A stretch of DNA of 40,636 nucleotides from Candidatus Omnitrophica bacterium CG11_big_fil_rev_8_21_14_0_20_64_10 (GTDB taxonomy: Bacteria > Omnitrophota > Gorgyraeia > 1-14-0-20-64-10): assembly GCA_002787095.1 (NCBI GenBank), contig PCVW01000069.1:12611-53246 (forward strand). Reading direction: 5' to 3'. A program made the translations under genes and the position numbers. The notes under the pieces were generated by a model. It made no database searches. It saw only the letters and a list, made by a program, of their open reading frames with translations, and was not told the origin of the DNA. Positions 1 to 40,636 of the stretch are shown here, one piece after another (positions within the stretch are counted from its first letter, which is position 1; each line of letters opens with the position of its first letter).

Positions 1-1
1 A

Positions 2-1831
2 GAGGAACGGCCCGACATCGACGCTATCTACATGTCTGCGGTTCAGGCCATGACCGGCCAGGGCGGCTGGCCGATGACGGTTTTCCTGACCCACGAGGGC
101 AAGCCGTTCTATGGCGGAACCTATTTCCCGCCAGAGGATAAGTGGGGCCGGCCGGGCTTGAAGACGGTCCTGCGCTCTATTTCTCAAGCTTGGAAGAGCC
201 GGCGCCAAGAAGTCTTGCGCTCCAGCCAGTCCTTGACCGAGACGATCCAAGCGAGTGCCGCCGCGACTGGATCGGCCCCGCTGACCCAAAAGACACTCGA
301 AGTCGCAGTCAGCGCCTTTGCAAGACAGTACGATCCGACCCACGGTGGTTTCGGACCCGCTCCGAAATTTCCCCGAAGCCACAGCGTGTCGTTCCTCCTG
401 CGGGCTTGGGTACGGAACCGGGATTCCAAGACCCTTGAGATGGTCGAGAAGACGCTCGATGCCATGGCCCATGGCGGCATCCACGACCATCTCGGCGGCG
501 GTTTCCACCGCTACTCTACCGACGGCCGATGGCTTGTGCCCCACTTCGAGAAGATGCTCTACGATCAAGCCCTGCTGGCCCGGTCGTACCTGGAGGCCTA
601 TCAGGCGACCGGCAAGCAGATCTACGCCGACGTAGCCCGGGACATCTTCGAGTACGTGCTGCGCGACATGCACGACCCCGATGGCGGATTCTACTCCGCC
701 GAGGATGCCGGCGAGGTGGGGAAAGAGGGGGAGTATTACGTCTGGAGGCCGCAGGAGATCGAGAACGTTTTGAGCGCCGTGGAGGCCCGGCTGTTCAACC
801 GGTTCTACGGCGTCGCCCCCGGCGGGAACTTTGAGAACGGCGCGACAATCCTTTCCATTGAATCCCCGGTTGAGAAATTTGCTCAACAGGAGAGGATTCC
901 CGCGGAAGAGGTCCGCCGGCGGCTGGCGGCCGCGCGGCAGAAACTCCTGGCCGCCCGAAACAGACGGGAGCGGCCGCACCGGGATGACAAGATCCTCGCC
1001 GATTGGAACGGGTTGATGATCGGTGCGTTGGCCTACGGGGCCCGCGTGCTCGATGAGCCGCGCTACGCGCAGGCCGCGCGGGACGCCGCCACTTTTCTCT
1101 TGGACCGGATGCAGAGTGAAGGCCGCTTGCTCCATCGGTACCGGGACGGCGAGGCCTCGATCCCCGCCTTTCTGGATGATTACGCCTTCTTCACCTGGGG
1201 GTTGCTGGACCTCTACGAGGCGACGTTTGAGGTCCGGTGGTTGTCCGAGGCCAAGCGCTTGACACAGGAGATGATGGCGCTGTTCTGGGATGAGAGGACC
1301 GGAGGGTTCTTCCTGAGCGGAAAACGCAATGAGCGCCTGGTGGCCCAGACCAAGGAGTTGTACGACGGAGCTCTTCCCTCCGGCAATTCCGTTGCGGCCC
1401 TGAACCTGGTGCGGCTGGGTCAGCTCACCATGGACAAGGAGTTCCAAACTAAGGCCGACCGGATATTCGAGGTTTTTTCCGGCCAAGCTGGCCAAGCTCC
1501 CGAGGCCTTCCCGCAATTCCTCATCGCGCTGGATTTCCGGCTGGGGCCTTCTCAGGAGATCGTCATCGCCGGAGATCCCGGTGATCCGCAGACGCGCCGG
1601 ATGATCCGGGCTGTGCATGAGAAGTTCCTGCCGCGAGCGGTCCTGGCACTCCATCCGGAGGACGCCTCCGCCGCCCAGGTGGAAGCCCTGGTGCCGTTCC
1701 TGAAGGAGCAGCGGCCGTTAGGGGGAAAGCCCACCGCCTATATCTGCCAGAACTACGTCTGCAACCTGCCGACCACCGATGTGGAGAAGATGGTCTCCTT
1801 ACTTGGAGGGGGAAGAGGCGAATCCCGATGA
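2..1831 (+). CDS. yyaL: Thioredoxin domain-containing protein, YyaL/SSP411 family (5' partial)
   Basis: The frame is open from the window start (EERPDIDAIYMSAVQAMTGQGGWPMTVFLT..PFYGGTYFP). It carries HDHLGGGFHRYSTD, VPHFEKMLYDQA, DDKILADWNGLMI and C-terminal CQNYVC, all characteristic of the family. Confidence 0.92.
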   Translation, partial: EERPDIDAIYMSAVQAMTGQGGWPMTVFLTHEGKPFYGGTYFPPEDKWGRPGLKTVLRSISQAWKSRRQEVLRSSQSLTETIQASAAATGSAPLTQKTLEVAVSAFARQYDPTHGGFGPAPKFPRSHSVSFLLRAWVRNRDSKTLEMVEKTLDAMAHGGIHDHLGGGFHRYSTDGRWLVPHFEKMLYDQALLARSYLEAYQATGKQIYADVARDIFEYVLRDMHDPDGGFYSAEDAGEVGKEGEYYVWRPQEIENVLSAVEARLFNRFYGVAPGGNFENGATILSIESPVEKFAQQERIPAEEVRRRLAAARQKLLAARNRRERPHRDDKILADWNGLMIGALAYGARVLDEPRYAQAARDAATFLLDRMQSEGRLLHRYRDGEASIPAFLDDYAFFTWGLLDLYEATFEVRWLSEAKRLTQEMMALFWDERTGGFFLSGKRNERLVAQTKELYDGALPSGNSVAALNLVRLGQLTMDKEFQTKADRIFEVFSGQAGQAPEAFPQFLIALDFRLGPSQEIVIAGDPGDPQTRRMIRAVHEKFLPRAVLALHPEDASAAQVEALVPFLKEQRPLGGKPTAYICQNYVCNLPTTDVEKMVSLLGGGRGESR

Positions 1832-2712
1832 CAAACGGATGGAAGCTCTCGGTCTTTGGATTGATGGCTTTGTTCGCGTATGGTTGTCAGGTAGCCAAAC
1901 CGACTGCCGTTTATACGGTGAAGGGAACCATTCGGGAGATCAGCGCCGACCGCCGGACGGTCACCCTCCAACATGAAGAAATCCCCGGCTACATGTCGGC
2001 GATGACGATGCCTTTCCCGGTGAAGTCCCCGGGGTTATTGGATGGTTTTGTCCCGGGGGAGGAGGTCCGGTTTCGGCTGGTCGTCTTCCCGCGCGATGCC
2101 ACCATCGATCAGATCATCGCCATCCGGACGTCCCCGAAACCTGTCGGGAATAAGCCCGCAGCCTCCGATGCCCCTGACAACCAGAGCGAGCTACACCTGC
2201 CTCAGAGCGGGGAGTCGGCACCCAACTTCGATTTGGTGAATCAGGACGGACGCGCCGTGCGCCTCTCGGATTACAAAGGCAAGATCGTGGCCCTGAACTT
2301 TATCTACACGCGGTGCCCCCTTCCTACCTACTGCCCGCGGCTGATGGAGGAGTTTGATGCCGCTCAGAAGTTGCTGAAGGACGTGATAGGGCGGGATGTG
2401 GTGTTCTTGACGATCACGTTCGACCCTCGTTTTGACACGCCGGCCGTGTTGAAACAGTACGGCAGCCGCTACCAAGCGGATGACACGTCGTGGCAGCTCC
2501 TTTCCGGGGAGCCGGAGGAGATCCGCAAGGTCGCATCTTTTTTCAATGTGGCGTACTGGACTTCTCCCCAAGGAACTATTGAATCGCACACGCTGTCCGC
2601 GGCCGTCGTGGATCGAATGGGGAAAGTCGCGCGGTTCTACAGCGGTCAGCGCTGGAGCGCCTCCGATCTGGCCCGCGACGTTCGAGCGCTGTTAAGAGAG
2701 GAACCCGGATGA
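1828..2712 (+). CDS. SCO family lipoprotein with N-terminal CusF-like copper-binding domain
   Basis: Lipobox-like AYGC; CusF-type HEEIPGYMSAMTMPF; SCO-type FIYTRCPLPTYCP and a downstream His (ESHT). Confidence 0.88.
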   Translation: MTNGWKLSVFGLMALFAYGCQVAKPTAVYTVKGTIREISADRRTVTLQHEEIPGYMSAMTMPFPVKSPGLLDGFVPGEEVRFRLVVFPRDATIDQIIAIRTSPKPVGNKPAASDAPDNQSELHLPQSGESAPNFDLVNQDGRAVRLSDYKGKIVALNFIYTRCPLPTYCPRLMEEFDAAQKLLKDVIGRDVVFLTITFDPRFDTPAVLKQYGSRYQADDTSWQLLSGEPEEIRKVASFFNVAYWTSPQGTIESHTLSAAVVDRMGKVARFYSGQRWSASDLARDVRALLREEPG

Positions 2713-2740
2713 ATCCTAAGAGCTCCTCTATGCATCTTAA
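2711..2740 (+). promoter_or_regulatory. Putative ECF-sigma-type promoter, copy 1
   Basis: GAATC at 2711 and GCATCTTAA at 2732. The same bipartite motif recurs at 3630 and 7408. Confidence 0.45.
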
Positions 2741-2803
2741 CTTTGAAGGAGGGGATCTGTTATGACGAAATGCAACCGTTTCTAAGATAAGGAGGTGACA
2801 ATA

Positions 2804-3214
2804 ATGAAAGGTAAGCAGATGATCTGGGCGGTTCTCGCGGCGGCAGTTGTTTCTATGGGAACGCCCTCAGTTTGGGCGGAACCGACCGCCGAGCAGTTGC
2901 GACAGGCTATTCGCGACTACATCACCCGGCAAGAGCAGCAGACCGGGGCTTTCACGATACCTGACTCCAGGGAGAAGGGGAAACTCCGGGTGCTGACTCT
3001 CGTACGGGTGCATGAACGGGTCGGCAAGACCGGCGATTACTATTACTCCTGCACCGATATGAAGGATGTCGCCGCGGGGAACCTGTTGGATCTGGATTTT
3101 GACGTGGCCGACACCGGTAAGAATCTCAAGGTGGTGGCCGTCCGAATCCACAAGGATGATGGAAAACCCCGCTATACCTACGACGACAACGACAATCTGA
3201 TCCCTGTGGAATGA
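2804..3214 (+). CDS. Exported hypothetical protein
   Basis: GGAGG SD, then an ATG; signal peptide ending VWA; motifs VHER, SCTD, DLDF, IHK..G.PRYTY. Confidence 0.75.
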   Translation: MKGKQMIWAVLAAAVVSMGTPSVWAEPTAEQLRQAIRDYITRQEQQTGAFTIPDSREKGKLRVLTLVRVHERVGKTGDYYYSCTDMKDVAAGNLLDLDFDVADTGKNLKVVAVRIHKDDGKPRYTYDDNDNLIPVE

Positions 3215-3274
3215 GCCATTTTCAAGTCGGTGCGTGTGGGTCTGGATAAATCAAAAACAAGGAGGAAAGGTCGA

Positions 3275-3544
3275 ATGAAGAATGCGTATCGAGGGATGTT
3301 GGCTTTGGTGTTGGTCGCGGGATTTGGGATGATCCAGCCCTCTGTCCTTTTGGCGGGTGAGCACGGCGGGAAGGAGCATGGCGGAACGGCCCCGGCGGCA
3401 GCCGGCCAGGAAGGAAGCCATGGGATGGAGATGAGCGAGGCGGCCCTTCTGAAGGAAGCCGCAACCGCGTTGCGCAAAGGGCAGAGTCGGCCGGATCTGG
3501 CGGAGAAGCTGGAGAAATTGGCGAAAAGCCACACGTCGAATTAG
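3275..3544 (+). CDS. Small exported His/Glu-rich protein
   Basis: AGGAGG SD; signal peptide ending LLA; mature N-terminus GEHGGKEHGG...SHGMEM. Confidence 0.7.
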   Translation: MKNAYRGMLALVLVAGFGMIQPSVLLAGEHGGKEHGGTAPAAAGQEGSHGMEMSEAALLKEAATALRKGQSRPDLAEKLEKLAKSHTSN

Positions 3545-3629
3545 ACGCGGCGGTTTTCAGGTGTACGGGCGGACCGCCCGGGTCGCAGAGGCATCCGGGC
3601 GGACCTTCACTCCCGTTACCCTCTGTGGA

Positions 3630-3659
3630 GAATCTTTCCTGAGGCAACCGGCATCTTAA
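3630..3659 (+). promoter_or_regulatory. Putative ECF-sigma-type promoter, copy 2
   Basis: GAATC at 3630 and GCATCTTAA at 3651, with the same 21-bp offset as copy 1. Confidence 0.45.
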
Positions 3660-3690
3660 TAGGTGGAAAGATGCGGAAGGGAGGGAGGAG

Positions 3691-4512
3691 ATGAGGAGTG
3701 CGCTGTTACTGGGTGGAGGCGGCAGCCGCGGGGCGGTGGAGGTCGGCTTCTATAAGGCCCTCTTTGAGTTGGGTATTCCCGTGGACCGGATCTTCGGGAC
3801 CTCCATCGGGGCCTTGAACGGCGCCTTCATCGCGGCCGGCTTCACGCCGGAACAGCTTGAAGCGCTCTGGATCCGGCTGGAGAAGAAGCCTTTATTCCGT
3901 CGAGACTGGCGTTTCTTGTGGAAGGGCGCGAAAGCGGAGAGTCTCTATCAAGCGGATGGGTTGGTCGACTTTCTGGAATCCGCCCTTCCCGTCAAACGAT
4001 TTGAGGAGCTCAAAATCCCCTTGGTTGTTACGGCTACGGATCTCACGACCTCCGATCCGGTCTACCTCGATTCGGGGGAGCTGCTGCCCGCCCTGTTGGC
4101 CAGCACCGCTATGCCGCCGTACCTGCCGCCCGTGGCGCATCAGGGCCGCCGGCTCGTGGACGGGGGATTTGTGGCGAATGTCCCGATTGGGGAGGCAATA
4201 ACCCGCGGAGCCCAATGCATCCTGGCGATGCTCTGCCATTGCGCTGGAGAGTTGACCCAAATACCCAGGGGTCTTCTGGAAGTTCAGGAGCGCGTCCTGC
4301 GGATCGCCCTGGAGCAGAAATTTCGCCATGACCTGGAGCATTACAAGGACAGAGCCCGGATGATCGTGCTGGAGCCTTGTTTTGATTTACCGTCGGACCT
4401 GCTAAAGATCAGGCAGGTTTCATCCCTGATCCAGCAAGGGTATCAATTCAGCAAAGCCGAACTTTTGAGCCGGATGCCCGACCACTTTCGAGATCATACA
4501 GGGGGTGAGTGA
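3691..4512 (+). CDS. Patatin-like phospholipase
   Basis: GGGGSRG oxyanion loop, GTSIG nucleophile elbow and DGG catalytic Asp motif; strong SD. Confidence 0.92.
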   Translation: MRSALLLGGGGSRGAVEVGFYKALFELGIPVDRIFGTSIGALNGAFIAAGFTPEQLEALWIRLEKKPLFRRDWRFLWKGAKAESLYQADGLVDFLESALPVKRFEELKIPLVVTATDLTTSDPVYLDSGELLPALLASTAMPPYLPPVAHQGRRLVDGGFVANVPIGEAITRGAQCILAMLCHCAGELTQIPRGLLEVQERVLRIALEQKFRHDLEHYKDRARMIVLEPCFDLPSDLLKIRQVSSLIQQGYQFSKAELLSRMPDHFRDHTGGE

Positions 4513-5389
4513 TGAACGCGGAATGTGTCGGCCGGCGGCTCCGCGATGGCGAAAACCGGTGTTGAAAGGGTTTTGTATCCTTCTTGGGGCCGGCGCGCTG
4601 ATTGTATCGGCGCCAGCCGCGGGACAGGCGGCCTCTGAGGAATTCCGCCATGCACTGTACGATCAGATCCTGAAAGAGTACGTCGTTGACGGGCATGTGG
4701 ACTACGCCCGGCTGAAGGAAAACCGGTCCGACCTGGACCAGTACATCGCCTTACTCGCCGGGCTTGAGCCCCACGTCTACGCAATATGGAATACGCCCGC
4801 GAAGATCGCTTTCTGGGTGAACGCCTACAATGCCATCACCCTGAAAGTCATTCTGGATCATTATCCCATTCAACGGGTTTTCTCGCCGGCAACCTTCGTT
4901 TTTCCTGCCAACAGCATCCGCCAGATCCCCGGCGCCTGGGATCGGATCACCCATTCGGTGATGGGCCGGCCGATGACGCTGGATGAGATGGAGCACCGGG
5001 TTCTCCGGAAGGAATTTCAGGAGCCGCGGATTCACATGGCTTTGGTCTGCGCGGCCAAGGGGTGCCCTCCTTTGCGATCCGAGGCATACGAGGGGGAGCG
5101 CCTCGAAGGACAATGGGAAGATCAGGCCCGCCGGTTTCTTTCCGATCCGGCTAGGTTCCGGCTCGACCAGCGAGAGCGCGTGGTCCGGCTTTCATCGATT
5201 TTCCAATGGTTCGGGCAGGATTTCCTCAATGCTTATGGGGCGCCGGAAGGTTTCACAGGACATACCGACATCGAACGGGCTGTTCTGGCGTTCGTCAGCC
5301 GATACCTGAAATCGGAAGATCAAACCTTTCTGAAAGCGGGGAATTACCGGGTGGTTTACGTGGGCTACGATTGGAATCTCAACGAATGA
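4505..5389 (+). CDS. DUF547 domain-containing exported protein
   Basis: AFWVNAYNA, TLDEMEH, EPRIHMALVCAAKGCP, LSSIFQWF and C-terminal YDWNLN. Confidence 0.9.
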   Translation: MSDERGMCRPAAPRWRKPVLKGFCILLGAGALIVSAPAAGQAASEEFRHALYDQILKEYVVDGHVDYARLKENRSDLDQYIALLAGLEPHVYAIWNTPAKIAFWVNAYNAITLKVILDHYPIQRVFSPATFVFPANSIRQIPGAWDRITHSVMGRPMTLDEMEHRVLRKEFQEPRIHMALVCAAKGCPPLRSEAYEGERLEGQWEDQARRFLSDPARFRLDQRERVVRLSSIFQWFGQDFLNAYGAPEGFTGHTDIERAVLAFVSRYLKSEDQTFLKAGNYRVVYVGYDWNLNE

Positions 5390-6819
5390 CCCGGCCCCTT
5401 GCGATTGGCGGGTTAGCCATTCTGGCGGTCTCCGCGGGGTTCTCTTTTTTAAGCCGTTCCTTCCTCTTTGGAACGGGATACCTTGAACGGCCCCTGCTTC
5501 CGTTTGTCGCGTTGTTCGTGGCCGGATCGGCGGCGCTTCTATGGGTCTTCCGGGGTATTTCCTCTCCAAGGCCCCAACCCAACAGTGTTCGCTGGAGGCT
5601 CGCGTGGGTCCTTTTCGTCTCTTTTCTGGCAAGGGGAATCCTGTTTTTTTCCAGCCCCATTCAAGAAGTGGATCCGTACCGGTACCTGTGGGACGGCAAC
5701 GCGGCGCTCCATGGAATCAATCCTTACCGGTACGCCCCCGCGGAGGCCATGGAGCAAACGACCCCTTCTTCTCCGGGGGAAAGGGCATGGCGGGATTCGA
5801 TCCGGTCGAAAGAAGCCCAGAGCGTTTTTGAGCGGATCAGCTATCCGGAAGTCCGAACAATCTATCCTCCTCTTGCTCAAGGCCTGTTCGCTCTGGCGCA
5901 AGGACTGACCCCTTGGTCTCTGCTCGGATGGCGTCTGCTGGTTCTTCTGGCGGATCTGGCCAGTCTGGCGCTGATCATAGGGATCCTTTCCATGGCCCGC
6001 CTGCCCCCGGAATGGGCTCTCCTCTACGGCTGGTCCCCTCTGATCCTGAAAGAGTTCGGCAACTCTCTCCACCTGGACGTTTTTGTTGTCTTGGGTCTCT
6101 GCGGAATGCTCACTGCCCTTCAACGGGGACGCCCGCGGTTGGCGCTCGCGGTCTTGGCGGCCGGAGCGCTGGTGAAACTGGCCCCTCTGATTTTGCTTCC
6201 CCCGTTGTTCGGCTGGGTCTGGAGAGATCAGCCCAGGAGAGCTCTCCAGGGACTGGGATGGGCCTTGGCGCTGATGGGGGCCGGATACCTGCCGTTTTTG
6301 GATGCCGGCGCCCGGGTCTTCGAGGGATTCACGACCTTCGCGGCCCATTGGCGGGTGAACGAAAGTCTCTATGGGTTTTGGAGGGCAGCAGGGTTACCTC
6401 GCGGAGCGCTCTGGGGGTTGATCGCCGCGGCGAGTGTCGGCTACGCCCTTCGATGGATGCGCCAGCCTAAGACCTCTGAAGACCTCCGGCCTTTCTGGAG
6501 AGGATCGATGATGCTGCTGGCCGGGTCTTTCCTCCTTCTCCCCACCGGGAATCCGTGGTACTTCACCTGGATCTTCCCATTTATGGTTCTTGTTCCGGTG
6601 CGGACGCTGAGATGGCTTTCCGGGGCGCTGGGGCTGTACTACTTGGATTTTTACTTCATGTACCGCGGCATGCCGCGCGCCACGGATTGGGTGCGGCTGG
6701 TGGAATACGGATCCACGGCAATGGTGGCTGGCTGGGAGTTATGGCAATGGCGACGGTCTCGATCATTCTTCCCGTCCTCAATGAGCGCGATCTCATTAGC
6801 CGCGCCCTCTCGCATCTGA
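5386..6819 (+). CDS. Multi-pass membrane glycosyltransferase (GT-C, GT87/DUF2029-like)
   Basis: DPYRYLWDG, INPYRYAP, TIYPPLAQ, YGWSPL..KE, H.D, NPWY and many TM helices. Start placed at ATG 5386, overlapping the upstream stop. Confidence 0.8.
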   Translation: MTRPLAIGGLAILAVSAGFSFLSRSFLFGTGYLERPLLPFVALFVAGSAALLWVFRGISSPRPQPNSVRWRLAWVLFVSFLARGILFFSSPIQEVDPYRYLWDGNAALHGINPYRYAPAEAMEQTTPSSPGERAWRDSIRSKEAQSVFERISYPEVRTIYPPLAQGLFALAQGLTPWSLLGWRLLVLLADLASLALIIGILSMARLPPEWALLYGWSPLILKEFGNSLHLDVFVVLGLCGMLTALQRGRPRLALAVLAAGALVKLAPLILLPPLFGWVWRDQPRRALQGLGWALALMGAGYLPFLDAGARVFEGFTTFAAHWRVNESLYGFWRAAGLPRGALWGLIAAASVGYALRWMRQPKTSEDLRPFWRGSMMLLAGSFLLLPTGNPWYFTWIFPFMVLVPVRTLRWLSGALGLYYLDFYFMYRGMPRATDWVRLVEYGSTAMVAGWELWQWRRSRSFFPSSMSAISLAAPSRI

Positions 6820-7574
6820 CTGGTCTCGGAGCGGATGAGATTCTGGTCGTCGACGGGGGCTCGCGGGATGGGACCGACCGGGTGGCCCGGGCCGCTCCGG
6901 GAGTAACCCTGCTCAGGGAGGTCCAAGGCCGGGCGCGTCAGATGAACGCAGGCGTCCGGGCTTCCACGGGAGAGATTCTGCTCTTTGCGCATGCGGACAT
7001 GTCGTTTCCTTCCGGCGCGATCGCGCGGATTCAGGCCGTTATCGGGGAAGGAGCCGCGGGCGGGTGCTTCTTCAAGCGGTACGAGCCCTCCACCCAGCTC
7101 CTTCGGTGGTACGGGTGGGGGCTGAATCATCTGTTTCTGGTCGGCATGCGCCGGATGGTGGGGACGAACGGAATTTTCGTGCGCCGGGATCATTTCTTGA
7201 AGATGGGAGGATTTCCGGAGGTCCCGATCCTGGAAGATCTGATCTTCGCCGATCGATTGCGCCTCCGCGGGCGGTTGGGGGTCGTTCGGCAGCCGGTGAG
7301 TGTTTCCGCCCGCCGGTATGTGAAGGGCGGCATCCTCCGGCAGATTTTGATCAACGGCCGGATCTTTTTGGCGTACGGCTCATCACGGCACCCATCGGAT
7401 CAGTTGCGAATCCTTTATGAATCCCACGCATCCAAAAGAAGGAGGGATGAAGATGAAACGATCGTTCTGGCTGTGCGCAATGGCGGGGATCGCTCTTCTG
7501 AGTTTTGCCGGGACCGGGTCTTGCGCGCAGAACTCGAACAGCGGGAAGTACCTGGTCATCCTGCAGGCCGGTAA
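6741..7574 (+). CDS. GT2 glycosyltransferase, TIGR04283 (arsenosugar biosynthesis-associated)-like
   Basis: SIILPVLNE, VVDGGSRDGT, GRARQMNAG, LLFAHAD, GGFPEVPILED, SARR. The C-terminal ~50 aa overlap the next gene. Confidence 0.85.
   Translation: MAMATVSIILPVLNERDLISRALSHLTGLGADEILVVDGGSRDGTDRVARAAPGVTLLREVQGRARQMNAGVRASTGEILLFAHADMSFPSGAIARIQAVIGEGAAGGCFFKRYEPSTQLLRWYGWGLNHLFLVGMRRMVGTNGIFVRRDHFLKMGGFPEVPILEDLIFADRLRLRGRLGVVRQPVSVSARRYVKGGILRQILINGRIFLAYGSSRHPSDQLRILYESHASKRRRDEDETIVLAVRNGGDRSSEFCRDRVLRAELEQREVPGHPAGR
7408..7436 (+). promoter_or_regulatory. Putative ECF-sigma-type promoter, copy 3
   Basis: GAATCC at 7408 and GCATCCAA at 7428 (20-bp offset), just upstream of the SD of the DsrE-like gene. 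Confidence 0.35.
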
Positions 7575-7908
7575 GGAAAGCCATGAGGGAATGGCGCGGG
7601 CCGTCCACGCGTTCCTGTATGCCCGGGAGCTCAAGGAGCACGGCCATGAGGTTCGGCTCGTCTTCGACGGGGCGGGCACCGAGTGGGCGGAGGAGTTGAG
7701 CAACCCCGCTTTAGAATCCAAGATCAAACCGATGTACGACGAGTTTAAGAAGCTAGGCGTTGAGGAAGTCATCTGCGATTTCTGCGCGGGAGCTTTTGGG
7801 GTAAAGGAGAAACTCCAGGGTCGCCGACTGCCGTTGACCGCCGGGTATGAAGGCCACCCGAGCATCGCCCAATGGGCGGATCAGGGCTACCAGATTGTGA
7901 TCCTATGA
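7453..7908 (+). CDS. DsrE/DsrF-like family protein with signal peptide
   Basis: A.HAFLYARELKEHGHEVRLVFDGAGT, CDFCA (CxxC), YEGHPSI; GGAGGG SD. Confidence 0.75.
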   Translation: MKRSFWLCAMAGIALLSFAGTGSCAQNSNSGKYLVILQAGKESHEGMARAVHAFLYARELKEHGHEVRLVFDGAGTEWAEELSNPALESKIKPMYDEFKKLGVEEVICDFCAGAFGVKEKLQGRRLPLTAGYEGHPSIAQWADQGYQIVIL

Positions 7909-9437
7909 CGATTGTGCCGCCGATGGATGAGAACAACCGGAGGCTGGTTGCGAACGTTCATCCGCCCCAATGGGTCAATCCGGAGCCGTCCGGCCGCTAC
8001 AATCTGGTAGTGATCGGGGCGGGGACCGGCGGCATCGTGACGGCGGCGGGGGCGGCCGGTCTGGGCGCTAAGGTAGCGCTCATCGAAAAGCATCTTCTGG
8101 GAGGAGATTGCCTGAACTACGGCTGCGTTCCTTCCAAGTCGGTGATCCGGTCCGGCCGGGCGGCCGCCGACGCGCGTGGCGCCGGGGCGTTCGGGGTCCG
8201 GGTGCCGGCCGGAACGGAGGTTGATTTTCCGGCGGTCATGGAACGGATGCGACGAATCCGGGCCCACATCAGCCGGCATGATTCGGCGGCGTGTTTGAAG
8301 GAACAAGGAGTGGATGTCTACATCGGCCAGGCCCGATTCTCCGGGCCCGATACCGTCGAGGTGGACGGCAAGACCCTGCGCTTTAAGAAGGCGGTCATCG
8401 CGACCGGCGCGCGAGCGGCGGAGTTGCCGATTCCCGGCCTGAAGGAGGCCGGCACTCTCACGAATGAGACTGTTTTTTCGCTGACGGAACGGCCGCGCCG
8501 GCTGGCCTGTATCGGCGCCGGACCGATCGGCTGCGAGCTGGCGCAGGCCTTCCGGCGGCTCGGCAGCGAGCTGTTCCTTTTTGACGCGGCGCCTCACGTT
8601 CTTATCCGGGAGGATGCCGATGCCGCGGAGATCCTCCAGAAGGTCTTGATGCGGGAGGGGATCCGTCTGATTCTGGACAGCAAGATCCTCCGGATCGAGA
8701 AGAGCCCGGCGGAGAAAATCATCCATTACCAGGTGGGAGGGAAGGCGGAATCGGCTGTGGTGGACGAGATTCTCGTCGGGGTCGGCCGGGCGCCCAACGT
8801 CGAGGGGCTCAACCTGGAGGGGGCGGGGGTGGCGTTCGACACAAAAGCCGGTGTGAAAGTGAACGACCATCTGCAGACCTCCAACGCGCGGATCTACGCG
8901 GTGGGAGATGTCTGCCTGGCCGCGAAGTTCACGCACACTGCCGATGCTTCGGCCCGCATTGTCATCGAGAACGCCCTGTTTCCGAACCTGGGTTTCGTGG
9001 GAAACAAAAAGCTCAGCGCCCTCACCATCCCCTGGTGCACCTACACCGATCCGGAGATCGCCCACGTTGGAATGTACGAAGAGGACGCCCGGAAGGCGGG
9101 AATCCCGGCGGCCACATTCCTCCGGCGTTTCAGCGAGGTTGACCGGGCGCTGGCCGATGGAGAGGAAGAGGGATTCGTGAAAATCCACGTCCGCAAGGGG
9201 ACCGGCCGGATCCTGGGGGCGACGGTGGTGGCCCGGCACGCCGGGGAGATGATGAACGAAATCACCCTGGCCATCGTCCGCGGCATCGGGCTGGGCGCCC
9301 TTTCCTCGGTGATTCATCCTTATCCCACGCAGGCGGAGGCGATCCGGCAGGCGGCGGACGCCTATCAAACGGGTCATCTGACACCGGGTTTGAAACGATT
9401 TCTGGAGAGGTGGTTCGCGTGGAAGCGGCGAGGATAA
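7905..9437 (+). CDS. FAD-dependent pyridine nucleotide-disulfide oxidoreductase (mercuric reductase-like/LPD family)
   Basis: GAGTGG FAD loop, GGDCLNYGCVPSK redox disulfide, GAGPIGCE, HPYPTQAE. No C-terminal CC and no NmerA domain. Confidence 0.9.
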   Translation: MTIVPPMDENNRRLVANVHPPQWVNPEPSGRYNLVVIGAGTGGIVTAAGAAGLGAKVALIEKHLLGGDCLNYGCVPSKSVIRSGRAAADARGAGAFGVRVPAGTEVDFPAVMERMRRIRAHISRHDSAACLKEQGVDVYIGQARFSGPDTVEVDGKTLRFKKAVIATGARAAELPIPGLKEAGTLTNETVFSLTERPRRLACIGAGPIGCELAQAFRRLGSELFLFDAAPHVLIREDADAAEILQKVLMREGIRLILDSKILRIEKSPAEKIIHYQVGGKAESAVVDEILVGVGRAPNVEGLNLEGAGVAFDTKAGVKVNDHLQTSNARIYAVGDVCLAAKFTHTADASARIVIENALFPNLGFVGNKKLSALTIPWCTYTDPEIAHVGMYEEDARKAGIPAATFLRRFSEVDRALADGEEEGFVKIHVRKGTGRILGATVVARHAGEMMNEITLAIVRGIGLGALSSVIHPYPTQAEAIRQAADAYQTGHLTPGLKRFLERWFAWKRRG

Positions 9438-9441
9438 CCCA

Positions 9442-10092
9442 ATGAGGCGAGTAGGAAGATGGCTCCTTGTCGTCGGGCTGCTCGCCGTCGTGATCGGCTG
9501 GTGGTGGCAGCATCGGACCACGATCAACCCGTCTGCACTCAGGGCCTGGATTGCCCAGTTCGGGGCGGCCGCGCCGTTTATTTACGTGGCGCTGTACGCA
9601 GCGAATACCGTGACCCTCCTGCCGCCGATAGGAGTGCTCTCCCTCACTGCCGGTTTGGCGTTCGGGCCGGCGATCGGCTTTCTCGCCATCATGGCGGGGG
9701 CGATGATCGGAACATCACTGACGTTTCTGATCAGCCGGCGGCTGGGGCGCGGGTTCGTTGAACATCGGTTGAAGGGGAGGTTCAAATCGCTGGACGAGGC
9801 GCTCGAGCGGCGGGGATTCGCCACCGTCCTGTTCTTCCGGGTCGTCCCGATCGTTCCCTACGAGGCGCTGAACTACGTTTCAGGCCTGTCCAAGATCCGC
9901 TTTCGGGATTATGGTTTGGCGACTTTCTTGGGCCTTCTGCCGGGCGCGGCGGTGGCCGCCTTCTTCGGGGATTCGCTGACGCAGCCGTTTTCGCCCAAAT
10001 TCATCGCCGCGGTAGGAGCCCTGGTACTTTTGATCGCCATTCCAACCATTTATCTGAAGCTAAGGAGGAAAGTTCCCCATGGAGCTGACTGA
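9442..10092 (+). CDS. TVP38/TMEM64 (DedA/SNARE-associated) membrane protein
   Basis: AGLAFG...G, FLISRRLGR, RVVPIVPYEALNY..GL, T.LGLLPG. Confidence 0.9.
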   Translation: MRRVGRWLLVVGLLAVVIGWWWQHRTTINPSALRAWIAQFGAAAPFIYVALYAANTVTLLPPIGVLSLTAGLAFGPAIGFLAIMAGAMIGTSLTFLISRRLGRGFVEHRLKGRFKSLDEALERRGFATVLFFRVVPIVPYEALNYVSGLSKIRFRDYGLATFLGLLPGAAVAAFFGDSLTQPFSPKFIAAVGALVLLIAIPTIYLKLRRKVPHGAD

Positions 10093-12613
10093 GCGACAGA
10101 GGATCTATGCGCCCCAAGCCGTGCACTGGGAGGAGGACGGGATCCATCTGTTCCTCGATCCGGAATCGCCCCACTGGGTCGCCACGGATGCCCGTGGAGC
10201 GCAGATCATGGGGTGGATCGGTGAGGGGTTGTCGTTCGGGCAGTTCATTCAACGGTACTCATCTGTTCACCGTGTGGGTCCCGCCAAGGCGTGGCTCCAC
10301 GTCCATGATTTCGTCCAGTCGTTGCTACGAGTCGGTTTCGCACGCCTTAAACCGATCGTTCCGACCCCGTACCTGGGGCGCGCCGCCTACGCTCATCCGA
10401 CCGGCTTGAAGGAGTTGTGGTTCCACACCAACAACATCTGCAACCTGGCCTGCACCCACTGCCTGGTCAATTCAGCGCCCTGGGTGCAGGACTGGGGGTT
10501 GCCCACGCCGGAGGTGATGCGCCTCGTCGACGAAGCGGTAGTTCTTGGCGTGGAGCGCTTCTACTTTACCGGCGGCGAACCGTTCATGCGCAAGGACATC
10601 TTTGAACTCATCCGAACCATCACTGAAACCAGGGGGCGCGAGCTCATCGTCCTCACCAACGCTACCCTGTTCAAAGGCGAAAAAGCTGAGGAGGTGAAGC
10701 GCTTGGACCGGAGAAAAGTCCGGTTTCAGGTGAGCATCGATGGGGCCTCGCCGGAAACGAACGACCGGATCCGCGGCAAGGGATCTTTCCAATCGGCGGT
10801 GGAAGGTTTGCGTTTCCTGGCCTCCCTGGGATTCCAGACCTCGATCACCACGGCCGTCACCGCCGCGAATCTTCAGGACCTCCTGGGAATCACCCGCTTA
10901 GGCAGCGAGCTGGGCGTTGCCACCCAGCATCTCATGTGGCTGCACAAGCGGGGCCGGATCGTGGGCCGCGAACGCTTTCCCTCAGCCGAGCAGTTGATCG
11001 AGGTTGTCCGGCAGGTCAAGGCGTTGGCCGGGGAACTGGGGATCGCCGTGGACAACGTCGAATCGATCAAACGCCGGGTCAATGGCCGGCCAGGGGTCAA
11101 ATATGATCTCGGCAACGCCTGCTGGGATTCCCTGTGCGTCTATTCGGATGGAACGGTCTACCCATCGGCGGCGATGGTGAACACAAAGCCGTTGGCATTA
11201 GGTTCTATCAAAGACGGTGGACTTCAGAAGCTCTTGGAAGGATCGCCGGTGGCCGGGGCCTTCCGACAGGCCACGGTGGCGGCCAAGGCGGATCTTCGCG
11301 ACGATCCGTTCCGTTACCTGACAGGCGGCGGCGATCTGGAACATAGTTTCTGGTTTAACCTCAACGGAGAGTCCTCTGCCGCGGCCATTGCTCCTGAGCG
11401 GATGACAGCGCTCTTGACCGGCCCCGATCCGTACTATCCTCTCTACACGGCGATGATCCAGGATGCGATGTGGGATCTGGCACGCGCTGCCCGCGCAGCT
11501 GTCAACCGGCGCTCCGGTTACGACGTCCCTCGCGTCTTGCACGCGATGGGCGATGGGGCGATCCACTGCGCCACGGACGATCTGGCGGTCACCGGCGAAG
11601 TGGACATCCGGACGCTGCATTCGAATTGCGTGCTGGCCTTCGATGTGGACAAACCGCGCAAGCTCGTGCGCGAATTCTACGGGAAGGCGGCCGAGACCCC
11701 GCAGGCGGAACTCTGCTGCCCGACGAAATTCGACGACTTGAGCGTCAGCCACATCCCGAAAGAGGTGATCGACCGGTTCTACGGGTGCGGCTCGCCGGTG
11801 ACGTTGGGAGCGCTTGAGGCCGGGGAAACCTTTGTGGACTTGGGTTCCGGGGCCGGCATCGACTGCTTCATCGCGGCGAAATTCGTCGGACCGGCCGGCA
11901 AGATCATCGGGATCGACATGACGGATGAAATGCTCAAAGTCGCCGATGAGAACCGGCCGATCGTAGCGGCGAATCTCGGTTACGACGTCGTGAAATTCCG
12001 CAAGGGGTATCTGGAGCAGGTTCCTGTGGAATCCAAGTCAGCGGATTTGGTGACTTCCAATTGCGTCGTCAACCTTTCGCCGGACAAACCGAAGGTGTTT
12101 TCTGAAATCTGGCGGATCCTCAGGGATCACGGGAGAACCGTGATTGCCGACATCGTCTCCGCTCTGCCGGTACCCGCACATCTCAAGGTCAATCCTGAAC
12201 TCTGGGGAGAGTGTATCGTAGGGGCGTTGACCGAGGAAGAGTTCTTGGCCCGTTTGGAGGAGGCCGGCTTCTACGGCTTGTCCATCTTGAAGAAGGTGTA
12301 CTGGAAAACAGTCGAGGGATTCGACTTCTATTCGGTGACCGTCCGTGGCTACAAGTTTGAGAAGACCGTCGGGTGCTTATTTCTCGGTCAAAAGGCGGTT
12401 TACCTGGGGCCCATGAAGGCGGTGGTGGATGAGGAAGGGCATCTATTCCCCCGGGACGTGGAGGTGGAAGTCTGCACCGACACTGTCGCCAAACTTTCCC
12501 GCCCACCCTACGCCGGGTCGTTCACCGTCCTGGAGCCCGCCGCTACACGGGTCGAGGTAACTGCTTCCGGACTCCCCCTTAAAACCGCTGAATGCGGGCC
12601 GGGGTGTTGTTGA
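10079..12613 (+). CDS. Radical SAM / arsenite methyltransferase (ArsM-like) fusion protein with N-terminal PqqD-like domain
   Basis: CNLACTHC, FTGGEPF and LTNAT in the rSAM domain. The ArsM half has LCCP, FYGCGSP, VDLGSGAGIDCF, SNCVVNL and LWGECI. The protein ends CGPGCC. Confidence 0.88.
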   Translation: MELTERQRIYAPQAVHWEEDGIHLFLDPESPHWVATDARGAQIMGWIGEGLSFGQFIQRYSSVHRVGPAKAWLHVHDFVQSLLRVGFARLKPIVPTPYLGRAAYAHPTGLKELWFHTNNICNLACTHCLVNSAPWVQDWGLPTPEVMRLVDEAVVLGVERFYFTGGEPFMRKDIFELIRTITETRGRELIVLTNATLFKGEKAEEVKRLDRRKVRFQVSIDGASPETNDRIRGKGSFQSAVEGLRFLASLGFQTSITTAVTAANLQDLLGITRLGSELGVATQHLMWLHKRGRIVGRERFPSAEQLIEVVRQVKALAGELGIAVDNVESIKRRVNGRPGVKYDLGNACWDSLCVYSDGTVYPSAAMVNTKPLALGSIKDGGLQKLLEGSPVAGAFRQATVAAKADLRDDPFRYLTGGGDLEHSFWFNLNGESSAAAIAPERMTALLTGPDPYYPLYTAMIQDAMWDLARAARAAVNRRSGYDVPRVLHAMGDGAIHCATDDLAVTGEVDIRTLHSNCVLAFDVDKPRKLVREFYGKAAETPQAELCCPTKFDDLSVSHIPKEVIDRFYGCGSPVTLGALEAGETFVDLGSGAGIDCFIAAKFVGPAGKIIGIDMTDEMLKVADENRPIVAANLGYDVVKFRKGYLEQVPVESKSADLVTSNCVVNLSPDKPKVFSEIWRILRDHGRTVIADIVSALPVPAHLKVNPELWGECIVGALTEEEFLARLEEAGFYGLSILKKVYWKTVEGFDFYSVTVRGYKFEKTVGCLFLGQKAVYLGPMKAVVDEEGHLFPRDVEVEVCTDTVAKLSRPPYAGSFTVLEPAATRVEVTASGLPLKTAECGPGCC

Positions 12614-12614
12614 G

Positions 12615-13754
12615 ATGCTGCTTCCTTTAGCCCTCCTGGCCGCCGTCCTGTTCCTGGCGTACACCAACGGGGCGAACGACAACTTCAAGGGGGTGGCCAC
12701 CCTGTTTGGCAGCCGCACGACAGGATACGGCAGGGCGATCACCTGGGCGACCGTGACGACGTTCGCCGGCTCCCTGACGGCGGTCTGGTTATCGCAGGGG
12801 CTCATCCATGCCTTTAGCGGAAATGGATTGGTCCCGACAGCTGTGACGGCGCAGCCCGCTTTCCTGTTGGCCGTCGGCCTGGGAGCGGCCTTCACCGTAT
12901 TCCTGGCGACGATCACCGGGTTGCCGATCTCCACGACTCATGCCTTGACCGGCGCTCTCGTGGGCGCCGGCCTCGTCCAGGCGGGTTCGGTCGATTTCGC
13001 CAGACTGGGTCAGAGTTTCTTTCTCCCATTGGCCGTCAGTCCGGTGTTGAGTTTCGCTCTCACGGGCGGCCTCTATCCGATCTTTCGCCTGGTGCGCGCG
13101 CGTCTGGGCATCGAACGGCAGATGTGTCTCTGTATCGGCGGCGGCCGACTCCAGCCCGTGCAGATCCGGCCGGATGGCGCGGCGGTGCTCCAAGCGACGG
13201 GGATGAAGCTCTCCGTGGGCCAGCTCCAAGAGTGTGTTCAGCGGTATGAGGGGCGGGTCATCGGGATCGATGCCCAGTGGATTTTAGACCGGCTTCATTA
13301 TCTCTCGGCCGGCGCGGTCAGTTTCGCGCGGGGCCTGAACGACACGCCGAAAATCGTGGCCCTGCTCCTGGCCGCGCGGGGGCTTGGGCTTAGTCCGTCG
13401 ACCGGGATAGTTGCCGTCGGCATTGCCATGGCGGTTGGCGGACTCCTGAATGCCCGGAAAGTCGCCGTTACCGTGAGCCAGCGGATCACCCCCATGAACC
13501 ATGGGCAGGGGTTTACCGCCAACCTCGTCACCTCCGGTTTGGTCACGATGGCTTCGCTATTCGGTCTGCCGGTGTCAACGACCCACGTCTCTTGCGGATC
13601 TCTCTTTGGGCTGGGGGCCGTTAATCGGACAGCCCAGTGGAAGGTGATTCAATCTATCGTGCTTTCTTGGGTTGCGACCCTGCCGTTGGCTGCAGGGGTG
13701 GGGGCTGTAATCGCTTGGGGAATCGGGGGAGTTTCACCATGGCCCTTTCCGTAA
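12615..13754 (+). CDS. Inorganic phosphate transporter, PiT family
   Basis: NGANDNFKGVATL, GLPISTTHALTGAL, GLNDTPKI, GLPVSTTHVSCGS. Confidence 0.92.
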   Translation: MLLPLALLAAVLFLAYTNGANDNFKGVATLFGSRTTGYGRAITWATVTTFAGSLTAVWLSQGLIHAFSGNGLVPTAVTAQPAFLLAVGLGAAFTVFLATITGLPISTTHALTGALVGAGLVQAGSVDFARLGQSFFLPLAVSPVLSFALTGGLYPIFRLVRARLGIERQMCLCIGGGRLQPVQIRPDGAAVLQATGMKLSVGQLQECVQRYEGRVIGIDAQWILDRLHYLSAGAVSFARGLNDTPKIVALLLAARGLGLSPSTGIVAVGIAMAVGGLLNARKVAVTVSQRITPMNHGQGFTANLVTSGLVTMASLFGLPVSTTHVSCGSLFGLGAVNRTAQWKVIQSIVLSWVATLPLAAGVGAVIAWGIGGVSPWPFP

Positions 13755-15091
13755 TCATCCCGACGCTGAATGAGGCTGGAACCCTTCCATGCCTTCTTGC
13801 CCCATTGCGGGCGGGAGAGGTGCCGGAGGTTCTCGTTGTAGATGGGGGCAGCCGTGACGGCACCCGGGATGTCGCCCGGAGATGGGGCGTGACGTTTCTG
13901 CCGTCAGCCCGGGGGCGAGCGGCGCAGATGAATCGGGGCGCGGCAGTTGCCCACGGCGACTGGCTCTGGTTCCTGCACGCGGATGCGGTTCTCCCGCTGG
14001 ATTGGCAAGATCAACTCCGCCGCGCAATGGAAGATCCGGCTGTCGTCGGAGGCGGTTTCCGGCCCGTCATCGATGCGTCCGGAGCGGGCTACCGGTTCCT
14101 GAATGCGTGGGGGCGGCTGAGAATGAGGGTCCAGCGCAGTTTGTACGGGGATCAGGGGATCTTTGTCCGCCGGGATCTGTTTGAGCGTTTAGGGGGGTTC
14201 GCGGAGATCCCCGTGTGCGAAGATGTCGAGTTCTCCAGACGAATGTGGCGGGCCGGACGGGTGGCGATTCTTCCAGGCCCGCTCCGCACCTCGGCCCGGC
14301 GATGGCGGCGAAACGGCTGGTGGCGAACAGTCACGGAACATACGATCCTGGCCCTCCGCTATGAACTGATGAAGGATAAGCAGCGGTTGCCCACCTATGC
14401 GCTGTTGGCGCCGACCCCGTCCGTTCATCTGGTCGTGGTGGCGAAGGCGCCGATCCCGGGGCGCGTGAAGACGCGGTTGACGCCGCCGCTGTCGGCGGCC
14501 GAGGCCGCTCAGGTGGCCCGCGCGCTGTTGGAAGATACCTTGCGGCGAGTCGGGCGCGTTCCCGGCACTCGGCTGGTTGTCGCGGTGGATCCGCCGGAAG
14601 CCGTCCCGATGATGCGGAAAATCGCTCCAGGAGCTGAGGTCGTGCCGCAAGCCGCGGGAGATCTAGGGGCGCGAATGTCAGCCATCGTCGCGGACCGGTT
14701 CACTCGTGGGGCCTCGGCGGTCATCCTGATCGGCAGCGATCATCCCACTTTGGGGCGGGCGCAGATGGATCAGGCGATCCACTGGCTGCGCGAGGACGGC
14801 GATCCGCTGGTGATCGGCCCGGCCGAGGACGGCGGCTATTACCTGATCGGGCTCACGCGGCCGCACCTTGAGTTGTTCAGCCGAATCTCCTGGAGCGGGC
14901 CTACCGTGCTGCGGGAAACGTTGGCCTGCGCCCTGGACGCCGGTCTGCAGATCCGGCAGCTCTCCGTAGACCGCGATGTGGACACGATCGAAGATCTCGT
15001 TCGGTTGCAGCAACGGCTTTCAGGTGATCATGACGTTGCGCCGGCCACGGCCCGTTGGCTGCAGCGCCGTCGGATTCCAGTGGTAGGATAA
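13739..15091 (+). CDS. Fusion of TIGR04283-like GT2 and TIGR04282/DUF2064 (CofC-like) domains
   Basis: N-half: SVIIPTLNE, VDGGSRDGT, GRAAQMNRGA, FLHAD, YGDQG, TSARRW. C-half: AKAPIPGRVKTRL, QAAGDLGARM, IGSDHP, GPAEDGGYYLIG, DVDTIEDL. Confidence 0.9.
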   Translation: MALSVIIPTLNEAGTLPCLLAPLRAGEVPEVLVVDGGSRDGTRDVARRWGVTFLPSARGRAAQMNRGAAVAHGDWLWFLHADAVLPLDWQDQLRRAMEDPAVVGGGFRPVIDASGAGYRFLNAWGRLRMRVQRSLYGDQGIFVRRDLFERLGGFAEIPVCEDVEFSRRMWRAGRVAILPGPLRTSARRWRRNGWWRTVTEHTILALRYELMKDKQRLPTYALLAPTPSVHLVVVAKAPIPGRVKTRLTPPLSAAEAAQVARALLEDTLRRVGRVPGTRLVVAVDPPEAVPMMRKIAPGAEVVPQAAGDLGARMSAIVADRFTRGASAVILIGSDHPTLGRAQMDQAIHWLREDGDPLVIGPAEDGGYYLIGLTRPHLELFSRISWSGPTVLRETLACALDAGLQIRQLSVDRDVDTIEDLVRLQQRLSGDHDVAPATARWLQRRRIPVVG

Positions 15092-15099
15092 CAACCGTC

Positions 15100-15870
15100 A
15101 TGTCTCACTCGACTGTATTGATCGTGCAAGTCACCGTTTTGGGCTTTTGTCTCTGGCTCGAATCCGTCGTCCCCGTATTTCTTCGGCAGCCGGGGCCACG
15201 GATGCGGCACGGCTCCCGCAACATCGCCATCGGGTTGGTCAACGGCGCCGTCCTCACCGCCGGTTTCTCCGGCTTGGTTTTTGCAGCGGTTCACTGGGGC
15301 GGGGCACATCCGGTCGGCGTCCTTCATTGGATCACGCTACCAGCATGGTCCGAACGGCTGATCGGATTCATCGTTTTTGACCTGTGGATGTACCTCTGGC
15401 ACCGGGCCAATCACGGCCTCCCGTGGTTCTGGCGATTCCACCGGGTGCATCACAGCGATCTGGCGGTGGACGTGACCACGGCCCTGCGATTCCACTTAGG
15501 CGAAATGGTGCTCTCAACCCTCTTACGGCTGGCGGTGATCCCGCTGCTGGGAATCACCCTGGGCGATCTGCTCCTCTACGAGATGATCCTTCAGCCGGTT
15601 ATCTACTTCCACCACAGCAACATCGCCCTGCCTGAAGCGTGGGACCGCCTGATGCGCCTGGCGGTCGTTTCCCCCAATATGCACCGGGTGCACCATTCGG
15701 ACATCCCCTCAGAAACCAATTCCAACTACGCCAGCATCTTTTCTTTCTGGGACCGCTTCGGGCGCACGTACCGTCGGCGGGACATCCGGACGATCCGGTA
15801 CGGGCTGAAGGAATTCCTCGAGCCTCGGTGGCAAACGCTGATCGGGCTGCTGAGGATGCCTCTGGCGTAA
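15100..15870 (+). CDS. Sterol desaturase / fatty acid hydroxylase family protein
   Basis: His boxes HRANH, HRVHHSD, FHHSN, HRVHHS; NYASIFSFWDR. Confidence 0.9.
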   Translation: MSHSTVLIVQVTVLGFCLWLESVVPVFLRQPGPRMRHGSRNIAIGLVNGAVLTAGFSGLVFAAVHWGGAHPVGVLHWITLPAWSERLIGFIVFDLWMYLWHRANHGLPWFWRFHRVHHSDLAVDVTTALRFHLGEMVLSTLLRLAVIPLLGITLGDLLLYEMILQPVIYFHHSNIALPEAWDRLMRLAVVSPNMHRVHHSDIPSETNSNYASIFSFWDRFGRTYRRRDIRTIRYGLKEFLEPRWQTLIGLLRMPLA

Positions 15871-15891
15871 AGGGGCATCCTCAGCCTGCTT

Positions 15892-16785
15892 TCAGAAGGT
15901 GGTGCGGGCTCCGACCACCACGTTGTAGTCGGTGCCCAGCTCGTTTCCGTTTAAAGATTCTACGATGGGCACCTGAACGGAGGCCTCCAGCAGCCACCGG
16001 GAAGTGACGTACTGGACGCCCGGCGAGAGGAACAAGGTGTAACCTCCCGAGTCCTTGATCGTTCCTCCGGAGCGGTGCTTGGTCTGCCAGACGCCGTTGA
16101 GCTCCAGGACGGCGTGAAGGGCACGTGGAGTGGACCATTCTGCCGATTCGGCCGGCCATACCCGAACCCAAGCGCCGGTGTTGTGCTGAAAGAAATCCCC
16201 GAACTGAAGGTCATCATGTCCGGTGTTCACCTGGTAGACCAGATCCTGGCTGATCTCATACCATTGAGTCTGCCGGGTAAAGACGATTCCGGCCAATGGA
16301 TCCCAAGAGCCGGAGCCGAGGCGAACGGCGGGCGGCAAACGGCCTTGTGCGTCGGATTCATCGTCTTCTCCGGTTGGGAGCTTCAATCCGCCCAGAAGGG
16401 CAAACCGGGTCGTTGCCCCGGGCGCATCTTTCCGCCAGAGGCGTGCTTTAAGAAACAGCTTGAGGTCTCCGATTCCGCTGGCCTCCCGGCTGACTCGTTG
16501 GCCGCCGCTCACGGTGCGCAGATCTTTGTCAAGGTATGGCACCGCCAGGAACCCCGCGGTCGACTCGGTGATTCCATGGACGACGACCAGCTTCACCGCA
16601 TCCACCGTCATGGAGCGGTTCTGGTCGGTGGGATCATCCCCTTTGCGGGTTCGGGAGTACTGCGTCCGCAGGATCGTCTGTCCCTTGGCCGGATTCAAAG
16701 CGATGTCCGTGTTGATGGCTGAAAACGCCGGCCCGCCGTGAAGCAGAAACGCCAACCCCAGGATAAGGATGGCGTTCCTCCTCAC
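15892..16785 (-). CDS. Putative outer-membrane beta-barrel 'transporter' (phenol MetA-pathway-like)
   Basis: Signal peptide; GIGDL, GLKLPTG, LGSGSWD, LELNG, LSPGVQY; C-terminal Phe. Confidence 0.7.
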   Translation of the reverse strand: MRRNAILILGLAFLLHGGPAFSAINTDIALNPAKGQTILRTQYSRTRKGDDPTDQNRSMTVDAVKLVVVHGITESTAGFLAVPYLDKDLRTVSGGQRVSREASGIGDLKLFLKARLWRKDAPGATTRFALLGGLKLPTGEDDESDAQGRLPPAVRLGSGSWDPLAGIVFTRQTQWYEISQDLVYQVNTGHDDLQFGDFFQHNTGAWVRVWPAESAEWSTPRALHAVLELNGVWQTKHRSGGTIKDSGGYTLFLSPGVQYVTSRWLLEASVQVPIVESLNGNELGTDYNVVVGARTTF

Positions 16786-17336
16786 GGTTTGACCTCCAGG
16801 ATCGTCTCAATCTCCATCGCCGGAGGCAACCCTTGGTGCTCATGGACCGTCCCGGAAACTTTCACCAGGGTGCGGCTCGACTGCCAGCCGGCGAGGCGGC
16901 GTTCCAGGGCCGGATCCCCAATCGTGTGTTCAGGTGTCAGGGTGGTCTTGCTCTCCTCCTTGAACAGGAGGAACTGCTGGCCGGTCCCGCGTGTCTCCAG
17001 CACCGGATGGTCTTCCCACTGTGCAACCGTTCCAATGGCGGTCAGCCGGATCGCCCTTAAGGTGAAACCGGTGTCCGCCACGGCCTGTCGGAATTGGGCA
17101 AGATCGACTGATTGCCCTGGTTTGACTCCCATTCGGACAACGCCCTCTTTGTAGTTCGTCTGAAGGGAGCCTGCGGCCCCGAGCTTCTTGAGCGGCTTCT
17201 CGATGTTGAACACGCAGAACGGGCAGGATAGCCCGTCGATGCGAAGCTCCACCTCCGTCACTTCGGCCCATGCGGTCTGCCCTCCCATGTCCAAGAGGGT
17301 TGTCAGGAACCCGATGAGAAGCAGTTTTCTCAGCAT
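16782..17336 (-). CDS. Exported heavy-metal-associated (HMA) domain protein
   Basis: Signal peptide ending AWA; IDGLSCPFC metal-binding loop; AVADTGF; an extra C-terminal domain. Confidence 0.85.
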   Translation of the reverse strand: MLRKLLLIGFLTTLLDMGGQTAWAEVTEVELRIDGLSCPFCVFNIEKPLKKLGAAGSLQTNYKEGVVRMGVKPGQSVDLAQFRQAVADTGFTLRAIRLTAIGTVAQWEDHPVLETRGTGQQFLLFKEESKTTLTPEHTIGDPALERRLAGWQSSRTLVKVSGTVHEHQGLPPAMEIETILEVKP

Positions 17337-17342
17337 TGAATG

Positions 17343-17813
17343 TCACCTCCTCTCTTTTGCTTTTTGGACGGCCCCCGTGACATTCCCCAGGCAGCAGGAA
17401 CCTTGTGGATTAGTGATTTCACAGTAGCAGTTACCGGCCTTCACCTGCGCCTTGATCTGTTCAACCACCGTGCTTTTGCCGGTTACCTGAATCTCAGCGC
17501 GGATCTTCTCAGGCGTCCAGCCAAAACAGTAACAGACGGGCGCTGAAGGATCGGCGGGCTCTTTGAGCCCGACCTTTACCGCCAGATCTTCTTCTCGGAA
17601 CAAGATCTCTCCAGGCCGGAAGTAGATCACGTCACAGGCGGGGGTCCGGCAAAAGCAGAACTCCTCCTGGTTCGGGATGTGCGGGCGGGCTTCCGGTTTC
17701 AGCAAGGCGCCCAAGGTGATCCGCTTGACCGGCTTGCCCAGGGCCCCGCATGCAGGGCATTTCGCTGGACCGCAGATCGTGGGGGGATGAAATTCGCAGC
17801 AGGCCTCGCTCAC
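17343..17813 (-). CDS. CopZ N-terminal-like zinc/Fe-S metallochaperone (Csac_0668-like)
   Basis: GTG start overlapping the merT stop; CPACG, FCRTPACDVIYF, VCYCFG, CYCEITNPQGSCCLGNV. Confidence 0.85.
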   Translation of the reverse strand: MSEACCEFHPPTICGPAKCPACGALGKPVKRITLGALLKPEARPHIPNQEEFCFCRTPACDVIYFRPGEILFREEDLAVKVGLKEPADPSAPVCYCFGWTPEKIRAEIQVTGKSTVVEQIKAQVKAGNCYCEITNPQGSCCLGNVTGAVQKAKERR

Positions 17814-18160
17814 GGTTGCCTCGGGCAGGAGATGGTGCAGGCGGCCTGCGTCGCCAGTGGCCACAGGTGCAGGAGGGCGAAGCCCGCCACCACGGCTGAG
17901 GCCACCGACAGGACAGCCAAAGTAGCTACCCCACCGGCCATCCGGCATCGCGCCGTCCTGCAACGCCTGGCCTCTGCGACATACCGCCGCCACCCGAACG
18001 TCAGCAGAACGGCGGCCGCGGCCACCAGGAGCCCCGAAAAACGGGTAAAGAAGACGCTGACGCCCAGCCCCCCGAGCCCGATGGCTGCGAGGGCTGCCGG
18101 GCCCAGGCAACAGGCCGACGCGGTGAGGGCTGAACCGATCCCCAGCTTCGCCGCGTTCAT
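17810..18160 (-). CDS. merT: Mercuric transport protein, MerT family
   Basis: ASACCLGP in TM1, three TM helices and a cytoplasmic CRTARC pair. Confidence 0.72.
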   Translation of the reverse strand: MNAAKLGIGSALTASACCLGPAALAAIGLGGLGVSVFFTRFSGLLVAAAAVLLTFGWRRYVAEARRCRTARCRMAGGVATLAVLSVASAVVAGFALLHLWPLATQAACTISCPRQP

Positions 18161-18166
18161 GGTGGC

Positions 18167-18352
18167 TCAGAGTTTCTTCAGCTCGCCCGATTGGATCTTC
18201 TCAACGAGGGTGTTCCAGGCCTCCCGGTTCAGCGTGACCAGATTGCCCTCCTCGCCGATTGCCACTTCCTCCTTGGCGATATTGATCACGACCTCTGGAC
18301 AGGCCCCGCAGGCCGGGCAGAGAGATACCTGGAACTTCGGTTGCTGATTCAT
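18167..18352 (-). CDS. Small Cys-rich hypothetical protein
   Basis: 61 aa with LCPACGACPEV and IGEEGNLVTL...WN.LV; overlaps the merR stop and has an upstream GGGGG SD-like run. Confidence 0.75.
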   Translation of the reverse strand: MNQQPKFQVSLCPACGACPEVVINIAKEEVAIGEEGNLVTLNREAWNTLVEKIQSGELKKL

Positions 18353-18786
18353 TTTGACGCCCCCTTTGCTTTCTTACCTTTTGCATTCCCCATAATCGTC
18401 GGACAGAGCGCTTTACCGGTAAGCCGGGTGCCAGGCCTCCGCGATCGGCTCAAGGCCGTGCGGATTCGGGATCGGACCGCGTTTAAATCAGAAATCTTTT
18501 GAGCCAACTCGGCCAACTTCGATTTCAGAACCTGCCGAACGTGCCCGCAGGGGCACGACCCCCGGTCTGAGAGATCCAGGATCTCCCGGATCTCGTCCAG
18601 TTTTAATCCCAGGTGTTGCGCCTTCTTGATGAACTGAATCCGCTCGGTAATCCCCGGCCCGTGCAATCGGTAGCCGGAGAATGTCCTCTTTGCTTTTGGG
18701 AGCAGCCCTTCTTTCTCGTAGAATCGGACTGTCCAGGCATCCACCTGTGCTTCCCGCGCGATCTGTCCCACAGTCAATCCGTTCAT
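18349..18786 (-). CDS. MerR-family heavy-metal-responsive transcriptional regulator
   Basis: TVGQIAREAQV..WTVRFYEKEGLL, GYRL, FIKKAQHLGLKLDEIREIL, CPCGH and C-terminal CP. Confidence 0.93.
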   Translation of the reverse strand: MNGLTVGQIAREAQVDAWTVRFYEKEGLLPKAKRTFSGYRLHGPGITERIQFIKKAQHLGLKLDEIREILDLSDRGSCPCGHVRQVLKSKLAELAQKISDLNAVRSRIRTALSRSRRPGTRLTGKALCPTIMGNAKGKKAKGASK

Positions 18787-18806
18787 TCCCTTCCCCTCCT
18801 ACAAGG

Positions 18807-18838
18807 AGTATACACCTTAGAGTTAGCTCTAAGGTCAA
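18807..18838 (-). promoter_or_regulatory. MerR-type promoter/operator (20-bp spacer)
   Basis: On the minus strand, TTGACC (18838-18833), a 20-bp spacer and TATACT (18812-18807). The dyad ACCTTAGAG-ttag-CTCTAAGGT (18814-18835) lies across the spacer. Confidence 0.88.
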
Positions 18839-18876
18839 GGGGGATTTTAGGCCTCCATGAATGACCCTTCGGGCCA

Positions 18877-18905
18877 TTGACAATCCGAAGTTCAGTATGT
18901 ATTAT
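18877..18905 (+). promoter_or_regulatory. Sigma70 promoter for the abiE operon
   Basis: TTGACA (18877-82), 17 bp, TATTAT (18900-05). The ATG lies 7 nt downstream. Confidence 0.75.
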
Positions 18906-18912
18906 TAGCAGT

Positions 18913-19512
18913 ATGGCTAATAAAGTGAATTTGATAGAAGTTGAGCACGCCATCCGGAAGCGTGGGCTCCGATTGTTCAGCCCTTTGGAGCTCCAGCGTA
19001 TTCTGGGCATTTCTGCCATCGCGGCGCGCTTTCTTGTGCATCGCTATGCCAAGCGAGGAGTGTTCCTCAAACTTCGGAATGGGCTCTATTGCCTGGCGGA
19101 TCAGCCCCCGTCAGAACTGGTCCTTGCTAATCGGCTCTACGAGCCGTCGTACATCTCGTTCGAATTCGCCTTGTCGCATCACCACCTGATCCCGGAGGCT
19201 GCCTACGTGATCACCTCGGCGACCACACGTCCTACGCGGGCGTTGACGGCACTCGGCAAGACATTTGAATACCATCGGCTGAAGAAGTCGGTGTTTACCG
19301 GTTATGAACCGGTAAAGATGGGGGCGGAAACTGTCCTCATGGCTGTGCCGGAAAAAGCTGTGATCGACACGTTGTACTTTGCAGACTTACGGAAGAAAGA
19401 GTTGAACGACCGGCTTGACCTGCGGACTCTCAGCGGGAAACGGCTGCGGTCCTATGCTCAGCTATTTGAGCGCCCCTCTTTGCTTCAGCTTCTCAAGAAG
19501 GTGATGGGGTGA
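18913..19512 (+). CDS. abiEi: Type IV TA antitoxin, AbiEi family
   Basis: N-terminal wHTH (LKLRNGLY), PSYISFEFALSHHHLIPE, ITSAT, PEKAVID.LY. Confidence 0.88.
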   Translation: MANKVNLIEVEHAIRKRGLRLFSPLELQRILGISAIAARFLVHRYAKRGVFLKLRNGLYCLADQPPSELVLANRLYEPSYISFEFALSHHHLIPEAAYVITSATTRPTRALTALGKTFEYHRLKKSVFTGYEPVKMGAETVLMAVPEKAVIDTLYFADLRKKELNDRLDLRTLSGKRLRSYAQLFERPSLLQLLKKVMG

Positions 19513-20237
19513 TTACTGTCGAGACGATCCAGAAGCTGGCCACACAGCACCAAACGACGGCCATCAACATCGCCCGAGAGTACTGCCAGCACCTGTTCTT
19601 GTCGGCGTTCTATCAACGCCATGCGGCTGACCGGGTGCTCTTTAAAGGGGGGACGGCGCTTCGCATCATCTACGGCAGCCCACGATTCTCCGAGGACTTG
19701 GACTTCTCTGGGTTTGGGATCCGAAAGCCAGCGATCGAGGAGCTCATCACGGATACCTTGAGCGCTGTCGAGCGGGTCGGCGTATCCATTGACATTGAAG
19801 AGGCCAAGGCAACCAGCGGAGGGTATTTGGGGATCATCCATTACCGGTTCGAGGATTACCGGGTTGAGATCCGATTGGAAATCTCCCTGCGGGATCGGGG
19901 GACGGTGAAGCCGGAGACGGCGCTGATTGCCGGGGATTTCCTGCCGGCCTACACGTTGCTGCACCTGCCGCAGGAACTGCTGGTAGAGGAAAAGCTCAAA
20001 GCCCTGCTGGACCGCGCCAAGCCGAGAGACTTCTACGACCTCTACTTCATCCTGCGCAAGGGGCTTTTGCCTCAGCGGGATCGCCGGATTCTCAAAGAGG
20101 TTCTGACGCGGCTTCAAGCGATGAAATCGGAATCGCTTCAGGAGTTGAAACTGTTCCTGCCGCGAGACCAGCAGGCAATCGCCAAGGATTTCAAAGGGAC
20201 CCTGGAACGGGAACTGCGGCGCTATCTGGGCAAATAG
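19509..20237 (+). CDS. abiEii: Type IV TA toxin, AbiEii/AbiGii nucleotidyltransferase family
   Basis: FKGGTALRIIYGSPRFSEDLDFS, EKLKALLDR, RDFYDLY; GTGA coupling to the antitoxin. Confidence 0.92.
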   Translation: MITVETIQKLATQHQTTAINIAREYCQHLFLSAFYQRHAADRVLFKGGTALRIIYGSPRFSEDLDFSGFGIRKPAIEELITDTLSAVERVGVSIDIEEAKATSGGYLGIIHYRFEDYRVEIRLEISLRDRGTVKPETALIAGDFLPAYTLLHLPQELLVEEKLKALLDRAKPRDFYDLYFILRKGLLPQRDRRILKEVLTRLQAMKSESLQELKLFLPRDQQAIAKDFKGTLERELRRYLGK

Positions 20238-20241
20238 GACA

Positions 20242-20271
20242 CTGACAAACCGCATGCCAAACGGCTATAAT
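20242..20271 (+). promoter_or_regulatory. Sigma70 promoter for tRNA-Thr
   Basis: CTGACA (20242-47), 18 bp, TATAAT (20266-71); 9 nt before the tRNA. Confidence 0.6.
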
Positions 20272-20280
20272 TCTCACAAC

Positions 20281-20352
20281 GCCGGCGTAGCTCAATGGTA
20301 GAGCACCGCTTTCGTAAAGCGGGGGTTGGAGGTTCAATCCCTCTCGCCGGCT
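20281..20352 (+). tRNA. tRNA-Thr(CGT)
   Basis: Cloverleaf: acceptor GCCGGCG/CGCCGGC, D arm GCTC/GAGC, anticodon stem CCGCT/AGCGG with loop TTCGTAA, T arm GGAGG-TTCAATC-CCTCT. CCA is not encoded. Confidence 0.96.
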
Positions 20353-20366
20353 TAAGCTTCTTTCGT

Positions 20367-20642
20367 CGTGCTAACAAGGTGCTAACAGAACAGGCCGAAC
20401 CGGCGTGAACCAGGGTGAAGCAAGGGCAAGATGGGATCGGCGCATGTCCTACCCACGTCAACGATTAGGGAACAAGGGCAATCAGGACGGAAACACCGAG
20501 GGGATTTCGTAATGAGCGGGTCATGCCGGCGGATTCTCTCCCCGACATGGCCCCTTCTCTTGCCCCCTCAATCGGTTAGGACATTCTCGCCTCCACGCCC
20601 AGTTGGCCATCCTGGCTCCGTGCTAACACGGTGCTAACAGAA
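20367..20642 (+). repeat. Paired tandem repeats GTGCTAACA (probable integrase arm-type sites)
   Basis: CGTGCTAACAaGGTGCTAACAGAA (20367-20390) and CGTGCTAACAcGGTGCTAACAGAA (20619-20642) are 23/24 identical. Each holds two 9-mers 11 bp apart. Confidence 0.8.
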
Positions 20643-20800
20643 TTTTCCAAGGCCGGGAACTGCGCAAACTATCCAATCCCGGCAATAGGAGTGCGACGGA
20701 GCGGTAGCCTCTGGCTTTGAATGAGTTACGTTGATCGCGGTTGGCTGGCGGCATTGCCGAAATCCAAATGATTTCGGAAAAAATGAGGAGGTGAGGGGCG

Positions 20801-21427
20801 TTGTGGAAGAAGCGAACGGTTGAAGAATCCTACGGCCTGAGCATCTTCGACCTCAAGAAGGGTCGGCTGCTGGAAAAAGAGGCCGGCGACTGGTGGAGCC
20901 GGAAATCCAACGGATTGACCCTTCTTTGCACGCAGGTAGCGATCAATCGGCCGCTCTGGCCAACGACCCTGATCATCAATGCTACGCTGACCGATGCCCT
21001 GGGCAGGGAACATCCTTTTGAAAGACGCGAAGTCCAAATGACGTCCACACCCTGCCGGTTTGGAAACCAACGCTGGTGGTTTGTCTGCCCGGGGAAACGT
21101 TGCGGCCGTCGAGTAGCGAAGCTTTACCTCCCGCCCGGGCAGAACCAATACTTGTGCCGGCACTGCCATGAGCTGACCTACGAAGCCCGCCAAGGACACA
21201 GGGACGGCATGGATACCGCCAGAAGGTATGCTCGTTACCGTAAACGGTGGGAAGCCGCCCGCACAACCCGGCAGAAAATGGAGTGGTCTCTCAAGCTCTT
21301 CCAGGCCCTGGATGGTTTGCAAGCTTACCAACGCGCTTATCACCAACGCGCCATGGAGCGGATCGCCCGCCTGAAGAAAGCCGCCGGTATCAAGGGCGAG
21401 CCGGACATCTCCTCCACCAAGCTCTGA
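20801..21427 (+). CDS. Hypothetical zinc-finger-like protein of mobile elements
   Basis: TPCRFGNQRWWFVCPGKRCGRRVAKLY...YLCRHCHELTY; AGGAGG upstream of the TTG start. Confidence 0.72.
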   Translation: MWKKRTVEESYGLSIFDLKKGRLLEKEAGDWWSRKSNGLTLLCTQVAINRPLWPTTLIINATLTDALGREHPFERREVQMTSTPCRFGNQRWWFVCPGKRCGRRVAKLYLPPGQNQYLCRHCHELTYEARQGHRDGMDTARRYARYRKRWEAARTTRQKMEWSLKLFQALDGLQAYQRAYHQRAMERIARLKKAAGIKGEPDISSTKL

Positions 21428-21481
21428 GACTCCGCACCTCGGGAAGACGCGCTTACCTGTTTCCTTGGTTTCCGAAGTACA

Positions 21482-22165
21482 ATGGACAGCAGAATGGAAA
21501 AGGGTATACCGCTGGAGGATCCGGGGGATTACCTTCTGGATCCGGTTTTGGCCGAGGTCAAGCATCGCCGCAGGCGGCTGCGAGCCGAGATGTTAGGTAT
21601 CCCGCTGATCAAGGGCATCTCGGATCCGGATGAAGAGACCCCTCCGCATGGCTCTGCTTCCAGGGCCGGTGGAAAAACCGGAAAGAGATCTGGCCGCCGA
21701 GCGGCTGCTCCGAAAAGAAAGAGAGGGTCTTCCAGCGAATTCTGCGACGCGACCTTTGAGCTCTTCAACGGCCGGAACAACCCGTACTTCAGGGTGACCG
21801 GGGGCTCAAGAAGGCGGGCCAAGCACGTGGGGCCCTCCCAATACAAGATTCTACTCCGCTTGGCCCAGCAGATGCGTCAGGATGGCCGCAGGCGGGGTAT
21901 CCCTGACGATCGGTGGGGATACGTGGAGCGGGCGGAGCTGATCGGCCTGATTGCCGACCGCTCCGGCCTTGAAGGAAACGCCGAGGGGAATTTCAAGACC
22001 ATCCTCTTTCGGCTCCGAAAGAACCTCGTCCCAGCCATCCGAGCGGTAGGAGGAAAGGCCGAGGAGCGTTTCATCATTCAGAACGCCGCCCCTTCCTGGG
22101 CCGAGAAGCGCAGTCTCTACCGCCTGACCATCCGCCCGGAGAACATCGAGCTCCCCCGCTCCTGA
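21482..22165 (+). CDS. Hypothetical protein, possible C-terminal winged-helix DNA-binding domain
   Basis: 227-aa ORF with a basic linker; the C-terminal part (ILLRLA..GYVERAELI..FKTILFRLRKNL..IQN..YRL) resembles a wHTH. Confidence 0.55.
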   Translation: MDSRMEKGIPLEDPGDYLLDPVLAEVKHRRRRLRAEMLGIPLIKGISDPDEETPPHGSASRAGGKTGKRSGRRAAAPKRKRGSSSEFCDATFELFNGRNNPYFRVTGGSRRRAKHVGPSQYKILLRLAQQMRQDGRRRGIPDDRWGYVERAELIGLIADRSGLEGNAEGNFKTILFRLRKNLVPAIRAVGGKAEERFIIQNAAPSWAEKRSLYRLTIRPENIELPRS

Positions 22166-22300
22166 AGCTTTCCCGGCACCCGAAAATCCACATTCCTCTG
22201 TAGGCGGTTACCCCAGAGCGTCCTGCTCCATCACGTATTCTCAGTCTGCTCGCGCAAGCCCCTGCCGAGAAAGGGTCTCTCCGGTTACACCCTCCCGTCG

Positions 22301-22339
22301 GGCAGAGCGCGTAACCCAGTGAGACTGGGTTACTCTGCC
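22301..22339. repeat. Inverted repeat / hairpin
   Basis: GTAACCCAGT-gag-ACTGGGTTAC (22311-22333), extended by GGCAGA/TCTGCC. Confidence 0.7.
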
Positions 22340-22385
22340 TTTCGTCGCCTAAACTGGGATCAAAATCACGAAAGGGGGAAATCCT

Positions 22386-22625
22386 ATGGCCAAAGCAAAT
22401 TGGACAACCGAAAACACGGCGCCAACACCTGGCCCGACGGTTCTGACGAGCGGTGAGTTGGCGGAAGTTTTGGGCATCCGGCACCACCAGTTGGTCTATC
22501 TGATCGAGACGAAGCAGATTCCGCCGCCGCGCAAGACCCTTTTGGGCCGTCGCCTGTTTTATCTGCAAGAAGATTTAGCGGTGATTCAGGAGCGGCTACG
22601 AACCAGGGCTGCCCGGAAGGCCTGA
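22386..22625 (+). CDS. Small HTH protein (AlpA/MerR-like)
   Basis: LTSGELAEVLGIRHHQLVYLIETKQIPPP...RRLFY; AAGGGGG SD. Confidence 0.7.
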   Translation: MAKANWTTENTAPTPGPTVLTSGELAEVLGIRHHQLVYLIETKQIPPPRKTLLGRRLFYLQEDLAVIQERLRTRAARKA

Positions 22626-22954
22626 TGTCTTGGGGTAGGCGTCGGCAGCGGCCTAAGAGCCCGCCGTTCGTCATGGTCCAGAAGGCGATGCTCCGCAGCC
22701 CAGAGTGGAAGGCGCTGACCAACAGCGAGCGGATCGTCTGGATCCACCTGAAGGCTGATTTCCGTGGACATAACGAGAGTTCGCTTCGTCTTAGCTACGT
22801 CTCGTTGAAGGGGATCATGGCGCCGGCTACCGCCTCGAAGGCTTTCAAGGGATTGGAGAAAAAGGGTTGGATCGAAAAGACGAAGCACGGCGGGATGTTC
22901 AGATACTACTGCACCTATCGACTGACAGGACCTTTTTCAAAGCTTCCAGGATAG
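22625..22954 (+). CDS. Winged-helix protein (phage replication-initiator N-terminal-like)
   Basis: FVMVQKAMLRSPEWKALT..ERIVWIHL...LSY..L...TASKAFKGLEKKGWIEK; TGATG coupling to the upstream gene. Confidence 0.6.
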   Translation: MSWGRRRQRPKSPPFVMVQKAMLRSPEWKALTNSERIVWIHLKADFRGHNESSLRLSYVSLKGIMAPATASKAFKGLEKKGWIEKTKHGGMFRYYCTYRLTGPFSKLPG

Positions 22955-22991
22955 ACGAAAGGCGACAGAGGCATGGAGAATCTAAAAAGGG

Positions 22992-23118
22992 TTCAGAATC
23001 TGAAGCGTCGCTCCGACGACGGCCGTGCTCATGACGGTTCAGTTTCTGAAGTGTCAGCCCGCTTTGGACTGGGTGGATCGCTTCAGATTATGAAGTGTTA
23101 CGTTTCAGAAACTGTAGT
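22992..23118. repeat. Four phased palindromic repeats TTCAG-N3-CTGAAG (iteron/operator-like)
   Basis: TTCAGAATCTGAAGC (22992), TTCAGTTTCTGAAGT (23038), TTCAGATTATGAAGT (23082), TTCAGAAACTGTAGT (23104). Confidence 0.75.
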
Positions 23119-23135
23119 TGAGGTCTGCGATTTCC

Positions 23136-23327
23136 ATGGAAAAACCCGCAGCACCTGTTGAAAAGCTGGTGGACGTCCGGGAGATGTCCCGGATCCTGAA
23201 CGTGCCGGTCTCTTGGCTGTACGAGCGGACCCGGCTGGGGACAATCCCGTGCATCCGGATCGGCAAGTACGTCCGGTTCGAGCCGCTGGAGGTACTGGCG
23301 TTCTTCCGGAAGCAAAGGGCCGAATGA
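23136..23327 (+). CDS. Excisionase-like HTH protein
   Basis: LVDVREMSRILNVPVSWLYERTRLGTIPCIRIGKYVRF; immediately upstream of the integrase. Confidence 0.85.
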   Translation: MEKPAAPVEKLVDVREMSRILNVPVSWLYERTRLGTIPCIRIGKYVRFEPLEVLAFFRKQRAE

Positions 23328-23410
23328 ATAAGCCGACGGTGGCAACACCTTTTCTGCTTGATAAATTCCGACATTTCCGGCTCTCTCTCCCTGGAAGGAG
23401 GGAGTAGACC

Positions 23411-24622
23411 GTGGCACAAGGGAGCATCATCTGGCGGTGTCGGCAGTGCGGGAGCAGGGCTGCAGGGGCCTGTGAGCACCCGAGGGCCGGCTATTACATC
23501 GCCTATCGAGTTGGAAAGAAGCAGAAGTGGGAGGCGGTCGGCCGCAATAAGAAGGTGGCTGAGCGCCGGCTGGCCGAGGTCATGGCCCAACTCCACTCCG
23601 GCACGTTTCGATCGGTTCAACAGATCACTTTCGAAGAGTTCTCCAAGAAATGGCTGAAAGATTACTCGTCATCCAGGGTTAAACCGACCACCTATCGGTC
23701 GTATCGGGGCATGGTGAAGTGGCATCTGGGGCCGGTCTTCGGCTCACAGCGCCTCACCGACATCACCCCCGACCAGGTGCAGGCGTACATGGCGAAATCA
23801 CTCCGGGAGAAGCCAAATTCGCCCGCGACCATCAACAAAACGCTGGTTCTGTTGAAGCAGGTCTTAAAACACGCCAGGCAATGGGGATATTTGCGGGAGA
23901 ACCCCGCTGAGGACATCAAACATGCCAGGGTCGAGTTGATCGAGATGGATTACTTGAAACCAGACGAGGTTTGCCTCTTGTTAAAACATTCAGACGAACC
24001 GTACCGAACGCTCTTCCTGACGGCCGCTCTCACGGGAATGCGGATGGGAGAACTTCTGGCGTTGCAGTGGGGAGACATCGACTGGAATGCCAACCGGATT
24101 TATGTCCGGCGCAGCATCTTCTGGTATCTGAAGCGGGAGGCGGAAGAGCTTGGTCAAGAGGAATCAGATCTTTGGCGTTTCACCTCCCCGAAATCCAAGC
24201 GCTCCAAGAGGGCCATCATCATGTCCCCCGGTCTGAAGGAAACGCTGGAGATCCACCGGCTTCAATGTCCGGCAAGCCCGCATGATCTTGTCTTTTGCAC
24301 TCCGAAGGGAACTCCCTTGCAGTACCGAAACCTGATCCGGCGTGAGTTTGAACCGGCCTTAGCCCGAGCAGGCCTCCGGAAGATCCGATTCCACGATTTG
24401 CGACACACCTACACGTCGCTTCTCATCGCCCAGGGAGCGCACGCCAAATTCATCCAATCGCAACTCGGCCATGCTTCCATCCAAACTACCCTCGATCGAT
24501 ATGGGCATCTCCTTCCTGAGACCCAAGTCGGAACCGGCGAGCGTCTTGATGCCCAGCTCTTCGGAGCAGCGCAGAAGTCAGACGGCAGTCAGGCATCAGA
24601 CTTGACAATGGTCCAAAGATGA
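23411..24622 (+). CDS. int: Tyrosine recombinase / phage integrase
   Basis: TGMRMGELLALQW (R), PKS (K), FHDLRHTY (HxxR), LGHASIQTTLDRYGH (H, Y); N-terminal arm and core-binding regions; GGAGGGAG SD. Confidence 0.95.
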   Translation: MAQGSIIWRCRQCGSRAAGACEHPRAGYYIAYRVGKKQKWEAVGRNKKVAERRLAEVMAQLHSGTFRSVQQITFEEFSKKWLKDYSSSRVKPTTYRSYRGMVKWHLGPVFGSQRLTDITPDQVQAYMAKSLREKPNSPATINKTLVLLKQVLKHARQWGYLRENPAEDIKHARVELIEMDYLKPDEVCLLLKHSDEPYRTLFLTAALTGMRMGELLALQWGDIDWNANRIYVRRSIFWYLKREAEELGQEESDLWRFTSPKSKRSKRAIIMSPGLKETLEIHRLQCPASPHDLVFCTPKGTPLQYRNLIRREFEPALARAGLRKIRFHDLRHTYTSLLIAQGAHAKFIQSQLGHASIQTTLDRYGHLLPETQVGTGERLDAQLFGAAQKSDGSQASDLTMVQR

Positions 24623-24640
24623 TGGCTCCACGATTGACAC

Positions 24641-24655
24641 TTCAGGAACTGAAGC
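24641..24655. repeat. Fifth copy of the TTCAG-N3-CTGAAG palindrome
   Basis: TTCAGGAACTGAAGC, 18 bp after the integrase stop. Confidence 0.6.
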
Positions 24656-24708
24656 GTCAGGTCAAGGAAACGTGGCTGGAGGCGAATGTGTGTAGCTAGT
24701 ACAAATAG

Positions 24709-24736
24709 TTGACTTTTGGGTTGAGCTGACTATGAT
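24709..24736 (+). promoter_or_regulatory. Putative sigma70 promoter for ArsR-1
   Basis: TTGACT (24709-14), 16 bp, TATGAT (24731-36). Confidence 0.5.
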
Positions 24737-24745
24737 GGGGAGGCG

Positions 24746-25090
24746 ATGAAAGGCGGGCGCTTGATGAATGACATGGTGTACAAGATCAAGGCCGATTTCC
24801 TGAAGGCCTTGAGCCACCCGGTCCGCCTGAAAATCATCGAGGCGCTCAAGCATGGGGAGAGAAGCGTAGGCAGCCTCGTCAAGGAATTAGGGGTCGAGCA
24901 GTCCAGCCTCTCCCGGCATCTGTTGGCCCTGCGGGATGCAGGGATCCTCCAATCCCGCCAGGAGCGCACTACCGTCTACTACTCCATCCGGGACCACGAT
25001 GTCTTCCAAGTCTTAAGGCCCATCGCGGTCCTCCTGCGCAAGAAGTTCAAAGAATCCGAGCGGGTCTTAGTGACCCTCGGCAAAAAGTAG
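24746..25090 (+). CDS. ArsR/SmtB-family transcriptional regulator (start may be 24764)
   Basis: KADFLKALSHPVRLKIIEAL..GERSV..L....QSSLSRHL..LR.AGIL......VYY. Confidence 0.92.
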   Translation: MKGGRLMNDMVYKIKADFLKALSHPVRLKIIEALKHGERSVGSLVKELGVEQSSLSRHLLALRDAGILQSRQERTTVYYSIRDHDVFQVLRPIAVLLRKKFKESERVLVTLGKK

Positions 25091-25112
25091 CCGCCCCCGT
25101 TCCCCCAAGCCC

Positions 25113-25172
25113 TTGACAAGGGCGCCCGCCTGTTATATTCTTATATGCGAATATACGAGTATTCATCTATAT
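25113..25172 (+). promoter_or_regulatory. Sigma70 promoter with AT-rich ArsR-operator-like dyad
   Basis: TTGACA (25113-18), 17 bp, TATTCT (25136-41), followed by the imperfect dyad ATATGCGAATATACGAGTAT. Confidence 0.55.
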
Positions 25173-25201
25173 CTTTACTGAGGGAAAAGGAGCCCTCCCT
25201 C

Positions 25202-25528
25202 GTGAACAATCAAGTCCACCTCATCAAGGCCGCTTTCCTGAAAATCCTGGCCCACCCCATCCGGCTCAAGATCCTGGAGCTGCTTGCCCAGGGAGAGCAA
25301 TCCGTTGGACAGTTTTCCCAGTCTCTGTCGGTGGATCAGCCGACCGTTTCCCGACATCTGGGGATCCTCAAGCAAGGCGGATTGGTGATCTCGCGCCAAG
25401 AGGGTGCCTCGGTGCTTTACCAGATTCAAGGCAAGGAGACGGTGCAGTTGTTGGCGTATCTGACGGAGCTCTTAAAGCGCAAGCTCCAGGTGGACCAGGA
25501 GCTGCTCAAGGGATTTGAGGAGGCTTGA
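25202..25528 (+). CDS. ArsR/SmtB-family transcriptional regulator (second copy)
   Basis: KAAFLKILAHPIRLKILELL..GEQSV......QPTVSRHL.IL; AAGGAG SD before GTG 25202. Confidence 0.9.
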   Translation: MNNQVHLIKAAFLKILAHPIRLKILELLAQGEQSVGQFSQSLSVDQPTVSRHLGILKQGGLVISRQEGASVLYQIQGKETVQLLAYLTELLKRKLQVDQELLKGFEEA

Positions 25529-25533
25529 GGTCC

Positions 25534-26718
25534 ATGCAACCTTCCTCGTTTTCTGCGGATAGAAAGGGCCGGGTTTTTACGGCGCACCTGGGCGGGAAAC
25601 TGGAGACCCGCTCCAAGATTCCCTTAAACTCGCCGGAGGTTCTGCGCCTCATCTATACCCCCGGCGTTGCCGAGGTCTGCCGGCACCTCAAGGCCCACCC
25701 GGAGGATGGCCTCAAGTACACCTGGCTCGGCTCCACGGTGGCCGTGGTGACCAACGGGACCGCCGTCTTGAGCTTAGGGAACATCGGCCCGCTGGCGAGT
25801 CTCCCGGTTATGGAGGCCAAGGCCATGCTGTTTAAGGAGCTGGCTGGCTTGAACGCGGTTCCGATCCTCATCCAGACCCGCGAGGCGGGCACCTTCGCTG
25901 ACACGGTGGAGCAGATGGCCCCTTCTTTTGGGGCCATCATGCTGGAGGACATTGAGGCGCCCGCCTGTTTTGCCATCGAGCGGGAACTCCAGAAACGACT
26001 GACGATCCCCGTCCTGCATGCGGACCAGCACGCCACGGCAGTGGTGGTTCTGGCCGCGATCATGAAGGTCGCTTCGCTTCTTCAGAAACCCCACCCCCAA
26101 CTCAAAGTGCTTATTCACGGCGCGGGGCCGGCAGGGCTGGCCATCGCACGACTGTTGCACGCGTGGGGGATCCGAGAGCTTCTCCTCTGCCAGGCCGATG
26201 GAATCCTCTGGCCAGGAAAGAAGACAGCGGAAGATCCCATTCATTCCGATGTCGCGGCGTTTACCAATCTTCGCCAGGAGTCGGGGCGGTTGGAAGAACT
26301 CCTGCCCGGGCGGGATGTCCTGATCAGCACATCGGGTGATTTGCGGTTGGGGCAAAACGCGATCCGCTCCATGGCTCGGAAGGCGGTCATCTTGGCGCTC
26401 TCCAATCCCCAGCCGATCGTTGCGCCGCAAGAAGCTCTGACGGCCGGATGCGCTTTTGCCCTGGATGGTACGTCCTTAAACAACGCGCTGGCCTTCCCCG
26501 GGTTGTTCAAAGGAGCGCTGGAAGCCCGGGCGAGCCATTTCGATGAAGAGATGCTGCTGGAGGCGGCCAAGGCGATTGCTCAAGCTGCACCCCCGGGGCA
26601 ACTGGTCCCGGATCAGCTGGATCGGAAGCTCCATCGAAAGGTGGCCCGGGCCGTTGCAAAGGCGGTTTTGGGATCCAGGCAAGAGATGGCCGACTGTGGG
26701 GAGCGGCTCCATGATTAA
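25534..26718 (+). CDS. NAD(P)-dependent malic enzyme family protein (divergent)
   Basis: IYTPGVAEVC, LGNIGPLASLPVMEAKAMLFK, LEDIEAP.CF.IE, H.DQH.TA, GAGPAG, ALSNP, NNALAFPGLFKGAL. Confidence 0.88.
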   Translation: MQPSSFSADRKGRVFTAHLGGKLETRSKIPLNSPEVLRLIYTPGVAEVCRHLKAHPEDGLKYTWLGSTVAVVTNGTAVLSLGNIGPLASLPVMEAKAMLFKELAGLNAVPILIQTREAGTFADTVEQMAPSFGAIMLEDIEAPACFAIERELQKRLTIPVLHADQHATAVVVLAAIMKVASLLQKPHPQLKVLIHGAGPAGLAIARLLHAWGIRELLLCQADGILWPGKKTAEDPIHSDVAAFTNLRQESGRLEELLPGRDVLISTSGDLRLGQNAIRSMARKAVILALSNPQPIVAPQEALTAGCAFALDGTSLNNALAFPGLFKGALEARASHFDEEMLLEAAKAIAQAAPPGQLVPDQLDRKLHRKVARAVAKAVLGSRQEMADCGERLHD

Positions 26719-26935
26719 CCGGATCGGCTTTGCGGCCGGGGATATTTGGCAGTATCTGGACAAGCACCACAACCGGACCACAAAGCTTTCCGAGCTGGTC
26801 GCCGATCTGGATAATCCCCGGGACGTTCTTCTCATGAGCGTTGGCTGGCTGGCCCGGGAGGGGCACCTTATCCTGGAGCCCACGGATGGGGATTACCATG
26901 TCCATCTGCGTCGCCATCAAGGGGGTGGGGAATGA
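26711..26935 (+). CDS. Winged HTH protein, DUF2582-like
   Basis: IGFAAGDIWQYL...VGWLAREG signature. Confidence 0.82.
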   Translation: MINRIGFAAGDIWQYLDKHHNRTTKLSELVADLDNPRDVLLMSVGWLAREGHLILEPTDGDYHVHLRRHQGGGE

Positions 26936-27348
26936 CGGCGCCTTCGCTCGTCCGATTCCAAGGAGAACGGATCCAAAGCGACATGGATCTTTTCACGCTC
27001 CGGGAGGAGACGATCCGGCTGGCCCGGGAGGTCGGGTTTCCGGAACTGGCCGTCACCCAGCTGAATGCCTTGGTGGCGGAGGTGGCCCGAAAGCTCCTCA
27101 TGAGGCGGCAAGGGGCGAGCTGCTATGTGGCCCGGTGCCGCTCGAAAGGCAGGGTGGGTCTCGAGATCGTCGTCATCGTCTCTGGGATGGAGGAAGAAGC
27201 GGTCCGTAAGACGCTGGAATCGAACAGCGAGTTTTTCTGGCGAGAGGGCAATCGGGTGATTTGCGAACGATCGATCCTGGATCTGGTCCGGGTGTTGGCT
27301 CCTGCCGATCATGGGGCGCAGGTGGAGCTGATCAAATGGAAATCTTGA
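26932..27348 (+). CDS. Hypothetical protein, degenerate RsbT/anti-sigma-factor-like
   Basis: D...R...IRLAREVGF......LVAEVARKLL...GLEIVV and a C-terminal G..V...KW resemble RsbT. The ATP-lid glycine motifs are absent. Confidence 0.5.
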   Translation: MTAPSLVRFQGERIQSDMDLFTLREETIRLAREVGFPELAVTQLNALVAEVARKLLMRRQGASCYVARCRSKGRVGLEIVVIVSGMEEEAVRKTLESNSEFFWREGNRVICERSILDLVRVLAPADHGAQVELIKWKS

Positions 27349-27358
27349 AGGTTTTCCG

Positions 27359-27835
27359 ATGAGAGACCAGGGAACGTATGACTTGGACGCCTTGGTGCGC
27401 CGTGCGGCCCGATCCATGAAGACGGTGGTCCGCCAGTTCGAAAAACGATGCCGGGCGATGCAGGCCGAATCCTCAGACTCTGCGGAGTCAGCCCGATTGG
27501 CGCGGGTGTTGAAGAATCGCGCTGATCGGACCCGAATGAAGCTTCGGGACTTCCACGGGCGGATCACCCATTTGGTGCAGATCATGCAGTCGCAGCAGGT
27601 GATTACCCGAGGGGAAGCCCAGCCGGTCGAGGAGAGACTCACTCAGCTTCTGGCCGAGTCGCTTAACCGGGTGGAGGAGTTGCTCCGGCGCCACGAGCGC
27701 GTGAGGGTCCACCGGACTCAATCGGCAACGCTGAAGGAAGGGGGTCGTAAAAATATCCTTTACGGAGCGGCGGTGGGGTATCGGCTGATCCGACGATGGA
27801 GGAACAACGGCCGGGATGGGTGGAACGACATTTAA
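27359..27835 (+). CDS. Hypothetical helical protein
   Basis: 158-aa ORF in operon context; no recognised motif. Confidence 0.5.
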   Translation: MRDQGTYDLDALVRRAARSMKTVVRQFEKRCRAMQAESSDSAESARLARVLKNRADRTRMKLRDFHGRITHLVQIMQSQQVITRGEAQPVEERLTQLLAESLNRVEELLRRHERVRVHRTQSATLKEGGRKNILYGAAVGYRLIRRWRNNGRDGWNDI

Positions 27836-28379
27836 AGTGGACGACATGGTGGTGCACCCCGCTTACGGTCTGTGCCGGATTCACGGCATTGACCGCAAGC
27901 GCTTCGACGGCTCATCCGAGGACTGTTACGTCCTGATGATTGGACACGGGGGGAGGCAGGTGGAAGTGACAATTTCCTTTCGACAGGCGGAGGCCGTGGG
28001 GATCCGTTTTCCGGTGACATCGGAGGAAGCACTCAGGCTGATCGACATCTTGCAGGGCAAAGATTTGACGGGTGGCCAGATGCTCCTGACGACTTGGGAG
28101 GGTGTGGAGCAGGGATTAAGGAGCGGCGATCCTTTTGAAGCGGCCAGGATCTTGCGGCAGATGGCCGTTGCCAACATGGGCGATTGGGAGGAGCTGGTTG
28201 AGGAGCCGCTCTTGGACAATCGCAGGAGCAAGAAGGGCTGGGCGGCTGCCGCGGTGCACCGTCTGGCGTCGGAATTGGCGTTTGCGCAGCAGATTTCGGT
28301 AGGGGTGATGAAAGAGAGGTTCCGGCAATGGCTGGAGGGGGATCGGTCACGTCAGGGAAAAAGCAGAAGCTCGAAATAG
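27816..28379 (+). CDS. CarD-family (CarD/TRCF RID domain) transcriptional regulator
   Basis: FKVDDMVVHPAYGLCRI..I, GIR, SGDPFEAA..LR, LASELA. Confidence 0.8.
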   Translation: MGGTTFKVDDMVVHPAYGLCRIHGIDRKRFDGSSEDCYVLMIGHGGRQVEVTISFRQAEAVGIRFPVTSEEALRLIDILQGKDLTGGQMLLTTWEGVEQGLRSGDPFEAARILRQMAVANMGDWEELVEEPLLDNRRSKKGWAAAAVHRLASELAFAQQISVGVMKERFRQWLEGDRSRQGKSRSSK

Positions 28380-28627
28380 CTGTCGGTGACGCCGTCAGCT
28401 GTGGAGCCGATGGAATGAGGGGAGTCGTGGAAGCGATCCGGATCATTGATTCCGGCAAGTTCGTCCCCTCCTTCCGCGGGGAAGGCGAGGAAGTGGTGCT
28501 GACTATCCGCGATGGCGCGACCACAGCCAACCTCTGGGCCAAGGACGGCGTTGTGATCGCCAAGCTGGACAAGGATCAGAAACAGCGGTACCTGGACGCG
28601 GCACGGAAGTCCTCTCCCCGTCGGTAA
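28328..28627 (+). CDS. Hypothetical protein
   Basis: 99-aa ORF overlapping the CarD-like gene; AAAGAGAGG upstream. Confidence 0.45.
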   Translation: MAGGGSVTSGKKQKLEIAVGDAVSCGADGMRGVVEAIRIIDSGKFVPSFRGEGEEVVLTIRDGATTANLWAKDGVVIAKLDKDQKQRYLDAARKSSPRR

Positions 28628-28721
28628 ACCTCTTCCCGGGAAGATTCCTTCCCGGGAGGTCTTGCTAGGGAAAGTGGCAGGTTCGTTGGTCAAAATGGTA
28701 TGCGCAGAGGAGGGAAAGGCG

Positions 28722-29129
28722 ATGGCGTTCGAGAAGACGTTGAGCGGAGAGATCAGCCGGTGGGATCTCAGTACGAAGGGTTTTTCCATCAGCACCAAAC
28801 GATGGGAGGCAGGCAAACAGAAGGATGAAGCGGTGGCGTTTAGTCTGGATCCGAATGCGAAGGTAACGGACGAGCGGCTGAGGCCGCTGAAGCTGGCAGA
28901 GTTGAAGATTGGCCAGCGGGTCACGGTTCACTACATCACCGAACAGAGCGACCGGAACGTCGCCAAGTCGATCACCGTGGTGAAGCCGCTTGCTCCAACC
29001 GGAACGCAGGCAACCCCATCCCAAGGAGTACCGGCTGCGGCCAGGCCCACCGCCACTCCCGGTGGGCAGCCGGCGATCAAACCGGTTCCAAGATCTCTGG
29101 GGCCGCAGCCTTCTCCCAGGCCGGCCTGA
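28722..29129 (+). CDS. Hypothetical OB-fold-like protein with Pro/Ala-rich tail
   Basis: GAGGAGGG SD; G.I...D......F.LD..AKV.......LAELKIGQRVTVHY......AKSI.V pattern. Confidence 0.55.
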   Translation: MAFEKTLSGEISRWDLSTKGFSISTKRWEAGKQKDEAVAFSLDPNAKVTDERLRPLKLAELKIGQRVTVHYITEQSDRNVAKSITVVKPLAPTGTQATPSQGVPAAARPTATPGGQPAIKPVPRSLGPQPSPRPA

Positions 29130-29148
29130 TGGAAGGATCGACTAGGTT

Positions 29149-29334
29149 TTGAAAGGGAGGTCTGGAGTGTTTCAACTGCCATGCAAAAGAGGGCTGAAAC
29201 TGACGGACCTGAAGGCAGGTGATTGGGTAGCGGTGGAGTACACCAGGCAGAGAGACAGCGATGTCGTTTCTTCCATCGTGGTCCAGACGCCCGGAGCAGA
29301 GAAAACACCAGCGGCTTCTTCAGCGCAACAATAA
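29149..29334 (+). pseudogene. Partial paralog of the preceding OB-fold-like gene
   Basis: LKLTDLKAGDWVAVEYT..RDSDVVSSIVV aligns with LKLAELKIGQRVTVHYI..SDRNVAKSITV. The N-terminal half is missing. Confidence 0.45.
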
Positions 29335-29413
29335 AAGGCACCACCACTGAAAGGGCGGTGACGAATGAGCTTTCGAAGCCGCCCTTTTGAGTTTAAGAGA
29401 GGAGGATTGTTCG

Positions 29414-29710
29414 ATGGCAACTGTTACGCAAAGGTCTGGTTCCGTCCTGCGGGCGGTGCGCTTCGAGTTTCAGGCGCCCGCCTATGCGCAGCGGGTGGCC
29501 GTAGCGGGCGATTTCAACTCCTGGAATCTCTACAAGAACCTGATGCAGAAGAATCCATCGGGAATCTGGGAGACGACGGCCCACCTCGCGCCCGGGCGTT
29601 ACCAGTACAAGATCGTCATCAACGACAAGGAGTGGTTGACGGACCCCAAAGCCCAGGCGCAGGTTCCCAATCGGTACGGAAGCACCAACTCCGTCCTGGA
29701 GGTGAAGTGA
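29414..29710 (+). CDS. Glycogen-binding (CBM48 / AMPK1-CBM, isoamylase early-set) domain protein
   Basis: AQRVAVAGDFNSW, G.W.....L.PGRYQYKIVIN..W..DP, N.YGS.NSVL; GAGGAGG SD. Confidence 0.88.
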   Translation: MATVTQRSGSVLRAVRFEFQAPAYAQRVAVAGDFNSWNLYKNLMQKNPSGIWETTAHLAPGRYQYKIVINDKEWLTDPKAQAQVPNRYGSTNSVLEVK

Positions 29711-29717
29711 CATCGAG

Positions 29718-30824
29718 ACGGCTCATCGCGTTACGTTGATTCCGGGCGACGGGATCGGGCCGGAGGTGATCTTTGCCGCCCAGGCCTGCCTGAACGCGAC
29801 CGGCGTTTCGTTCGAATGGGAGATCCATTCGGCGGGAGAAGGGGCCGTTTCCCGCGCGGGGTCTCCCTTGCCGGAGGATCTCTTGGAGTCGATCCGCCGG
29901 AACAAGGTCGCCTTGAAAGGGCCGATCACCACCCCGATCGGAGGAGGGATCCGTTCCGTCAATGTCGAGTTGCGCCGGAAGCTGGATCTGTACGCCTGCG
30001 TCCGGCCCTGTCGGCTTTACCCAGGGGTTCCTTCTCGTTACCAGGAGGTGGATCTGGTTGTGATCCGCGAAAACACGGAGGATCTGTACGGCGGCCTGGA
30101 ATACCGGGATGGCAGCTCTGAGGTCCGGGAGCTCATCGCCTGGGTGGAGTCTCATGGGGGAGGGGCTCCGAGTCTTGATTCGGCCATTTCGCTCAAGCCG
30201 ATTTCGTATCACGGCTCGGCTCGGATCGCCCGTTTTGCCTTCGAGTACGCCCTTCGACAGGGGCGCAAGAAGGTGACCGTCGTCCACAAGGCCAACATCA
30301 TGAAGTACACCGACGGTCTCTTCCTGAAAGTGGCCAGGCGTGTTGCCTCCGACTATGCGGGGAGGATAGCATTTGAGGAGCAGCTGGTGGACAGCTTGTG
30401 CATGCAGTTGGTTCAGCACCCCGAATCCTATGATGTCCTCTTGTTGCCCAATCTCTACGGAGACATCGTCTCCGATCTGTGCGCCGGCTTCATCGGCGGA
30501 CTGGGGATGGCTCCGGGGGCCAACGTGGGGGATCAAGCGGTCGTTTTTGAGCCGACCCATGGTTCTGCTCCCCAATATCGGGGACAAGATAAAATGAATC
30601 CGACGGCGGCGATCCTCTCCGGCGTCCTGATGCTCCGGCATCTGGGAGAGACCGAGGCGGCCGACCGGCTGGAGCAAGCCGTCTGCGACGTTGTGCGCGA
30701 AGGGAAATTCGTCACCTTTGATCTGAAATCCGGGCAGAATGGCTTCGGCAGTGCCACCACTCGTGAAATGGCCAACGCCATCATCCGGAGTATGGAATCG
30801 GAAATGAGATCGGAAAAGAGGTGA
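29718..30824 (+). CDS. icd: Isocitrate/isopropylmalate dehydrogenase family, probably isocitrate dehydrogenase (start codon atypical)
   Basis: HRVTLIPGDGIGPEV, KGPITTP, SVNVELRRKLDLYACVRP, RENTEDLY, VHKANIMKYTDGLF, PNLYGDIVSDL, FEPTHGSAP. ACG sits where the expected ATG would be; the first canonical in-frame start is TTG 29736. Confidence 0.88.
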   Translation, partial: TAHRVTLIPGDGIGPEVIFAAQACLNATGVSFEWEIHSAGEGAVSRAGSPLPEDLLESIRRNKVALKGPITTPIGGGIRSVNVELRRKLDLYACVRPCRLYPGVPSRYQEVDLVVIRENTEDLYGGLEYRDGSSEVRELIAWVESHGGGAPSLDSAISLKPISYHGSARIARFAFEYALRQGRKKVTVVHKANIMKYTDGLFLKVARRVASDYAGRIAFEEQLVDSLCMQLVQHPESYDVLLLPNLYGDIVSDLCAGFIGGLGMAPGANVGDQAVVFEPTHGSAPQYRGQDKMNPTAAILSGVLMLRHLGETEAADRLEQAVCDVVREGKFVTFDLKSGQNGFGSATTREMANAIIRSMESEMRSEKR

Positions 30825-30830
30825 ACGGAC

Positions 30831-30917
30831 ATGGCAGCCAAGAAATTTTCTGCCAAGCCAAAGCCGGCGCAGCCGCAGGCTCCCCAGCCAGCTCAGCCAC
30901 AGCCGGTTCAGAAGTAG
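30831..30917 (+). CDS. Putative 28-aa Lys/Pro/Gln-rich small peptide
   Basis: GAGGTG SD 7 nt upstream; MAAKKFSAKPKPAQPQAPQPAQPQPVQK. Confidence 0.4.
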   Translation: MAAKKFSAKPKPAQPQAPQPAQPQPVQK

Positions 30918-30944
30918 CGGCTTATTCAGGCAAGGAGGTTTACG

Positions 30945-30983
30945 GCGAGCAGGGAGGAGTCTCTTGCCTCCCTGCTCGCTTCC
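30945..30983 (+). terminator. Strong hairpin, possible terminator
   Basis: 13-bp perfect stem GCGAGCAGGGAGG/CCTCCCTGCTCGC with only a short T tail. Confidence 0.55.
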
Positions 30984-31106
30984 TAAATAAGGGACCGGCC
31001 GTCAGGTCATGTGGGGCCGCTGCGAGGTTTGCGGCGGGGCGGTCACCCGCTCGTTGCCAGAGTCCCGGCCGCAGCCTGAGAAGGCGCGGGGCGAGCATTG
31101 AGGCTT

Positions 31107-31128
31107 AAAGCTCCGCAGGGCTTTTTTT
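31107..31128 (+). terminator. Intrinsic terminator-like hairpin upstream of the DUF486-Ehr operon
   Basis: AAAGCTC-cgca-GGGCTTT running into a T7 tract. Confidence 0.45.
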
Positions 31129-31184
31129 AATCTTTTCAAGAAAACCGGGTCTGAAAGGAAATACGAGGAGACCATGGTAGGCCG

Positions 31185-31505
31185 ATGAGAACGATCACGC
31201 TTCTGACGTTATCCAACGTCTTCATGACGTTTGCCTGGTACGGGCATCTGAAGAATCTCAACAACAGGCCCTTGGTCGTTGCCATCCTGGTGAGTTGGGG
31301 GATTGCGTTCTTTGAGTACACCCTGCAGGTGCCGGCCAACCGCCTGGGCTACGGGCGGTTTTCACTGCCGCAGCTGAAGGTGATGCAGGAGATCATCACG
31401 ATGTGCGTCTTCGCGGGTTTCGCCTGCTGGTACATGGGGCAGCCCTTGAAGGTGAATTTTCTGCGGTTCCCCCACGGGACGCTGAAAGGGATTGCGTGGA
31501 ACTGA
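31185..31505 (+). CDS. DMT-family membrane protein, DUF486-like (C-terminus apparently truncated)
   Basis: LSNVFMTFAWYGHLK, SWGIAFFEY.LQVPANR.G, QLKVMQEIIT. The last TM helix is replaced by a polar tail. Confidence 0.82.
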   Translation: MRTITLLTLSNVFMTFAWYGHLKNLNNRPLVVAILVSWGIAFFEYTLQVPANRLGYGRFSLPQLKVMQEIITMCVFAGFACWYMGQPLKVNFLRFPHGTLKGIAWN

Positions 31506-32212
31506 CTGCTCGTGACATTGCCCGGTTGCTCAACGTTTCTCCGGAAATGGTATACCGGTGGATCAAAGAGAAAGGTCTGCCCGCGCGCCGGCTCAATGAG
31601 CAATACCGTTGCAATCGGACGCAGCTTCTCGAATGGGCTTCAGCCAGGAGAATCCCGCTGGCCCCGCACCTCTTTCGTGAGCTGAAAGATTCCAGGCATG
31701 CTTCAGGGTTGAACCTGACACGGACCTTGGAGGTGGGAGGCATTGTGTACGATCTGCCGGGCCACGACCGGCGTTCCGTTATAGAGGCGATCGTAGAACG
31801 GTTGCCGCTACCGTCCGAGGCCAATCGAACCCTCTTGTTGCGAATGCTGCTGGCACGGGAGCGGATGGGCTCTACAGGAATCGGAGAGGGGATTGCCATC
31901 CCGCACGTGCGCAACCCGGTGATCCTGCACGTGCGGGCCCCGATGGTCACGCTAGGATTCTTGCGCCATCCGGTGGATTTTCACGCGGTGGACGGCAAGC
32001 CGGTTTCTGTCCTGTTCACGCTGATCAGCCCGACCATTCGTCTTCACCTGCGGCTGCTCTCCCGCCTGGCGTTTGCCTTGCAGGACTCACGTGTGCGAAG
32101 GATATTGCAAGATCACCGATCGGAGCTGGAAATCCTGGCGGCGTTCTCCCGCGCCGAGTCGCACGTGGAGGAGACAAAAATCTCCTCTGACGGGAAAGGG
32201 AGTCGCGCATGA
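31496..32212 (+). CDS. PTS IIA (nitrogen-regulatory-like) domain protein with N-terminal excisionase-type HTH
   Basis: LTARDIARLLNVSPEMVYRWIK..GLPA; LLARERMGSTGIGEGIAIPH; PVDFHAVDGKPV. Confidence 0.88.
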   Translation: MELTARDIARLLNVSPEMVYRWIKEKGLPARRLNEQYRCNRTQLLEWASARRIPLAPHLFRELKDSRHASGLNLTRTLEVGGIVYDLPGHDRRSVIEAIVERLPLPSEANRTLLLRMLLARERMGSTGIGEGIAIPHVRNPVILHVRAPMVTLGFLRHPVDFHAVDGKPVSVLFTLISPTIRLHLRLLSRLAFALQDSRVRRILQDHRSELEILAAFSRAESHVEETKISSDGKGSRA

Positions 32213-34200
32213 CGTTGTTATTCGGCGCTCTGATCCTCCTCGTGGGGAGCGGGATGGCGGCCCTGCTCTTAGGCCGGTGGCCAAGCGTGTCCAAAACAGT
32301 CGGCGTCGGCGGAGCGGTCATCGGATGTCTGGTGGGATTGGTCCCGGCATTCCAGACGTTGGCGACCAGCGTGGCGCGTTCCTGGCACGCTCCCTGGCAG
32401 GTGCCTTACGGCGAGCTGGCGCTCGGCCTCGACCCGTTGACCGCGTTTTTCCTGGTGCCGATTTTCGGGCTCGGCCTTCTCTGCGCACTCTACGGGGGCC
32501 GGTATCTGCAGCATTACCGGCACCGTCCGTTCCTCCATGTGAGCTACACCTGGTTCAACCTGCTGGTGGCGGCGATGGCTGTGGTTGTGGCAGCACGCAA
32601 CGCGCTGCTCTTCCTGGTGGCTTGGGAAGTCATGTCGCTGGCCTCCTTCTTCCTGGTGACCTTCGAGGATGAACGCAGCGACGTGCGGGAAGCGGGCTGG
32701 ACGTACCTGATCGCGACCCATCTCGGGACAGCTTTCCTGCTGGCCTTCTTCGCGCTGTGTGGGAGGTACGCGGGTTCTTTGGATTTTGACCGGTTCCGGC
32801 AGATGACAACTCTGCCGCCGGCCATCGCTGGGGCCCTATTTTCCCTGGGGATCATCGGTTTTGGGACGAAGGCCGGGTTCATGCCTTTCCACGTGTGGTT
32901 GCCGGAGGCGCATCCGGCCGCCCCCAGTCACGTGTCGGCCCTTATGTCCGGCGTCATGATCAAGATGGGGATCTACGGGATCCTCCGGGCGCTGACCTTC
33001 CTGGGGCCGCCCCCCGCCTGGTGGGGATGGCTGCTGGTGGTGATCGGGTTGACATCGGGGATTCTGGGCGTCCTCTTCGCTTTGGCACAGCATGATCTCA
33101 AACGGCTCCTGGCCTACAGCAGCATTGAAAACATCGGCATTATTGCGTTAGGAATCGGAATCGGACTGTTGGGCAGAGCGATGGGGCATCCCTTGATCAG
33201 TTTTCTTGGATTTGGCGGGGCCTTGCTGCACGTGTTGAATCACGGCCTGTTCAAGAGCCTGCTTTTCTTTGGTGCCGGTGCCGTTGCCCAGGCCACCGGC
33301 ACGCGAGAGATGGAGCATCTGGGCGGGTTGCTCAAGCGGATGCCCAGGACCGCCATCGCCTTTCTGGTCGGATGCGCGGCGATCTGCGGCCTGCCGCCCT
33401 TCAACGGATTCATCAGCGAGTGGCTGATCTACAGCGGATCTTTCCGAGGGATACTGGCGTTTTCCGGGCGGGAGGGTGTGGCCTCGTTGGCGGCGATTCT
33501 TGGATTGGCGTTGATCGGCGGGCTGGCCGCGGCCTGTTTTGCGAAGGTGTTCGGCGTCGTCTTCCTGGGGTCGCCCCGGACCGATCATGCCAGTCAGGCC
33601 CACGAGGTCGGGTTGGCCATGACCGTCCCGATGGGACTGTTGGCGACGGCTTGTGTTGTGATCGGTCTCTGGCCTGCAGGAGCGCTGCAGCTGACGTTGC
33701 CTGCCGTGGCGTTCCTTCTTGGGATGGGGCCGGAGGGATTGGGTCAGCCGTGGCAAGAAGTCCAGCACGCCTTGACACTCATCGGCAGCATCGCGGTCGC
33801 CCTGATCGGCGTGATTTTGCTTCTGGCGTTGCTGCGCCGAAAGGCATTGGCCCGTCGCCAGGCGCGTGAGTCAATCACCTGGGGTTGCGGCTATGCTTTT
33901 CCAACGGCTCGGATGCAGTATACCGCTTCTTCGTTTGCGCAGCCCTTGCTGCTTCTGTTTAAGGGTCTTTTGCGGACGCGGTTCGCGGAAGAGCGGCCGG
34001 CAGGTTATTTCCCGTCTAAAGCAAGGATCGCCTCCCACACGCCGGACGTGGCCAAAGAGTACGGCTTCCGTCCCATTGCCATGGGTGTTGTCCGAGCCCT
34101 GGACAGCTTGCGGTGGCTGCAGCGAGGCCGCGTGCAATGGTATCTCCTGTACATCGTCGTGACCCTGGTGGTCTTGCTGATCTGGAAGTTGGGGATGTGA
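32209..34200 (+). CDS. hyfB: Hydrogenase-4 component B-like proton-conducting membrane subunit
   Basis: FLVAWEVMSL, GFGTKAG..PFHVWLPEAHPAAPSHVSALMSG, LLAYSSIENIG, GLPPFNGFISEW, WGCGY...RMQYT. Confidence 0.9.
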   Translation: MTLLFGALILLVGSGMAALLLGRWPSVSKTVGVGGAVIGCLVGLVPAFQTLATSVARSWHAPWQVPYGELALGLDPLTAFFLVPIFGLGLLCALYGGRYLQHYRHRPFLHVSYTWFNLLVAAMAVVVAARNALLFLVAWEVMSLASFFLVTFEDERSDVREAGWTYLIATHLGTAFLLAFFALCGRYAGSLDFDRFRQMTTLPPAIAGALFSLGIIGFGTKAGFMPFHVWLPEAHPAAPSHVSALMSGVMIKMGIYGILRALTFLGPPPAWWGWLLVVIGLTSGILGVLFALAQHDLKRLLAYSSIENIGIIALGIGIGLLGRAMGHPLISFLGFGGALLHVLNHGLFKSLLFFGAGAVAQATGTREMEHLGGLLKRMPRTAIAFLVGCAAICGLPPFNGFISEWLIYSGSFRGILAFSGREGVASLAAILGLALIGGLAAACFAKVFGVVFLGSPRTDHASQAHEVGLAMTVPMGLLATACVVIGLWPAGALQLTLPAVAFLLGMGPEGLGQPWQEVQHALTLIGSIAVALIGVILLLALLRRKALARRQARESITWGCGYAFPTARMQYTASSFAQPLLLLFKGLLRTRFAEERPAGYFPSKARIASHTPDVAKEYGFRPIAMGVVRALDSLRWLQRGRVQWYLLYIVVTLVVLLIWKLGM

Positions 34201-34204
34201 TGGC

Positions 34205-35095
34205 ATGATAGGGCTCAGCTGTCGACTCTTGGTGCACGTGGCTGTCGTGTTGCTGGCGCCGCCCCTCTTGCTGGGGGTGATTGGAAAGACCAAGGCCTTC
34301 TTGACCGGCCGGATCGGTCCTCCGATTCTCCAACCCTACTACGACCTCTGGAAGCTCTGGCACAAGGGGGCGGTTTACAGCCGGACCACCTCCTGGCTTT
34401 TCCGGGCGGGCCCCATGGTCGCGCTGGCGGCGTTTCTAGTGGCGGCCCTGTTGATTCCCCTCGGCTCTCAACCGGCCCCCCTCTCTTTTTTTGGGGACGT
34501 GATCCTCTGGGCGTACCTGTTTGGGCTGGCTCGGTTCGCCACCGTCTTGGCTGCGATGGATACCGGGTCGAGCTTCGAGGGAATGGGGGCCAGCCGGGAA
34601 GTCACATTCTCCAGCCTGGCGGAGCCAGCCCTCTTTCTCGGGCTGGCGGTGGTGGCCAGACAGACCCAGAGCTTAAGCTTGAGTCAGATGCTTGGGCCCG
34701 CCCTCGCGCACGCGTGGGCGGTTTCCGCTCCGGCGCTGGGATTGGTGGCCGCCAGTCTGTTCATCGTGTTGCTGGCGGAGAACGCGCGCATCCCGGTGGA
34801 CGATCCGGCCACGCACCTGGAGCTGACGATGATTCACGAGGTGATGGTCCTGGATCACGGAGGGCCGGACTTGGGCCTCATCCTGTACGGCAGCGCCCTG
34901 AAGCTGTTTGTCCTCGGCATGTTGCTGGTGCAGCTTTTCCTGCCGGGAATGCCTTGGGTCGGGCTGCTGGTCTTGTGCCTCCTCATTGGCGCGGTGGAAT
35001 CTTTGATGGCCCGGCTGCGGCTGGTGCACGTTCCACGGCTGCTGATGGCCGCATGCGCACTTGCAGCAATGGGACTCTTATTGGTTTGGAGCTGA
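34205..35095 (+). CDS. hyfC: Hydrogenase-4 component C / NuoH-like subunit
   Basis: GPPILQPYYDLWKL, DTGSSFEGMGASRE, AENARIPVDDPATHLELTMIHEVMVLD. Confidence 0.9.
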   Translation: MIGLSCRLLVHVAVVLLAPPLLLGVIGKTKAFLTGRIGPPILQPYYDLWKLWHKGAVYSRTTSWLFRAGPMVALAAFLVAALLIPLGSQPAPLSFFGDVILWAYLFGLARFATVLAAMDTGSSFEGMGASREVTFSSLAEPALFLGLAVVARQTQSLSLSQMLGPALAHAWAVSAPALGLVAASLFIVLLAENARIPVDDPATHLELTMIHEVMVLDHGGPDLGLILYGSALKLFVLGMLLVQLFLPGMPWVGLLVLCLLIGAVESLMARLRLVHVPRLLMAACALAAMGLLLVWS

Positions 35096-35099
35096 TGCC

Positions 35100-35747
35100 A
35101 TGATGCGAGCCACGGATCTTGTGTTGGTGCTGGCTATGTTGCTGAACTTTCTGGTGCTGGGAAGCAGCCGATTGAGCGCCGGCATCCGGGCCGTCGCGCT
35201 GCAGGGAGCCTCGTTGTCTTTGTTGCCCTTGCTGCTTCACGATGGGGGGGCGCCGACCATTCACCTGATGGCCTTGGGGCTTGGGATGCTGGGGCTTAAA
35301 GGGATGCTCTTCCCGTGGTTGCTGTTTCGCGCGATCCGGGAGGCCTCCATGCGGCGGGAGATGCAGCCGCTGATCGGATTCACCGCGTCGCTTGTGGCCG
35401 GGATCCTCGCGGCAGCGGTGGCGTTTCGGGTTTCTACGCGGTTGCCCTTGCCTTCTGCGCCGGTGTCTTCTTTCCTGATTCCGACGGCCTTGACGACCAT
35501 TCTGGTGAGTTTCATCGTCCTGGTGAGCCGGACAAAGGCGCTGACCCAAGTGCTGGGCTACCTCATGCTGGAAAACGGGATCTTTCTCTTCGGGCTGGTC
35601 TTCGCCCGAGAGATGCCCTTGCTGATCGAATTGGGAATTCTGCTGGACCTGTTTGTGGGGGTGTTTGTGATGGGAATCGTGGTGTTCCACATCCATCGGG
35701 AGTTTGACCACATCGATACGGTCCACCTGACGACGCTGAAAGGGTAA
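35100..35747 (+). CDS. hyfE: Hydrogenase-4 component E-like membrane subunit
   Basis: R.KAL.QVLGYLMLENGIF, PLLIELGILLDL. Confidence 0.88.
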   Translation: MMRATDLVLVLAMLLNFLVLGSSRLSAGIRAVALQGASLSLLPLLLHDGGAPTIHLMALGLGMLGLKGMLFPWLLFRAIREASMRREMQPLIGFTASLVAGILAAAVAFRVSTRLPLPSAPVSSFLIPTALTTILVSFIVLVSRTKALTQVLGYLMLENGIFLFGLVFAREMPLLIELGILLDLFVGVFVMGIVVFHIHREFDHIDTVHLTTLKG

Positions 35748-35749
35748 CG

Positions 35750-37189
35750 ATGTTGATCGCTTTGTGCCTGATTCCGTTGCTGGCCGGTGGTGTCGCCTTC
35801 GCGCTGCGGTCGAACACACAGCGGCTGTCGTTGTTGGTCCTGACCGCGCTGGCGCACTTCCTGCTGGTGGCAAGCTGTTGGCTGAAACTCCCTGCGCCCA
35901 CCCCTTCGGGATGGCTGGCGTTGGATGCGCTGGGACTGCTGTTCCTGACGTTGGTCAGCGTCCTGTTTCTGTGCGCGAGCCTGTATGCGATCGGCTACCT
36001 GCGGCAGGAAGATCATGGCTCGAATCGGGTGTTCGTCGGCTGCTTGCTGGCGTTCTTGTCGGCCATGACCCTCGTGACGGTCAGCCACCACCTGGGGCTG
36101 CTGTGGGTGGCCATTGAGGCCACGACGTTAGCCAGTGCGCCGCTGATCTACTTTCACCACAGTCAGCGTTCGTTGGAGGCCACCTGGAAGTATCTGTTGA
36201 TCTGCTCGATCGGCATCGCCCTGGCGCTCTTGGGAACTTTCTTTGTGGCAATCGCGGGAACCGGCCCTGCTGCGGCGGAGCCTTCGCTGTTGCTCGAAAA
36301 ATTGATGGCGAATGCGGCCAACCTCAACCTGCCATGGCTGAAAGGGGCGTTCATCTTCCTGTTGGTCGGATACGGGACCAAAATGGGTTTGGCGCCCTTG
36401 CACACATGGTTGCCGGATGCTCACAGCGAGGCGCCTTCTCCGGTTTCCGCCTTATTGTCGGGGGCGCTCTTGAACTGCGCGTTCCTGGGGATCCTTCGGG
36501 TGTTCCAGATCTGCGCCGCGGCTAGCCTGAAACATTTTGCCCAAGAGCTGCTTGTACTCTTCGGGCTGCTCTCCTTGTTGATCGCCGCAGCGTTCCTCTT
36601 AAGGCAGTCCGATTACAAACGGATGCTGGCCTATTCCAGCGTCGAACATATGGGCATCCTTGCCCTGGGAGTCGGCTTAGGGGGTGCCGCGACCTACGGG
36701 GCGATGCTCCACGCAGTCAACCACTCGCTGGCCAAGGCCCTGCTGTTCTTTGCCGCAGGAAATATTCTTTTGAGCTACAAGACCAAATCCGCCGCTTCGG
36801 TGCGCGGCGTCCTGCACCGGTTGCCGATAACCGGCTGGCTGTTCCTGGGCGGATTCCTGGCGATTACCGGGTCGCCCCCCTTCGGGCCGTTCTTGAGCGA
36901 GTTCACGATCTTGAATGCAGCCGTCACCCAAGGGCAGATCGGCATTGCCGCCATCTACCTGTCGTTGCTGGCGGTTGTCTTCCTGGGGATGGGATCGGTC
37001 GTCCTGCCGATGGTCCAGGGTGGGTCGGAGGAGGCAGTTCCGTTGCCTTTAGCGTTACCCAGTTCATGGATGTTGAACGGCGTGCCGCTGCTGCTCATGG
37101 CCGGGGTGCTGATGCTCGGCCTTTACGTGCCGAGCGGATTGCAGAACGTCTTGACCGGAGCCTCAGCGCTCCTCGGAGGCGCGCCGTGA
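35750..37189 (+). CDS. hyfF: Hydrogenase-4 component F-like proton-conducting membrane subunit
   Basis: LWVAIEATTL, LEATWKYLLICS, GYGTKMGLAPLHTWLPDAHSEAPSPVSALLSG, KRMLAYSSVEHMG. Confidence 0.9.
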   Translation: MLIALCLIPLLAGGVAFALRSNTQRLSLLVLTALAHFLLVASCWLKLPAPTPSGWLALDALGLLFLTLVSVLFLCASLYAIGYLRQEDHGSNRVFVGCLLAFLSAMTLVTVSHHLGLLWVAIEATTLASAPLIYFHHSQRSLEATWKYLLICSIGIALALLGTFFVAIAGTGPAAAEPSLLLEKLMANAANLNLPWLKGAFIFLLVGYGTKMGLAPLHTWLPDAHSEAPSPVSALLSGALLNCAFLGILRVFQICAAASLKHFAQELLVLFGLLSLLIAAAFLLRQSDYKRMLAYSSVEHMGILALGVGLGGAATYGAMLHAVNHSLAKALLFFAAGNILLSYKTKSAASVRGVLHRLPITGWLFLGGFLAITGSPPFGPFLSEFTILNAAVTQGQIGIAAIYLSLLAVVFLGMGSVVLPMVQGGSEEAVPLPLALPSSWMLNGVPLLLMAGVLMLGLYVPSGLQNVLTGASALLGGAP

Positions 37190-38646
37190 GCGCCTCCTCT
37201 TCAGCCCCGTTGCGGAATCCGCAGGCGATTCCTGAGCGGGAACTCCCTGTGGTTTCCATTGCTGAGTTCCGAACCGGAATCCTTTCCGCCGTGGCCGCGG
37301 GTGGGCGGCTGGCAGCGCTGTTCGGCCATCCGATGGGGAAATCCGGCGTCAAGCTCTGCGCGATCTTGGCTGCCGACGAGGCCGGGGAGTGTGCCGTGGT
37401 GACGACCGCGGTGAAAGATCGCTACCCTGCGCTGGCCCCCGACTGCCCGCAGGCGCAGGGGTTCGAGCGGGAGCTGGCTGAGCAGTATGGTCTGACCCCC
37501 GAGGGGCATCCGTGGTTGAAGCCGATCCGAAACGGGTCGTATCCCTTCTTCCGCGTGGAGGGTGAGGAGATCCACGAGGTCGCTGTCGGCCCTGTGCACG
37601 CCGGGATCATCGAGCCGGGGCATTTCCGGTTCCAGTGCTTGGGCGAGCGGGTGCTGCATCTGGAGATCCAACTTGGGTTTCAACATCGGGGTGTGGAACG
37701 ATTGCTGGAAGGGGCGATTTCCCCTCGGTCTGTCGCGGTAGCAGAGTCCGTTGCGGGGGATACCGTGATTGGGCATACCCTGGTGTTTTGTGAAGCCATC
37801 GAGGCGCTTGGCGAGTGCCAGGTGAGTCCACGGGCGCAGGCGCTACGGGGGATCGCCTTGGAATTGGAGCGGGCGGCCAACCACGTGGGAGATCTGGGTG
37901 CGCTGGGGGCGGACATCGGGTTCCTACCGGCCGCCGCGCATTTCGGGCGGCTGCGCGGAGAATTTCTCAATCTGCTGATAGAGTTGACAGGAAGCCGATA
38001 CGGCAGAAGCTTCCTGCGTCCAGGCGGGGTCCTTTTTGACTTAAGCTCCTCCCTGGAGACTCAATTCACGAAGCGTCTTGGGCAGGCCCAGCGTGATCTA
38101 AAGACGTTCGCGTCGCTGTTCTTCGACAACGCCTCCGTGCTGGGCCGGTTGGAGGGAACGGGAGCCGTCTCCCGGCAGGTGAGCGATGAGTTGGGTCTTG
38201 TCGGTCCAGCGGCTCGTGCCTGCGGCAGCCACCGGGATGTGCGGCGCGATCATCCTTCGGGGATCTATCAGTTTGCCCACATCCCCATCGTTCTCGGAGA
38301 AACGGGCGATGTGTACGCACGGGCCCTCATTCGCTGGCTGGAAACCGAGCGGTCGCTGGAGTTTCTGTTGGAGCAGATCGGCAATCTCCCGGAGGGGGAA
38401 CTGCGGATCTCATGCGGGAAGCTTGCGCCGAACCACCTGGCGCTCTCGCTGGCCGAAGGATGGAGGGGGGAGATCGCCCACCTCGTGATCACCGACCCAC
38501 GGGGACAGATTGCCCGCTACAAAGTGGTCGATCCCTCCTTCCACAACTGGATGGCCTTGAGTATGGCCATGCGGGACGGTGCGATCTCCGACTTCCCGCT
38601 GTGCAACAAGAGCTTCAACCTCTCGTATGCCGGGCACGATCTGTAA
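37186..38646 (+). CDS. HyfG/HycE-like large subunit lacking NiFe ligands (Ehr large subunit)
   Basis: EVAVGPVHAGIIEPGHFRF, HRGVE, EGWRGE, DPSF.NW. No N-terminal RxCxxC (AESVAGDT here). C-terminus is DFPLCNKSFNLSYAGHDL. Confidence 0.88.
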   Translation: MSASSSAPLRNPQAIPERELPVVSIAEFRTGILSAVAAGGRLAALFGHPMGKSGVKLCAILAADEAGECAVVTTAVKDRYPALAPDCPQAQGFERELAEQYGLTPEGHPWLKPIRNGSYPFFRVEGEEIHEVAVGPVHAGIIEPGHFRFQCLGERVLHLEIQLGFQHRGVERLLEGAISPRSVAVAESVAGDTVIGHTLVFCEAIEALGECQVSPRAQALRGIALELERAANHVGDLGALGADIGFLPAAAHFGRLRGEFLNLLIELTGSRYGRSFLRPGGVLFDLSSSLETQFTKRLGQAQRDLKTFASLFFDNASVLGRLEGTGAVSRQVSDELGLVGPAARACGSHRDVRRDHPSGIYQFAHIPIVLGETGDVYARALIRWLETERSLEFLLEQIGNLPEGELRISCGKLAPNHLALSLAEGWRGEIAHLVITDPRGQIARYKVVDPSFHNWMALSMAMRDGAISDFPLCNKSFNLSYAGHDL

Positions 38647-38658
38647 GGAATTCGGAAT

Positions 38659-39441
38659 ATGCTGAAGATCCTCAACGCGCGCGTTCAACAAGGGTGCCGG
38701 ACCATGTGCTTCCCCGATGGGGATGCCAAGCTGCCGGACCGTTTCCGCGGACGCCCGACGTTGGACTCCAGCCGCTGTCCCGATGGGTGCCAAGCGTGCG
38801 TGCAAGCGTGTCCGGTGCAGGCGATTCAGGTCGACGGGCAGGTCCAACTGGACCTCGGCCGGTGCCTCTTCTGTCAGGAATGTGTGACAGCTTGTCCGGA
38901 GGGAGCCATCCAGTACACCTCGGACTATCGCATGGCCTCATCGGAACGGAAGAATTTGATTCTGCAACGGGACGAAATACCCCTCGTTCAGGCCTTGGAG
39001 GAGAAAACCAGACGCCTGTTCGGACGGTCGCTTAAACTGCGGGAGGTCTGCGCCGGCAGCTGCAACGGCTGTGAGATGGAACTTCAGGCGATGAACAACG
39101 TCGTCTTCGATCTCAGCCGGTTCGGAATCCAGTTTGTGGCGTCCCCTCGCCATGCCGACGGCCTGATTGTGACCGGGCCGGTGACCGAAAATATGCGGTT
39201 GGCCTTGGCCAAGACCTATGAGGCTGTCCCGTCACCGAAGCTGGTCATTGCCGTGGGGGCTTGCGCCATCAGCGGAGGACCGTTTCGGGACAGCCCGCAG
39301 GTGCACAATGGCGTCGATGCCCTTCTGCCGGTCGATCTGTACATTCCCGGGTGTCCGCCGCACCCGTTGACGATCTTGGATGGACTCCTGAGACTCTTGG
39401 GAAGGATCGAGCGCCAGAAGGAGGGTGTCCGGCTGATATGA
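38659..39441 (+). CDS. HyfI/NuoB-like small subunit fused to a 2x[4Fe-4S] ferredoxin domain
   Basis: CPDGCQACVQACP, CLFCQECVTACP; AGSCNGCE, SPRHAD, GACAISGG, IPGCPPHP. Confidence 0.9.
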   Translation: MLKILNARVQQGCRTMCFPDGDAKLPDRFRGRPTLDSSRCPDGCQACVQACPVQAIQVDGQVQLDLGRCLFCQECVTACPEGAIQYTSDYRMASSERKNLILQRDEIPLVQALEEKTRRLFGRSLKLREVCAGSCNGCEMELQAMNNVVFDLSRFGIQFVASPRHADGLIVTGPVTENMRLALAKTYEAVPSPKLVIAVGACAISGGPFRDSPQVHNGVDALLPVDLYIPGCPPHPLTILDGLLRLLGRIERQKEGVRLI

Positions 39442-39456
39442 AGAGCCGGTTGTAGG

Positions 39457-39681
39457 GTGCGTATTCAAGTTCGAGTCACGCCTCGAGCAAAGCAGCGGAG
39501 TGTGGAAGCTGCCCAGGATGGAACTCTGCGGGTCAGGGTGACCGAGCCTGCTGAGGGCGGAAGAGCCAATGCTGCTGTCATTGATCTCCTTGCCGAGCAT
39601 TTCAAGGTGCCCAGACGTGCGGTGTCCATCCTACAGGGAGAGAAGAGCCGGCAGAAGCTTGTTGAGATTCTGGAGCGCTGA
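39457..39681 (+). CDS. DUF167 (YggU) family protein
   Basis: VRVTPRA, VRV..P...GRAN.A...LLA..F.V.....I..G..SR.K. Confidence 0.88.
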   Translation: MRIQVRVTPRAKQRSVEAAQDGTLRVRVTEPAEGGRANAAVIDLLAEHFKVPRRAVSILQGEKSRQKLVEILER

Positions 39682-39752
39682 TGAGAAAGGGAGGAATCCG
39701 TCGGCACCCATTTCGACCTTAGACGCCGCTGAAACTGTGTTACAATACGGTT

Positions 39753-39803
39753 TCGGCGGTGGAGTTCGCCGATGAACCGCCCTGGCGGGCTGATGACTCC
39801 TAC
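39753..39803 (+). ncRNA. Fluoride riboswitch (crcB motif)
   Basis: TCGGCG-GTGGAGTT-CGCCGA-TGAACCGC...GCTGATGACTCCTAC matches the consensus, including pseudoknot GGAGT/ACTCC. An extended -10 (TGtTACAAT) lies at 39738-39746. Confidence 0.9.
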
Positions 39804-39837
39804 GGGAGCTGCAACCGCCAGGGCGGTTTTGTGTTTT
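39775..39837 (+). terminator. Riboswitch expression-platform terminator
   Basis: AACCGCCCTGGCGG (39775-88) is perfectly complementary to CCGCCAGGGCGGTT (39815-28), followed by TTGTGTTTT. Confidence 0.75.
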
Positions 39838-39870
39838 CGGGGTTTATCATTGAGGAGGTGGTTCGACAGG

Positions 39871-39897
39871 ATGAAATGGCTTCAATTGGCGTTAGGC
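39871..39897 (+). pseudogene. Probable 5' stub of a fluoride channel gene (fluc/crcB)
   Basis: GAGGAGG SD, then MKWLQLALG, resembling Fluc TM1 starts. It sits directly under the fluoride riboswitch, and the frame stops 5 codons later. Confidence 0.45.
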
Positions 39898-40636
39898 CCA
39901 TCTTTGACAGTTTGAAGGCGCTTTGGGCTCTTGCGGGTGGGCTCGCCCGTCGGAGAGATGCTTCGATCGCTCTAGTAACATGGTGCAAATACAAGAGGTA
40001 TATGCCTCGATTTTTCCGCGCCGACGCTCGCCGGAACCCTCCTGTGGAATCGGCCATAATACCGTCTTATATCGGTGTCAAATCCGACCGAATAAAATCC
40101 TTGACTCGCGCAGATATTTTTTACATAATACTAGTGCAATGTTTGTCCGAAGCAAGACGATCCGCGCCAACGGACGTACCTACCAGTACCTGCACATCGT
40201 CGAGAATCGCTGGGAGAAGGGCAAGGTTCGCCAGCGTATCGTAGGGAGCCTGGGACGTCTGGACTCCCTTCTGGAAAACGGAGACCTCGAGCAGGTCATC
40301 ACCCAACTCGTTGAGCGCTGCCCCACCGTCAAGCTTCTGCGCGCGCAGGCCGCCGGCGCCCTGGAACTCGAGAGCGACCGCGTATGGGGTCCGGTCCTCC
40401 TCTTCGGTCGCCTCTGGGAAGAGCTCGGCCTCAAGGACCTTTTGCGAGAGCTGAGCCGGCGGCAGAAGTTCGGCTTCGACTTCGAGCGGATGGCCTTCGC
40501 CCTCACCTTACAGCGCCTCTTGGAGCCCGGCAGCGACCTGCGGGGCTCCAAGTGGATCGAGACGGTCCACGATCCGGGCTTCGCGAAGCTGCGCCTTTCC
40601 CATTTCTACCGTGCGTTGGGCTTCTTGTGGAAGAAG
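39897..40636 (+). mobile_element. IS1634-family insertion sequence, left part (left end tentative)
   Basis: Contains the transposase ORF. The tentative left end CCCATCTTTGACAG is placed where the Fluc-like frame breaks. Confidence 0.55.
40139..40636 (+). CDS. IS1634-family transposase (3' partial)
   Basis: MFVRSKT....TYQYLHIVENRWEKGKVRQRIVGSLGRLD...WGPVLLF..LWEELG...RLLEPGSD....W...LSHFYRAL; open to the window end. Promoter TTGACT-17-CATAAT at 40101-40129. Confidence 0.88.
   Translation, partial: MFVRSKTIRANGRTYQYLHIVENRWEKGKVRQRIVGSLGRLDSLLENGDLEQVITQLVERCPTVKLLRAQAAGALELESDRVWGPVLLFGRLWEELGLKDLLRELSRRQKFGFDFERMAFALTLQRLLEPGSDLRGSKWIETVHDPGFAKLRLSHFYRALGFLWKK

Follow-up and report, generated by a model that had tools for sequence, protein, structure and literature searches.

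A radical-SAM/ArsM fusion protein in an Omnitrophota operon resembling arsenosugar loci

The eleven-gene operon analyzed here belongs to a small groundwater bacterium of the Omnitrophota, represented by a bin that is 92% complete; "the window" refers to the whole 40,636-nucleotide stretch of its DNA that was analyzed. A sequence-only reading had described a co-directional, tightly coupled block of genes running from a patatin to a di-iron hydroxylase, and open reading frame detection combined with Pfam and NCBIfam scans bears this out: 11 of 11 genes are present on the plus strand, forming a single overlapping operon at 3691-15870 (Table 1). With the start codons as selected, neighbouring genes overlap by at most 128 bases and are at most 10 bases apart, figures that depend on the chosen starts, of which those of the GT2 (~6741) and DsrE (~7447) genes are uncertain; the PiT gene starts one base past the stop codon of the fusion gene. 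Copper and other metal genes lie on the flanks of the operon, and two ArsR-family regulators are found in the window at 24746-25528.

Table 1. Genes and domains of the operon and its upstream region
Feature	Position	Strand	Basis or remark
Secreted 139-aa protein	2795..3214	+	Signal peptide ending ...SVWA; upstream of patatin gene
Small secreted His/Met-rich protein, 89 aa	3275..3544	+	Upstream of patatin gene
Patatin-like phospholipase, first operon gene	3691..4512	+	PF01734, 133 bits
DUF547 protein, N-terminal signal or anchor	4523 (or 4505)..5389	+	PF04784, 85 bits
GT-C fold membrane glycosyltransferase (GT87/MptA_B-like), 477 aa	5386..6819	+	ESM Atlas
GT2, TIGR04283 type, partner of GT-C gene	~6741..7574	+	TIGR04283, 180.5 bits
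DsrE-like small protein	~7447..7908	+	PF02635, 39 bits
FAD/NAD(P)H pyridine-nucleotide disulfide oxidoreductase	7905..9437	+	NF004991, 810 bits (cut-off 620)
DedA/VTT membrane protein, paired with reductase	9442..10092	+	PF09335, 95 bits
Radical-SAM/ArsM fusion, 844 aa	10079..12613	+	Radical-SAM half, then ArsM half
Radical-SAM half	10079..11650	+	PF04055, 90 bits; SPASM E 0.011
ArsM half	11630..12613	+	SAM-binding fold; PF13847, 103 bits
PiT/PHO4-family oxyanion transporter	12615..13754	+	PF01384, 205 bits
TIGR04283 GT2 + TIGR04282 (DUF2064, CofC/MobA-like) fusion	13739..15091	+	NCBIfam
FA_hydroxylase-superfamily di-iron membrane oxygenase, last operon gene	15100..15870	+	PF04116, 96.6 bits

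The operon was compared with 73 loci that carry relatives of the radical-SAM/ArsM fusion, drawn from at least eight phyla with neighbours counted within 10 kb, and with 20 canonical ArsS/ArsM loci from 19 Omnitrophota genomes (ArsS above 300 bits); the compared genomes are metagenome bins, many of the contigs are short, and kin are non-independent in all locus counts. The grouping of these genes is more than chance, because the same families recur near fusion relatives in other phyla and near ArsS. Neither secreted protein upstream of the patatin gene has a family match, the 139-aa protein in Pfam and NCBIfam and the 89-aa protein in a family search. Tblastn matches to the former were obtained at 7/73 fusion loci and 7/20 ArsS loci, and the latter matches at fusion locus L005 and at two of the 20 ArsS loci (L109 and L124). 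Since both are recurrent with these clusters, they may be members of this one.

The C-terminal half of the fusion has the features of an arsenic methyltransferase, and it matches PF13847, one of the models that the sequence-only reading had named for checking. All four cysteines of the ArsM arsenic site (C546/547, C570, C662, and C712) are invariant, as is a C-x-P-G-C-C tail at the C-terminus, and the PDB matches include ArsM structures (5evj, E 6.7e-38; also 4fr0). Identity to one ArsM protein linked to ArsS is 39% (E 1e-75). This half scores under every NCBIfam ArsM cut-off, the best model being NF008823 (222 versus 263), and it reaches 149 against a cut-off of 400 on NF038099; the ArsM model for arsinothricin gives 197 bits.

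The radical-SAM half is of another kind than that proposed from the sequence. An RRE/PqqD-like winged helix occupies residues 1-90, the CX3CX2C motif of the core is C121-x3-C125-x2-C128, and in the degenerate SPASM/twitch-like domain C353, C497, and C517 are the only conserved cysteines outside that motif. The motif and much of the radical-SAM half are invariant across phyla in the alignment of fusions. A structure model (pLDDT 91) superimposes on CteB (5wgg_A) with a Z score of 30.4, 408 of 440 residues being aligned over model positions 12-471, and TigE aligns over 7-483; the nearest structures are hydrogen-abstracting peptide maturases and sugar or nucleotide enzymes (CteB, anSME, SuiB, BlsE, and viperin). 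An ArsS identity was rejected: the score on TIGR04167 is 63-65 bits, where the cut-off is 300, and the 31% identity to ArsS extends over 150 residues (48 bits), with the generic core alone shared. The radical-SAM half is thus of a different, SPASM/RRE-type lineage.

This architecture invites a reading in which the substrate is something other than arsenic, with the ArsM-like half methylating antimony, selenium, tellurium, or a peptide thiol and the RRE-bearing half modifying a peptide. The N-terminal domain and the CteB/SuiB/SkfB-like fold are in keeping with it, as are PqqD Pfam matches in 4 of 22 sampled fusion relatives, and DedA proteins and disulfide reductases have been tied to selenium and tellurium handling. 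The three-part architecture is likewise that of the RRE-bearing SPASM peptide maturases CteB, SuiB, SkfB, and TigE; in contrast to these, the fusion retains three conserved cysteines in place of the seven-cysteine SPASM motif and is joined to ArsM. Among 248 small ORFs near fusions, conservation went no further than pairs of closely related loci (the largest family occurs at two), and none qualified as a conserved gene for a precursor peptide. With the SPASM cysteines mostly lost and the four arsenic-site cysteines of ArsM invariant, and with a gene context common to ArsS, an enzyme with demonstrated arsenic chemistry (bioRxiv 10.64898/2026.04.29.721666), we consider a non-arsenic role very unlikely.

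That gene context is where the operon and the ArsS loci converge. Around the 73 fusion loci we counted PiT at 42, GT2/DUF2064 proteins at 29, the reductase and DedA at 22 each, GT-C at 17, and DUF547 at 11; around the 20 ArsS loci, TIGR04283/04282 proteins at 17, the reductase and DedA at 10 each, the 139-aa protein at seven, PiT, DUF547, and FA_hydroxylase at six each, and GT-C at three, with locus L109 confirmed by NCBIfam models. In one Omnitrophota genome (G145) the order is TIGR04282, TIGR04283, reductase, DedA, and a 669-aa ArsS-ArsM fusion, so that the run from reductase through DedA to fusion is identical to that of the window operon. Three genomes (G073, G135, and G145) encode such ArsS-ArsM fusions, of 669-683 aa, with the radical-SAM domain preceding ArsM as in the window; theirs is a true ArsS (410-424 bits), whereas the radical-SAM part in the window is some 200 residues longer and of the other lineage. 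No accessory gene was detected within 10 kb (E 1e-8) at 7 of the 42 fusion loci with full flanks, and in all seven cases TIGR04282 is encoded elsewhere in the genome.

Co-occurrence at the genome level follows the same pattern. A search for ArsS in 50 genomes that carry the fusion, belonging to several phyla, found none, nor was it found in any of five genomes of the window's own family, four of which carry the radical-SAM/ArsM fusion. TIGR04282 scores above its cut-off in 49/50 fusion genomes. Among 201 sampled Omnitrophota genomes, 21 of which encode ArsS, it is present in 23/25 with ArsS or the fusion (4/4 fusion genomes and 19/21 ArsS genomes) versus 3/176 with neither; among 14 control genomes it occurs only in Synechococcus elongatus, likewise the sole carrier of ArsS. 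Directly 3' of the fusion at one locus (L057) lies a purine-nucleoside phosphorylase (NF006054, 330 bits versus 218), and clustering places a phosphorylase 3' of the fusion at two more (L020 and L025), a link that thus covers 3/73 loci; the window's genome also encodes a nucleoside phosphorylase elsewhere. The earlier proposal of an arsenosugar-type cluster is therefore strengthened, since its accessory genes match those of 20 ArsS/ArsM loci of the same phylum and TIGR04282 tracks ArsS or the fusion, while the ArsS identity does not hold up and several of the lipid and transport roles that came with it are less well supported.

A second possibility keeps the organoarsenical role and changes the radical chemistry: rather than transferring 5'-deoxyadenosyl, the enzyme would form another C-As bond, by ArsL-like 3-amino-3-carboxypropyl transfer or by abstracting hydrogen from a sugar nucleotide, polyprenyl sugar, or lipid, the carbon radical then being captured by ArsM-bound arsenic, and the resulting arsenic glycosides or lipids would form a new class. 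Because the nearest structures abstract hydrogen, the fold does not imply addition of 5'-deoxyadenosyl to arsenic. Its hydrogen-abstracting SPASM fold, which counts the sugar-nucleotide enzymes BlsE (Z 24.1) and DesII (Z 20.5) among its matches, the score of the ArsM half on the arsinothricin model, the lack of relationship to ArsS beyond the core, and relatives with DUF5714/MbdU-like (8/22 sampled) or TusA (2/22) partners all speak for this possibility. Since accessory genes and local order are common to the ArsS loci, however, a shared product class is simpler; the absence of ArsS from 50/50 fusion genomes is what would be expected of a stand-in, and the phosphorylase at three loci also counts against other chemistry, which we regard as unlikely.

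The GT-C protein has no match in the Pfam or NCBIfam scan; in the ESM Atlas it joins GT87/MptA_B clusters (feature score 0.99, TM 0.89), its homologues carry PF26314 (a precomputed annotation, present on most of those listed) or PF09594, and its first loop has conserved Asp, Arg, and Tyr residues. A check against TIGR04282 and TIGR04283 came out in favour of the fused protein at 13739-15091, which exceeds both cut-offs (TIGR04283, 232.6 versus 182; TIGR04282, 186 versus 134) and matches 3cgx (E 6e-18) and CofC 6bwg (E 0.002) in the PDB, but not of the GT-C-paired GT2, which falls 1.5 bits short (180.5 versus 182). The names of both families rest on co-occurrence, and a literature search found no experimental work on either. 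The GT-C to GT2 order recurs at ArsS locus L109, and in six of six proteins that fuse GT-C to GT2 the latter is TIGR04283-like (149-161 bits); in another natural fusion (P0281), radical SAM, ArsM, and TIGR04283 are combined in one protein. Mycobacterial Ppm1 with MptA/MptB is a pair of a polyprenyl-phosphate-sugar GT2 and a GT-C. The GT87/MptA_B-like GT-C considered here similarly adjoins or is fused to a GT2, although that GT2 belongs to the TIGR04283 type; the donor may be a lipid-linked arsenoribose.

The redox and membrane genes fit less closely with what had been proposed. The disulfide reductase has its redox pair in a CLNYGC motif and is without a C-terminal cysteine pair; assignment as MerA was rejected (TIGR02053, 384 versus a cut-off of 454). 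DedA adjoins it at every locus where the reductase was found (22/73 fusion and 10/20 ArsS loci). No acidic residue occurs among the DedA alignment columns conserved at 90% or more. Having a pyridine-nucleotide disulfide reductase as partner is characteristic of DedA proteins in the COG0398 subfamily, which is held unlikely to flip polyprenyl phosphate (PMC10127716); the suggested role as a lipid-carrier flippase is weakened accordingly. Like flipping, the uptake, reduction, and lipid tailoring of the sequence-only reading had been assigned by family name alone. Co-occurrence of the lipid-related genes with the fusion, the lack of which would have refuted that reading, is clear for DedA, GT-C, and DUF547 and weak to moderate for patatin (6/73) and FA_hydroxylase (4/73), as it is for the accessory DsrE (2/73 fusion and 1/20 ArsS loci). 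Patatin is in place with 79-82% identity only at L005 and L008 and was found at 0/20 ArsS loci. The DUF547 alignment has invariant FWxNAYNA and C-A-x3-C-P motifs, and a structure search gave no informative fold match; FA_hydroxylase reaches 57.6 on the OlsE model (cut-off 475).

These genes could also serve detoxification only, the fusion merely methylating arsenic with its radical-SAM half as an accessory, PiT and the thiol reductase handling phosphate and arsenate, and the glycosyltransferase and lipid genes belonging to co-regulated, ordinary envelope or phosphate-starvation lipid remodelling. Phosphate links are strong, with PiT at 42/73 fusion loci (and at 22 of the 42 loci that have full flanks, as against 6/20 ArsS loci) and PstS-like/ABC genes 3' of the fusion at L021 and L069; phosphate-sparing lipid remodelling uses genes such as patatin, OlsE-like hydroxylases, and glycosyltransferases, and metal genes flank the operon. 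As had been noted from the sequence, a scan of 42 ORFs of the window turned up no ArsB, Acr3, or ArsC, but the conclusion once drawn from this, that the cluster is biosynthetic, is weak, as an aquaglyceroporin adjoins an ArsC-like LMW phosphatase on another contig (C61) of the same genome. Detoxification alone nevertheless sits poorly with a cluster without an efflux pump, with the near confinement of TIGR04282 to ArsS or fusion genomes, with proteins that join radical-SAM/ArsM to TIGR04283 and TIGR04283-like GT2 to GT-C, and with the invariance of the radical-SAM motif and much of that half across phyla, and we judge it quite improbable.

The closest known system is the ArsS and ArsM arsenosugar system (cyanobacteria; TIGR04167, NF038099), which likewise combines an ArsM-type methyltransferase, a radical-SAM enzyme, and TIGR04282/TIGR04283 with genome-level co-occurrence of TIGR04282; the Omnitrophota ArsS loci further share PiT, the reductase, DedA, DUF547, GT-C, FA_hydroxylase, and the 139-aa protein with the window. 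It differs in that the window enzyme is a non-ArsS protein, RRE-like with a degenerate SPASM domain and covalently fused to an ArsM half that lies under the NF038099 cut-off. The arsinothricin pathway (Burkholderia gladioli, Pseudomonas aeruginosa) also pairs radical-SAM C-As bond formation with ArsM. In the sections of the preprint that describe it (bioRxiv 10.64898/2026.04.29.721666), ArsL and ArsM are unfused, unlike the window pair, and suffice for the route, no TIGR04282/04283 or GT-C partner being named, and ArsL holds arsenic by a few cysteines near its C-terminal part, to which, comparing by description only, C353, C497, and C517 may correspond.

Our best explanation, to which we give about even credence, is that the operon encodes an arsenosugar-type organoarsenical pathway in which another radical-SAM enzyme stands in for ArsS; as part of that explanation as a whole, and equally balanced, one 844-aa SPASM/RRE radical-SAM and ArsM protein would replace separate ArsS and ArsM. 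What the radical enzyme does, what is made, and how lipids come in are inferred. Arsenate might enter through PiT, or arsenic as As(III), for example via an aquaglyceroporin encoded elsewhere. Judging from its intact motifs, the ArsM half would bind As(III) on four cysteines, methylate it, and hand the labile trivalent methylarsenical to the fused radical-SAM half. There, as gene context suggests, a further C-As bond would be formed, most likely by ArsS-like addition of the 5'-deoxyadenosyl radical of SAM, with C353, C497, and C517, at the usual SPASM cluster sites, as candidate holders of the arsenical. The disulfide reductase and DedA, perhaps with DsrE and DUF547, may keep thiols or arsenic reduced. 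After removal of adenine by a nucleoside phosphorylase, the arsenoribose could be activated and transferred by the nucleotidyltransferase-like TIGR04282 and the GT2 TIGR04283 domains; the second TIGR04283-like GT2 and GT-C would then convey it, by way of a lipid-linked donor, to an acceptor on the outer side of the cytoplasmic membrane, and FA_hydroxylase and patatin would tailor the lipid part. The gene set matches the known arsenosugar set and what is new is the non-ArsS radical enzyme fused to ArsM; the operon provides testable candidates for the steps that come later in the synthesis of arsenic sugars and arsenic lipids.

The genes at 3691-15870 form a single block of eleven, all on the plus strand, in which, with the starts chosen, neighbouring genes overlap by as much as 128 bases or stand at most 10 bases apart, and the block is bounded at 15892 by a convergent outer-membrane-protein gene. 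On this anatomy, the tight, co-directional eleven-gene block that had been described in a sequence-only reading is confirmed. Promoter and terminator sites predicted across 3000-17000 were no more numerous than in shuffled sequence, and the matches of an Rfam search were limited to a tRNA and a fluoride riboswitch, both distant from the operon. The genome bin is 92% complete (1.73 Mb in 73 contigs), and its nearest relatives carry the Omnitrophota label. Among public runs, near-identical DNA occurred only in those labelled as groundwater metagenomes, three of which held 45-100% of the sampled words; no RNA run was among the public runs listed for near-identical DNA at 9400-13800.

Features of the operon and its surroundings (window positions)
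Feature	Position	Strand	Remark
DUF255 thioredoxin-domain/GlcNAc-2-epimerase-like protein	32-1831	+
SCO1/SenC-CusF fusion	1828-2712		upstream of operon
Secreted protein, 139 aa	2795-3214		upstream of operon
Second secreted protein	3275-3544		upstream of operon
Gene 1, patatin		+	family scan
Gene 2, DUF547		+	family scan
Gene 3, GT-C membrane protein, GT87/MptA_B type		+	no match in local Pfam
Gene 4, GT2	6741-7574	+	TIGR04283 180.5 bits, just below cut-off 182
Gene 5, DsrE-like protein		+	family scan
Gene 6, FAD disulfide reductase, CLNYGC pair		+	NF004991, 810 bits
Gene 7, DedA/VTT protein		+	family scan
Gene 8, radical-SAM/ArsM fusion, 844 aa	10079-12613	+	family scan
Gene 9, PiT transporter		+	family scan
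Gene 10, TIGR04283 and TIGR04282 joined	13739-15091	+	232.6 bits (cut-off 182) and 186 bits (cut-off 134)
Gene 11, FA_hydroxylase-family protein		+	family scan
MetA-pathway-type outer membrane protein, HMA-domain protein, CopZ-N-type Fe-S metallochaperone, MerR	15892-18786	-	metal genes
tRNA-Thr(CGT)	20281-20352		ORFs without a family match come next
Tyrosine integrase	23411-24622
Two adjoining ArsR-family regulators	24746-25090, 25145-25528		after integrase
Mrp/complex I-like module	32209-39441	+	two Proton_antipo_M, NADHdh, 49-kDa and 20-kDa subunits, ferredoxin domains
Fluoride riboswitch	39746-39809	+	RF01734, 52.4 bits (cut-off 34)
Two ORFs	39759-40244, 39923-40636		no Pfam family; riboswitch just upstream and overlapping their start

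The radical-SAM half of the fusion belongs to its superfamily by an intact CX3CX2C motif (C121, C125 and C128, invariant in 32 of 32 sequences) and a partial TIM-barrel core (PF04055, 90 bits). It does not reach the ArsS family, against which the sequence-only reading had proposed to compare it: TIGR04167 scores 62.5-65.1 bits against a cut-off of 300, over model positions 6-151 only, and genuine ArsS sequences from within the phylum reach 380-454 bits. Direct alignment with true ArsS is likewise limited to the generic core (31% identity, 48 bits). A structure model of this half, built from 32 sequences (pLDDT 91), is tripartite: residues 15-85 fold into three strands and three helices, the other parts being a radical-SAM core and a SPASM-like domain. 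Among solved structures, the model agrees best with peptide maturases that bear an RRE and with other SPASM enzymes, led by CteB (5wgg_A; Z 30.4, rmsd 4.8, 408 of 440 residues, model residues 12-471) and followed by anSME (Z 29.1), ChlB (28.0), SuiB (27.2), SkfB (27.1), TigE (25.4) and BlsE (24.1). The fold of residues 15-85, with CteB aligned from residue 12 and TigE from residue 7, identifies an N-terminal RRE (PqqD-like) domain; Pfam PqqD finds no match in the window protein and, of the 22 relatives sampled, matches four at the N-terminus (P0260, P0264, P0266 and P0273). After the core only C353, C497 and C517 are conserved, against seven cysteines in SPASM enzymes, so that neither the seven-cysteine SPASM motif nor the four-cysteine twitch motif is present, and Pfam SPASM stays below its cut-off (E 0.011, 16.5 bits vs 21.5).

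The ArsM half (approximately residues 518-844) gives the PF13847 (Methyltransf_31) match that had been anticipated, at 103 bits against a cut-off of 27, and aligns with the PDB ArsM chains 5evj (E 6.7e-38), 4fr0 and 8xt7 at E values of 7e-38 to 3e-32, while falling below every NCBIfam ArsM cut-off (NF008823, 222.4 of 263; NF040538, 196.9 of 500; NF038099, 148.8 of 400). It retains the four cysteines of ArsM, at C546/547, C570, C662 and C712, without variation across all 13 sequences compared. C570 (in YGCG), C662 (in SNCV) and C712 (in GEC) align with both solved ArsM chains shown (5evj and 4kw7), and C547 has a counterpart cysteine in 5evj alone, the alignment with 4kw7 beginning at residue 555. 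In CmArsM, the arsenic-site and disulfide-relay cysteines are C44, C72, C174 and C224. The C-terminus of the half carries an invariant CxPGCC. With the ArsM site intact and the SPASM cysteines lost, a peptide or other non-arsenic substrate for the fusion is very improbable, and no conserved small ORF was found near it: no small-ORF family within 2 kb of the fusion occurs in more than two loci, a search that a distant or very short precursor would escape. Within the scope of that search, a RiPP reading was set aside as improbable.

True ArsS and the fusion were not found together in any genome sampled. Across 201 genomes taken from the phylum, the full-length fusion is confined to the family of the window (four of its five genomes), and true ArsS is found in 21 genomes, none of them among those five; no ArsS above cut-off is present in the window or in its 92%-complete genome. 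Across fusion-bearing genomes, ArsS occurs in 0 of 50 and TIGR04282 above cut-off in 49 of 50 (0 of 46 and 45 of 46, respectively, without four unpublished genomes). TIGR04282 is found in 26 genomes of the phylum sample: all four with the fusion, 19 of the 21 with ArsS, and 3 of the 176 that have neither. Of these three, G170 is 69% complete and G042 has ArsM adjoining TIGR04282 close to the start of a contig. Among 14 control genomes, ArsS and TIGR04282 exceed their cut-offs only in Synechococcus elongatus. The pattern spans more than 20 genera; since relatives are not independent, we attach no probability to it. A purely detoxifying role, or one in phosphate starvation, would sit poorly with a TIGR04282 family almost exclusive to genomes with ArsS or the fusion, and with the protein fusions that join parts of the cluster, and we consider it improbable.

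The gene set of the operon also recurs around ArsS itself (see table below), for which the surroundings of 20 ArsS genes from 19 genomes, at most 20 kb each, were searched with the window proteins. ArsS adjoins ArsM in the phylum sample; in three genomes (G073, G135 and G145; loci L119, L123 and L122:9216-11225) the two share one frame of 669-683 aa in the domain order of the fusion. The G145 locus runs TIGR04282, TIGR04283, reductase, DedA, ArsS-ArsM, and it and the window are alike in the order reductase, DedA, fusion. One further ArsS locus, L109, carries ArsS (451 bits), TIGR04282 (187), two TIGR04283 copies (224 and 171) and the reductase (504) by NCBIfam, together with PiT, ArsM, an OlsE-like hydroxylase and a GH1-like glycosidase. 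The window resembles an ArsS/ArsM arsenosugar cluster in having ArsM, TIGR04282 and TIGR04283 in one neighbourhood, a set shared by 17 of the 20 ArsS loci, but differs from it in lacking ArsS. The GH1-like glycosidase lies within two ArsS clusters (L109:10816-12099 and L114:5506-6801; 296-324 bits against a cut-off of 478) and is not in the window's operon; adenine removal or transglycosylation would be candidate roles for it.

A word-index search for the fusion returned 1622 relatives, the best 120 of which are 796-923 aa long and have both domains. With one genome per species (185,579 species genomes) there were at least 437 matching stretches, 437 of 500 candidates being confirmed, and the best 73 loci fall in Omnitrophota, Acidobacteriota, Gemmatimonadota, Nitrospirota, Scalindua, Chloroflexota, Elusimicrobiota and Thermodesulfobacteriota. 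Neighbours of the fusion were counted by tblastn with the window proteins (E 1e-8, within 10 kb) in these 73 loci and in the 42 whose flanks each reach 5 kb or more, 7 of which have none of these accessory genes nearby. The unpublished genomes G214, G223, G240 and G243 contribute five loci (L026/L075, L040, L062 and L068, respectively), without which the counts were repeated; L041 and L072, from the same deposit series, remain in the counts.

Window proteins with relatives near the fusion and near ArsS (number of loci)
Protein	Fusion loci (of 73)	Full-flank fusion loci (of 42)	Fusion loci without unpublished genomes (of 68)	ArsS loci (of 20)
PiT	42	22	37	6
GT2/DUF2064	29	20	25
TIGR04283/TIGR04282				17
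Reductase	22	16	19	10
DedA	22	17	19	10
GT-C	17	9	17	3
DUF547	11	8	10	6
139-aa protein	7			7
Patatin	6			0
FA_hydroxylase	4			6
DsrE	2			1
Small secreted protein				2

Unbiased clustering of 1076 ORFs around the fusion added further neighbours: a purine-nucleoside phosphorylase directly after it in three loci (L020, L025 and L057; NF006054, 330 bits) and PstS-like and ABC genes after it in two (L021 and L069). In Scalindua the order is FMN reductase, thioredoxin-like proteins, PiT, a 503-aa GT2, DUF3179, GT-C and fusion. Several parts also occur within single proteins. Joined GT-C and GT2 proteins of 706-723 aa mirror the window order GT-C to GT2 and carry a TIGR04283-like GT2 in six of six cases (149-161 bits); no GT-C relatives of 836-2385 aa were found. 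Relatives of the radical-SAM half comprise 139 representatives at E ≤1e-30, and among the 22 sampled, P0281 unites radical SAM, ArsM and TIGR04283 in one protein, 8 combine radical SAM, ArsM and DUF5714, 2 have the reverse order, 2 have TusA in place of ArsM and 4 stand alone. DUF5714 follows radical SAM and ArsM in proteins of about 1000-1079 aa (P0252, P0268, P0283, P0287, P0289, P0297 and P0310); the one DUF5714 relative scanned with NCBIfam, P0287, matches the metal-binding double selenoprotein MbdU model at 143 bits.

Both families expected by the sequence-only reading among the accessory proteins, TIGR04282 and TIGR04283, were recovered above cut-off in gene 10, and each bears the NCBIfam label 'arsenosugar biosynthesis glycosyltransferase'. 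The TIGR04282 domain (PF09837, 109.5 bits) is CofC/MobA-like (PDB 3cgx, E 6e-18; CofC, E 0.002). The GT-C protein crosses the membrane several times, has the GT-C fold and keeps an acidic residue in its first outer loop, where Asp-x-x-Arg-Tyr is conserved in 16 of 16 sequences; it matches MptA_B/GT87 clusters in the ESM Atlas (feature score 0.99, TM 0.89), and its homologues carry PF26314. The reductase scores 383.9 bits against the MerA model TIGR02053 (cut-off 454.45) and has no C-terminal Cys pair, and a MerA identity was rejected. Pairing or fusion of DedA proteins with PF07992/PF02852 reductases is described, in passages of PMC10127716, for COG0398 and not for COG0586, and COG0398 is there a subfamily without flippase residues. 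The COG0586 flippases are marked by acidic residues conserved in the first re-entrant helix and by two arginines in the second. Among the DedAs of the clusters (20 sequences), no column of acidic residues (Asp or Glu) reaches 90% conservation, and R99, R103 and R133 are conserved. Because the reductase pairing typifies COG0398 and no acidic column is conserved, the cluster DedA is, from its sequence, probably not a polyprenyl-phosphate flippase, and the lipid-carrier flipping that had been suggested for it probably does not hold. A model of the DUF547 protein (pLDDT 84.5) had no informative solved relative (Foldseek best E 0.87), a wide VIA-align search gave at best Z 6.2 over 86 residues, within background, and the literature matches listed for DUF547 were gene-list mentions only.

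The operon is flanked by genes for copper and other metals. The four minus-strand metal genes also adjoin the fusion in L007, and some of them do so in L048. In L010-L013 a member of the DUF255-type family lies directly upstream of the fusion, and L019 and L060 have one in the vicinity. The stretch at 20281-25528 may be an integrated element with metal(loid) regulators, and the Mrp/complex I-like module resembles an energy-converting hydrogenase-like or Mbx-like complex. In the genome as assembled (92% complete), neither Acr3 nor a glutaredoxin-type ArsC was found, and a Pfam ArsB match on contig C64 proved to be a CitMHS transporter (198 bits vs 53 for ArsB). On contig C61 (L081:1465-2654) an aquaglyceroporin (MIP, 179 bits) directly adjoins an ArsC-like low-molecular-weight phosphatase (TIGR02691, 140 bits against a cut-off of 174), a pair that is a predicted small arsenate-reduction and arsenite-channel module.

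According to passages of bioRxiv 10.64898/2026.04.29.721666 and PMC12159101, ArsS adds a 5'-deoxyadenosyl radical to a methylated arsenical, and adenine is removed afterwards. The analyses establish the domain make-up of the fusion, its intact motifs, a gene set and order shared with ArsS loci, the exclusion of ArsS and the co-occurrence with TIGR04282; the context alone argues for a step equivalent to the ArsS transfer of 5'-deoxyadenosyl from SAM to dimethylarsenite. The ArsM half would hand arsenic to the fused radical-SAM domain for this step, where C353, C497 and C517 may hold the arsenical, and the reductase system could keep thiols or arsenic reduced. A phosphorylase, one of which is encoded on contig C56 of the same genome (177 bits), would give arsenoribose-1-phosphate, the TIGR04282 protein may make a nucleotide sugar for transfer by the inverting GT2 proteins, the GT2/GT-C pair could move the sugar from a lipid-linked donor to an acceptor outside, and PiT would import arsenate. 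The fold of the radical-SAM half is also compatible with a different radical chemistry in the same cluster role, which we regard as rather unlikely.

On a more far-reaching reading, which we put forward tentatively and as an unlikely one, the fused domain would, after ArsS and ArsL, be the third kind of radical-SAM enzyme to have evolved C-As bond formation independently, recruited from RRE-bearing peptide maturases, and the cluster around it would build a surface-placed arsenoribose. In such a class the three-cysteine arsenic site would replace the lost SPASM clusters, and the fused ArsM would feed the domain directly, possibly with the invariant CxPGCC tail as a swinging arsenic carrier docked by the RRE-like domain. 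Arsenic would be taken up deliberately by the cluster's own PiT importer, and the arsenoribose would be activated by TIGR04282/04283, loaded onto a lipid carrier and placed by GT-C on an envelope lipid or glycan.

A full-text search that covered few subscription journals returned no description of a SPASM-type radical-SAM/ArsM fusion, of tests of TIGR04282/TIGR04283 or of the wider accessory set, and an earlier description is possible. In the literature so found TIGR04282 is an annotation label only, and the only ArsM fusion mentioned in PMC5552862 is ArsM-SelD.

The steps beyond ArsS have long been open: we know of no enzymes for adenine removal, aglycone attachment or arsenosugar phospholipid synthesis after it. 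Because a recurrent gene set surrounds both ArsS and the fusion, candidates can now be named, namely TIGR04282, TIGR04283, GT-C, the reductase-DedA pair, DUF547, PiT, the di-iron hydroxylase and the 139-aa secreted protein, with several of these links supported by protein fusions as well as by neighbourhood. A second, unrelated radical-SAM lineage stands in the ArsS position, across eight or more phyla. If the fusion makes a C-As bond, known arsenic enzymology would be widened, and organoarsenical synthesis would reach uncultured groundwater, soil and anammox bacteria and affect the speciation of arsenic in aquifers. If, beyond this, the cluster does build a surface-placed arsenoribose through a third enzyme class, arsenic would form part of the architecture of the cell surface in groundwater Omnitrophota, Scalindua, Gemmatimonadota and Acidobacteriota.

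Follow-up and report, generated by a model that had tools for sequence, protein, structure and literature searches.

The 40,636-nucleotide stretch of Candidatus Omnitrophica DNA analyzed here (the window) encodes a protein of 844 amino acids, P0001 (10079..12613, + strand), in which an RRE/PqqD-like domain, a radical SAM core, a SPASM-fold region and a complete ArsM with a disordered CGPGCC tail follow one another in a single open frame. P0001 does not belong to the ArsS family and occupies the place of ArsS in an arsenosugar-type gene cluster; it probably represents a separate, uncharacterized route to carbon-arsenic bonds. With moderate confidence, we favor the view that P0001 is a bifunctional enzyme of organoarsenical biosynthesis: after methylating As(III), it would create the following carbon-arsenic bond itself, acting in place of ArsS, to which it is not homologous. 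PMC12159101 describes only two carbon-arsenic bond-forming radical SAM enzymes, ArsS and ArsL. If the fusion protein performs the ArsS step, surveys that rely on arsS as the marker would overlook the synthesis of arsenosugars or arsenolipids by groundwater, sediment and anammox lineages, and the family would clearly illustrate how a radical SAM scaffold can be exchanged for another at the same position of a pathway; if its chemistry differs from that of ArsS, a new carbon-arsenic bond-forming reaction would be involved.

Domain architecture of the fusion protein

The first 14 nt of the P0001 gene are shared with the end of the VTT gene. A comparison with near-length proteins yielded 1228 matches at E <= 0.001 (7998 candidates scored), so that the open reading frame is not a chance one. 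The family is large, with 576 confirmed stretches in GTDB species representatives as well, and the names under which its members are recorded are generic only ('methyltransferase domain-containing protein', for example). We found no paper on a radical SAM-ArsM fusion in the literature searched, with most subscription journals and supplements lying outside that search. All five sequence observations made on P0001 in an earlier note on this DNA hold when compared with the open reading frame, profiles, structure model and alignments.

The N-terminal RRE/PqqD-like domain (aa 1-95; 10079..10363, +) was delineated from predicted secondary structure, superposition on CteB and TigE, and PqqD matches in relatives. 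In the AlphaFold2 model of aa 1-520 (pLDDT 93.5, pTM 0.92), three strands (15-19, 22-27 and 32-36) are followed by three helices (38-48, 53-64 and 68-84), that is, a beta3-alpha3 fold of the RRE/PqqD-like type placed before the radical SAM core, in agreement with the pattern noted earlier for residues ~1-90. Residues 12-471 of the model superpose on residues 2-450 of CteB (5wgg_A), the N-terminal domain included (VIA-align: Z 30.7, rmsd 4.7, 410 aligned), and residues 7-484 on TigE (8vpo; Z 25.4), again with the N-terminal domain aligned; the CteB profile matches P0001 with an E-value of 1.4e-32 over profile positions 17-461. The Pfam PqqD model (PF05402) gives no match to aa 1-105 at E <= 1; it matches 12 of the 49 relatives scanned (best E-value, 3.7e-10) and is present in the precomputed annotation of six of the 120 close homologs listed. 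Within this domain, all 44 sequences compared have W33, and P31, G40 and F78 are almost as strictly conserved.

The radical SAM core (aa 108-335; 10400..11083, +), defined by Pfam, alignments and superposition, contains the cluster motif C121-x3-C125-x2-C128 (nt 10439-10462), which is kept in 43 of the 44 aligned relatives, and the SAM-binding GGE motif (G165-G166-E167), which is invariant among them; with the Pfam Radical_SAM model (PF04055) scoring 89.6 bits against a cut-off of 29.5, P0001 is a member of the radical SAM superfamily, as the CxxxCxxC motif had indicated at first reading. The core is followed by a SPASM-fold region (aa 338-475; 11090..11503, +). Relatives have cysteines in nine alignment columns of this region, and the corresponding residues of P0001 are G345, C348, C353, S363, L374, L406, D409, T415 and D419, so the earlier impression that the expected cysteine ligands are missing is borne out, with two of the nine columns retaining cysteine. 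The fold itself is kept: the model superposes up to residues 471-484 on CteB, anSME and TigE. The Pfam SPASM model (PF13186) scores 18.6 bits, under its cut-off of 21.5. Judging from these alignments, the cysteines predicted to ligate both auxiliary [4Fe-4S] clusters are lost in P0001. Of 79 fusion loci, 19 keep all of the cysteine columns, another 19 keep four, and the other 41 keep either the first two or none; with this stepwise loss, the family provides a ready-made set of variants for studying the need for SPASM clusters.

The radical SAM module ends with a segment (aa 484-520; 11528..11638, +) that carries the conserved C497 and H514-S-N-C517, the same motif as the HCxCVL at the C-terminus of stand-alone relatives; the 497-505 loop is modeled with low confidence. 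Stand-alone radical SAM relatives, such as P0148, have a Cys-rich tail, and a locus search with P0148 yielded a single weak locus.

The remainder of the protein is an As(III) SAM methyltransferase of the ArsM type with its own C-terminal domain (aa 524-818; 11648..12532, +). It matches the solved ArsM 5evj with an E-value of 1.3e-38, its Rossmann SAM motif DLGSGAG aligns with 5evj and 4kw7, and C546/C547, C570, C662 and C712 align, respectively, with the CC/C, GCG, SNC and GEC positions of solved ArsMs, so that this part was correctly read as a full ArsM with all typical cysteines. In the methyltransferase fold, the four Cys positions and the C-terminal domain, P0001 resembles ArsM/AS3MT proteins of solved structure (5evj, 4fr0 and 4kw7), from which it differs in that the ArsM sits behind a 520-aa radical SAM module and carries a CxxxCC tail. 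The NCBIfam ArsM models all score under cut-off on P0001 (NF008823, 222.4 against 263; NF040538, 196.9 against 500; NF038099, 148.8 against 400), a point against the bifunctional reading, and the same holds for the free-standing ArsM of locus L090 (234.8, 207.5 and 162.3 bits). The L090 protein, encoded beside TIGR04169, TIGR04282 and a bona fide ArsS (415.4 bits), shares 63% identity with aa 524-831 of P0001 and lacks the CxxxCC tail. This tail, C839-G-P-G-C843-C844, ends a disordered tether (aa 822-844; 12542..12610, +; pLDDT < 50). C839, C843 and C844 are invariant in an alignment of 19 sequences, and a terminal CC is found in 114 of the 120 close homologs listed, so that the CGPGCC ending singled out in the earlier note is a conserved feature. 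The pTM of 0.88 for the full-length model speaks to a defined mutual arrangement of the predicted domains.

Genomic context

The window contains an arsenosugar-type cluster with the order FAD oxidoreductase, VTT, fusion, PHO4 and TIGR04283/04282, all on the + strand. The fusion gene is preceded by genes for an FAD-containing disulfide oxidoreductase (7872..9437; NF004991, 809.7 bits against a cut-off of 620) and a VTT/DedA-type membrane protein (9442..10092), and is followed by those for a PHO4-family phosphate transporter (12615..13754) and a fused TIGR04283 + TIGR04282 'arsenosugar biosynthesis glycosyltransferase' (13637..15091; both scores, 232.6 and 186 bits, exceed the cut-off), which probably starts later than 13637. 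Farther out, also on the + strand, are genes for a patatin-like lipase (3691-4512), a DUF547 protein (4505-5389), a GT87/MptA_B-like membrane glycosyltransferase (5206-6819; an Atlas lead alone), a second TIGR04283-like glycosyltransferase (6555..7574; 180.5 bits, cut-off 182; probably with a later start), a DsrE-like protein (7417..7908) and a fatty acid hydroxylase family protein (15055..15870). Among the ORFs scanned, there are no ars resistance genes beside the fusion.

The order is similar in a genome of the same family, G146 (patatin, FAD oxidoreductase, VTT, fusion, glycosyltransferase, PHO4). In a genome of the same class, G160, an ArsS-ArsM fusion takes the corresponding position (TIGR04283, FAD oxidoreductase, VTT, ArsS-ArsM fusion, TIGR04282), and another genome of this class, G098, is collinear with it, as judged by tblastn and frame length. 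Thus, the earlier suggestion that the radical SAM protein occupies the place of ArsS in the cluster agrees with these collinear loci. The accompanying statement that ArsS acts as a stand-alone protein does not apply throughout: ArsS-ArsM fusions of 683 aa (annotated) and about 669 aa (from frame length and tblastn) are encoded in relatives.

Relationship with ArsS

P0001 is not an ArsS: with TIGR04167, the model of ArsS (arsenosugar biosynthesis radical SAM (seleno)protein), it scores 62.5 bits, or 65.1 bits when the whole genome is searched, where the cut-off is 300, and the match is limited to positions 7-151 of the 303 in the model, which bears out the initial judgment that the radical SAM part does not look like ArsS. 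The likeness between the two consists in the pairing of a radical SAM domain with ArsM, fusion to ArsM in relatives, and the cluster slot between VTT and TIGR04282. ArsS lacks the RRE-like domain and the SPASM-fold region that are present in P0001, and homology is confined to the radical SAM core (25% identity over 158 aa), with the C-terminal half of ArsS left unmatched. No feature of sequence or fold ties the radical SAM module to ArsS past this common core, an observation that speaks against the stand-in reading.

The genome of the window (91.66% complete) has no ArsS over cut-off, the best TIGR04167 match being P0001 itself, and no second strong ArsM, the next match scoring 52.9 bits. Among 25 other genomes of the phylum that carry TIGR04282, 19 have ArsS without the fusion, three the fusion without ArsS, none both and three neither; the two therefore do not co-occur in this set. 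The three fusion-only genomes all belong to the window's own family, and so point to a single replacement event in the phylum rather than three. In other lineages, each of the 24 fusion-bearing genomes has a TIGR04282 match at E <= 1e-20 (over cut-off in 23); by comparison, the marker is found in 26 of the 201 genomes sampled from the phylum and in one of 14 control genomes. ArsS accompanies the fusion in three of these 24 genomes: over cut-off in G010 and G017, and in pieces with an in-frame TGA in G015. The fusion of G010 keeps C374, C406, C409 and C415 and is the only ArsM-like gene of that genome, and the fusions of G017 and G015 are of the fully Cys-bearing form; where ArsS coexists, as in G010, the radical SAM module of the fusion may do something else. 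In the sampled genomes, the fusion thus follows the TIGR04282 marker, mostly where ArsS is absent.

Proposed mechanism and alternatives

In the bifunctional enzyme that we favor, the ArsM module would methylate As(III) with SAM, and the methylated trivalent arsenic would then receive its next bond to carbon from the radical SAM module. The likeliest radical step would be the addition of a 5'-deoxyadenosyl radical to DMAs(III), the step performed by ArsS in arsenosugar synthesis; PMC13598754 describes ArsS as adenosylating DMAs(III) to 5'-deoxy-5'-dimethylarsinoyl-adenosine. That P0001 catalyzes the same adenosylation is suggested by the position in the cluster and the co-occurrence pattern, and the downstream genes, being the same as those found with ArsS, argue for a product identical with, or very close to, that of ArsS. 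The radical SAM module appears to derive from the scaffold of RRE-rSAM-SPASM peptide maturases, its kinship with ArsS being that of the shared core alone. According to PMC13598754, the ArsS reaction is redox-neutral, with the electron returned to the radical SAM cluster, so that auxiliary clusters would be unnecessary. Trivalent arsenic would probably be held on thiols, the candidate ligands being two cysteines of the terminal segment of the radical SAM module (C497 and C517) and the CGPGCC tail on its tether of ~22 residues, and the tail might act as an arsenic shuttle between the two active sites. Neighboring genes are predicted to provide for arsenate uptake (the PHO4-family transporter), thiol reduction and conversion of the product into arsenosugar or arsenolipid compounds. 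The RRE-like domain is strongly conserved yet has no role in this bifunctional-enzyme model, which counts against it.

A Cys-rich extreme C-terminus and an accompanying ArsM are also features of ArsL, the radical SAM enzyme of arsinothricin biosynthesis, which, according to PMC13598754, binds As(III) through three cysteines of a C-terminal RCCLKC motif and acts on thiol-bound trivalent arsenic. The CGPGCC of P0001 is similar in kind but is a different motif, located after the ArsM module. The ArsL model (NF040542) is not in the best 25 of 87 NCBIfam matches to P0001, and the non-canonical SAM cleavage by ArsL is not predictable from sequence.

The radical SAM module might form a carbon-arsenic bond other than that of ArsS, giving a new organoarsenical, either by 3-amino-3-carboxypropyl transfer as in ArsL, or by turning a sugar, a lipid or another small substrate into a carbon radical that captures thiol-bound arsenic; we consider this rather unlikely. 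Enzymes of the CteB, SkfB and SuiB type abstract a substrate hydrogen to form C-S or C-C links, and the scaffold of P0001 is theirs, with C-S bond formation by sactisynthases as the analogy. A non-ArsS bond would also be compatible with the coexistence with ArsS described above, with the lipid-related neighbors (patatin, fatty acid hydroxylase and DUF547), and with the lack of a TIGR04283/04282 tblastn match in 71 of 80 related loci within the flanks covered (five loci found with the glycosyltransferase of the window as the query were excluded from the counts). However, the ArsS accessory genes are kept in order and TIGR04282 is present in every fusion-bearing genome of other lineages, which points to a product that those enzymes still use, and the loss of both auxiliary clusters is easier to reconcile with a redox-neutral addition to arsenic, of the kind described for ArsS in PMC13598754, than with oxidative cross-linking. 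A bolder reading, which we offer only tentatively and at low odds, would add the family to ArsS and ArsL as a third class of radical SAM enzymes directed at arsenic, one that evolved independently on a RiPP-maturase scaffold and whose chemistry is unlike that of the other two: a substrate-carbon or SAM-derived radical would couple to arsenic on a Cys-rich tail swinging back and forth between the ArsM and radical SAM sites. Anaerobes such as Omnitrophota, anammox Scalindua, Acidobacteriota and Desulfobulbales would thereby make an undescribed organoarsenical.

The earlier note had also raised the possibility of an arseno-RiPP. In such a reading, the RRE-like domain would recruit a peptide or a protein, perhaps a carrier or the Cys tail of P0001 itself, for modification by the radical SAM domain, with arsenic installed on or by way of that peptide. 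The conservation of the RRE-like domain with its invariant tryptophan, the match of the whole-length fold to RRE-bearing maturases of the CteB/TigE/SkfB/SuiB type, and the conserved CxxxCC on a disordered tether, which could act as a tethered core peptide, are all compatible with such a role. P0001 differs from these maturases in the lost auxiliary cysteines, which in such enzymes ligate peptide-binding clusters, in the fusion to ArsM, in the arsenic/glycosyltransferase context, and in that no precursor was found: clustering of the 5707 small ORFs (25-120 aa) that lie up to 4 kb from the fusion, in the window and 80 related loci, gave no cluster with an ORF of the window (BLASTP E <= 1e-4), a weak test for short peptides. 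The best NCBIfam maturase score on P0001, that of StsB (NF045574), is 111.2 bits against a cut-off of 625, and the neighbors are transport, redox and glycosyltransferase genes, with no peptidases or RiPP exporters. With neither a shared small ORF nor the auxiliary-cluster cysteines, the arseno-RiPP idea finds little room, and we regard it as very improbable. The large clusters of small ORFs looked like shadow frames of conserved genes.

The radical SAM module could also be carried along as a degenerate passenger, or play a structural or regulatory part, in a protein that is only an arsenite methyltransferase for detoxification; this we consider extremely improbable. The SPASM part is plainly degenerate, and the ArsM part has all catalytic residues on its own, but the near-universal CxxxCxxC, the invariant GGE and the confidently modeled fold of the radical SAM module argue otherwise, as do the missing ars resistance genes among the adjoining ORFs scanned and the recurrence of radical SAM/ArsM fusions in both domain orders in many phyla. 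In P0162, P0163 and P0191, the order is reversed, with an ArsM-like methyltransferase at the N-terminus and the radical SAM domain at the C-terminus, and P0159 is a three-part fusion of radical SAM, ArsM and TIGR04283; by linking the modules, such fusions also speak for the bifunctional enzyme. Finally, among the sequencing runs listed as matching the P0001 gene, there is no RNA run; the gene is wholly or partly present in 15 DNA runs, two of which contain at least half of its words, one of these two possibly being the source.

Architecture of the fusion protein

The fusion protein P0001 is encoded on the forward strand by a single open frame (positions 10079-12613, 844 aa) whose start (ATG) overlaps by 14 nt with the stop of the preceding VTT/DedA-type membrane protein (VTT) gene and whose N-terminus (MELTE...) is kept across the aligned homologues. 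The gene is real, given that 1228 proteins match its product at E <= 0.001 (7998 candidates scored). The 120 listed homologues are all 796-923 aa long and 55-86% identical to P0001, with Radical_SAM and methyltransferase Pfam domains in each. Their database names are generic ('methyltransferase domain-containing protein' or a radical SAM/methyltransferase double name), and 3 JGI entries among them are named '7,8-dihydro-6-hydroxymethylpterin dimethyltransferase'.

The earlier note had read the sequence as a four-part RRE-like, radical SAM, SPASM-like and ArsM protein, and the AlphaFold2 model, Pfam, PDB matches and alignments bear this anatomy out. The CxxxCxxC core (C121/C125/C128; Pfam 89.6 bits) is canonical and has an invariant GGE motif. 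The SPASM fold is kept in residues 338-475 and, as had been proposed, is short of the expected ligands, with Cys in just 2 of the 9 columns where relatives carry it. Conserved C497 and H514-S-N-C517 close the radical SAM module; the same motif, HCxCVL, forms the C-terminus of stand-alone relatives. Residues 524-818 make up the complete ArsM that the note had described (match to PDB 5evj, E 1.3e-38), and its Cys align to the typical CC, GCG, SNC and GEC positions. P0001 ends in CGPGCC, and 114 of the 120 listed close homologues end in CC; in the full-length model (pLDDT 88.0, pTM 0.88) the last 23 residues are disordered.

The proposed PqqD-like nature of the N-terminus held for the fold but not, on P0001 itself, for a Pfam match. 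In an AlphaFold2 model of residues 1-520 built on a 44-sequence alignment (pLDDT 93.5, pTM 0.92), residues 15-84 form three strands followed by three helices, and the top Foldseek matches of this model are the peptide maturases SkfB, SuiB and CteB. VIA-align places model residues 12-471 on residues 2-450 of CteB (5wgg_A; Z 30.7, rmsd 4.7, 410 aligned) and residues 7-484 on TigE (8vpo; Z 25.4), both superpositions taking in the N-terminal domains of those enzymes, and the alignment profile matches CteB over profile positions 17-461 (E 1.4e-32). Pfam PqqD gives no match on the N-terminus of P0001 itself; it matches 12 of the 49 relatives scanned, which were drawn from 150 listed by the representative search.

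Separation from ArsS

P0001 was considered as a form of ArsS, the known arsenosugar radical SAM enzyme, and this assignment is ruled out, in line with the earlier view that its radical SAM part is not ArsS-like: the ArsS model TIGR04167 scores 62.5 bits, where the cut-off is 300, and matches at model positions 7-151 only. Resemblance to bona fide ArsS appears to be limited to the radical SAM core (BLASTP, 25% identity over 158 core residues). The best radical SAM NCBIfam scores, 142.9 bits for the Rv1681 family and 111.2 for the maturase model StsB, are far under the cut-offs, and neither half of P0001 passes the cut-off of any NCBIfam model. The genome that contains the window (1.73 Mb, 91.66% complete) holds no ArsS over the cut-off and, the fusion aside, no strong ArsM-like gene.

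According to an excerpt of a 2025 review, the known radical SAM-catalysed C-As bond formations are the reactions of ArsS and of ArsL, the arsinothricin enzyme (PMC12159101). A full-text literature search found nothing on a radical SAM-ArsM fusion of the P0001 type. We regard P0001 as a putative enzyme of an arsenosugar-type pathway in which a radical SAM step is coupled to ArsM, on a scaffold unrelated to that of ArsS.

Genomic context and the place of ArsS

The forward-strand row containing the fusion comprises, in order, genes for a patatin, a DUF547 protein, a GT87-like membrane glycosyltransferase, a TIGR04283-like glycosyltransferase, a DsrE-like protein, an FAD-containing disulfide oxidoreductase (FADox), VTT, the fusion, a PHO4 transporter, a fused TIGR04283/TIGR04282 protein and a fatty acid hydroxylase; NCBIfam labels both TIGR04282 and TIGR04283 'arsenosugar biosynthesis glycosyltransferase'. 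The GT87-like ORF (5206-6819, +, 537 aa) has no Pfam or NCBIfam match and is named from an ESM Atlas lead, its features matching GT87/MptA_B-type membrane glycosyltransferases (score 0.99, 230/256 features); relatives occur in 11 of 80 loci by tblastn and lie directly upstream of the fusion in Scalindua. When the flanks of the 80 loci were searched by tblastn, the window neighbours recovered were PHO4 (14), GT-C (11), GT (9), VTT (8), DUF547 (7) and FADox (5), and many loci had none.

The window also holds a metal-handling group. Its reverse-strand part (15892-18786) has a MetA-pathway-like outer membrane protein, an HMA-like protein, a MerR-family regulator and a Fe-S metallochaperone of the CopZ-N-terminal type, which at 119 bits exceeds its cut-off; a CusF-SCO1 fusion lies upstream (1828-2712, +). 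A weak AbiEi-type antitoxin-like ORF lies at 18877-19512 (+; NCBIfam 24.5 bits, under cut-off).

The proposal that the fusion occupies the place of ArsS in the cluster is supported by gene order. G146, a genome of the same family, has patatin, FADox, VTT, fusion, glycosyltransferase and PHO4; G160, of the same class, has TIGR04283, FADox, VTT and TIGR04282, with a 683-aa ArsS-ArsM protein (L132:3950-6001; ArsS part N-terminal, 407.8 bits, ArsM part C-terminal by NCBIfam) at the position of the fusion. Another genome of the class (G098, L133) shows the same arrangement by tblastn and by the length of its ArsS frame (669 aa). With ArsS itself fused to ArsM in G160, in a cluster collinear with that of the window, the notion of ArsS as a stand-alone enzyme is not general.

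TIGR04282 is present in 26 of the 201 genomes sampled from the phylum. Among the other 25 such genomes, 19 have ArsS and no fusion (ArsS lies <=7 kb from TIGR04282 on one contig in 15 of these), 3 have the fusion and no ArsS, none has both, and 3 have neither (completeness 96, 93 and 69%). The three fusion-only genomes (G066, G126, G146) all belong to the family of the window and, being kin, count as a single event.

In other lineages, 25 genomes were reached through fusion loci; G025, where locus L090 carries a free ArsM beside TIGR04169, ArsS and TIGR04282 but no fusion, was set aside. TIGR04282 is found at E <= 1e-20 in all 24 remaining genomes, and over the cut-off in 23 (G010 scores 133.5 against 134); it lies <=10 kb from the fusion in 5. 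ArsS is absent from 21 of the 24, and is over the cut-off in G010 and G017. In G015 (L099; G015:C10, about 132677-133584; Thermodesulfovibrionia), it is read as three pieces, with a single TGA in frame, and may be a selenoprotein form or broken. Because these 3 fusion genomes also hold ArsS, the two radical SAM enzymes can coexist; in G010, the fusion is the sole ArsM-like gene.

Residues 524-831 of P0001 are 63% identical to the free ArsM of L090 and only 31-33% identical to the ArsM halves of ArsS-ArsM fusions, which argues against a simple domain swap within the local gene; replacement of that gene by the whole fusion gene appears more likely. Within this radical SAM family, the fused ArsM-like methyltransferase either precedes the radical SAM module (P0162, P0163 and P0191) or follows it (the rest), and P0159 (948 aa) is a triple fusion of RRE-radical SAM, ArsM and a TIGR04283-type glycosyltransferase (134.8 bits, the match reaching the end of a record that may be cut).

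A candidate reaction

Both catalytic modules of P0001 are intact; the auxiliary-cluster ligands are missing, Cys residues are conserved at the end of the radical SAM module, and a disordered tether carries the Cys tail. As described in an excerpt of PMC13598754, the ArsS reaction is redox-neutral, a 5'-deoxyadenosyl radical being added to DMAs(III) while the electron goes back to the radical SAM cluster, and ArsL holds As(III) by three Cys of a C-terminal RCCLKC motif. In P0001, methylated As(III) would be made by the ArsM module and held at the radical SAM site by the thiols of C497, C517 and the tail, where a SAM-derived radical would add to the arsenic. Loss of the auxiliary clusters fits this scheme, as none would be needed in the proposed addition.

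Since the downstream genes are retained, an ArsS-like product is the most economical reading, which we hold with moderate confidence; a carbon-arsenic compound other than that of ArsS is an unlikely product. We consider a peptide or protein substrate quite improbable, and an inactive radical SAM module highly improbable. The ArsS-like model leaves the conserved RRE-like domain without a role.

Variation among fusions and relatives

Across 79 aligned fusion loci, the SPASM Cys series is graded: all or nearly all are kept in 19 loci, mostly from Thermodesulfovibrionia; C374, C406, C409 and C415 are kept in another 19, mostly from Scalindua; and these four are lost in 6 window-like loci and in 35 Desulfobulbales-type loci with a DUF5714 extension. 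The DUF5714 versions (L069:9824-13099 and about 35 Desulfobulbales-type loci; P0130, P0166, P0167 and others) are 1000-1200 aa long with the extra domain at the C-terminus; the domain, which NCBIfam ties to 'metal-binding double selenoprotein MbdU', occurs in 10 of the 49 relatives scanned. They have no Cys aligned at the C546/C547 columns of P0001, which may reflect misalignment. In Thermodesulfovibrionia, the gene after a fully Cys-bearing fusion encodes a B12-binding radical SAM protein (BchE/HpnJ-like; L038:12334-13818), in otherwise housekeeping surroundings. P0146 and P0151 join a relative of the radical SAM module to TusA sulfur-carrier domains, one or two in number, in place of ArsM.
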